Part shown: piece after piece, positions 1 to 64,000 of the stretch
Position numbering within the stretch: the stretch's first letter is position 1
How the letters are laid out: the number at the start of each line of letters is the position of its first letter
NCBI GenBank assembly: GCA_964035545.1
Contig: OZ037766.1
Span: 9,910,722-9,974,721 of the forward strand
Source of the DNA: Bugula neritina
Taxonomy: Eukaryota > Animalia > Bryozoa
Reading direction: 5' to 3'
Length of the DNA: 64,000 nt
Notes under the pieces: generated by a model
Seen by the model: the letters and a program-made list of their open reading frames with translations, nothing else
What the model was told of the DNA's origin: nothing
The model's database searches: none
Program-made: the position numbers and the translations under genes

Positions 1-24
1 ATAAATATATTAAAAATATTTCAG

Positions 25-2064
25 GGGTTAGCTTTTCGAAGAGAAAGTCATGAGTTATTTAGTGCATCTAAGGATAAATCTGTGAAAGTTTGGTCGTTGG
101 ATGAAATGGCGTACGTAGAAACAGTGTTTGGCCATCAAGATTCGGTGCTAGCTATAGATGCTATGATGAAAGAGCGAGCAGTCTCAGTTGGTGGTAGGGA
201 TAACACAGTGAGGGTGTGGAAGATTGTTGAAGAATCACAATTCGTATACAACAGCACAGGGTGAGTGGTTCAAACAAATGTCCAAAACATTTAGCTATGC
301 AGGGTGAAATGTAGAGCTGTTGAGAAATATTTAGATTGTCATTCTAGAAATTTTTACGGGGCTAAGGATACAAGAATAAGCTAACATGTCAAGTCTGCTC
401 ACTCACCCATACGAGTTCGTTTTCGCAAAATTAGCAAACCAATTTCTCATACTTTGAAAATAACAATAGCACATTGAAAGCTCCTTAGTACCAACATCTG
501 GTTTGCTATTAGTACTTGACTAAAGTAATCTGCTCACTGTTGCTGATGTTTAGCATTTTCAGTATCAGTTTTGTTGCTAATACCAGTATTAGGGGTTCTA
601 TTTTATTGTTATGTGTAGGATTTTAGTGTTTATAGGATAAGTCTACAGATATGGATTGTAGAAATAACTACATGAAAACTGCTTCATATTAATTTTCAAT
701 TATGTAAGCTAGGTATAGATGTACCCATAAATTATACCATTGAAAAACCAGTGTACGAGGAAACAGACTAGAATATAACTTAGGCCTAGCACTGGCTAAC
801 ATTCTCCACAACTGCAAAAGATCTATTCTGTTGGCTATACTGCTTTTCAATTTCCACTTAAGAGAAATCAAGTTAATTCAAATAGAAGCAAGTTAGATTA
901 TCAAGTTTATATAACCATTACAAACATGCTGTTTACGGTCATCATTGCTTGCTTTTATGTTTGTTTACTAAACTGAAAAAACATTGACTTTATATCGTTT
1001 TTTATAATATAGTGAATAGTTTTCAAATGTGTGTTTGTAGAGGATCTCTAGATTGTGTATGCCTAATAGATGAGGAAAAATTTGTAACTGGCTCTGACTC
1101 AAAGTAAGTTTTCATTTTATGTAGCTTGCCCATTGCTAATAGTCAACAAATGAAATGGTAACGAAAGCAATATATTATTTTTGTGTTCACGCAGTGCATG
1201 GTTTAGTTCAATGTTTCTTACAGCGAACTTTGTGTGTGGAAAGTTTTGAAAAAGAAGCCAGTTTCTACCATCTCTAATGCACATGAAGGAAGCGGAGAAT
1301 GCTGGATAAATTGTGTTAGAGCTTTGAGAAACACAGATCTGTTAGCTTCTGGTCAGTGTTTTGCTATAGCTGCATAATGCATTTACAAATGTGTCAAGTA
1401 ACCAACACAGATCATTTGGTTGTCCATTATTTTTAACAAATTTATTTTACCCAACATTGTTTTTTAGGATCCAATTCTGGAAATATCAAACTTTGGAAAG
1501 TTTCTCATTCAGGAGCTCTTAGTTCTATCCATTCAATAACCGTGGTGAGAAACAGTTAATCACTCTCATTTACAATCAAACCTTTGTTTGAATTATTCAT
1601 AATTGACTATTCTCAAGGTTGCTCCACACTTGGGTGGTTACGGGATAAAAATGGCCGTTTCACATGTTGAAGCTGACCATCAAAAAATTGAACCAACAGG
1701 CATATTTAGACAGTTGCCAGACTGGAAACTTGTGTTAACATTGTTGTCAAAAAAATATATCCAACTCCTAAACAAATTAGCCAAAGTGCTGGCTTAGAAA
1801 AATGTTCATAGCCGAAAAATTGTCCAAGTCTAAGGGTGGACCAACTTTTAATGCAAATATCATGATCCTTAGCTTTTATATTGCATCTTTTAGCCTGGAT
1901 TTGTGAACGACCTACAGTTTGCAAGTGGTGGGAAGTTTCTTGTTGCTGCATTAGGCCAAGAGCATAAACTCGGCAGATGGTGGACTATGAAAGAAGCTAA
2001 GAATGCATTAGCTATAATCAAACTTCCCAAGACAGATAGTAAATCAAGCATTAAATTATCATGA
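25..2064 (+). CDS. RRP9: U3 snoRNA-interacting WD40 protein (U3-55K/Rrp9), 3' exons only; 5' part is outside the window
   Basis: Exons 25-260, 1041-1103, 1224-1351, 1468-1544, 1894-2064 with GT-AG introns in consistent phase. WD40 repeats (SASKDKSVKVW, GHQDSV..GGRDNTVRVW) and the C-terminal RRP9 signature GQEHKLGRWW. Confidence 0.92.
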
Positions 2065-2745
2065 GTAAATTTTTTATCAACTGCTCAAGTCTTTCTTTGT
2101 ACAGAGTTCTAGAATATCAGATGGAGATATAGGGTCAGCAGTATAGTGATCAGCTGTTAACATTCGCCCAATAGAATCAGCTTAATTATTGATTATTATG
2201 GTGAGATGTCCATTAATTTAAATGCCAATATGTTTTTTGTAAATAAAAGCAATTACAGGTATTTTATTTTAAAATTGTTATGATTTAATGAAAATTTAAT
2301 GTGTAATTAGGTGAATGCTTTATCTCACTAAAAACAACACAGCAAAAACAACTACTTTGAAATACTAGGCAAGACTTGCTTGTTTTGTTTTCAAGTGGAA
2401 AAGCTACTGAGATTCCAAATACTACTCTAAAGGAAAAATCAACATCTAATTAAAAATACATTAATTTTTGCCTCTAAAAAATATCAATACAATAATTATA
2501 TTAGAGTAAAATTTGTATGTTGAGCGACTACAGTGTGCATGTAAAATTAATTATGTGAAAGTAAAACGCATGCATTCACACAGAAAACCTTACAAAATAT
2601 CTTTTGATAAAAAGAATTTCAAAAACATAGTAGACCTAATAATTTAAAGTATAATTATTCTATATATTCTCTTGCACCAAAATAATTTTCAAAAATAACC
2701 AATAAAATAGAGAAAGTTAAAGAGTTATGGCCTTTGGGAATGCAT

Positions 2746-5700
2746 TTAACTGGAGCAGTAAATACGCCATGCCACTGCTGCAACTAGGGCTGCTCCTTTA
2801 CCACTCCCATCATGAGACAGCATCAGTTTAAACTGAAAGATAAACCACCAAGCATTAAAATTTGCTCAGCCCTAGAGAATCTATCAACTACAAAAAATTT
2901 GATGACAAATATCACTGTTTTAATAACTTATTCAGATTTGAATTCATCAGTTAGTTGAAGGATTTTCTATAAATTATACAATATAACATCTTTCATACCT
3001 TTTTGTGAGGTGACAGTTGTGAAAGTTTCTCAGTGATCAGATTGTGAAATTTGGGGTGGTATCTATACAGGGAACCATCTACACCAATGGTAACTTCCGG
3101 CTTGTCAACTCTATCAAGCAGTACTGATATTCCTGAAAAAGAACAAATAGATTTTATATAGAAAACTCAAAATTAGCACAGTGATTCAAAAGGCCATGTT
3201 TTCTAGAGTCTAGACAATTCGATAACATAAGTTCATCATGACCAGAATTTTATTCTTAACATTAAATTTGAACATTACCTGCAGCTGCAAGATATGCAGC
3301 TCTTGTAGAAACAACACTACACACTTCTTGCATAACAAGACAATCGGCAACCCGGTATCTCTCCACATCTAATTCATCCAACACTTGTCTTGTCTTCACA
3401 AAGTTGTCAAACTCCTCATCACTGCGTATCCACAAATAAAAAGTTTACCAACAATGAATAAGTTGACAAAATATACGTATTGTGGGAATTAAACTGTCCC
3501 ATAATAATGGTTGCATAAAGCATATATCAATACTGTTGGCAAATAACTACACTTACAACACATCTACTAAATACAAGTTTACCTTTCTATTTCAGATATG
3601 TATTTGGTTAGAAATGCCATTGGTGTTCGTAGCTTTTCTGATGCAACTCCATCAAAAAGACAGCCAGCGTCTACAAGCTTAATAACTACTTGTCTTGCTA
3701 TCTCACCCATGTACATTCCAGAGATCATTTTCTCATATCTACCAAAATTTGCAAGAACAGATGTCCTCAGTTTACCAATTCATCAATACAATATGCATAT
3801 TCTATCTATTCTAAAAATACACTATGAACTTATTGAATAAGTTCTTAAACAGATGATATATTTATCTAAAATAATTGCAGGGCTTTTAATACAAATATTT
3901 TTGGAGACCATTCTAAAAAATTACATTTACTAGAATTGTACAAACATCTGAAAAAAAGGAAAAGATTTACTTAGTTTCAAAACTTGGAAAGTGTAAAACA
4001 CTTCATTGACAATGTTTTAAAAATTCCATCTTTACAGTAAATAAACACAAGAAAATAAATGAAGCGTTATTTATATACTCTAAAGTTGGCAATTAATCTA
4101 GCTAAACCAATTCTACCAAAACTTTTAATTACTTGCTTGAATCAATATGGGTTAAATATAAAAGTTGCCATTGTGAATTTAATTTTAAAATTGTTAGAAA
4201 TTGAAAATTAAGGATTATATTAGGAGAATTAAGTTTATTCCAGAGATGATATAGCAATCAAATAAAAAACCAAGTAAATAATCTTAGGCTTATTTTATAA
4301 GGCAGATAAACCAACACAAAGCTATACTACACCAATTAGTTTTGAAACAATGCAAATTGACAACTTTGATCACCTACATCTGTTTTCCAGGGTTGATAGA
4401 AATTTTATCAACATTCGTATCATACTCAGTAGTGATAAAATTTAATGCCTTGCTATTACCGAATGCTCCCCATTCTGTATTAATGATCACCTAAAATCAT
4501 AATCAAATTGATAAAGTAATTAATATGCTAGTCTCATATGATGTGCAGTCATTCACAACACTCACCTCAGAAATTTAAGCAACATCAATGTGGTATAAAA
4601 TATGTTTAATAACTTTATTATTTATCACAATAGAGCTAAATCTACATAAATGAAGTCCCAAGACCGTTTTTCTCAATTGTTTAAGATTGAAGATTTTATC
4701 TATAATAAGCATAACCTGCATTAACTATATATGAATAAGAAAGTCCACCCTTTTTTAAAACTCAGGTCTTGAGACATTCATTCAATTAAAAAGCGATATT
4801 TATTATTTAAAAAGGTGTAAAAAATTAATAAAAATTTCCTTATAGTAATAATGTAGAGAAATATAATAGTTGAGAAAACGATAGTTAATATTTTTAATGC
4901 AACAGAAATAGGAAAAGTGGTACTATGAGATAGAATTATGTGGTTATTGATAGAAAAACCTTTGAAAAGTTTGTCATTAGAGCCACTTCTGCAGTAATTG
5001 CCTGGCAAATATTCTAATGAGTCAAGGTGGTAGAGAAAGGCTATCATGACAGCATTAAAAAGAAACTTGGAATGATAACAATCATATTGCATTTATAATG
5101 TGAGGCAGACATGTTAGACATTCGCATGCCAAATGGTAAAAAGTACCCGTTCCAAACCACCACCACCACCAAGCTATACATAAATAATACTTACACCATT
5201 TTTGTATAAGTATTTCTACAGAAGGGCAAGTATTTGATTTAAACTTGGTTACGTTAGGGTTGAAATGATAAACCCAAACAGCAAAGTCATTAATTAGACA
5301 GCTAAGAAAAAGTGAAACAGTAGCTCTGTCTACTTCAAATTAGAAATTTCAAAGCTAAAAGGAATAAATTAAGAATCTTAGAAACAAAATGCTCCAGTTG
5401 TGAGAAAGTAACTCCTGAATACACAATAGTGTTTGAAATTGCCAGAAGCACATGTTGCAGCAGTTTGTTTCAGCCATGCTATCAAAATCTATTCAGTATT
5501 GCATCAAGAATTCATAGGAAATTCTCTGTAACTCTGTATTAAACTATACATAGGCACATGAAAACCCCTAGACTGAATTTAGCAACGCTTTCAAATTTGT
5601 TTTACTGGACTAATGCTTAGAGTAATATTGATTATTGACTGCTTTATGGCTGAACCTAAATAATTTAAGGGTATTTCACATTGACAGTTGAATATTTTAA

Positions 5701-8700
5701 AGAGCAAACAACACAAATAATCATGATGTTTGCTAAACTAAGGAGTGAAATTCTAAACTTGGAATATACCGCGAAACCAATAAAAGGCACTAACCTCCTG
5801 AGGACTTTCATCATCGCCATCCCACTGCCGCACTCGTTCCATTTTTTCCATGTAACATGCATTTGTTCCAGTACCTGTACAATACAAACTATGTAGCTTA
5901 CTTTGTATGAGATATTATTATCTCAAATATAAAAGAAAATACTAAATAAATACAACTACTAGCTCGAATTTTAGCTGGGCCTGAGGATTTCAAAGTAATT
6001 GCTACTGATTTATGCATATATAATAGCATTTAGTAGAACTATTTAGTAGTAGCCCGATATTGAACTGGGCCTCCATATTTATGGTATTCTATAGCCCCTT
6101 TCCAAATGCTTTGTATCACGTTACACAATTATAAGTCTAAGCAAGCATGCATGGCACAAGTCAAATTTCAGAGTTTAGTATTTCATAGTTGCCTAGCAGT
6201 TTATTATACTGCAAAGATTAGAAACAGCTGAATTGAAAGCATTACATTGGCCAGAATTTACAAAAATAGGTCCTTAAGTGAAACTTTACAAATTTCTACA
6301 TTTTTAGCCTACAAAAAATGGTCATAAAGGCCAAGATTCTAGACAAACACAAGCTTTGTAGCTCTAATAGATGCAGTGTTACCACAGAGCAGCTACAGTT
6401 TTTACTCAAATATATACATGAAGGGATACTTTAACTTCAATTTCCAACATTTACACACAGCAACTAAATTAAACAATCAATTGGAAACAAAACACACTCA
6501 TTAACAGTAAACTCAATTTAAATAGCCAGCAAACCGAATGATTTTTCTATTGTAATTTTCATGTTCAAAGCAGTCAATTAAAAAATATGTAGCCATAATA
6601 CAAAACTCACTAGCCTCAAAAGAAAATTTTATCAACTATTTAATTTTTACACGCTAATAAAGGCATAAGCATAACAAATGCCGATTTACAAGTAGATGAA
6701 TCGATAAACATATTTTTAACAAATACAACATAAACTCTTCAGAAAAGCCTATTATGTAACCATTCATAGAGATTAGCAGGAATTCAGTGAATGTAAAAGC
6801 AAATTAAGAACTACAAAAGATAGAACACAGCAAAATCATCAACTGCCACATTGTAACTTCACGGCGTTGGTTTTAGATGATTCTGTTATATTGCCCGGTA
6901 AAGAATGATATTTTGTGTCAACGACTGGTCCGTGCCACTAAAGTGGCAACTACAAGGTCACTATACTGTGAGATGTATAGCTGGTCCAGTTTGATGAGGC
7001 ATCGGCAGCACAGTTCAGTTAAAGCAGGTCTCACTTTTACCAAGTTTGAAAAGTATTTAGTTTGGAAGACAACCTCAAAACCCAGACTACTTTTGCCAAA
7101 ACACACACTATTGCAAACCAAGTGACTTCACAGAACAGAATCTCATATGCAAAAGAACTTCAGGGCAATATATGATCAACAATATGAATTCATGCTTTCT
7201 AGTGTCAGTAAATAAGAAGAAATTTCAAAGCCTTTGACATTTTATCTTGTAAATTGACAAATTAAATTAGGTGAGCAGTAAAATAGAATAATAAGATAGA
7301 AGTCACATCTAGCTATCATCCTATGACTATGAGGATTTTCTCACACTTCTATAATACAGACAGCTGAACTACATTATGTTGTACGTAGGATGGAGACAGA
7401 GCTGTAACCTTACTCAATCACACCAGGAAGATATAAATGAATCGCCAACCACTGCATCTAGTTAAGTTTTGCGACAGAGGAAACATTTTTATAGACCTGA
7501 TGATTTATTAATTATAATATATAAGTTTATTTATTTCTCTTCACAAACTGACTGCCATTTTAATCACACTAAGATGATGCAACCAGTTGCAAAATATTAT
7601 ATATATCTAATAGTATTGTATTAATAACGCAGGTGCTTGTCAAAGCTTGAGTAGTGCAGCCAAACAAATCAGCATTCACACATTTTTGCATACTATTCAT
7701 ACTGCAAGAATGAACTAGCCTGGCCTAACTAAACTAAAGAGATTATCACCACTTGCCAGGAGAGATAACTTACATTGTAGTAAACTACTTTACCTAAGAT
7801 GAGGCCAATCTGACAGCGATTATCTTCATGGGCGCAGGACATGAGGGCTCCCACTGTGTCATTTATCACCGCAATGCATCTCACTTTAATTTGCTACAAG
7901 ACAAAAGAGAAAGTTGCACTCAGTGTATCACAGGGTTACCATACTGGTAGTCATTTGAACCTGTAGTACATAACACCCCCTTCTCACGTGTACAGTAGGA
8001 TATAAAGTTTACACTCAAATGACACTAAACAGTACCTAGAATATCACACTGTCTAAGAATAGATACAGACTACAAATAGTAGCAAGCATGACATAGCCCG
8101 TACCTTTTTGGCCACCGATTCATGAAGTAGCCTAACAATGTCCTCATTTACCACACCTGCACAGTTGAAGCCTTTTGTCCACGTGACAAGTCTAGCCTTT
8201 GCTAGGCCCTCTTGTTTGCAGGGAAAAGAAAATGTAAACCCTAGAGGTAATTCTACAGTTCGGTCTAACTTTTTGTCCTCTATGAAGCTGTCAATACAGT
8301 TAGCTATGTGATCAAACAGCTGTAAACATAAGAATGAATAAATTTTAGAACCAACAATCATCCAAAGTTGCTGAATTACTATAACTGCACATCCATGATC
8401 AGAAGATGCCTCAATTTGCTTAGCAGTTATGCCTTCGCAGTGGTTCTAATGAATGGAAAATGAGTTGATATTCCAGTATAAAGCCTAAGTAATAAATTCT
8501 GCTGGGTACAGATAATATGGAAATAATCCATTACAAAGAAATTACTTTTCTGCAAATACTGGGTAACCAAATAAAGGGGAATCACCTGAGCTCCCGTGCC
8601 AGTCATTATAGCCTCAGGTATCATATAAATAGTGCTTTGCATAGTTACTTCCCCTCCATCTAGTTTAATCAACAGAACTCTGAAGTTTGTTCCTCCAAGA

Positions 8701-9746
8701 TCTAATGCTAAAAAGTTCCCAACTTCTACAACCACACAAATTTCATCATTAGAAAGACCAACACATCATGTTGGGTTTGGCATTGATCATCAATATATTA
8801 TGTTAGAGATTGCACAGGGTTATAATATTACACAACTAATACCTAATTTCACAAGCAGAACAGTAAGCCATAAGTTGACTAAAAGACAAACTGATATATG
8901 GGCTTGGCAATAGCCACTGCATCTAATAGGTTTATATAATATAATAGTAGAAGTTTTACAATACAACTAGCTGCTTGGATATTTCTTTAGTCAAATTACA
9001 TTATTTCTATTGTATTGCATAATTTATTCTGGGTCAAAATAGTCATTCACACCCATGGCTACAGCAAATGCCCGGCATGAAATTTACAACTTTACGAGGG
9101 CATATCAAAGAGCTCTTACACATTCTATTCTATTCAACAACCAAGAAAATTGAATAGATTATCACATTGCTTTTGTATATGTTGAGTGTACCTATTACTA
9201 TTCAGTGTATGAACTCAAGCCCTGCTAATGGGAGCATATTTCACAATGAGACGTGAGACTTTTTTGCACACAATCAAAATGAACTACATTATTTCCCTGC
9301 GGAACTAAGCTTGCTCAACTACAACTGCGCTTCCCACCTGTGCCATTAGGAACAGCTCTAACGTATGTGATGTACATTTTTGCATCGGCAAGTGTATGCT
9401 GATCTGTGCTGAGACCATTTGTCATATCATCATCCATTTTTTGCTTGATGGCACCATATGTTTCACTACTTAGTTGTAAGGGCTTTAAGATCTCCTCTAT
9501 CTACAATTAATTTAACAATTAATGAATACAAGCAAACCTGCTACAACTCTTTTATTTTATACAATGTCTGATAAAACTGTGAGGCAGCTTTCAGTTTGAT
9601 GACAGATAGTTTTTGCTATATGAAGTTTACAGATATACTGCATGTATGCATGTAGGTCAATTTAGAGTAAAATCAATAGCAGTACACAAAATAGTATGTA
9701 GTTACAAATAATACATTATTATAACATATAGCCTCTATTATGTATG

Positions 9747-9803
<57 letters not shown>

Positions 9804-10085
9804 GTATGCTGATTGTCAATCTAGTTGGAGTTCCAGCAAAGTAAAGTGCTCGATATCACGGGTGACAGAGCTAATATAATATATATATATTAATATATAT
9901 ATATATTAATATTAATATATATATATTTATATATATATAAATGTATATATTGCATATAATAGAAACTATATCTTATTTTACAAAATAGGAAGCAATAAGC
10001 AAAATCTACCTGTTCATTTTGTATCAGACCTCTGAAATCTTATTTTGAGCTACAAACTCACCTGTTTGGGGTTTTTAGGAAGCAT
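2746..10085 (-). CDS. Hexokinase, single-domain ~50 kDa type, ~451 aa, 11 coding exons
   Basis: Exons 10085-10062, 9500-9338, 8725-8586, 8319-8104, 7893-7794, 5874-5795, 4490-4378, 3738-3583, 3421-3279, 3132-2999, 2832-2746 join in frame. Motifs [74 protein letters not shown]. Confidence 0.95.
9748..9801. repeat. (TA)n microsatellite
   Basis: Uninterrupted TA run in a hexokinase intron. Confidence 0.95.
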
Positions 10086-13000
10086 TGTGGTGCTTGCTAA
10101 ATGTGATTTGGATTGGCAAGTAAGCTCACTGTCCTGACGAAACTAGCTCTTTTCTATGTTGAGTTTATTGAGATATTTCTTGGGTTGCAAACTATAAAAA
10201 TAAAAAGTCAAATGAATTATTAATGTTTTTCACAGCAAAAAAAGTATCAACAAGAATCATGTGTTTTACAAAATAAAGATTTGTTATAGAACATTATATA
10301 CTAATACTAGTACATATACCACTAATGTTCATACGACTTAGATTATGCCAACCAAAAAAGTAATCAGTTAATACAGACATGCATTTTACACACACATATG
10401 AATGTTTCATTAAGAATGTTAGCCATGTCTCCTGGTATTGCTATTGATTATTGACTCACACATAATCTAATTGTCAAACCAAAAGCTTATCATAATTCTG
10501 ATGCATGATGACAAGACAAAATTTGTTTTTAGATCATGAACTATAAAATGATTATGTAAGATACAACATTAATGTATTTTGCAAGGTTTGAAAGTGTGTG
10601 TAAGAGGATGCATTCAACTAGTTACAAGCTGGTTGATTAAACCGATAGATGGACTAAACTAATTCTACAATAATATCAGCCTATGTATATAATATATTAT
10701 TGCTTCTCTCTGAGTATCCCAGTTGCCTATCGCTATAGCTAAATCCCCATAGTCAATATGACTTAGTAAAGATAACACAGTCTGTATACATAACAATGCT
10801 ATCTTTTGGAATATTCGCACAAACCCCTTTAACACCTGAATAACATGGAACTATTGTATTACGTAAGTTTAGAATTAGTGTCAAATTCTATTATAATAAC
10901 CAATAACAAGTGAATCTAATGTTACACATCTAGTAAGTTGAATCCATGACACACTTCATTTACTCAGCATTGAAATTCTCATATCTTTCATCTACATACT
11001 GTTTGAGGGTTGTATGCTCAAACAACTTTGCTTTATAATAAATTTTGTGCACATGCTCATGCCATTTTCATTTGGCTATGGAGTGCATGGTATTATAAAA
11101 CTATTATTGCTGACTTTCATTAAATGCTACTCTTGGCTGCTGCAACACACAGCTCAATCATTGAGCTGGCTTAAAAGTTTAAACTTTAAACACTAAAACT
11201 ATTAGCATTACACTACATCTAGGTAAAAAGCTATAATATAATAGGATAACAGTAACGTACTCCTATTATACTAAAAACCATAACAGAAGATACAGATAAA
11301 ATGCAACAATAAACATCAATAACTGATATTTAATCAATAACCCATAATCCTGACCAGTACAAGTAAATGCACCCATGCTTCAAATAATGCACAGTTTGCC
11401 TATACTCATTATAAATATGAAACTATGACAGTACTCATAGAATTAACTATACCAGATCTTAGTGCATACGAATTACTAATCCATGATATTAATCAGAATT
11501 AAATTACAATTAACTATTAATAATAACTGCACAATAATTGTTCTAGGGCAACTTTATAGCCTACAAGCAAGTATTAGCAGTGACAGGCTACCAAGTATAT
11601 AGTAGCCTACTCACCAAACCTACACTATACCTAATAGGTTATGACTTTCAGTCTTATTTCAAAAGAGTACCTGGATACCTAGTCATAATGTCATGCTTTC
11701 AGTGTCCATCACAAATGTGGAAGTTTTACAATTTACAGCTAAACATTAACATTAATTGGTCTAATTATTGAACTAGTAACAACTGCGACAGAACAAGACT
11801 AGGCCTTAGCTATACTGTTAATATTAACTTTCCTGAATAATTTCGATGTGATATACCCACACACACACAAATCCCAATTATTCAACACTAACAACAATAA
11901 CAATAATACAAAAAAATTAATAGTTAATTGAATTCAAAAGACTTGAAATTAAATGCAAAACCATGATTATAATGAAAATTAGTTTAAATGATTAACTTAA
12001 CACTATTGCAAGGTCATACATTACAAAGTATATTTATACAAATGCTTACACCAACCTTAACTTTTCAAGTCAAACTTATTGGTAATAAAAAGTACAATAG
12101 TCATTCATGGTAGTGTTCTATCACTACTAGTAGTTGTTGTAGCACAGCATAAAATAACCAGAAATAGCCAAATACATTTTATAATTCATTGTGACACTAC
12201 AAGTACAAGTATTAAATAATAAGTGTAACTAGAAATTAAACAATTGTCATTGTCATTGTGTTTATTGCCAATCAGTGAGTTTTTAATATACTAATTTTAA
12301 TACCAATAGCCCATGACTACATCTAATTTTATACCAATACTAAGTACTAACACAAAAACGCTATCAGTTCTGCTAGTACTAATACAGTAATACTATTAGT
12401 ATTAGCATTACTAAAAATATTGAATTTAATATTGGCAGTACTAGTACTACTACTATGAGTGCAAGTATGAAATAATTTTATTAATTACTATTAGTTAGCA
12501 TTACTAATACGAACTAATAGTACCTAAGATTATTAATTAACTAATTAATATTAATAATCCAATGCTAATATTACTAATACTATTACTATTAGCATTGGAT
12601 TATTAACGTTTAATATTTACAGTTACACTTACACCTATAGTTAGCCTATACTGCTAATTGCCTAATAGTTTTATTACCAGTACGAAAATTACTATTACTA
12701 TTAGTATTAGTTTGAAACTTTAAAACACCAGTTATAAAGTGAGCATCATCATTATGACTATTAGCCTGAAAACCAGTCTTACTCAGAACATAAATACTGA
12801 CTAAGAGACAAGAGTAAGTCAAAGTGTAACTCAAACTTTGACACTAAGCCTAACACAACTGACAACTGAAAGTGTTGGCTGTTGTTGTTGGACACAGTGT
12901 TAATGTTACTGTTAGTGTAAATCAAACCCAAAATGCTACACTTGCTGTTAGTGACTTAGTCACTAACACTAAGTCATAAGACTAATGACTGTAACTGTAA

Positions 13001-15279
13001 GTGTAACTGTTGCCGGTTATGGTTAGACTTTAGACTAATTAGAGTCACTTAGAGTTAGACGTTATTACTAGTGCTAGTGCTAGTAGTAGTAGTAGTAGTA
13101 GTAGTAGTATTACTGATACTATAAGTATAACTATTACATTTAATTTATTGTATAAGTTCTATTTACAATTATATTCCCGATAGCAATTAGACTTACTTTT
13201 ACTTTTAGTGGTAATGCAAAACTTTCACTACTATAATATTATAGCACTAAACTTACAATCGCAATAGTCAATATTGTTGGAAACTGGTAGAAATCGCACA
13301 AAGTTGGGATTCATTGAGTGCATTATTTCTCAACGAATCCAACACCATACTTGAGGTCTCGAAGCCACCGTACTTGTTGACCACTAAATTCGTGCTGCAT
13401 CAAGCTATTTCTAATATTGTCGATGACCAAGACTGAGAGCTATAACCATTACTTTCAATGATACTAAATAGTTATCTCTCCTGTAGTGCAGAGAGAGCGC
13501 AACTGGAAATTATAGTAGAGCCGTTTTGTATATAGTAAGTAGGTAGTACATTATGCCTACTTTAAATTATAACCATACAAATGTATATAGTATATAATTA
13601 TATATCCTTTATATATTATGCATATACAGTGCACTCTGTATATACCATATCTATACACTATATGTATATTATATAGTATACTACACTATTATATTATTTA
13701 TACTTTACTATATACTGTATTATATTATAGAATTGTAGGTTTGCATGTGCTTGGTTGGGGTTTATGTATTTGGCTAGGTTAATGTCATAGCGAAATAATG
13801 CTCTGTAATTAATCAGAATTTAGACATAATTAAAAGTAGCCATGCAATGGTTTTTTACCAAAACATCTAAAAAGCACGTATGAACATAATTATAGCCTCC
13901 TCAAAAAATTTAACCCAGTAATTTCTAAATGTTGTTACTAGAATATGCCAATGCAAGAGCTGATAAGTTTTATTATGCATTACATCACTTACATGTAGTG
14001 TTTTGAGTATAGTTACCCTACCAGCAAATGTTAATATATTCAGAAGTCTTCTACTAGTAAGTTATGAGGCAATTCGGATTCAAACCCAAATCAAAAAGTA
14101 TTAACTCTTGTTAAATAGAAATATACAGTGCTCAGCCAAAAGTCATACCAAAAAGTTCCAAATATAAAAACTGAAATATTCACCAGATCAAAAGACAATA
14201 TAAGGCCAATAAAACTCTTGTCTATTTTATGTGTAATGTTATAACTAGAGTGATGGCGAAAATATCATCACAGATTTCTATCCCTGCAGTATTTCACAAT
14301 AAAAATACACTTTCAACTTATTTGATTTTCCAAAATTTACCAAGAATTATTGTACAAAATATAGTAGAGTACTAATGTGTATGGTGCTACTTAAACATTA
14401 ATTTTCTGGATTAAGTAAAACAATTTCAACTATATAGAAACAGTTAAACTTGAGAAGAAAACTTTACGTGATATCTTTTGATAATGAAGTTTTAAGATAT
14501 ACTATGGTGAGAAAACAACTCTCAAGAAACATAAAGTAGTAAAGACAAATGAAAAGGGTAGGTATTGGTAATGCATTGCCAATAACTATAGTTAGAAACA
14601 TGTTTTATATCTGTATATTGGTTGGAACCAACAACTGCTGCATTTAGTAAAGAAAGCTGCTTAGCAAAATATGCAATATTCTTTTACTCTTCGGTGGTTT
14701 TAATACTAATTTTGAAACTTATATGGAAATTAAATTATAGTGTTGGTACTTTCAGCAATGTTATTGTTGAACAGATGACGCTATTTAGCTCCACTCTAAC
14801 ACTTACTAGCATGGAACCTCAGCTTTCAAAGTGCTTCGTGTAAAATGAAATCTGCCAAGTTATCTAAGTATTATAGCCACCATGCCAAGTTTAATTGAGC
14901 CCCTAAGAAAACGCTACCAAACAAAATATATGATACCCTAACTACATTTTAATGAAACAATTATGAAAGCTAAAAGCTGGCAAAACTTGAAACTGACTTT
15001 TAGCTAATGTTTTAATTATATATTGTTGATTATTATAATATTATCATAGACTCAGATAGTTGAAAACATAAGTAGCAATACAATACTAAAACAAAAAATA
15101 ACTTAATTTAAATCTTGACATGATAAATACTTTCAACCAGCTTTTTTAAAAGCGATTGACAAATCTATAGACACAATACAATTGAGATTGCAAAGCTGCA
15201 AGCGAGACTGAATAATTGAGAGAATACTGCATTACCACAGGTTATCTGCACCTAAAGTTTGAATAGCAAGATGATAATG

Positions 15280-18200
15280 TTACATAAGATACACTTTCTC
15301 TGCTTGACCCAATGCAAAGACACTGCTGGTACGAGGGCAAATTACTTTCCCATCATTTTCTAAGGCCATGTTCTCTAAAGCCTATAAATAATAAAACAAA
15401 ATATTATATCAAGCATTACTATGCACAGTCCTACAAAAACGCGTTAATAGGCCACTATAAAAAATTAATCACTATATCTCAATTGAAACAAAATATTATC
15501 TACTAATGTATATACAGTGATGAACACATAAACTCATGCAAGTTTATAGTCACTGTGAGAAACCCTGATGAAAAGGGGTTTTTGTTAAAGCAGGCTAAGG
15601 GGGCAATTATGACTGAATGCTCCTCCTAACATCACCTATGACCTTCATTAGGGTTCAAAACCAAGACTTCTTGTTTAATACAATCGAAAATCTAAAGTCT
15701 AACCCCTGCTGCTAAACACATATACTTGTGCTTTACTTTGAACGATTTAATGGTAACCTTGGTATTTATAAAGAAATCTATCCGCTGAGAATCTTATAAG
15801 GTGATAATACAAACCTTTGATCCGTAGACGTGTCCATTAGGTAACGCCAGTGGAGGATTATGTTCACTGATAATATCTCCAGATATTGAGCATACAAGTT
15901 TCGAGTGAGAGCAATGAGATATGGGAAACCCTTTAGCTAATTCATTCAGTTGTTTAGAACAAACAGGGCAATTGTCATTCTTGGTAGCACTTTTGTAGCA
16001 TTGTCTTATTTTCTATTATAAGGAAACTTTAAAAAATACCACCATTACAAAACATTTAGCTAGTTAAACTGGTACAAAAAAAGGCTTATATAAAAGACAC
16101 TTAGTAAAATAAAAAAACATGCAAATTAAAAGATTTTATGTATTTTTCTTTTCACAAAGAGTAACTGAAAACTTACTCTATTCTAATTATGTCGGAAGCT
16201 TCACATTTTACTATCAAGAATGAAAAAATTAGCATTATTAGCATTACATGGAATCATTATAGTATTGATGACCTTTTTTGGACTAAAATCTTTTGACAGG
16301 ATTCCCTCAATTTAAATGTTTTTTTTTACTTCTGTAAGAACATCTTGCTGGTTCAAGTTGTGTCAATAGATCATAAAGAATCTCCAAATATGAATTGAAA
16401 ATTGTTCTTTCAAATGTTTAATTCTAAAACTAAACAGACTGCAAATTTACATATATTCATTTTCTAGGCAATCCAAACTTCTACCATGTAAAACACAAAT
16501 AAAAGCATGTCTCTAAAAAGAAATTTTGACACTTTACTCATGGGTAAAGTCAAAAGGATACGGAGTTTTTAGTGCAGAGAGGCCACACTGAAGAGTGATG
16601 AGGAAAGCGCAATTCCCAGTGAGCTGGTGTAGGTTGAAGTTCTCCTTTCTAAAATCATCTATCAAGTCAGTCCATCGTTCTTCGGCAAATAATTCCTATA
16701 TAACAAAACATCAAGTACGTTCTGTTACTGAAAGATTTTCACTAAACTTGTCATTCCAAATATAAGCTTTTCTTGGACAATTTTTAAAAAAACTGATGAA
16801 TACAAGAAACCTATTTAGTTTGGCCACGGAAATGCATACTGAGATGCAGAAAACCACAAAACTGCTAATAGTCACAATGCTTGCTCTGTTTTAGTACACA
16901 TAATGCAGATTAATGCCTGAGGGAAAAAAACAAATTCAATACCATATAAGGAGAAACTTTGGTATCAGATGGAAATGCTAGCAGAGCCATCAGCATTCTC
17001 ACTCTAGGCATGTGTTCAGCTCCTAATTTTGAAAAATATGTTTTTGCCATTTTCACAGCTTCTAATCTCATATTTTGCCGAACACACTCAACAAAATCTT
17101 GCTGCCTCAACTTGATCTCTAAGCAGCTAAAACAGAACATATATTTTCTGAAGGCTACAATTATCTCATGATCATAGAACAGTATAGATGCAGGTGATCA
17201 CACATGGACTACAGCAAAAATTACATTTCCTTAGTGCTCCTAAGAACTTCTTACAGTTGAGGTGTTTTCTAAGAGTGTCTGAATACTTCTCAACTTCTTA
17301 TTTAAAATATTATATCTCTTCAGGTTTTGTCTATCAGGTCTTGATACATTGGTCACATTAGTTCAAGTGCAATACAAATGCTAACTTTGCTATATTACAG
17401 CACAATAATTTCACACATATGGAGAGAAAACTTATTGATTCTAATCAATAATGTTTCATAAAATGTAGAAACATTTTACATCTAGAGAAAAACGGCTAAA
17501 AAGTTATCAATAAGGGATCACTTAGCCTTACATAATTAGATCATAAAATATTTTTCTTCAATATATTATAATATTTATTATCCTGATGCACATATATGTT
17601 AATGCTAGATCTCCAACGTAATATAAACAAATTTGAGGTCAAAGTGGACCTTTAATTGTTACTTGCTGAGAAATGTATACTGTTTCTTCATGTATTAGGA
17701 CTGTAAAATTTTTATATTGGTGAATAGAACTTACCAAGTTTCAACCAACATACAGCAGATTCTTCGACTAACCTATGAGATTTTCGAAGCTTTGTTTTGT
17801 TTTCATGGCACCAGACTAAACACAGCTCAGTATGATGGTTGAGGAGAGAATCTTCTATAGCTTTAGAGTGGAGAAATATCTCAACATTGGTAAGATCCTG
17901 TGTAAAACACAATGCATAGCTGCATTAATATGTGCATAGTAATATACAATTATATAAAACCAAATAAGTAAAAAAAATTCTAGAAAATTCTCAAGAAATG
18001 GAACTACTGCGAGAAATCAGGTAGAATCGGCAAATACAAATAACAGTAGAAAATACAAACCTTGATGCCAGAATGTGTGGACAATAAATTTGCCGTATCA
18101 TAGTAGCCCAGTCTGAGGCAATACTCAACAAGCATGCGATCTAACCGCTTTTTCTTCCACAAATGTTCATCTGCAAATGATAGACTTTCGTACTCTTGAA

Positions 18201-20344
18201 GGTGCGATAATCGACGTTTACAAACCTTAGCTGCTTCCGCTTCATCTTCTATACTTTCACTAGCCTTTAAGTAAACAACTTTATTATCACCTTCTAAAGT
18301 TAACAACAAATTAAATGAATGTTGAAACAAAATTTTATTTGTTCTAATACATTACATAGCAGAGTGAATACAGAGTACTGTTTCAACTCTGCAAAACTGA
18401 ACGATCTATAACCTTAAATTTTTTCACATGACTAGTTTTTGAGCTAACTTCCAGCCATCTTATTACAACTTACTACAGATTAACCTGGTATCAGATGAAA
18501 AGCAAAAAACTACATTCATGGCTGAACATAAGACTTTTTTGACAAAGCAAAACAATATTTTAGTCGTATGGATTGCTATGTATGGATATAATGGAATAAT
18601 GAGTGGAAATATTTATTGGTAATGATAGCTGGTGGTAGTAGGAATCAGATAAAAATATAATATGACAAGTACAAAAGCAATTTTGAGCATAGATGACTTT
18701 CCGGTTTATCAGATTCGTATGTACTCTTTTGTTATTGATGCAATTGAAGAATTTCACCACGGTAGAATTAAAAGTATATTTCAGAAAGAAAGGATTAGGC
18801 TCAGAAGATAAATCTCTTTGAGTAACTACAAATTGAGCAACATATTTTCAGGTGTAGCACTCCACAGGAAACTGAAAATTTATTGAGCAGTAAATTCTCT
18901 TCACATTTAACTTTTATTTCAAAATATTTTTTTGTTGACAAAAATCTTGAATTAAAGTCTGTACGAGTTATATTATATTTAAAATTAAAAGATGATCTGA
19001 GTGAAATGAAAGTCATGCCAAAAGTCCCATTTTGCCACCTGTGCCAAGTGCTTATTATGGCATTGGGATACATTAATTAACAAATATTACAAACACATGA
19101 AGAATTATTTTAATAAATGCAGTGTTTTTCAAATCACATCACTTAAAATAGAAATCTGCCAACCTTTCTTTTCAAAACCTTCAACTTGGCAACCATTGAT
19201 GAAAGTAATTGTGATACAGTATATACTGAAGCATTTTCATCTAAAGTTGTTTGTATCAAATGCGCTGTAGAGTTGACATGGGAGATTTCCTTGTCAATAT
19301 TTTTCTGGGCATTTCTGAATTTTCTATTGAGTGACTCATAAGGTACCTACAAGAAATTAATAGAATTGAAAGTTATGTTCTTTGAACAATATGTATCCGC
19401 TTTAGGCCAAAAATAAAGACAAAATTATATATTTTTACTATATAGAATAGGAATAAAGTAAAAAAGCATTGAAATTACTAGAAAAAATTGTGTTAAATGA
19501 ATAGGGCACATATTGTAGTTGCTTAACATTTGGAAAATTATTATCACATAAATTGACATATTACTAAAAAATAACACCCACCCCATCCTGTCAAGATCTA
19601 CACATACAAAGAAACACTTGACTATTGAACAGAACAGCCCTAAGAGTTTGGTGAGAATTTTTTCTTCTAACTATTTCATTTTTCTAACCCCAAAAGTTTA
19701 ATAAAGCCATATAAATACTAACAAATACAAACTATAGTGAGAAAATGCAAATGGTGAGATTATCAGTAATCTGACAATTTTTGTAAAAATGACACAATTA
19801 CTTTGGCCCCTGAAGACAGTTTAACAATTACATTAATTAATCAACCGCTAGTGTATGTACAAACTACCTTCATGAGACACTTTCTGATGTTTTCCTTTGT
19901 AACTTATAAATATAATTAAACAATTTTCTTAATTATCATACCATGATTTGACAATTTAGTACTCTCGGCATATAACTAATTATATTACTAGCTTTAACTT
20001 TTAAAGTATATCAATTAGTTCTTAATAACACAGGTAGCTTGCCTGCCCAAAATTTATTATTTAATTTACATAAAGGCCTTGGTGTTATTAGGGCAATCCA
20101 AAAGCACTTAGTTGCATTACACAACGTTTTATAATGACCCAACTTTTTGCAATCATTTCTATAAATTTTCAGTTGGAATGTGAATCGAACATTTCTTGAG
20201 AACTTAACATCTACAACGCAGGTTTTTAAAATATTTCTTATCCTGCACAGGCTTTTGCAATTTTTATTAAAGCAAAGTCAGCTTGGCTCAGCTTCCAACA
20301 CAAACCTTCAGAGTAGAGTGCTCCAACACTTGAACATCAGCCAT
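15280..20344 (-). CDS. MAEA: E3 ubiquitin ligase MAEA (CTLH/GID complex subunit, Gid9/Fyv10), ~386 aa, 8 coding exons
   Basis: Exons 20344-20306, 19346-19164, 18264-18061, 17897-17773, 17126-16943, 16695-16562, 16004-15815, 15381-15280. [22 protein letters not shown], LisH ([20 protein letters not shown]), [39 protein letters not shown]. Confidence 0.95.
16005..16561 (-). other. U12-type GT-AG intron in MAEA
   Basis: Donor GTATCCTTTT at 16561-16552; branch-like TTCCTTATAA at 16025-16016 close to the AG; no pyrimidine tract; splicing restores KTP-QCY. Confidence 0.85.
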
Positions 20345-22299
20345 ACTGAAGATCCACAGACTAAAGAATTAAAACTGTTTGATCCCCGATCTTTGCTGAA
20401 CATAAACAATAAACAATTATATTTGATGCAATGATAGTCGAAGTAAATCTAAAAAACATTTCTCATTGCTAAACATGCATCCTGTAGCATTAAAACAGAA
20501 CAAATCAAAAATTAGATTAGCAGCAGCCTATTCTGGTTAAAGTTTGTACAAGGATTAAAATTTTTGAATTCTATAAAACTATTAGATAAAAAGTCATCGT
20601 CAAACACTTGGCAGAAAAATAAAAAGTTATCAAAAAAAAAAATCTGCAGGTTTGAAAATTATGAATTATTTAAAAATAGAAATATCAGCATCTAACTCTG
20701 GGTATACTAGTATAGTCAATTTTCATTAATTCAAAAGCCTAAGCCGGTCAGCTAGAGTTTGAACATTAAATAAATGATAACAACCAGAAATATGCATAAT
20801 ATTTATTATAGAACTTTTACGTTCATATTTACAGTTTTATATAAGAATAACAGCATTCTTAAAAAAAATATTATTCAAAGGTACACTTATGAAAGTCTCT
20901 AAAACAGAAATCAAGTATGAATATTTAAGGCCAGAAAATTACTAACAATTTTTTTAATGCTTCTGTTGCACCAAGTATAAAAAAAGAAGGAATATATTAA
21001 AATAACAGTCCCAGGATTTAGCACTACATTTGACTTGTACTTGAAAAACCTTAACAAGAGCATTTTATTTTCATACTTATAGTGATACTGATAAGTTATG
21101 GTGAAAGTAAAATTAAAACTCTTGCTCGTTGCATTACATACTCAACAGTAAACTTAAACTTAAATGTAAACTCCAACTGAATGCCATTACTTGCAATACG
21201 CAATAAAAATAAATTTATGAATATGAATCACAACATGGTTCAACAGATAATATCACTATCAGCTCACATTTACCTTGAAGATTTCAAAATCAATGATGGT
21301 TTCATTTTACTCTAACCCCAGAGCATTACTATTTGTATTAGTATATTTATGGTTATATTCATAGTGTCTCTGAAACCATTACAGCAAGTATAACTTATAA
21401 GCAATATTATAAGCATAACGGGTTCCTGTTGTTTCATACACAAACTACTGTACACAGAAGGAATAATGCATTAAGCCCAAATCTAAATAATAAATAAATA
21501 TCAAAATAACATGTATTTTAGTTAATTTATATTGGTGTGTACAAAACGACTTGCAAAAAAGTGGGTACAAAACAACAGGTGTGCCAAATGACCTGCACCC
21601 AAGCATAACTATTGGTAACACTCAGTAATAGTAACTTGAACTTTAATTAAGTCGACGATAACAGTTGGATTATTAGTCAATTTTATGGTTATGGATATCA
21701 ATATGCCTAGCCCTACACTAATACTAAAAGTAAAACTTTCACATGTAGACCATAGCTTTGGTAAGATTTAGAGTAAGACTGTAAGACTAAAAGCAAGAGT
21801 AGCTGTAAGCCGTACTCGCAGAACTATCACTATTACTATGACACTTTCACTTTGACAGTATCAAATTCAATGTGACTATCACTCAGTATCAGCATCACTA
21901 TCAGTACCAATAGTTATAATTATATTACTATGATACTTCAAGTTCAACTCTAACTCTAAGTTTATAAGTCTTACTCTATGACTATGAGTATGAGCCCCAA
22001 GGACCGAAAGTGAGCCCGAGGAGTGAGGACACACCGGACACAGTTTGACACTTAGAGTTTGACACTTTGACTTTGAGCTTTGGCTGCGAGTTGCGACACA
22101 ACCAAAACAAAAAAGATTATTACAAATACATGCCTTACTTTGACTGTAATTTAAATTATTATTATTAGTAGTGAGAGTATTATTAAATATGTGTAAAATC
22201 ACATCATTATAATTTATAATTATGACTATAATTATTAATGTATTTAATTGCAAAAATAATTAATAAATTTATTAAAAAAAACACAGCAGCAAAAGTTTA

Positions 22300-22700
22300 C
22301 AATTTAGTTGGTAATTTAGGCTGTAAATCCTAAACTATATATGTTTTGCGTTGCAGGTAAAGTAAATCAAATTTCTTTTATCTACAACGATTGCTAAGGT
22401 TATTACTAGCGGAGCCGTTTGTAACACAACTCAAACTTGAAATCATACGTACCATTGGGCTCTGACCAATATGATTATGCGTTGCTCAGGTAGGTAAAAT
22501 TTCAACATGAACTAGTACTTTCTTCCCGTCAAATTGCCGGTTTTCTCGATGCATTTACGAATTGAAAACAATTAAGAAAAAACTCGGGAGAAACGAGACC
22601 CATGCTAACGGGAGCGAAAAGTTTTCTCGGATGATAAACTAAATTTGCGAAATCGAAATCCTAACTATAGCCTGGTTAAGGAAATACTATACTTTTACCA
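22300..22700. promoter_or_regulatory. Putative shared promoter core between divergent MAEA and CtBP
   Basis: Locally CpG-containing segment between two divergently transcribed genes, flanked on both sides by periodic low-complexity tracts. There is no direct TSS evidence. Confidence 0.45.
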
Positions 22701-25158
22701 GTATAAGTGGCGTTCTTTAAATTTTGTTATACCAGTGCACACATTGGAGATATGATCCTTAGTTGACAGGTAATACTATTCAAATGTCTAAATGACCAAA
22801 ACCGTGTTCAACTTCAAGTTAAACTTAAACTCTAACTCTAAGTTTAAGTTTAAGATAAATTCTAGTTTAACTACTCAAAGTCAAGTTCAGCTTGAAGTTG
22901 AAGCAGAGTCAGAAGTATCAACTCATACACTTGCAGTTAAAGTACTCGTACTCAAACGTAAAGTGAACACTTGTACTTATAGTTAATGTTATACTAATCT
23001 AATACATATTGATATTGAATTCGTTGTAGTATAACTATAACTGTATAAGTATAAGTATTACATTTAGTATTAGTATTAATATTAGTTGTACTTGATAGTT
23101 GATCATAGTCAATGTCATTCCCATTAAAATTGAATTTAATACAATACTAATAGTAATAGTCACTATAGTGTAATACTGTTACTAATCGTAATACTCATAC
23201 TCATAGTGATAGTAATATACAATATGAATAACAATAACTGAATAAGTTTGTTATACTAATAATTATTAGTATAACTATAATAATTGTAGTTATATTTATT
23301 ATTTAATTTTATATTTTAAATTAGTTATAATATTAATAGTAGTAGTAATAGTATTAGTACAACTACAAATACTAATCCTTAAAGTTGATAGTAATGCTAA
23401 TTGCCTAATGGTAATTGACTTAGAGTAATACTTGTACTAAATTTATTAGTAATACTATTACTAATAGTAAATGTAATGGTAATACTAATACTAATTGTAT
23501 CACATTAATATCCAGTTTAACAATAACAATTACTAAAGTTGATGTTATACTTATAGTTATGCTTATACTTGTACTTTATTACTTACTCTTAGTCTTATAT
23601 TTAATGTTATACTTATAGTTAATGTTATGCCCATACCAAATTGGTAATACTAATTGCCCTAGGATTAGTAATACTAATTATACTCCTAGTCTTAGATTTC
23701 TTCCTGGTAATCATACTCATAGTGATAGTCACACTGATACACTTACTCACACTGTTAGTGTTACAGTTACTCTTAGAGTTTAAGTTCTTCAGTCTTTCAC
23801 GTTCTGTTAGTTTTACATTTACTCTTACTTCTTGGTCTTACCTGTTACTTGCCTGTTTGTTACTTTTACTCTTAGTCAATTAGTGTTACTCTTACTGTCT
23901 TAGTCTTGTACTATTACTATTAGTATTACTTTGTATGTATTATTATTAGCATAACTATTAGTATTAGACAATTACTGATTGGTATTAAACTATCAGTATG
24001 AGTATCAGTATGACTATACAGATTATACTTATAGTTATACTCAAAAGCCAAAGACAATACTTATACAGTAATACTTATACTAGCAGTAGTGGTACTAGTT
24101 ATACTAATATTTTTAGTCATTTAGTAACATTATATCCCACTATGACTACATGAATATCAGTATAACTATATGAGCATCATTGTAGGTTATATTTTTTGAA
24201 TAATAATATGAATATCAATATGTATATTATAACTGTATGGTATACCAACTTTAAAAAAAGTAAATCTAGCACTAGAAATAAATGGTAATCACCTAGTTTT
24301 AATGAGACTATCAGAGGTCATAAGAATCTAGGCTAAGTTATTGTATTATGGAATATCACACTTTTATGGATCTACCAAATAGTGAGTCCTTTTAAACATT
24401 TTCCATTAGCGCAAGAAGCTGTTAAAATTCAATTAAAAATATTAGCCAATGTTATACATTCTAATAAGGTGTAAATGTTCTTTTAAAAAAGAGTTGTCTT
24501 CTACTCTTCATTTGTACCTTATGCAATTCATCAATTCATTATAAAATGTTGGGGTCTTTCAAAATGATGTTAAGACTTATTTAAAGCATAAAATTTGACT
24601 CGCAAACTTTTTTCATTAAAGTTTTCTACTCAATTTTCTTTTAAAATTGAACACTTTTTACTAAAAATAAATGAAAATCAAAAATATTATCTCATTAGTT
24701 TGGGTACAGGGCACCAGCAGCGCTCTCTTGTAAATGGCCAGGTCAGGTATTGTTATTGTTTTATTTTTTAGTAGTGGCAACTTTTAATCATTGATTTAGG
24801 CATATTTTGTGTTGCATATAAAGTTACCCTTAGTGTGTAATTACACTGTTTTTGTTGATAATGCATTAAGTTTCACAATGATCTAAAAAGCTTGTATCAC
24901 TACATGTTGTGAAATGCCCTAAAATGACTATGAGACTGAATTAAACCTAAACTCACTTATGACTAACAGAGCAACACTGAATGACACTATTCAGTAACCG
25001 AATGACTAGAAAATGCTATTACATGTCTTTAGTTGTTTCTAAATGATTCCTTGTGTACTCAAATTTAGGTGGAAGTGACCAACAAGCATTCCTGAACAGA
25101 GACAAAATTGTTACCATTTTGAATTTTTCACATAAACTCTAACCATACTGTCCACTCA

Positions 25159-29627
<4,469 letters not shown>

Positions 29628-30901
29628 TCAAATTCAAAGTGCTCTCACCACATTTACATAAGGCTGTACTCTCCAAGTCTACCTTCTGAAGCATTCGAAG
29701 TTTTCTATTGTCTTTACAACACGAGGTAGTCACTACCTAATTGTAATATATGTGCTGTATGTAACATTTTTGTGTATAAACATTTTGCCATTGTTTTATG
29801 ATTTGTAACATTACATCTGGAAAAGACTGAATTATTATGCTATTGGTCAATTTCTTGTGTGGTTCAACATCATATTAGTTAATGGAAAAGGCAACTTCAT
29901 TTACTCTCTAATTTTCTATTACTCCTGTGTATATTTCACCACTAGCATCTATATTATACACTAATCATATTACGGACCTGATATAGTTTGCTATTTTGTT
30001 AATATTAAGTCCATGCAACTGTAACTGGCTTATTTGTAATTAGATAATAGTGAACAGTTTTCTGGTTATAAATATACACTTTTTATACATTATATTATCT
30101 ATCACTGGGAAATGTGTAAACACAACAATTAAAATCAACCTATTACATTCATTAAATTTGTGAATTAATATATTTCAATGTTGGACTGAAGGCAACATTT
30201 TTGTTCTATTCTAATGTTTGACCTAAATAAATTTATACCTCAAAAATTCTAGTATTTCAACTTAATAACATTGACTTGACGTTGCTTTTTAATAAACTGG
30301 ATCTAAAAAAGCCAGTTGTTAAAATAGATTGTAGTAATACTGCGAGAAATGTCATTGTAAAAATGTAATATTCAATATAAAGTACAAAATAGTGGGCACA
30401 AACATTTAGCACATATATTTGCCTCAAAATTGCTGTGAACTGATAGAAGCTAATTGACTCTCATTTAATCATTAGTAAAATTTTATAAAAACTTGATAAG
30501 AACAAATATAATAAAATCAAATTGCTGACCAATACACAAAGATAAACCTATTAATTATGAGTATTAAGATACCAGCTGTGCCTATAAAATTGTGTAGAAA
30601 CAATAGAATGAGGATATTATAAAAATTGAAAATAAATGAAATCATCACATAATTTTGCAACTTTCCTGTTGATACTTGGGCTAGATTGTGTCCAAACACA
30701 AATGGAAAAGTAGATATAAATATTACCTATAATACGTGATTTAACTACACCAGTGTTTTAAATGTTGCCTAAATGTTAGCTAACCACTACATTTGAAACC
30801 CAGCAGTGCTTTATCCTTTTTTATTGTATTGTATCTAACACTTGTAAAAGCAATCCTGAACCTATTTCTTTCAAACTGGAAAGACAATTTGAAACAGCTG
30901 T

Positions 30902-33900
30902 TCACATACATAAACACGGATCCTTTCTTCTCCGAACTCTGAGCATTCTCTTCAACCCAACTTCTGCAACAGACTCTAAAAGCTTGTGAATGCCTTCTCC
31001 AGTGTGGGCAGAGCATAGGAAGGCTGTCTTTTTCGAGGCCCTCATGTGTTCTGCTGCTTTATGTGCCTCTCTTGCTTCCACAAACCTCTCCCCTTCCTGT
31101 CTAATCTCGTACAACTTCTACAATATTTTTTCAATTATCGGCAAAAATTACGAGGTTTGATTCTCTTAAAAATAATATAAAACATGGATTAAATCAAACT
31201 GCAGTCATTAACAACATTATGAAAGCATAATATAACTTCAATTTACCTATTACTAAATACAGTAATGGCCTTCCCGAATACAAAAAAATCTTCCAAAATA
31301 AATATTTCAAGCAGTTGTCTAAAAAATTGTTCCTATCCTATTGACCATGAGTGAGAAAAAAGTTAAAATCTGAGCTCATTTCTCAAGTTAGCCCAAGAAG
31401 TAGGTGTAACAAAGGTTATACCTATCAATGCATCTGTGCTTGGAGAAAAAAAAGAAAGTTTTCCCTTATAAATAACAAGTTAATTCACTCATGTAAAAGT
31501 TTGAAAAACAGAATTTTCAACTATTTTAATCATAACAAAGGATTATCTACTCTTGAACTCTGTTGACCTACTGAAAGAGTTTTTTGTGACAATCACAACA
31601 GGTTTTAAAGAACTCAACTAGTATTACATACACCAGTTAGCATAAAGGAGGGTGCAGTCACATGTCTTCAAATATATGCAATATACACAGTGGGCTACTA
31701 ATATAATTGTAATGGAAAACTGCAGTTTCTTAAAACAATGCAAAGCGATTATTTTGATTACTATTCACAACTTTTCATATAAAGAAATAGTAGCTTGAGT
31801 ATAAGTATATTATATACCACAATTATATCTAAAGGTCAATAAAACAGTCTTATTTAAAAACAACTATTTTTATAAAATTCTGGCATCAAAACATTTCAAA
31901 GGGAGAAATTCAAAGATAGCCTGGGAACTATTTTTTTTCTTTTATCTATAGTTGAATTCTACAGAACTTTATATAAACTGAAAATCTGCATCTGCAGAAA
32001 ATGATAATATTATAATGAATAGTCCATTTGAAAGGGCAGCCCCTAATTTATTTTAAGATTACTTTATTTTCAAGCAGGAGCTCATGGTAGCATGCAAGAG
32101 CCCTCAACCTGTATTATTGATTATATATGAGCACCACGCGTCAACAATAATATAGAACAAAATACTAGCCTATGCTGACGTAGCAAACTTATGCAGACAC
32201 AACAACGACTATACAATATACGTTGGTGTACAATTGATATTTACCATTCAGTTCTGAGCTACTGGAAAGATAAATAAAAGTAAAAGCTTTAAAATACAGT
32301 ACTTGGCTATAAATGAGAAAATGAACCTAGAAAGAGGCTAATGGAAGTAGCTAACAATATAGTATTTAATAACAGCAGAGGCTGAGGAAGGGTTTGACGT
32401 ACTGTCAGCGTCCAGGAAATGTGCATAGTGAGTGGTGCAGCTGGACTTTATGTTAGTATCTTGTATTTATGACTGATACAAACTGAGGGATAGTATTGTA
32501 TCTATTGTGTAGATAGATAACAAAAATCAATGATCATGATATGTTGAACTTACCATCAATTAATCATTCTACAAGTTACACATTACCAAGTATGATCACC
32601 TTAAAATGCAAAAATAGAACTGTTCTATTTGGAGACATGTTGACCACAATGATATGCTGGCAAAATGAATGCTTCAAAGTATATTATACCAGGCGACATG
32701 TAATAATATAGTATAACTTACTTTCTGATCATTCATTGGATCAGTTTTATTTCCAACAAGTATGTACGGAACTTTTCGACAGTAGTGTTTAAATTCTGGA
32801 TGCCATTTTGCCAAGACGTTGTTTAGTGTAGTTTGACTGGTAACACTGAAGACCAACAGAGCAACATGAGAATCGGCATAAGATAAGGGGCGGAGTTTAT
32901 CATAACCATCTTGGCCAGCAGTGTCCCAGAAATTCACCGTCACCATTGTGTTGCCAAGTTGTATTTCTACAGAGTGGTTATCAAATATTGTGGGAACATA
33001 ACTTTCCAGTCTTGTTTTGTTAATGAAGTAATGAATTATACTAGTTTTTCCAGTTCCACCATCACCAACTAGAACACATTTTATTTTTGCATAATGGCGA
33101 ATTCCTCCAGTGACTGTGAAACTAGGTGTTCGCATTGTGGAAGTTCTGGAGGAAGGTTTGGCCTTTTGCTCTTCATCTTCTTTGTTCATATCATTAAGTA
33201 GAGCCTCATATATCTCATCATACACCTTTTGTTTTTCAGCCTTTTCTTTTTCCAATTCATTCAACACAGTCACAGTTCTCTTATACTTCTCATTACTTTC
33301 AAAAGATTGACTTTGCCTCTTTAACTCTTCTTGTAGCTAAAATTACAAATATTTCCCCTTTAACAGTAGCAGTTTGTAACTTACGGTACAAACAAAAGTG
33401 AGAAAAAACGTTTCAGATACAAAATACCCTTTCCAGAAGTCTCTTACATCTTGTTTTAAACATGAAATTGTATTCCTTGATGAGGGGATAAGCTTCTACC
33501 TTGGTTTCAAAAGGTGTCAATATATTTGGAGTGTGTTACACCTACCAGCCATTTTCCAGAAAAATAATGTGAAGAAGAGTTTCCACTGATATTTGATACA
33601 TAATAACCATAAAACTTTTGTGATTTTGGTATTCAATGAATCTTAAAAGAAATTGAATGTATTACATGAACTTGGTTATTCCCAACAACAGTTTTTATTA
33701 TTTTCTTAAATTTTCTGCTAGTTTAATTATGACAATATGACAAACTGTGGCCTATTTCATTGTAATATAGCTATTAGATAATAATTTGATTATATAGTAA
33801 TCAATATTAATAATATGTTGTAGAGCCAAAAAGTTCCCTTAGCAAAAATACAGAACTGTGTTACTTATGCTTTCAATTTATGCTCAGAGATTGATTTGCA

Positions 33901-35156
33901 GATACAATATACTTTTTTAAAAAACAATTGCACACTTATGGTAGAGTCTAAAAAAGCAACTCTTTGAAAACACTTTAACTGGTCTAGTAAACTATTACGG
34001 CAGTAGGGAAGTTTTAGTTTTGAAAGTAAAGGCACTCATGCAGAATGAATAATGAACAAATGGAAATAGTAGTTAGTAATAATGGTAATAACAAACTAAT
34101 AATAGTATTGTGGTATAAAAAAACTTTTGCATGAAAAAGTCATCAGTGCTAGTGAATCTTATTACCCGGACTGAATTTAATGTAATGAAGATAGCTGTAT
34201 CATGAGGTGGCGGATTTGAGAGCAGCGACTTGCAACAATGTTGGGACTTCTGGAGTACAACCAGAATGATATGACAATTCAAAATTTCTCCAACAATAAC
34301 CCATCCCCCCCCCCCCACCTAGTCTGAATTAGACGGCATAAGACTAATGCTATAACTTACATGGGTTTAGATACAACCTCACTGACATAGCCCCAAGAAT
34401 CATGGTATATTGAGGAGCAGATTGAATGTCTAACAAGATAATTATACTTTTGAACCATGAGAAAAATCCAGATATAATTTTCCCCATGGTAATCAACTAA
34501 GTACAATCATTTATAGACTAACAAGCAAGAAGCTAAATAATATGATAATTAAAACAACAATCACTGGAAGATATTTATTCATAAGCAATAATAGAATTCA
34601 CTAGTCTTAATGAACTGTAATGCCATAAAGGTAAAATTAGTACGAGTATGTAAGAAGTGTGAGATCATTCACGAGAGATGATAGATGATTTCCTGAATTG
34701 TAATAACTGGACTTCCTTTTAAATACTGCTACCCACCGTCTCCATTTCTGCCTGCATTGAAGCCACAATAATAGATTGCTGTTCCAGGCGTTCTTTAAGA
34801 GACATCAATCGCTCATCTTCAACAAAAGGGAAGCTGCTAGCATGGTGCTCTTGCCCCTCTTCAATAGAGACAACTTCAGGTGACATGGGCTTCTCCAATA
34901 ATTCTGCAAGCTCCACGTACCCTGCTTCTTTCATTGCTGTTATAAACTTTGCCAAACCATCACGGTTTTTTGTAGGAAGGACACCCAAAAATATTCGCAT
35001 CCTTTGAGCTCGAGTAGCACCAGACTGAATATTCTCACAATCTTCTTCGCTTAGAACATGCTCTTGAAAGAGAAAATCCGTCACATCTTCAGGATTCAGA
35101 TTCCGTACCAATTCAACATAATTTTCTCGCAGCTTCTGGCGGCTTTGATGGTCCAT
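30902..35156 (-). CDS. CARD - coiled coil - Rho-family GTPase - polybasic/CaaX fusion protein, ~416 aa, 3 coding exons
   Basis: Exons 35156-34737 (CARD-like LRENYVELVRNLNPEDVTDFLFQEHVLS..FITAMKEAGYVELAELL), 33336-32722 (coiled coil, then GDGGTGKT, YVPTIFDN, WDTAGQDGYDKLRPLSY, NKTD) and 31117-30902 (CSA, RVRRRKDPCLCM*). Both introns are phase 0 with GTGGGT/GTAAGT donors and AG acceptors. Confidence 0.82.
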
Positions 35157-37649
35157 GACTCACCCAAATTCTACCAATAATGAAAAATACTATTAGGCTT
35201 ATAAATCTAAAAGTTATAAAATCATTGCGTATTAAGCTATTACTAGACTTGTGTGTTAAATCACATCGAGTTGCTTATCTAAAGTTGGTCGGGATCAAAA
35301 GACCTTATAAAACTTGGCGTGTTCAACAGATAAATTTTAGAGAGTGCCAAATTTATTTTATAGCTTATTATGTTAAAGATTAATAAACATGAACCATGAA
35401 AATTTTTTGCTGACTACTAATGTGAGGCATGGGAAGATTCATTCCCTGTTTACTCTAATGGCTTTGTGCAAGTCATAAGTCATTGAAATATTCTTTGCCA
35501 TTGAATAAAGCCAGTAATTTGTTTAGCATGTCTAAACATGGTTCTTTCCCTTTCAAATGTGTATATTACCTTCTAAATTATAACTATATGGAGTACCTTG
35601 CAGTAAATGTTATGTCAAAACTAGTAGCTGATCATTACAATATTAGTTTAGGATATCGTAATGCAATAAATTATGAATGCTAGATAAACAGTTTCAACAC
35701 TATCAAAGTTGGATTAGGCTTTGTTAAAATATGCTATTCTAATTTTCTAATTCACAAGATCCTCATTGAGAATCAAGTTCTTCACCATTTGTGCCACCCT
35801 AAAATCTTCAGTCACTTTTTATTACTAATAAAATATAAATAAACACCCATTTCTAAATAGCTATATGGCGTCAATACCAAAAACTAAAACGCTGATTATT
35901 TCATAATATATGCATGTAACTACCCACTAATTTTTATGTAATGCTTTAAATAAACATCATATGTATTCGTGATGACCTGATGAGACACATGCAAGTCAAC
36001 TATAATTAACTTGTAAATATCCTACTAATAATTGACTTGGGTCAACCCAAGTCTTAACACAACTCTATTTAGAGCCTGGTCACTTTTTTAGTCTATGACT
36101 TGACTTGGTTAGTTATTGACCTAACCTGGCTTGCTATGGCTTCAACTTAGTATTTTACAGTCAATCTGACCTGGCTTTTTACTTAACCCATTTATGACAT
36201 TTCCCATCACTATGAACATTTTATATAATAGTAATTAATAACTGATAGGCTAACAAAAATCGTCTTGTTGTAATCTTAATTTATACTAACAAGTTATTAT
36301 TTTATATTTAATTTAACAATTAAAATTTCTTATTTTTACTTATTCAAATTTATGCCGAAACACAAAGCAAAAGTAGGCTAGTTAATTCTAGTTTATGATC
36401 TTTACAATGGTTACTGATACTCTGGTAGTTAATGACAATATTTATACTTTAATTTTATAGTTTGAGTTTATGTTATACTTTCATTAAAACTAACAACTTA
36501 TGTTAGCATATTCAAAGTATTAGTATCACTGTAAGTGTATCAGTATGATTAAATTTAAAAGCTGAAGAGAGTAACCCTGCCACACTTACTCTTGATAAAT
36601 GACACAATCACAGCCACTGACCAGTGATTGTGATTGGGCTTGTATAACTAAGTCTAACGTCTAAGAGTAACTGTAGTGTAAAGTGGATATCACCAACAGT
36701 AACACTAAATAGTAAATAGTAATGCTAATAGTAATAGTAAAACTAAGTGAATCATAAATGTAATAGTACTACTAGCTGACTAATAGTATGTGTAACTGAC
36801 TAACAGTAAGTGTTACTCAGTTACTCAAAGTTACTGTTAGTAGCTGGTTAGAACTAAGAATAAGACTAAGAGTAAGAGTAACTCAGTAAATTAGTTTTGC
36901 TGTACCTCTTACTAGTTTCACTGTTACTAATTGTGATATTAATAATACAGTAAAACTAATTCTAATAGTTATAGACTTAATCACCTATAGTAAATATAAT
37001 TATAATACTAGGTCTAATAGCAAACGCTCTTGGCTAATGCTAATTCAGTAACAACAATACTACCAATAAATATAATTATAATGAACAACTGTAGTCTCAG
37101 AAAATCAAGTGCTGTTTAGTGTTTAAGTTTAAGTTAGGTGTTAGTCAAACTTTCATCTATCGTATGTATAATCGGATTAAATGTACAAAAAACCATTATT
37201 TCATTTTTCTTATTAGAGTAGTCTAGATAACCTATTATTCTTTCTTTATGCTACACAGTATTATAGATTGTGACTGTTACTTCTTGACTGTTTGCAATGT
37301 TCTGGCTTTTGACTGTCTCGGGGAAGTCACAAAACGGATTTACCCGGAAATGCTGAAACTCTAATTGGGGCAAAATAAAAGTCGCTAGTTGAAGCCTAAA
37401 GTAAACGACCAATCCAACCAAGTTTGAACTTTTATTGGGGCTGCGTGTCTCGATATCACACTTCATTTATTATTTCAGTGTCAAATAAACCGCTGAAATG
37501 GGTTGTTAATATTTCGATTTAGACAAAAGGTTAGAGCTTAAATAAAAATCGTAACGGTGCGCCCACCTTCAATTTGCATTTTAGCTAGCTCTTCTTCATT
37601 ATAATTATATCATGTTCAGATTTTAAGGCTTCAACTTTTGCTGCTAATC

Positions 37650-37792
37650 GAATGGTTCTATAAGCAGCTTCGAGTTGGTGGTGAATGAGTGCGGTAGTTT
37701 AGAGTCTGACGTTTGGATTTATATCTTCAACTCGTAATTTCTAATTACTGCACTCATTCACCGCCAACTCGGAGCTGCTTATAAAACCATTC
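37650..37792. repeat. Inverted repeat with ~50-bp arms (MITE-like or hairpin)
   Basis: GAATGGTTCTATAAGCAGCTTCGAGTTGGTGGTGAATGAGTGCGGTAG at 37650 is reverse-complementary, with few mismatches, to 37745-37792. Confidence 0.85.
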
Positions 37793-38636
37793 CCGCTATC
37801 ACAGTTTCCACAGATCTAGGCTTTCAGCACGTGCAAGTAAGGTTTGCACCAGCGTGAGTTTGCGCATAGTCACTCACATTGAAATATAAATGGAGTTCTA
37901 ATACTAATAGTAATAGTAATTAGTATTACTATTACTATTAGTAATAGAATAATACTAATAGCGGTTAAAGTGGTCACTAACTCCTATTTTATTTGTAGCT
38001 CCTCTTTTGCTTTTAGTTTAGCCTTTGGCTTTTAGTTTTAGTTTTTGTTAATCTAAAAGTAAAAGTAAAACTATTTAATTTTAAATTTTCAAATCAGTAT
38101 GAGTATGACTATGAGATTGGGTATCCTTCTACACAAAACCTGAAAATGGTATTGGTAGTGGGCGTAGTGCCAGTGGTCAGTGGTAGTTCAACTCAAACAA
38201 TATTCAATTTTAATTTAGCATTGTGATTGTCGAAAGTTATGTGTATTCGTACATTAGCAGTATGAGTATCAGTCTATCACTATAGAGTTAGACAGTATAG
38301 TTAAACTTAAAGGCACCTAACAAACTCAGTCATCAGTATGTTATTGTTGATGTTAAACTTTAAAGACTAGAGAGCAAAAATATTCAAGACTAAATTTAGT
38401 CAGCCGAGGACCTAAGTTTTAGTTTACTCATTTCAGTTTGGGGGAGTTTCCCACTAAGAACCCCTGAAAGGTGAATGCATGGGAACTCGATATATGCATA
38501 TACATAATATATGCATATAATACATATATACTCTTTTTTTATATTAGATCATTCATTTATTTTATTTTCTTTTTCTTTAGTTATAGGTTTAAAGTAAAAT
38601 GTAAATACAAAAATTTAAGAACCAACACTCTAGTCT

Positions 38637-39310
38637 AAATTCCATCTCTCAACTCTCTAGTAGTTCGAGGATAAAAAGAGGGAAAATATACTTTTGAAGA
38701 TATTGCAGGCAAGAAAAACTTTGAGTGTTGTCTGGTATTAATTGGAGGTTGTGGAGCGACATATCCTTGATTTATTCAATCATTTTCTATACATTTGAAA
38801 AATAGTTTTTGCCGCAATTCTTTTCGACGGTCTTTCATGGATTTAATTCCTGTGGCTTCTCGCAGATTGCTGTAGCTTACTTGTGATTTTATAGAAAAAA
38901 TAAAATGCAATGCTTTATTTTGAACTTTTTCAATAATTTTAATATCTGTTTTTAAAACAGGATCCCAAACCTGACAACCATATTCCAACGTTGACCTCAA
39001 TAAACTGTAATATGCAACAAGCTTAGTTTTTGTGTCTCTAGATTTTAGTACTCTTTTTATCATTCCCAGGTTTTTATAGGCATTGGTTATTATTTTATTT
39101 ATATGATTGGTCCACTTCATATCATAACTTAATTCAATACCTAAATATGGATGTGATTCTACGTTACTTAATCTAGTATTATTTAAAGTATATATTATAT
39201 CAGAATTTTTTTCACCAACTGATATAACTGAGCATTTGGCTGCATTAAAACACATCTGCCAGGTATGGGACCATTTCTCCACGGTATTTAGATCTTGTTG
39301 TAGCTGATTT
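38637..39310 (-). mobile_element. 5'-truncated non-LTR retrotransposon (CR1/L2-group LINE), C-terminal part of ORF2
   Basis: LQQDLNTVEKWSHTWQMCFNAAKC..YLGIELSYDMKWTNHI..AYYSLLRSTLEYGCQVWDP..IEKVQ is the RT thumb and post-RT region typical of CR1/L2-group elements. The RT core is absent. Confidence 0.85.
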
Positions 39311-39519
39311 TTATTTTTTCTGACTCGAGTCAATTTTTATTTTAAATTAACTTTAAGTTCAAGTTGGAAATCTTTTGTCAAATTCCATGTCAACTTTGAG
39401 TCTCATAGTCATAGTTTATAATTATTAAGATGTAAAACTGAATGTAATTATTAGTATAAATATATGTGAATGTATTGCTCCTTTCAATGGTTTCGAGATG
39501 TTCAAAGTTAATCACTTAA

Positions 39520-42500
39520 AGGCGGTAAGCTTCCAGGTTATTTATTACATTTGAGCAAAAGTTTGCATGCTTTTCAACTGTTTTAGCAGCATTTTACCCA
39601 ATTTCTTATACGAAAACACTACAAAAATGTAAGTAAAAGTGGTCATATTAGGTGTCTTAGACTTGCCCAGACTTGCCCGCGAGCGTGCCCTCCGTGACGT
39701 GGGGATGGCAAAATAGCCCAATTGTAGCGTGAGTTTATATCGCGTAAAGTTATTAAGAAGCGGGTTTGTCACAGATTCTCGTTATTCGTAGCTCAAATCA
39801 CATGAATGTTACTCTTCGGGCGGCTACTAATAACTAACGTTAGCTACGCAACATCAAGAAAGGTAACTAATTTAACTGTTTTCAAATGGACTATTCCATT
39901 TCGCTAGTTTGTAACTTGCTGTAAATCACAAAATAATTATTTTCCCTATTTTAATTTCAATTATCATGTCGACCACACTACCAGAAAATTACTCTTAAAT
40001 ATGCAGTAAATGATGATTTTCAACCGTTTTGTGATGAATTATAGGTTAGTAGTTGTCTACGTAAAACCAAGTTTTGAAATTTGTAACTAAATCAGTGAAT
40101 CACAGTATCAGTATGAGTGTCACTAGTCTAACTCTATTTCTATGACATTGACTCTCACTCTAAGTCTATGACTATCGCCTATTGGTGAACTATTATTAAT
40201 AATATTCAATGGTTATATTTATTAATACTATTATTAGTCATAATGATAATCATATGACAGTATCAGTATGTTAATGTTACGGAGCAGGATCAGTTTCGAA
40301 ACTAATACTTTAACTTATACTTATAGTTATAATATTAGTTATAACTATAAGTATAACTATAACTATAAGTTATACCGATAGCTATATTAATATAAATATT
40401 TATATTCATAGTAATACTAATAGCAAATGTAATATTATTATGTTGATAGTTATACTTGTAAGTTATAATATAAAGCAAACGACACAAGTATTAATTTCAA
40501 TTTGAACTGCTGGTCTTGAAATAAAAAGTGAAATAAATATAAATAATAAAATATAAATTATAATAATTTAATTATACTAATACTTATACAGAAATATAAT
40601 TATAATAAATTTATAAAACTTAAACAACTTTTAATTTAAGGAACAACTTTAAATACAAACATAAAGATAATATTAAATAATTATAATCATAATGATCATA
40701 ACAATAAATATAATTATGATTCCAATAATTATCAATATATTATATAATATTTATTGCAAGTGAAAGTTAGTTATTCTCCGCCAGCTGCATGAATGTGACT
40801 GGTAAATTTTGTAACCTTTGGCAGTAATAACTTTGTAGCATAAATTAGACACATTTTTATGAAAATACATAATTTTAATGCTATAGCTGCTAGTAATTCT
40901 AATGGGTGTAATAATATTACTTTCACCAGCATTAATTTTTACTTTGTTCATCTCTTCATAAAGCATTTTCTAAATCCTTTTTTGAATAAATATACATATA
41001 ATGTGCTGAATAGATTACATATGTTGGGGTTCTTCCTATACTGCAGCTCAGCCTACACTCCCCCCCCCCCACAAATGTTCCTAAACTACTAGCTTCATCA
41101 GGATACAGATTGATGGAGCTGTATTGATAAAAACTTCTCTTTTTAGCAGTAGAGGCATCATGAAAAAAAAGGCAAGTATTTTACTCAATAAGAATTCGGT
41201 TTTTTACTTCTACAAATTTGATAGCCTACACGATTCTATTTAAATGGAAACTGGTCTGACATAATGTGTCTGCAATTTATTAGTTATAATATAGTAAATA
41301 CTATGCAGGCCTATAGATCAAATGGCTCAAAAAAAATTAAATAAAACATTACACAATGCTGTATTTATTAGCAATGTAATACTTAGCAACTAATTTCACA
41401 TTATTATTGTTTGCAAAGTTTCATACATCTACATATGTTTGTTCAATTCAGTGTTCTGAAGTAGAAGGTTCCAACAGCAGGGAAAAGCCTTGAACAAGAT
41501 ATTATGTTCTACATCTCCAACTCATTTTAACTTTGCTGGTCAGTTCATTGTGTATCTGGAGCATAGTTTTGTATTTTCAAGTAGTCCATCAGATAACTTT
41601 GTAGATAGTAAAGATTAAAATGCTTGTGCAATGATGTCCATAATGTTGAACCGATTTATTGAAACTAAAACTGTTCTTAATTATAACAAAACTTGACAAT
41701 CTTTACATAAAGAATAATGTCCTATAATCTATCTTCATTGTAAACAAAATTAGAAAGTTCCACACCAGCAAAATGTTAATCATCATCTGTAGGTGGAAGA
41801 CGCGTGCACTCAGTTATAAAGGCAAGCTGACGGTGGTTTTCTTTGCCTTCTATGAAGATTTGGAAAGAGCCAGAAAATTAATACTCTATAACTGCAAAAC
41901 CATGTTGTAGTGTCTTATGTTATTGATTGAATCATCTAAAAGAAAAATTGTTGTATCATTATAATTTTACTGTTAATGAATTAGCAAATCTACTTATCTT
42001 GGTAAATATATTCAAGAACAAATACTATAGTGTAACTCAGTTTTGGTTATGTGTATGCTCCTTAAGCGAATTTACAGCAGATATCAAACTATATATTAGA
42101 GACTGATATAGGAATTACATTTAAGCTAACCATGATGATGTAAATAGCTGTTGTATGTGACTTCGAGAACTCTGCTGGCCATGTCAGTTCAATTACACCA
42201 GGGTGATCTGTTACGAATCTCATGTCATTATTGAAATTCAGCTTTTTCAAGTGCCTCTTCACAACTCTGGCAGCATTCTGACTGCTCCTTAGCTTTCTGC
42301 ACCTGAACTTTCTTCTACTTGCACCATTCTTCTATTGGTGGAATGTTAGCCTATAACAAACAGGTGTACCAAAGCTAAAAAAAATATCTAATTCAATGCA
42401 CTAGGATATTATTCAACTCATTTAAATTTAATATATAGCAGTAAAACAATTACATAATTGTATTTATTTTATCAGCTTTACTTTACAAAGCTGAACCATA

Positions 42501-44307
42501 TAATTTAGTAACTTGTCATCATAATAAACTTTGTACAACATACAAATTGAAAACCTGATGTGATTGCTTTTTTAATAGAATATACATCAAAAACATGTTA
42601 CTTTGATAAGCGTGTTTATAATAAAAGTATTAAACCAGTTTAAAAAAAATTATTTTGTTATATAAGGGATCACAAAACTAAATCATTTTAGACCTGTAGC
42701 TCAATGTTCCTCAAGCAACGGGCTGCTATGACTAATTAATTTTCTATCATTGCATTTGACTGTTCTACTCATAGTGTATTGGCGAGTTAAAATTATTGGT
42801 AATTTAATGTATATTTTAGCTACCTCTGTACAATCAATGTCATAGTAATATCAATTAGGTTTTAAATTTCACTGAGTTTATAGTAAATTATTGCAATCGG
42901 TACATAACATTTGGCTAGTTCTCTAGTTCATTAAATAACCATACGAACTTAAATTTACAACATGAAAAAACACACAAAGCAAAATTAAAATAATCATATT
43001 ATGAACCAATGTAATTGATAAGCGATAATGCTGTTGTAAAACATAAATTATCAAATTGAAATAGTTATTATTACTATTAGTATTACTATCATTATAACAA
43101 CTATAACTATTATTAGTATTACTATTACTATTAGTATTAGCATTAGTAGTAAAAAATGAGTAGAGTTCAACATATACAATCTAGTTCACAGTTACTATAA
43201 AAGTAGAAGTAGAACTTTTAAAACTATTATCTCCATCATTATCAGAACTATGAGTAATACTAGTACAGTACTAGTAGTTGTACTAATAGTAATACTAGTT
43301 ATTAATACTAAAAGACAATAGTAATAGTATCACTATGAGTATGATACTTGGGCTGGCAGTGATTATCACTATCAGCATCATCATAGTGATAGTCAAAAGT
43401 TACAAGAATTAGAAGCCATATTCATATTGATATTCTCATTGAGTTATGCACAGTCATATTCATAGTAATAGTCAATCACTGATTGAGTTAATGTCATAGT
43501 GATACTCATACTCATAATTAATTTGCACGATACTCATACTCATAGTGATAGTAATACGTCACCGTGAATTTCAATTTAATAATAATTTTAATTTAATATT
43601 AAAGTGATATTAATTATTAATATTATCATTGAATCATTCATTGTTGCTAATATTATGTCTTACTCTTAGTCTAACAGCAGCTCTATAAAGAAGTTAAACA
43701 TAACTGATAACAAAACACATTTAAAAAATAATACTGTAACAATCAATATAATGCATATCAATATGAATATGCTAGCAACCTAATTTTCAGCCCACTTCAT
43801 TAACTTTCTGTGCAGTATTGTGAATTGTGATAAAATAAATTTATTAATGGTGACCTTGACATCTTCGTCCAAATGCCTTTCACGTCAAGCCCCGAACCAA
43901 TTTGTAAAAATTTTGGATTTTTTACTTTTGATTATTTTTTACGAAAAGAGCTTCAAAATAAATTTAAAAAAAAGTGAGCTGTTGTCCACATGAAAAGAAA
44001 TATATGAGTTAATTTTCTAAATTCAGGAAGTTACCAGAGGATCACAATATTTTTTTAAAAAAATCTTCATTTTCACGACAAGCTCTATATATTAATATAG
44101 AAAAATAGAAGACAACTCTTCTTTCAGATTTTTCATGTGCCACGGTCACGTCAATCTCAGTGCTATTAACACATATATTTTAATTCATTTTTTCTGGTAT
44201 ATTGAGTTGAGATTTTTTGTATATATTTTGTGAATGCAACTAAAAAAGTATGATCTTTTAATTAACAGTAATTGATTTTATCAAAATAACCTGGATGCCT
44301 ACGATGT
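39520..44307. mobile_element. Possible degenerate TTAA-flanked DNA transposon (Kolobok-like)
   Basis: TTAA|AGGCGGTAAGCTTCCAGGTTATTT versus the reverse complement of the right end TTAA|ACATCGTAGGCATCCAGGTTATTT (about 18/24 identical). The interior has only broken coding-like fragments and no transposase I can recognise. Confidence 0.3.
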
Positions 44308-45135
44308 TTAATGCTTTTAAATTTCGAAAGGCAATTTGAATAATGGGATTGCAAGTGCTCAAGCTCACTAGTACGAGTACTCAAACCAGCTGGTACCCAG
44401 TTTTAGTTATATTTGCTCATTACATCAAGCAATTCGGAGATCACCTAGCAGTTAGTATTACAGTAATTCAGTACTTGGCATGTTTTGCAAAGTCTCCTGT
44501 CTTTGTTCCGCTTTTAGACTTGAGCTGCGAAATGTTTCAACAAGTTCAACTACACTTTGCTTCATAATGGTTGAGTCTTTAGTCCACTTTCCGATTGATC
44601 ACTTCAATTGACCTATATCACTATATTAATATTGTTCATTAGTTTAGGTTCATGTTTACTGCAACTATAAAGTTTGTACTACTGTAGGGTTTAATACCCA
44701 GTATTAGAATATGTTCATCTGCGAGTATATACCTTAGCTGTTATCTACAGACTGTTTGAAAGTTGTATGTTCAAGCAATTTTGTTTTATAAGAAATGTTG
44801 TGAAAACATGTCTTGAATTAATTTGGGATTGCTCAAGTTTAAATGTTCAAACCACCTCTGTGATTAGGCTATGTGTTGCAGAAGTTACATGTAGCATGCA
44901 ATGAAAGTTAGCAATAATTACTATTAGATAATTACTGTTAGATACCACAGAATTTAGAGCCTACGGAAACTTGGGATTTGAAGTTTGAAATTTTTTGATT
45001 GCTCGCTGATGAAGTTTCGATAGGCTCTGAATATAATGATTACACATAATCTTTTGTAGAACTTAAATTCTTGCCAGAATTATCATACTAAGAAATACTT
45101 TGATTTTCTTTCACTGTTGGTGCTTAGAAATAATT

Positions 45136-45263
45136 ATGGCTAAACGAAAGTCCAAGGTAAGTAGTAAATGATGAAATAAAATCCATTTTTATCAAACTCG
45201 ACATTTATTATTGCATAATTTTTCCTTTTTTCAATATCAAATATACATACATGCATATATACA

Positions 45264-45357
<94 letters not shown>

Positions 45358-48300
45358 TTGAAGCAAATAATGTGTTTATATTTTATAAATATTTCTCATG
45401 TTGCACTGAAGTAATATGGTTACTCAATAGACCATATAAATTTAGTAAATTTACTACCTTGGACTATTTCTAGAATACTCACCACTATAACTTTTATAAA
45501 CTTCTGCATGTTCAAATGCAAAATGCATACCTCTAGAAAATAGCTGTGAAACTTTTATTTAATGCACTATTTTATTTCATATCTTAAACTTATAAATCAT
45601 GAGTTCATTTTTCAAAATGTTTAAATTAAGTGCTTAAAAATGTATTCCTGCACAAATACCCTAGAGCAGTTTGACCACAACCCCAGCTGTTTTGGCAAAA
45701 CACATTTAAGGGTTTTTTTGTTGACATAGTGGAGAATGTTTTTGGCAGTTGGGTAGACTTGAACTCCAGCTGCTTATACGCAATCTGATTGGCAGGATTT
45801 TACATGATCAGTTGATGTTTGTATCTGATTGGTCTAATAATGCATTTGCATTTGAAAATGTAGAGTTTTATAAAAATTATAATGGTGATATTTTAGAGTC
45901 GGTACACACCCTTTTTCGGTTGAATTTTATAGTCTGATCATGCTGTAGTCATCTACAACACTTCAGTGTATGGAGAAATTATTAGTATTACGAAATCTGT
46001 TTTGGCTTACTTTGCTATGCTAGTTTTCCGACTTAGTTGTTAAGTGATATAGTTTTAAATCAATGCATACTACTAAATACATTCTCATAGTCTGGTTACT
46101 TTGCGTGCTTCAGTTTACTTTAATGTAATTATTTAAAAAATTGTTCAACATGCACATTACAAATGCATTAGCCTGCAGTATAACCATAAATTATATGCTT
46201 GTGTACCCACTACTATTTTATTTTAAATCTGTAAAACAGCAGTTTTTTGCTCTGTCACATTCATCTGCATCGAGTGGTCCAATATTTAAACGCCTAGGAC
46301 TCTTTTGCATTAGCTGGCAAAGTTTCTTCTTGCTCAATTACCTTTAATGAAGTTAGACTACAAGAATAGCTGTAAGATGAATTCTGTTGCTTTACATTTG
46401 TTGAACATATTTTCTGTTCTTTTTTTTCCAGATGTTCTGTCAAAACCACTGTTTTTGTGCCTTTTGAACTATAAGTTTTGGTGCATTTGTATCCCAAGTG
46501 AAGGGTTGGGTTTGGATTTCGCTCAGTTGGCTGACCGTCCTTAAAATGTAGGGAGCAAACTCTGGATTGTTTTAGAGTCCATAAATTTCCTAATTCATCT
46601 TTCCGATTTATTAAAACACACCAATCGTGACTCTGTTGCTCATTTTTTGTGGCAACATATAAAGAGTAAAAAGATCTAATTGTCCAGGATTGCTCTTTCG
46701 AAACTTTTGAAGTTTGTATTCTCCATTATGGCAGTTTTTAACTGCGCAGATTCTCATGCCGATCTGTAAAATTCCAAGCAAAATATTCGGTATTGGATTA
46801 GATTCCTACCAGAACAAAGTTAAGAAATATACCACAGATCTTTTGGAATATAAGTTGTGAACACAGTTTTGTGCTAAAGCCAGTAATTAATGTAGCCAAT
46901 ATTGTTGACTTTGAGTAAGTAAAAGTTGAAAAATATGGTAAAAAGCCAAGCCTTGAAAAATGGCAAAAGTTCAAGAAACCAGATTATCAAAAGGTACAAC
47001 ACATATGGAGTACTATGTCTGAGAGTAATGACCATCAAAATGTTCTATTTTCTGTAGTACTGCATATGTTTGATATACGTAACAAACATTTTGTGTTATG
47101 TATGTACATCAAGCATACATATAAATTGAGGAGTTTTCTTATAGATGTTGAACCATTTAAAAAATCTGGTCATGTCAATCCTGGCAGAGAGCGCAGATAG
47201 TCCAGAGCATTTCTCTAAATTGGTCAGAACCATGTCCATAACAAGAAATCAAGTGTGGGAAATAGAAGCAGCAAAAGTGACGTAGAGTGACAGCCCTCTC
47301 TGGAGATTGCTCAGATATGGCGAGTTACTGCTTCTAATTTCTATCGTGTGAAGACACAAATGGAATCTCAAGTTAATGACGCACGTACTGACATGAGCAA
47401 ATTGGTAAGCTCATTAATAAGCCCAGGAGACATAAGCTCTGTACCTTCCATTCAGCACGGCCGCTCAATGGAAGCTAAAGCAAAACAGACATACTTGGAT
47501 TCAAACAGCCCTCATCGCAAGAAACTAACTCTTAGGGACTGTGGACCGTTTTTGTTCACAAAATTTGGGTTTTCAGGTGCTTCCCCTGATATGATAGTGA
47601 GCTGTGAGTGTCACGGGTAAGGCATTCTAGAAATTAAGTGTCTGGCTTTAGATGATTTCCCATCATTCAACACAGTTTCCTTTCTGAAAATTTTTTTTGA
47701 TGGCACAAAGTCTATTCTCAAATAGAAACACCAATATTATGGCCAAGTACAAGGTCAGCTTAAAATAACTAAAGCTGAATATTGTGACTTTTTTGTATTT
47801 ACTGTAAGAGGAAGTGTTACTCAACGCATAACACATGACTTGAGATTCACGGAAACCATGTTCATCAAACTGTCCAGATTTTCTATCGATTATCTGAGTC
47901 CAGCATTTTGGCTGCAGCATAATCAAAATGAGGAACCTTCGAAAAAGCAGACCTGTTTTTCAGAATTAAAAACAAAGCCTTTAGCTGCAGCAAATATGCA
48001 GTGAAAATAAAAATACTAAGAGTAGGTCTTTCTTTGACAATGATGTAAACATAAAGCCTTCATTTTGGACTGAGGTTTTGTGTAACTGCCACTGATTTAA
48101 TATAAATATATGCATATTTTGTTTATGTACATTAAATATTTCACTTGTTTTGAAATAATTTATTTTTATGTCAAGCCTCATTTTAATAAATTAATTGTCA
48201 ATACAAGACTAGGTCAAATATGATCTGAAGATAATATACAAATGTAAATGGTCTTGATTTATAATATATAGATCTCAACAAAGAGAGCCAAAAGGGAGCT

Positions 48301-51300
48301 CGCACGGACACACGCATATAGATAAAAGTTTACATGCGTTGTCTGTTGTTAACAACTGTTGGCAAAATGCTAGGTAAAACAATTTTTTAAATAATTACAA
48401 TAAAGTAAACTGAAGCACGCTAAATAACCAGATTATGAGAATGTATTTAGTAGTATGCATTGATTTAAAACTAAATCATGAAATTATTATCATTATTGCA
48501 ATCTCTGTGCTTGGTAAACAGGATAGAGAGAGGTGGTGTGACTGCTGTAACTGTGCTACTACTCTACATACTAACAGAAACTAGCCCAGTGTTTTTACGT
48601 GCCTTACATAAGATATTATAATAGAACTGATAAGTTTGGTCTAGCCAATGTCATTGCAGCTCAGTGTCTGTGCTTGTGTGCTATGCTCTCACTACTGCTT
48701 TACAATACAACCAAGTAACAGCACTGATTGATTTGATGTTCCAAGGCCCAAGTAATGTCTACCTTTGATGAAATCACCCTAAGTTATAACTGTCTACATA
48801 GGTGCTTACAAACTAAATCAGAAAACTGGCATAGCAAAGTAAGCCAAGACAGATTTCGTAATACTAATAATTTCTCCATACACTGAAGTGTTGTAGATGA
48901 CTACAGCATGATCAGACTATAAAACTCAATCGAAAAGAAGTGTGTACGAACTCTAAAATATCACCATTATAACTTATATGAAACTCTACATTTTCAAATG
49001 CAAATGCATTATTAGGCCAATCAGATACAAACATCAACTGAACGTGTAAAATCCTGCCAATCAGAATTGCGTAAAAGCTGCTGGGGTTCAAGTCTACCCA
49101 ACTGCCAAAAACATTCACCACTATGGTAATAAAAAAGAACCATTAAATGTATTTTGCCAAAACAGCTGGAATTGTGGTCAAACTGCTCTAGGGTATTTGT
49201 GCAGAAATACATTTTTAAATGCATTTTTTAAGCACTAAATTTAAACATTTTGAAAAATGAATTTATGATTCATAAATTTAAGATATGAAATAAAAAAATG
49301 CATGTAATAAAAGTTGCACAGCTATTTTCTAGAAGTATGCATTTTGCATTTGAACTTGCAGAAGTCTATATAAGTTATAGTGGTGAGTATTCTAGAATTA
49401 GTACAAGGTACTAAATGTACCAAATTTACATGGTCTATTAGACTGAGGCAAAAGCTACGAGTCCTTCTAAGAAACAGAAAACTGGTGCAGATGCTACAAG
49501 TTCTTCTAAGAAACAGGAAACTGAGGCAGATGCTACAAGTCTTTCTAAGAAACATGAAACTGAGGCAAATGCTACGAGTCCTGCTAAGAAACAGGAAACT
49601 AAGGCAGATGCTACAAGTCCTTCTAAGAAACAGGAAACTGAGGCAGATGCTACCAGTCCTTCTAAGAAACGGAAAACTGACGCAGATGCTACCAGTCCTT
49701 CTAAGAAACGGAAAACTGAGGCAGATGCCATGAGTTCTTCTAAGAAACAGAAAACTGAAGCAGAAGCCATGAGTCCTTCTGAGAAACAGAAAACAGAGGC
49801 AGATGAGATGTCCAAAGCTAAACCTCCTATTTCATTGGAGGAGATGGATTTTCCTTCCAGTGCCTCAACTAAAACAGGAAACACCTGGAATAGAAAGTTT
49901 ATTTCTATGAATGTTAATGGATTTCGAGCATTTCTAAAAGTAAGGTTTGCCTCTACTATGTAAATGTAACTCTGTTATTATATGAACTAATTGAAAAATT
50001 GTGTCACAGCATATTGCACAATCCATATTTACTCAATATCCCAACTTACCATTTTCAAATTGTTATGTATTCATACTGTTAAGAAAGGCTCAATCTGTTG
50101 ACTATTTTCATAGCTTATGCTCACAATTTCTGCAAAGTTATATACATTACATATGTGTGTGTGTTCGTGCGCACGCACGCGTGTGTGTGTATTGGAAAAC
50201 AGTCTGTAAAAACATAAATGTTTACATTACGTTCTAAAACTCAGTATGTCATTCTGATTCCAATTCTGAATCCAATGTGTGTCATCTCCATACTTAATAA
50301 AGTATATATTCTATTTAGCAAGCTTTGATTCTGTCACCAACTTTCAAATTTACTTTTGCTAAGCATTCCTTCTTCCATGTGTTTTATCATCAGAAAGGAG
50401 GCTTGGATTACATTAAGAAAGAATCTGCTGATGTTTTCTGCATCCAAGAGACAAAATGTTCGGACAAAGACATTCCAGTTGATGATTTCAAGAAAGCTGG
50501 ATTCTCAACTCATTTTCTTGCTGGCGATAAAGCTGGTTATAGCGGAGTAGGTATTATCTACAAGGATCCACCAATCAGCATCAAGGATGGCATAGGTAAG
50601 TATCGTTGATAAACATGAATGTAATTGCAATGGATCAATAAGGGTGCTTTTTATTAATGGGAGGCTCAGTAAACCACCAGGTTTTATGGCCAACTTCATG
50701 TGGTCAGAGGTTAGTTGAAAGTTCATAGTAACAACTTAGAATTTGAGTACATTGACCCCCTGTTCACACATTGCCTACCGTGCGCCGTAACAGCAAATGT
50801 CCGCCATCTTTCATAACATCGGGCTGAATCGTACCCCGGTCTACGCTGCGGGGTTGATCAAGCAGTGCTTGATTCAAAAAACCACGGCGAGCTCCTATTG
50901 GGTAGAGTTGATCTGGTACTAAAATTTAAAGAACAATTTTGCTAGTTTAATTGCTTATTGTTGATTAAATTTAACCAATTCAAAAGTTTTGAAGGATTAA
51001 AAAATCGTCATCCGGCTTGTTTAAATTAAACTCAGCTTAAAAATCTAGCTTTCCTTAATCACAAAAGCACGAAAACCAAAAACTTAGAAATTATTTGGAC
51101 GGCTAAAATATTTATTATTCAAATTAGTTTGCACAAATATTTTAAGGACACATATATTTAAAAAAGAGAGTATTTCCTTTTAATTGCTTTTATTTAGTCA
51201 ATAGCATTTATATAACGTCTTTTGGAAATAATGTCGCGAATAGTTTGTGAATAACATCCTAAGGCAAACAGGTCACCGCAGACAAGAATTAGCCTTATTA

Positions 51301-54205
51301 TGATTGGTCACAGCTCAACATTATGCGTTGTACTTTTACGTCAGTGTGTGAACGCCTGTTGACAAAACGTAACAACGGCGCCATTTTGTTTGTGCTGTTA
51401 CGGCGCACCGTACGGCAATATGTGAACACAGAGTGGTATATATTAGGAGTGTTGACTTTAGTATTTACGTGCATGATTGAGTTTTAATTATTCTTTTAAT
51501 TTTATGTGCATTTAAAATGTGTTTAAAAACTTTACCAATAAACAAAACTAAAATAATGTACACAAAAAAATAACAAAAATTTTTCCTTTATAACTTATAT
51601 AAACTCGCGGTACCAATCGCGGCATAATGATTTTTCATGCTCTAAAGTCAACACTCCTAAATATACCACACTGTGTTAACAGGGGGTTAATGGTTACATG
51701 TGTAAGAACTTGGTTTGTCATGTGAATATAGTTTGAAAATGACTAAATCGTACATTGTTGTAAGTAAATGGTAGTGCTTACATGTGTTCACATTAAGAGT
51801 TGTCTTCCTTCTGGTGAGGCAAATTCGGTAGTTTGCAATAACTACAGCTAGTTAAAAAAGGAACACTTCATGGCTCTGACTATCATTTAAGTTGTCAATT
51901 TTTTTGTTTTTGAATTAGAATAATACAATACTTTTAATACTTAATTTCCGTTTCTAGGCTTCACCAAAGTATTTTGGAACTAGTTATTCCCTTCTAACTT
52001 TTTGCAGATGTAGAGAAGCATGATGATGAGGGGAGAGTGATAACTGCTGAATATGAAGGCTACTACTTGGTAACTGTGTGTAAGTCTAAACAATTTTACT
52101 TATATTGCTTACAATATATTTTGTATTATTTAGTTTATTTTGCTATTATTTTAGTCCTGCACTTGTATTTTATCACTGGCTGCAAACTTGCATTGTAAAG
52201 TTTGCAATATTTTAGACGTGCCCAACTCTGGGAGAGGGTTGAAACGGCTTGAATACAGAACTAAAGAATGGGATGTTGATTTTAGAAAGTATCTGAAAGA
52301 ACTGGATAACAAAAAGCCAGTTATTGTGTGCGGAGATTTGAATGTGGCTCACAATGAAATAGGTGAGTAAAATTACTATACATGATTTGTCCAGTTGTAA
52401 GCATGAAGTGTAGCATCAATAGTTGAGCTGCTACAAATTCTTTTGCTATCCAACTATAACAACTAGCAACATAACTTATTATATCCAGCTTATAAGATTC
52501 TCTTTCATTAAGAAAGGTATGTTACTTCATGTTCTCAACAAACTTATATACATGAATAGAAAATTGCTTTGCTTCAGAACTTTTTCGAAATACGTCATCT
52601 TTGTTGGCTCGAAAAATCCTAAATTTTGTAAAGATGTAAAGAAAGTGTTAAGTAATTGAAGTCTTTTAAATGCTCTTCATGGTTATTTAAATTTTAAATC
52701 CTTGTAGTTTTCCAACCTAAAAATTGTTTTGCATTTTTATATGTAAACCTTATCAATGGAATAGTTTTTAGTTATTACCAGCAAACAAGTGCTTTTGTAG
52801 CTTTTTGTTGGACCATAGTTTCAATCAAACTACAGCTCACTTGGAGAGCATATGCAAAAATAATTGTGCTAATTGCGTAGTAGTAACATCGTTATAACTT
52901 ATTTGTTAGTGTGGTTAAAATTTAAGGGTGGCCCAAAAGTTGGAATTGGTGACATTTTTTTCTCAAGCTTGAGAAAAACATCAATATGGTCTTGATATGG
53001 CATAGAAAACATAATACATTTCCCTAAAAAATAAAATTGCTATTTTTTTGTGTCAGTAATGGATTATTTTATTAAACGTAGTGGCATTTTTTCGATTGTA
53101 AATATTGAGAAAAAAACTTTTGCAGTTCTAGCCTCCATAAGTTTAGGTTATTAGCTGACATTTCATTGCTGAATAAATGGCGAGAAAGAGCAAAAAAAAC
53201 AATTATTGAAGAAAAGATAAGAAAACTCCCACTTCAATTACATGATAATTATTTTTCTAAAAAAAACTAAAACAATGCATACATTCAATTGCTCTTGAAC
53301 TTGATGAATTATCTTTTTGGGGCCAGTTGTAGCCTTTTAAACAAGTTATTCTTCAAAGTCACTTTTATGTTTGATTGAAAATGATTTTTGTTTGGCTATA
53401 TATACTTGGGCTAATAGTTTTCCCTTGTCTCTTAGCAGCACGATTTTAAATAACCTTCCTATTTTTAACCCAGAATGAAAATCAGCTATTGCTTCATCAT
53501 GTATGAATAATGATTGAATTTTACTGCAAAGCAATCAAAACCTACATAGGTCGACCAAAAAATGCTTTGAAGTTAATAGTTGTGTGCAAATGTGTTCAGC
53601 TGCAATCAATTAAATATTTTTTGCAAGATGTGTCCAAACTACTATAATACTGCTTGTCAATGTTCACCTATATTACGTTATTATTGTAACTTTTAACTTT
53701 GTGTTGAATGCTTGATTCCTTGGCATATTCAGATCTGAAGAATCCGAAGAGCAACAAAAACAAGACACCAGGCTTCTGTGATGCTGAAAGAGAAGGGCTA
53801 ACTGAGTTGCTCCAGGAAGGTTTTATAGACACTTACAGACATATTTATCCTAACAAAGAACAGGCTTATAGTTTTTGGACTTACATGGGAAATGCAAGGG
53901 CAAAGAATGTTGGATGGTAAATCAATATAAATGTTGTACCAAGTGCTGTTTAATTGTGTTTGTGTGGTTAGTTTTCATGTATTATAATTTATACTCAATA
54001 TCATTGCACCACTGTTATGAGTAGCTTGCCATTTATCTTAGTGAAATTTTGAATAGCAAATAACTAATTCTTATTATTATATTACAGGAGACTAGACTAC
54101 TTTCTCGTATCAAAACGATTGGAAGATAAAATGTGTGATAGTCTTATGAGGAGTGAAGTTATGGGCAGTGATCACTGTCCAATTGCCTTACTCATGGCTT
54201 TCTAA
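45136..54205 (+). CDS. APEX1: AP endonuclease 1 (ExoIII family) with a repetitive N-terminal extension, ~413 aa, 7 coding exons
   Basis: Exons 45136-45156 (MAKRKSK), 49442-49939, 50394-50595, 52008-52079, 52216-52362, 53733-53916, 54088-54205. Motifs [63 protein letters not shown]. Confidence 0.93.
45266..45354. repeat. (TA)n microsatellite
   Basis: Long TA run in APEX1 intron 1. Confidence 0.95.
46294..46757 (-). pseudogene. THAP-domain remnant (transposase N-terminus), frameshifted
   Basis: [42 protein letters not shown] read across frameshifts. No DDE core follows. Confidence 0.75.
47250..47900 (+). pseudogene. YqaJ/lambda-exonuclease-like gene remnant
   Basis: [35 protein letters not shown], with an in-frame stop and frameshifts. 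Confidence 0.8.
49442..49792 (+). repeat. Coding minisatellite, 9 x 39 bp (13 aa, consensus [14 protein letters not shown]), in APEX1 exon 2
   Basis: Nine tandem copies plus a partial tenth, in frame with the nuclease domain. Confidence 0.92.
50756..51686. mobile_element. Compound or nested MITE in an APEX1 intron (piggyBac-like outer ends)
   Basis: TTGA|CCCCCTGTT..AACAGGGGG|TTAA. Internal inverted pairs at 50760-50797/51391-51428 and 51427-51461/51642-51676. Confidence 0.7.
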
Positions 54206-54532
54206 AATGTTCTCAAAAATATTGGCATACTAGTCAACTGTTTTTGAAATGTTCAATTGTTTTAGTCATGCGAATCTGTAGCCAGTAATATTACTTGTAT
54301 AATTCATAATAAGTTGTCAATTTTGTACATAAATATATTTTAACAAGAACATTATTCACATACTTTTCCGAAGTGTTCCACATTTGTAAATAAATAACAT
54401 TTTTAATGTTTTAATAGTATTTTCAAAGTAGAAATGTTGAAATACTCTCCATTGGCATGAAATTTAGATATTCTGTTTACAATATATACAAAATCCAGTA
54501 GCATTTATAAACTTGCTAAATACTTCCTTTTT

Positions 54533-56661
54533 CTATGTTGTAGGTCTTGGCTTTAATATTAATTTACCAGTCTACAAAAATAAATTAAAATTATTGCATC
54601 TGGCTACTTAAGTAAAACTAATAATTTTCATCAACATACTGTATATATTAAATAAAAAAACAGCAATTTAACTCTTTCAGACCTGGTATAGGACAGCTAT
54701 TTATTTCAAGACTTGAAAATTATTTGAGAATTCTCTAGAATCTAGATATTCTATTAAATAGCTATTACATATGCATTCATTTTATATTAATACAATAATA
54801 CACGCAGCAACAGCACAAAAATGAGCTAAAGAATTACAAAGCTTTAATTATTTCAAATAAAAATTTGTGCTAAACATGCCACCATAATTAAAACGCTATA
54901 AATTTCAGTCAACAAGGGTATAGTTCCAATGGGGTATAAAGATCAATGTTGAAATCGGTCTCTCAAAATAATAAACGCACATTTGCACATATTTTGTTTC
55001 AAAAATTTGTGCTTTTAATGGGAATGTTTTAACATGCTGTTTATCATGGATAAATTTACTTGCATAATTGTGTAAATGTAGCTTTTAAACTGCTCAGAGA
55101 ATTACAGTACACTGACTAAATACTTTGCAAAAATCACAGTCTAAAAAATCAATGGTTCACTAAAACCGTTGGCGTCTCCAATAAGAACAGTATACATGTG
55201 TCAATAATAAACAAAGGCATTTGTCTAAAATAGATTGTATCTGTAAAAGTTAAACAAAAAACTACTTACATCATCACAAGCCATATTGTAATCTTCAAGT
55301 ACCAATCTGCATCTTGATGCAATTCTATGTATTCTAAAGTTAAGGAATTAATTTAGCCTGCACAGTTACATTCTGAATCAAGTTTGCCAACTCTGTCCAG
55401 ATGTCGGTAGAGAAGAATATAAGTATATAAAGCATTAAATTGGCAGATACCAGAAGTGGCATAGCCATGGCCTACTGGTCTGGTATGGCAGCCACCATAG
55501 TTCTAAGTTGCAGACTCATTTCACAGTTAGGTGACATGATGTAGCCTTATTCTATTCAGCACTACTACTATTTCGCCAAAAGTATAGACATGGTATAAAA
55601 ACTTCACATCCTGATACAGATATTTTTATAAATGATACCCATATAATTATTGTGAAAACTCAACAAATGTTTTATTACATGAACAGTCAGGAATGCAAAT
55701 AATTTCAAATTATATTATTAATGTCAAATGTTTCGGTGACAAAGTAATTAATAATGTTCACCATTAAGGCTCAAACATGTATGCCTGAGTGTAGAGCAAT
55801 CTTTTACTCACATGTTTCTTATAACTTACACAATAATTATTTTTATTTATATAACATACAATTTTTCTATTTAATTTCACAAACAGTTCCATTCTTCACC
55901 AAACAAACAAAAACTGATTAATAAAAGTAATCCGACACATTTTAAAATGAGACCAAAAAGCACCGTAATTTAGCAAATATTTGTAATTGCATCAAAGATG
56001 TTGGAGTTGTCTGCCGTGCAGAATTTATTAACTAAAATTATAATTCTACCTATTTTATTAATACTTAATTGGGATTATACACTAGTGACTAGAGCAACTT
56101 ACATCAAGTCTCAATGACATTTAACCTTTCAGTTTTCTGCCTGCAATTACTAATCTCACCCTCGAAAGTTATGCAGATGTAAAAGGATACATGGATGGAG
56201 CGTAAACCCTCTTGTGTATTCCAGCAAGGAAGAGAAGCAGCAAGATTAAAATACTGAAAGTGAACAGCCAATGCTCCAGCAACGATTGCACAAAAGTAGT
56301 CTAAAATTTAGAAACAAGTCTATAATGAGTTGACAAGTGAGCAAATACAAATAAAATACAGCTGATTAGCTATATAACTTTCAATACCCAGCAATTTCAA
56401 TCATTGCCATGCAATTCCCTGATTTTAGCCAGTATATAAATTGAAGTGTGCGGGAAGCCACTTGCATAAAAACATGTAAATCCACTTGCAGTATATACAA
56501 TGTGAATAGATTTTCAATACACATTTGTAAGGTGTTTACATCAAGACTAGAAAATTTTTCAACTGGTAAAAATGAGTAGAATTTAACCTGTAAAGTTCTA
56601 GCATCCCTGAGCCAATTCCAAGCACCAGTTGCTGTACAAACAGTTGTGATTGCCAATATAA
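54533..56661 (-). CDS. CNEP1R1: Nuclear envelope phosphatase regulatory subunit 1 (TMEM188/Spo7-like), last four exons; 5' exons not found in the window
   Basis: Exons 56661-56588, 56300-56191, 55324-55270, 54571-54533 give [54 protein letters not shown], matching the conserved CNEP1R1 C-terminus. Confidence 0.92.
55325..56190 (-). other. U12-type GT-AG intron in CNEP1R1
   Basis: Donor GTATCCTTTT at 56190-56181 and perfect U12 branch site TTCCTTAAC at 55347-55339, 14 nt before the intron end. Confidence 0.93.
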
Positions 56662-56972
56662 CTGAAAAAAACATGCCATAACAAGCAAACAGCAAAAATA
56701 AATATGAAATATGTTTGCATGCACAATATTATTGATCTTGATTTGAACATTAAAGATAAAAACTGCAATGATTTGTAGTAGTGTTTTTGGAGTAGTTGCA
56801 GTTAAAAATATAAATCTGCTAGTAAGTTTTTTTTATGGAAGTATAAAAAGTCAAAAATCTGAAAAATATTTTCTAACTTTTGCCACCCACTTCATATTGG
56901 TATCTCAATAGAGTAGTTACAATTTTCATTATAATCTTGAACATGTCATTATTTTTTAACCGGATATAATAC

Positions 56973-57277
56973 TGTGGTGGTTCGTGGAACTACCAGCAGC
57001 ACAACATGTAGGGTCGCGTAATTGACCCGGAACAATGGATAGCCAATTAGCGTAGTTGAGAGTTAGCAGCAATTGTAGTTTCCCGCTGCTAACTCAGTCG
57101 AAGCTAGAGTGTGAAATAGATTAGATGTGTAACTTGTTAGAAATAATGTATCGTGTTTTTATGATGTATAGTTGTGAATAAAATATACTCGTTCACTCGA
57201 CTTAGCCTGGTGCAGTTCTATACTAGATAAATAGACTCTCTGGATAGCATATCAACCCTAATCTGAAAATTATAACA
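56973..57277 (+). repeat. 5' LTR (~305 bp, TG...CA)
   Basis: Starts TGTGGTGG, contains AATAAA, and ends ATAACA immediately before the PBS. The partner LTR is not in the window, so the left boundary is inferred. Confidence 0.7.
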
Positions 57278-57278
57278 G

Positions 57279-57296
57279 TGGTGGCAGCGGTGGGAT
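57279..57296 (+). promoter_or_regulatory. Primer-binding site, tRNA-Leu
   Basis: TGGTGGCAGCGGTGGGAT is complementary to the 3' end (..AUCCCACCGCUGCCACCA) of metazoan tRNA-Leu(AAG-type). Confidence 0.85.
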
Positions 57297-57308
57297 AGTG
57301 CATCCAAG

Positions 57309-58262
57309 ATGGAGACTGACAATGCTGAAATTCAACCACCGGCAATCGAAGGTGAGCGTAGAGACAATGCTGTAGAGACAATGCCTGTTAACCATGTAGT
57401 AGAAGAGCGAAGGGTTCCGCGAGAACTAGCTGAAGACCGCTACAGGTTAAAGGCGCCCACCTTCACGGGTGAAGAGGAGGTGGAACAATTTATTCAAGAG
57501 TTTAGCGACGTAATGGACGTCGCTCAGTGGCCCCCTAGGGTGGCCCTGCTGAAGCTTAGAATGGCATTGATGGACAAAGCCAAGCCCTATGGGCTGGGCG
57601 TAGACATTGATAATATCTTTGCTTCTCTGCGGGCCCGCTTTGGCCTCTCGGCTACAGATGCCAGGGCCCGATTACAGAGGTTGCGGCGTGATCCCCGCAC
57701 CCCGCTGCGGGAGCATGCCGCCGCGGTCATGAAGCTGGCACAGATCGCGTACAGCGACTTGCCCCCAGTCAACCGCGAGAGGTACACCCTCGACGCTTTC
57801 ATAGCATCTGTCGACGATCTGGGTCTCCACCACCAGTTTCTAGCTAGGGGAGTCACCACCGTTGAAGATGCTCTGACTGAGGGGGAAGCTTACCTCCTAG
57901 CTAACCAAATGCATAAAAGTCGCGGAAGCTCCCGCCAAGTGGAGATAGACCGCGCAGACACGGCCGCGGGACAAGGGGAGGAAACCCCCGCCGCGGCTGC
58001 CGTGTCCCAGTTGGCGACGGCATCAAAAGTCACTCAACTGACGGACATGCTAGCCAAGCTGATAGCAACACTGACACCACAAAACCCAGTGAGTACCGCC
58101 CCTGAGCCCATGCGGCCATCGGCGCCGCCACAGGGAGAAACAGTCAGTTTTTGCTGGGAGTGCGGAAATCAAGGACATTTCCGCCGATATTGTCCCTTCC
58201 TAAATCAGGGGTTAAACTACCGCGGCCCGCAGATGTTCCCACCTTCCGCGGGCCGACGATGA
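57309..58262 (+). CDS. gag: Gag, 317 aa, with CCHC zinc knuckle
   Basis: KAPTFTG..EQFIQEF capsid-like start and CWECGNQGHFRRYC knuckle; begins just after the PBS. Confidence 0.92.
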   Translation: METDNAEIQPPAIEGERRDNAVETMPVNHVVEERRVPRELAEDRYRLKAPTFTGEEEVEQFIQEFSDVMDVAQWPPRVALLKLRMALMDKAKPYGLGVDIDNIFASLRARFGLSATDARARLQRLRRDPRTPLREHAAAVMKLAQIAYSDLPPVNRERYTLDAFIASVDDLGLHHQFLARGVTTVEDALTEGEAYLLANQMHKSRGSSRQVEIDRADTAAGQGEETPAAAAVSQLATASKVTQLTDMLAKLIATLTPQNPVSTAPEPMRPSAPPQGETVSFCWECGNQGHFRRYCPFLNQGLNYRGPQMFPPSAGRR

Positions 58263-58564
58263 AACCTCTAGGGAAGAAGAAACGCAGGTCACCCAGACGG
58301 GTACCGCGTACTGGCAACCAACAGTGGCAACAGCCACGACGGACCAGCAAGGGGCTTCGCCCCGCGGCTGCCTTTTCTATGCCCCTTCACAACAGATTCA
58401 CAGGGCTGCAAGTCTAAGAATCTGGATGGGAGCACACAAAGGTAGCTGAGGATCTAGCCTCGGCACCCCCGAGGCCTACCCATCACCGCCCCAAGAGACC
58501 TCCTTCGCGACCCAAAGCGAGGGAGGTACTCCCTGCGAGAGTAAGGCCTGAAGGGAGAGTTCAG

Positions 58565-61500
58565 GTGCAGCCCCATGGGAACAGCTATTTCTTGCCCGGT
58601 AAACTGGAAGGCAAAGCTGTTACTTTTCTCATTGATTCGGGCTGTACCACAAACCTCTTAAGCCGCCAACTCTTCGACACCCTCAGTGCTAGGGTCAGGG
58701 GCGAGATGGAAGCATACGAAGGGGAATACGGCACCCTAGCCGACGGGTCGTGCCTTCCCTTCTATGGTATAATTGAGCTGACGGGACGAGTCCGCGATCA
58801 AACGATCCAAGAGACGTTCATCGTCAGTCAGCTCAAGGAGGATGCTATCCTCGGGATGCCGTTCCTTAAACGGCACGGATGTCACATAGATTTTAGCAGA
58901 TCTGCAATGATGATGTCCGGGCGGGAACTCGCCTGCGTCGACAAGTTCGGCTGCCCTTTAGTGGGAGGTGTGCAAGTGGTACGCAACCGTACCATACCAG
59001 GCCGCTCCCGGGCTACCATTCACTGCAGGGTGAATAGTAGCCGGATCTCTGGACTCGGGGTGGTTGAAGGCGCGCACGAAAAGATCCAACTTGCCAGCAG
59101 TCTGAACCAGCTGACTGAGCAAGGGGAGATCTTAGTGCAGTGCGTCAACCCCTTTACCGAGCCTATCAAGCTCCCGGCTGGGTCGATGCTGGGCCGTTTT
59201 CACTCTGTTCAAGAGGGAGACGTAGGCCCGTCGCTGGGTGATGCGACAGAGGCACTCCCTCGACACCCTATTCAGGGACGAGGGGCAGTCCCAACACATC
59301 TCCGGGAGTTATACGAGACGGCCAGTAACGGCTGTGCGAGTAACAGAGAGCGCCAGGCTATGGCCAAGTTACTACGCGACTACGGTGATGTGTTCAGCAG
59401 CGGAGAGCATGACGTGGGACTGACTGGAATTGTCAGACACGAAATACCGCTGACTGCAGGGACAGTCCCTGTCCGGCAGCCCACGCGCAGGCTGGGGCCG
59501 GAGAAAGAGAAGGAGGTTAGCCGACAAATACGGGATCTTCTGGACCGGGGACTGATAGAGCCCGCCCATAGTGCGTGGAGCTCGCCAGTCGTACTGGTCC
59601 GGAAGAAAGACGGCAGTTGGCGGTTCTGTGTGGACTACCGCAAACTCAATAGCGTAACCATACAGGACGCCTACCCTCTACCTCGTATTGACGAGTCATT
59701 GGACGCCCTAGCCGGCAGCAAGTACTTCAGTACGTTAGACTTGCTAAGCGGCTATTGGCAGGTTCCTCTGAGTCCCGACGCCCAAGAGAAAGCGGCGTTT
59801 ATCACACGGGACGGTTTGTGGAAGTGGAAGGTGCTGCCCTTCGGGTTAACCTCCGCCCCAGCCACCTTCCAGAGGTTGATGGAACAAGTCCTTAGCGGAC
59901 TCCATTGGAAGACACTGCTGGTCTACCTCGATGATGTCATCGTAATCTCTCCAGACTTCGAGACACATGTCAGTCGTCTGCAGGAGGTTTTCGAGAGACT
60001 CCGAGGTGCCGGTCTTAAGCTCAAACCTTCCAAGTGCGCTCTGTTGCAGCCGGAGGTCAAGTACCTGGGGCACGTTGTCGGTCGAAACGGCGTGGCAACG
60101 GATCCCGAAAAGGTACGGGCAGTAGAAGACTGGGTCACCCCTCAAGACTTGACCGGACTCCGGGCTTTCTTGGGGCTGGTAAGGTATTACAGGCAATACA
60201 TACCAGACTTTGCGGGCATAGCCCAGCCGTTAAACCGGCTTACCGCAAAGGGAGTGACGTGGCAGTGGACTCTAGTCGAACAAGAAGCGTTCGACCGCCT
60301 CAAGGGCTGCCTCCTAACGGCGCCCATCTTGGCCTACCCAGACCCCACTCTGGAGTACATCCTAGACACGGACGCCAGTGACCAGAATGTTGGCGCTGTG
60401 CTGTCGCAAGTGCAGGAAGGCCGAGAGGTAGTAGTAGCCTACTACAGCAAGTCTCTCTCTCCCGCTGAACGAAATTACTGCACTACCCGCAAGGAGCTGC
60501 TGGCAGTAATCAAGTCAGTGAAGCACTTCAGACCATACCTATATGGCAGGAAGTTCCGGCTGCGTACGGATCATGCCTCGCTGATCTGGTTGTGCAGGAG
60601 AGCAGAGCCCTCTAGTCAGGTCGCCCGGTGGCTCGAAATCCTAGCTGAATTCTCGTACCGGATCGAACACCGACCGGGCAAGAGACACAGCAATGCGGAT
60701 GGGTTGAGTCGCCGACCTGACGGAGGTTGCAAACAGTGTCTCAACATCGAGAGGAGGGATGGAGGTCCCCCACGATGCGAGTTGGAGACGCTGGCTCATC
60801 ACGGAGCACCGTTTGACTGGGATCAAGGTCAACTCAGGCAAAGAGTTGATGAGTCCCCGGAGGATGTACAAAACCTCCGCGCCAACCCTGTACTGGCCGG
60901 TAATGTTCGAGAGCTGAAGAAGCTCCAAGAAGAGCTGCCTGGAGTCGTGGCAGACATCTACCGGGCCAAAAGGGAAGGGCGACGACCCAGCGAGGAACGC
61001 ATAAGACAGGGATGCGCCGAGTTCCGGCTATACTGTCAGCGTTGGGACTCGCTGCGGATCGGGCAGGATGGGTTGCTAACCATCTCTCTAGCTGCCAGCG
61101 GCAGACACCCGGAAAGGAAGAGGGTAGTCTGCCCCACAGCCATCCGCCGTGAGTTGATTTGGGATACTCACAAGCAGGCCCACGCAGGGGTCAAGCGAGT
61201 GATATCCAAATTACGACTCCGGTGGTATTGGCCGCAGATGGAGCGTGATGTCCGGCTCAGAGTCAAACAGTGTGAGATCTGCCAGGCCAGTAAGCATAGC
61301 CGCCCCCCTGGTGAAGCAGGACGGCGGAGGCTATATGCTGGTAGGCCCTGGCAAGTAGTCGCTGTAGACCTGGTCGGACCCATGCCCCTGACCCCCAGAG
61401 GCAATAATTGGATCCTAGTACTAACCGACCACTTTACTAGGTGGGCGGATGCTCTGGCTATCCCAGATGCATCAGCCCCAACAGTGGCCAGGGCACTAGA

Positions 61501-62782
61501 CCAACACGTATTCTGTTATTTTGGGCTTCCCGAACAGATACACTCTGATCAAGGCGCTCAATTCCAGTCTCAACTGATGAGCGACCTTTGCCACCTCTGG
61601 GGAGTAAATCAGAGCAGGACCACCCCCTACCACCCTCAAGGTAACGGGGTGGTGGAGCGCAACAACCGGATGCTAGGTGATGCGCTCCGGAGTCTCCTCC
61701 TTGGACGAGGTCAAGAGGAATGGGATACGGTGTTGCCGCAAGTCATGCGTGCATACCGTAGCACCCCACACACCAGTACTGGTGAGACCCCAAACCTCTT
61801 GATGCTCGGGAGAGAGACTCGTGTCCCTGACCATCTCACCTATCACGTTCCAGAGCAAGATAACTCAGTCCATGAGTATGCCAGTGAACTAGTGGAACGG
61901 ATGAAGGCCGCACACGAGATACTGCGTCAACAGCAGTGGAAGGTGCGGCACGAAGATTCCGATGAACCACCCCTCTATCAAAGAGGAGATAAGGTGTGGA
62001 TGGTCAATTACCGTAGGCGCCGCGGACAGGCTGATAAGCTGAAGCCTAAGTTCGTAGGCCCCTACGTGGTCGTCGAGGCTATGCCCAATCATACGTACAA
62101 GATTGAGCGCTCAGGACAGGTGTCTATCCAGAATGAGTCTCGCTTGAAACCGTATTGGGCTAGCCCCGGCGGAGTGGGAGAAGCCCCCCCGTTGTTAGAG
62201 CCCAGGAGGCAGACAACAACGCGCGGGCGACGGCGGCATGGACCTGAATACGAAGTGGTCATACCGCGGGAAGAAAACTTGGTGAGAGAGGAGCGGCAGC
62301 TTTTGTCAACAGAAGCGTGTCCGCCACCGCCAAGTCTAATTCCATCACTTCCAGAAACCGAGCCGGTTCCGGAAGTGCAAACCCCCACGGAGGGAGGGGC
62401 TCCATCCGGAGAACAAGAAGAGGTGACTGCTGACGGTGAAGTAGAGACGCCATTAGAGGCCCCTACTAACGAACCGGCAAGCGTGTCACCCCCCCTAGAA
62501 AGGGGACAGCGTACGAGGCAACCCCCCGCATACTTGAAGGACTTCGTATGTGACTGCGTTAAAAGCGGCACACATGAAAGTCTAGGGGAAAACCGTACGA
62601 GAAAAGAATCGAGCAAATGTGGGAGTTGTCAACACCACGGAAATATCAACTTTTGTATCGGCGGAAGTAGAAACAAAATTCATCCGCCGGGTGCACAAAG
62701 TCTTAATCACGCACCCCAACCACGTTGCTCGATCTTTTCATACGCTGATGCAGTCAAGAGTAGACGTGTTTCTAAGCAGTAG
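58565..62782 (+). CDS. pol: Pol polyprotein (protease, RT, RNase H, integrase), in the -1 frame relative to gag
   Basis: LIDSGCTT; WSSPVVLV..RFCVDYRKLN, LPFGL, YLDD; DTDAS..RTDH; HHCC (HKQAH..CEIC), VDLVG, HSDQG, VERNN and GPY motif. Confidence 0.96.
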   Translation: MQPHGNSYFLPGKLEGKAVTFLIDSGCTTNLLSRQLFDTLSARVRGEMEAYEGEYGTLADGSCLPFYGIIELTGRVRDQTIQETFIVSQLKEDAILGMPFLKRHGCHIDFSRSAMMMSGRELACVDKFGCPLVGGVQVVRNRTIPGRSRATIHCRVNSSRISGLGVVEGAHEKIQLASSLNQLTEQGEILVQCVNPFTEPIKLPAGSMLGRFHSVQEGDVGPSLGDATEALPRHPIQGRGAVPTHLRELYETASNGCASNRERQAMAKLLRDYGDVFSSGEHDVGLTGIVRHEIPLTAGTVPVRQPTRRLGPEKEKEVSRQIRDLLDRGLIEPAHSAWSSPVVLVRKKDGSWRFCVDYRKLNSVTIQDAYPLPRIDESLDALAGSKYFSTLDLLSGYWQVPLSPDAQEKAAFITRDGLWKWKVLPFGLTSAPATFQRLMEQVLSGLHWKTLLVYLDDVIVISPDFETHVSRLQEVFERLRGAGLKLKPSKCALLQPEVKYLGHVVGRNGVATDPEKVRAVEDWVTPQDLTGLRAFLGLVRYYRQYIPDFAGIAQPLNRLTAKGVTWQWTLVEQEAFDRLKGCLLTAPILAYPDPTLEYILDTDASDQNVGAVLSQVQEGREVVVAYYSKSLSPAERNYCTTRKELLAVIKSVKHFRPYLYGRKFRLRTDHASLIWLCRRAEPSSQVARWLEILAEFSYRIEHRPGKRHSNADGLSRRPDGGCKQCLNIERRDGGPPRCELETLAHHGAPFDWDQGQLRQRVDESPEDVQNLRANPVLAGNVRELKKLQEELPGVVADIYRAKREGRRPSEERIRQGCAEFRLYCQRWDSLRIGQDGLLTISLAASGRHPERKRVVCPTAIRRELIWDTHKQAHAGVKRVISKLRLRWYWPQMERDVRLRVKQCEICQASKHSRPPGEAGRRRLYAGRPWQVVAVDLVGPMPLTPRGNNWILVLTDHFTRWADALAIPDASAPTVARALDQHVFCYFGLPEQIHSDQGAQFQSQLMSDLCHLWGVNQSRTTPYHPQGNGVVERNNRMLGDALRSLLLGRGQEEWDTVLPQVMRAYRSTPHTSTGETPNLLMLGRETRVPDHLTYHVPEQDNSVHEYASELVERMKAAHEILRQQQWKVRHEDSDEPPLYQRGDKVWMVNYRRRRGQADKLKPKFVGPYVVVEAMPNHTYKIERSGQVSIQNESRLKPYWASPGGVGEAPPLLEPRRQTTTRGRRRHGPEYEVVIPREENLVREERQLLSTEACPPPPSLIPSLPETEPVPEVQTPTEGGAPSGEQEEVTADGEVETPLEAPTNEPASVSPPLERGQRTRQPPAYLKDFVCDCVKSGTHESLGENRTRKESSKCGSCQHHGNINFCIGGSRNKIHPPGAQSLNHAPQPRCSIFSYADAVKSRRVSKQ

Positions 62783-62806
62783 TTCAAACCATTTCACATA
62801 TTCAGT

Positions 62807-63883
62807 ATGTCTTACGACAACAGATCGTGGGGTGAGTTAACTATATCTTAATACGAAACTAGATTGCATCGCTCAGCTCTGACTCACTGAGTCAATCGAG
62901 CTGGAGATAGGTTAGTGAAATACCGTAGTAAGAACTCAGTTTGACTTAGAGATTTTTATAATCTCATTGCAATACGGTTCTATCTGACTATTCACTATCA
63001 TTAATCTCTACGAGGTAACTGAATTAGGAGTTGCCAAGCTGTTCAAGCTGACAACACAGCAGTGTACTGTACTAACACTGTTGAAACTTTTTCAGATTAC
63101 ACTCGACCCTCTACCACCAGGGTACGGGATAGAACACTTCCCGCTCCGTATCCGGAGGACTATGCTAGTGGTGACCGGCCTGAGCCACTACGCCGCCGTT
63201 GGCGGTGGGTGTCTCCACAAACCGAAGAAGAAATAGAAACAGCCTGGGGGTCCAGAGGACGGACGAGATGCCAGATCTGTGGTGAAGATTGCGCCTCTCA
63301 CCGTTCCCTTAAACTACACGTCAATGCTCATCTCCTACTAACATTCTGCCCCTGCGGGTACAATGATGTGTATCCCTACCCCGTCACCAGACACAGAGCG
63401 GCGGGCTGTTTCCCTGGAGAAAACTATGTGGTCGACGCTAAGCTGTACCCGGAGTTCCTCACACTTATACGACCTCTGGTGAAGAAGGCCATGCTATTAG
63501 CCGTTCTGTCCTCGGGGTTCCAACGTGTGTTAGACAACGCCCGCCAACAATCCCCGTTGGTGTCTGACCGCCCTCAAATTACATACACCCCCGAGGAAAT
63601 TACATATCCAGAAGAAGGAGAGATCTCCCCTACACCGGCGAAGAGACGAACCAGGTCCCCCAGTCCACCCTTGCGCCGCAGACGGACACCGTCCCCAGAC
63701 CCAGTACGCCTGGCTACAGTAGAAGAACGCCTCCTACGATTACAAGAAGAGTTCACCCAGCTGGCACCAGATCTACTTAACACTACCACAGGACTCTTCC
63801 AGCTAAAGGGATCCGTATGCCGTATGAAACGGAAACTGCGTACATGCCAAGCCAAGCACCGGCGTGCCCAACAAGGACTCTAG
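62807..63883 (+). CDS. Spliced accessory ORF3 of the Gypsy element (~270 aa): C2H2-like zinc finger, RS/P-rich tract, coiled coil
   Basis: Mini-exon 62807-62831 (MSYDNRSW, G|GTGAGT) joins in phase 1 to TTTTTCAG|AT at 63096 and reads to the stop at 63883. CQICGEDCASHRSLKLHVNAH; RRTRSPSPPLRRRRTPSP. Confidence 0.7.
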
Positions 63884-64000
63884 TTAGACTACTCGGAGTA
63901 CTCCAACTCCGCCTCTTGGGAGAAGCCCAGATGTCATGTAAATGTTTGACTGCTTAACAGGTTATCCCCTGTCTAACACCACAGCTAGCTAGTATTCCTC

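Follow-up and report, generated by a model that had tools for sequence, protein, structure and literature searches.

Background

Animal Rho GTPases have been sorted into nine subfamilies, of which RhoBTB and Miro are the multidomain ones (PMC7600811). A GTPase and a CARD are joined in one chain in zebrafish Gbp4, where activation of caspase-1 needs both the GTPase activity and the CARD (PMC4932187). In molluscs, annelids and a brachiopod, searches recovered neither Apaf-1 nor PIDD, and CRADD has been put forward there as the activator of caspases; lophotrochozoans also yielded no ASC (PMC11463336). Here, a gene from the bryozoan Bugula neritina is described, which encodes a CARD, a predicted coiled coil and a Rho GTPase with a CaaX box (CARD-Rho). 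It lies on the minus strand of the window, i.e., the whole stretch of 64,000 nucleotides that was analyzed, with the following features:

27041 to 29612, plus strand: CtBP-like gene, convergent neighbor, likewise downstream at the orthologous locus L034
30618 to 30901, minus strand: 3' UTR, from RNA contigs
30902 to 31117, minus strand: exon 3 coding sequence, 71 codons and stop (Rho-insert region, G5, last helix, polybasic tail, CaaX)
30916-30905, minus strand: CaaX box CLCM in exon 3, followed by the stop
31015-31007, minus strand: G5 (CSA), in exon 3
31118 to 32721, minus strand: intron 2, 1604 nt, phase 0, GT-AG, position common to the loci L034 and L037
32722 to 33084, minus strand: 3' part of exon 2, Rho G-domain from G1 to G4 (Pfam, PDB, residue table)
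32751-32740, minus strand: G4 (NKTD), from the residue table
32928-32914, minus strand: G3 (DTAGQ), from the residue table
33015-33013, minus strand: Arg replacing Phe28, from the residue table
33069-33046, minus strand: G1, from the residue table
33085 to 33336, minus strand: 5' part of exon 2, continued helix or predicted coiled coil (aa 141-190), then a variable Ser/Thr-rich linker
33337 to 34736, minus strand: intron 1, 1400 nt, phase 0, GT-AG, position common to related loci
34737 to 35156, minus strand: exon 1 coding sequence, 140 codons (Pfam, AlphaFold, Foldseek, RNA contigs), with the CARD at aa 1-88, an acidic/proline linker at ~89-113 and the start of the conserved, predicted coil at ~115-140
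35157 to 35172, minus strand: AG splice acceptor (35172-35171) with a short 5' UTR, where the mRNA is joined to a putative spliced leader
49829 to 54202, plus strand: APEX1-like endonuclease gene (Pfam match 50325-50606) and further conserved exons, head-to-head

Gene structure and transcripts

All three exons, of which exon 2 (33336-32722) has 205 codons, have open frames that join in phase 0; their splice sites are GT donors and AG acceptors, and together they add up to a product of 416 aa. Contigs from four transcript runs of four studies contain the exact joints 31117/32722 (1604 nt skipped) and 33336/34737 (1400 nt skipped); these runs are presumably RNA and a few percent divergent from the assembly, as from another strain or a sibling species. 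All three exons are found on one contig of 3.8-4.0 kb in 3 of the 4 runs. Contig depth sits on the exons, with weaker cover across part of intron 2, and on the 3' side the contigs extend more than 2 kb past 30618, possibly due to a merger with the convergent CtBP message. The first-pass annotation, which had joined exon 35156-34737 to exon 33336-32722 in phase 0 and let a final exon add G5, a polybasic patch and CLCM, is confirmed at both joints, and the AG acceptor before the Rho exon, the intact reading frames, the coordinates and the phases all hold. Its view of one protein, rather than separate CARD and Rho genes, agrees with the three-exon contigs.

It is scarcely credible that two separate genes, or the parts of a mis-assembly, were joined on paper only. 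While the RNA evidence consists of contigs, presumed RNA, of other strains, the joints are exact in four studies, exon order and intron phases are alike in other genomes, and a full-length equivalent without introns exists in the annelid Owenia. Moreover, the intron-containing form is present in a DNA-like run and the gene is single-copy in the genome, so that a retrocopy does not explain the exon joints. A real, spliced gene with the architecture CARD-coil-Rho-CaaX is nearly certain.

Domain content of the protein

Pfam and structure searches were run exon by exon, with the Owenia protein (P0033) as a full-length stand-in; the single-sequence AlphaFold model of the latter had a pLDDT of 49 and was set aside. 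The N-terminus encoded by exon 1 is a CARD death fold, a six-helix bundle above the Pfam cut-off (PF00619, 57.7 bits, cut-off 23.9, E 1.3e-15), as had been suggested from the bare sequence. AlphaFold modeled exon 1 as a helical bundle with a pLDDT of 82-91 across aa 1-90, which Foldseek superposed on the Apaf-1 CARD with an rmsd of 0.9-1.1 Å over 88 residues. The closest solved CARDs are those of RAIDD, caspase-9 and Apaf-1, representing the caspase-activation class (E 1e-11 to 1e-8, vs 3e-6 for CARD9 and 2e-5 for CARD11).

The coil of ~75 aa, predicted to be a coiled coil from its heptad pattern, spans exon 1 and exon 2 and is flanked by low-complexity linkers of ~25 aa and ~30 aa; the first 30 residues of aa 141-190 are nearly invariant across orthologues. 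Sequence and RNA agree with the earlier proposal that this coil continues across the exon joint into a Rho G-domain with a CaaX box. Exon 2 matches Pfam Ras (PF00071, E 5e-34), with RhoD and RhoA as top PDB matches (E ~1e-36), and G12, K16, T17, T35, D57, A59, Q61, G4 and G5 are conserved in the G-domain. The sequence features of the Rho family are present: G1-G5, Rho proteins as nearest relatives, the Rho insert, the polybasic tail and the CaaX box. Counted across exons 2 and 3, 40 residues separate the G4 Asp from the G5 Cys; in Rac1 there are ~38. The polybasic tail has a net charge of +5 across 20 aa, followed by a CaaX box of predicted farnesyl type; among the five complete members of the family, these boxes read CLCM, CACM, CTCM, CALM and CSMS and tail charges range from +4 to +7, both features being kept in 5/5. 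GTP binding, GTP hydrolysis and prenylation are hence predicted from the motifs, and the absence of substitutions at G12, A59 and Q61 means that the signature of the GTPase-deficient Rnd, RhoH and RhoBTB proteins is missing.

The classical definition of a single-domain Rho, Rac or Cdc42 protein fails here, as CARD and coil are spliced in and Phe28 is missing. In the Rho tree, whose incomplete reference set had no vertebrate RhoD/F or Rnd, the protein sits on a long branch and shows no starred grouping with any reference; its G-domain is ~45-50% like any of RhoA, Rac or Cdc42. Pfam scans of the exons and of P0033 found no BTB, EF hand, second GTPase or membrane helix. A Pfam Roc match represents the usual Ras cross-match and not a Roc-COR unit, since the G-domain ends in CaaX and stop; nor is there an NB-ARC or NACHT, the P-loop domain here being the Rho GTPase.

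Phe28 is gone in all 4 orthologues (positions 28-29 read R-L, K-Q, S-Q and K-L) and G12 and Q61 are kept. Rac1 F28L is fast-cycling through a lost guanine contact (PMC9029563). In sequence, fast-cycling Rho proteins are recognized by a change at 28/29 beside unimpaired catalytic residues; the orthologue clade shows this pattern, which suggests GEF-independent fast cycling. The Owenia protein and the paralogues retain Phe28, and this property would therefore not be family-wide. A Rho clade that naturally lacks Phe28 represents a test case for fast-cycling biochemistry.

Conservation and relatives

The orthologues are 55-81% identical and share both introns, with saturated synonymous sites and strong purifying selection (pN 0.12-0.30, pS 0.75-0.98). 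The CARD is 55-70% identical among them and exon 3 is 54-69% identical to L034 and L037, and its five differences between strains are all synonymous. The APEX1 and CtBP neighbors are common to the orthologous loci, with the head-to-head APEX1 layout seen in L034, L035 and L037. Owenia carries an intronless CARD-coil-Rho-CaaX protein of 399 aa, the only full-length relative found in word- and length-limited searches; as relatives are mostly known as single-exon ORFs, the range of the family is underestimated. Several diverged paralogues, some apparently frameshifted, were found in one metagenome sample set, and the ESM Atlas contained no CARD-Rho cluster. The Rho domains of the family have long branches in the Rho tree, which splits Owenia from the bryozoan-type genes, even though one clade is not rejected (AU test, p 0.275); the CARD tree gave Owenia no settled place. 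CARD-Bcl-2 proteins were considered as sharing the coil, which the comparison did not support.

The CARD-Rho architecture is expressed here and conserved in several other marine invertebrates. No description of it was found in the literature outside subscription journals, in keeping with the first-pass statement that it is not a characterized family. Fusions of a GTPase with a CARD were known already (Gbp4), and AIG1-CARD and Roc-CARD proteins are among the matches; new is the pairing of Rho with CARD.

A putative spliced leader on the mRNA

In runs X3 and X6 the 5' end of the mRNA is loose and carries a leader, 22 nt long or more, that is encoded elsewhere. The leader sequence is absent from the 64-kb window and has 7 exact genomic matches, 6 of them with a GT donor and a common tail directly after. 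This looks like a trans-spliced leader: the AG acceptor on the mRNA and multiple copies elsewhere before a GT donor follow the pattern of SL RNA genes. The leader was observed on one mRNA, the CARD-Rho message; a pattern search found no canonical Sm site, and Rfam gave no match. An ordinary upstream UTR exon as its source was rejected by the genomic placement of the leader. The literature outside subscription journals contained no report of a spliced leader in bryozoans, and the leader sequence suggests that spliced-leader trans-splicing occurs in this phylum.

Possible functions

We propose, with a probability of roughly 0.4, that the protein serves as a CARD platform on the membrane, gated by nucleotide, and that it clusters an initiator caspase. 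Judged by the motifs, farnesylation of the CaaX cysteine and the polybasic tail would bring the G-domain to the membrane. The G-domain would bind and hydrolyze GTP and, lacking Phe28, might load GTP without a GEF, so that control could lie with GAPs, expression or modification of the switch loops. The conserved coil would form dimers or oligomers and relay to the CARD which state the switch is in. Once clustered, the CARDs could draw in a partner with a CARD, in the simplest case the CARD-bearing initiator caspase of this genome or a CRADD-type adaptor, with cell death or immune signaling as the output in a lineage seemingly without Apaf-1. Contig C6 (at about 14.148-14.154 Mb) encodes a caspase that has a CARD and both the His and Cys catalytic motifs, and an exon-wise search of the genome gave no NB-ARC match, which leaves its absence unproven. 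The first-pass idea of a CARD whose role in immunity or cell death is switched by nucleotide or modification state is plausible, and Phe28 loss, the CARD caspase, the lack of an NB-ARC match and the Gbp4 precedent add context to it. Against the platform, coupling of switch to CARD is not evident across linkers of ~25 and ~30 aa, a constitutively GTP-loaded death trigger would have to be tightly restrained, Phe28 is retained in Owenia and the paralogues, a single-copy, conserved and apparently well-expressed gene is unlike a fast-evolving receptor, and CRADD has already been proposed as activator in these phyla. The strong single-copy conservation also suits constitutive signaling or an inhibitory role.

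A special case of the platform, with a pathogen enzyme as trigger, would be an integrated decoy or guardee, in which the Rho domain baits Rho-modifying bacterial effectors and its modification frees the CARD. [quoted passage not shown] Y32, T35, N39, Q61 and the CaaX box are kept while surface positions diverge, but any functional Rho retains them, and hence they do not discriminate. The long branches of the Rho domains and the diverged, in part apparently frameshifted, paralogues in metagenomes would suit a decoy, whereas the orthologue clade is single-copy under strong purifying selection, and a decoy should resemble host RhoA, Rac or Cdc42 more than the ~45-50% found for each, making this reading rather unlikely. 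A broader view, an old lophotrochozoan family whose prenylated Rho switch directly nucleates an initiator caspase in place of the lost apoptosome and/or senses, within one chain, bacterial effectors that target Rho, is offered tentatively. If true, CARD-Rho would be the first case of a death platform controlled by a small GTPase of the Ras superfamily on one polypeptide, as well as a natural integrated decoy for Rho in animals.

The CARD could instead belong to a membrane-tethered inhibitor, holding a caspase or adaptor inactive while the GTP-loaded Rho is intact, such that loss of GTP, prenyl anchor or protein frees the caspase. ARC and COP are CARD-only inhibitors. A brake would fit with permanent GTP loading, with expression that is steady across all four runs and with strong conservation, other animals have related CARDs joined to Bcl-2 domains, and guarded components are often negative regulators (PMC11781737); we nevertheless consider this unlikely, as the conserved coil hints at oligomerization, which usually activates CARD partners. 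An atypical Rho for cytoskeleton or membrane traffic, similar to RhoD/F or RhoU/V and using CARD and coil for nothing but targeting or self-assembly and thus signaling neither death nor immunity, would account for the full G-domain, effector loop and Rho insert and for RhoD as top PDB match, and fast-cycling Rho proteins drive filopodia (PMC9029563). It appears decidedly unlikely given a CARD of the caspase-recruiting type kept at 55-70% with saturated synonymous sites, and few CARD partners found in the genome, one of them the caspase. Even less can be said for a scaffold similar to CARD9 or CARMA, nucleating Bcl10-MALT1 and NF-kB with Rho replacing the MAGUK part. A coil does follow the CARD, and among invertebrates, annelids and molluscs have CARD-CC/Bcl10 complexes (10.1101/046789), but the CARD matches RAIDD, caspase-9 and Apaf-1 far better than CARD9 and CARD11, the coil has just ~75 aa, and no Bcl10-like gene is among the genome's CARD matches, which are a lower bound; this scaffold is very unlikely.

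Comparison with known systems

CARD-Rho represents a further Rho architecture, conserved and expressed, with a death fold. Vertebrates tie Rho status to caspases indirectly, through Pyrin, NOD1 and NLRP3, while in CARD-Rho the tie is seemingly hard-wired in one chain. With Apaf-1 and PIDD missing in molluscs, annelids and a brachiopod, it is unsettled what clusters their CARD caspases (PMC11463336), and CARD-Rho may be the missing activator of death caspases where Apaf-1 was lost. A protein of this size with textbook mutable switch residues is directly testable in cell culture.

Similar to RhoD/RhoF, RhoA, Rac1 and Cdc42, CARD-Rho has G1-G5, switches I and II, the insert, a polybasic tail and CaaX, but it differs in its 224-aa N-terminal CARD and coil, in the replacement of both Phe28 and Pro29 and in a CaaX of predicted farnesyl type; like the fast-cycling RhoD/F and RhoU/V, it has intact G12 and Q61 and is predicted to exchange nucleotide without a GEF. 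RhoBTB and Miro also hold a Rho-like G-domain within a larger protein. Their extra parts are C-terminal (BTB; EF hands, a second GTPase and a transmembrane anchor) and RhoBTB lacks CaaX, whereas the extra domain of CARD-Rho is an N-terminal death fold and CaaX is kept. Among CARD proteins, RAIDD (CRADD) and Apaf-1/CED-4 are nearest in structure and profile, and Apaf-1 is a nucleotide-gated CARD platform, but CARD-Rho has no NB-ARC, WD40 or death domain and its predicted switch is a lipid-anchored small GTPase. The CARD-CC proteins (CARD9, CARMA1-3) share a coiled coil after the CARD, but the CARD of CARD-Rho is of another type by score, its coil is far shorter and Rho stands in for MAGUK. Fusions of Roc-COR and AIG1/GIMAP GTPases with death folds or caspases (DAPK; P0045, P0094, P0144) also combine a P-loop GTPase with a cell-death module in invertebrates, but their GTPases belong to different classes, are accompanied by COR, LRR or ankyrin parts and lack a CaaX. 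The best precedent for how CARD-Rho might work is zebrafish Gbp4, with GTPase and CARD in one chain (PMC4932187), although Gbp4 is a dynamin-like large GTPase with a C-terminal CARD and needs ASC.

Gene model, domains and transcripts

The gene encoding the CARD-coil-Rho protein (CARD-Rho) consists of three exons:

Window 35156-34737, minus strand: exon 1, 140 codons
Window 33336-32722, minus strand: exon 2, 205 codons
Window 31117-30902, minus strand: exon 3, 71 codons

These positions, the open frames and the phase 0 joins proposed in the first-pass annotation were all recovered, with GT-AG ends on all introns and a product of 416 aa. When each exon was searched as a separate query, exon 1 was found to encode the proposed N-terminal CARD (PF00619, E 1.3e-15), with a structural match to the Apaf-1 CARD. 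Its model, based on an alignment of 15 relatives, is a helical bundle (pLDDT 82-91 over residues 1-90), followed by a predicted disordered linker and another helix starting at residue 115; Foldseek matched this model to the Apaf-1 CARD at 0.9-1.1 Å. The 3' end of exon 2 encodes the expected Rho G-domain, with RhoD and RhoA as top PDB matches, and exon 3 encodes the insert region together with the G5, basic tail and CLCM that had been suggested.

The claimed splice junctions were also borne out, with joints at exactly 31117/32722 and 33336/34737 in four runs from four studies, as seen in assembled contigs that are of presumed RNA nature and diverge by a few percent from the assembly. In three of the four runs, a single contig covers all three exons, and the differences listed for exon 3 between run contigs and assembly are all synonymous (5/5). 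Because the joints are exact in four studies, the gene is single-copy in the B. neritina genome and a DNA-like run contains the intron-bearing form, the CARD-Rho fusion is a real, expressed gene, confirming the original observation and leaving an artefact as a barely credible explanation.

Putative spliced leader

Contigs from two studies start with 22 nt that are absent from the window and joined to the AG acceptor at 35172. This leader has seven exact genomic matches, six of which are clustered on contig C3:

C3 31.46, 31.51 and 31.63 Mb (L024-L029): leader copies, each with a GT donor and then a shared tail of ~125 nt
C2 10.83 Mb (L023): orphan leader copy without a GT donor

The clustered copies are candidate SL RNA genes, and the pattern, seen on one mRNA, matches spliced-leader trans-splicing. 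An Rfam search of the copies gave no match, and no paper on bryozoan spliced-leader trans-splicing was found in the literature.

Conservation and relatives

A search with exon 1 among 1.84 billion representatives yielded close relatives. Both orthologues and paralogues exist, as loci of like layout and as a diverged group, respectively. In three orthologous loci (L034, L037 and L072), the CARD and Rho exons are present at 55-81% identity; exon 3 is also present in L034 and L037, where both introns lie at identical codons. The flanks of L034 match those in the window, with an APEX1-like gene head-to-head on one side and a CtBP-like gene tail-to-tail on the other. Non-synonymous differences among orthologues are low (0.12-0.30 per site) compared to synonymous differences (0.75-0.98), which indicates that all three parts of the gene are under purifying selection.

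The gap to the APEX1-like gene (window 35172-49829) is ~14.7 kb, versus 1-2 kb in L034 and L037, and features in this region are:

Window 38776-39333: LINE-like RT fragment
Window 47348-47620: possible transposon remnant
Window 49380-49884: tandem repeat

Several more diverged CARD-Rho paralogues come from one metagenome sample set (L039, L042, L043, L044, L048, L050, L052 and L059), where they keep Phe28 and occur alongside an orthologue (L037/L045); L042 and L043 have apparent frameshifts. These paralogues probably represent a lineage-specific expansion, but may instead reflect several species within one sample.

One annotated full-length relative was recovered, an unnamed 399-aa product of Owenia fusiformis (P0033, CAH1792752.1) with CARD, coil, Rho and a CSMS end. 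Its coding region is a single exon (L031:10001-11200), head-to-head with an EML gene, and Glu replaces the G3 Asp; this gene is possibly a retrocopy that displaced its parent, or an independent fusion. P0033 was still the top outside match to a profile built without Owenia (104 bits vs 86 for the next) and was also the best outside match to the coil, albeit weakly (E 0.018). Trees neither demonstrated nor rejected a single origin of the Owenia and bryozoan-type fusions, which we consider fairly probable.

GTPase switch and membrane anchor

The G-domain retains G12, K16, T17, T35, D57, A59, Q61, G4 and G5, which argues that CARD-Rho is not a GTPase-dead Rho. All five complete members have a basic tail and CaaX at the C-terminus, with Met or Ser, which favour farnesylation, as the last residue. 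One chain therein combines membrane-anchor motifs, intact catalytic residues, a caspase-type CARD and a conserved coil.

Phe28 and Pro29 are substituted in 4/4 orthologues examined, and Phe28 is retained in Owenia and the paralogues. In Rac1, F28L and P29S cause fast cycling with GEF-free exchange (PMC9029563); by analogy, the orthologue clade may cycle fast without a GEF.

Death-signalling context and possible modes of action

Few CARD genes are detectable in the B. neritina genome, a count to be read as a lower bound; the others found are:

C6 14.146-14.156 Mb (L068): CARD caspase with both catalytic motifs intact
C5 11.476-11.479 Mb (L066): ankyrin-CARD gene
C2 14.044 Mb (L067): N-terminal CARD gene, rest unclassified

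A search of this genome for NB-ARC gave no match, which is not proof of absence. In molluscs, annelids and a brachiopod, a lophotrochozoan survey in which Rho and bryozoans are unmentioned recovered no Apaf-1; it also found neither PIDD nor ASC, and put forward CRADD as a caspase activator (PMC11463336).

In profile comparisons, the closest solved CARDs were those of RAIDD, caspase-9 and Apaf-1, with CARD9 and CARD11 far behind. The likeliest working mode, at roughly 40%, is that CARD-Rho clusters an initiator caspase or adaptor: the protein would be prenylated, its G-domain loaded independently of a GEF, and the coil would drive clustering, allowing the CARD to recruit its partner. A scaffold for NF-kB resembling CARD9 seems the most improbable role.

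CARD-Rho could also be an integrated decoy, triggered by a bacterial effector acting on its Rho domain. Effectors often target Rho proteins, which mammals and flies guard, and CARD-Rho retains the targeted residues; however, any functional Rho retains them, and CARD-Rho orthologues are single-copy and conserved, and we regard this reading as unlikely. Less likely than a decoy would be a caspase brake tethered to the membrane, and slightly less so again a cytoskeletal Rho with the CARD serving for targeting.

Other features of the window and assembly

Window 8053-8735: hexokinase exons
Window 18004-18330: MAEA/CTLH-like exon, which we take to resemble MAEA/CTLH-complex sequence (no Pfam match)
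Window 57309-63883: GC-rich retrotransposon of the Gypsy type, in which gag and an intact 1405-aa pol are accompanied by a third ORF

Ras-family matches spanning many TAA/TAG stops were found on small contigs of the assembly (C101, C42, C66, C110, C230 and others), which are probably ciliate contamination.

Comparison with known systems

Among the protein matches were further NTPase-CARD fusions (P0045, P0094, P0144 and P0056), of the types ankyrin-Roc-COR-2xCARD, AIG1-CARD-ankyrin and CARD-NTPase. Five matches from public animal assemblies (P0058, P0164, P0108, P0078 and P0119) showed an unusual pairing of CARD and Bcl-2 domain in one ORF.

By its motifs, insert and tail, CARD-Rho belongs to the Rho family, but it is not a classical single-domain Rho, is neither RhoBTB nor Miro (PMC7600811), and belongs to none of the Roco proteins, NLRs and CARD-CC proteins. 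The architecture was not found by name, accession or concept in searches of literature that included few subscription journals; CARD-Rho is apparently an undescribed Rho family bearing a death fold, and its function is sharply testable. [quoted passage not shown]
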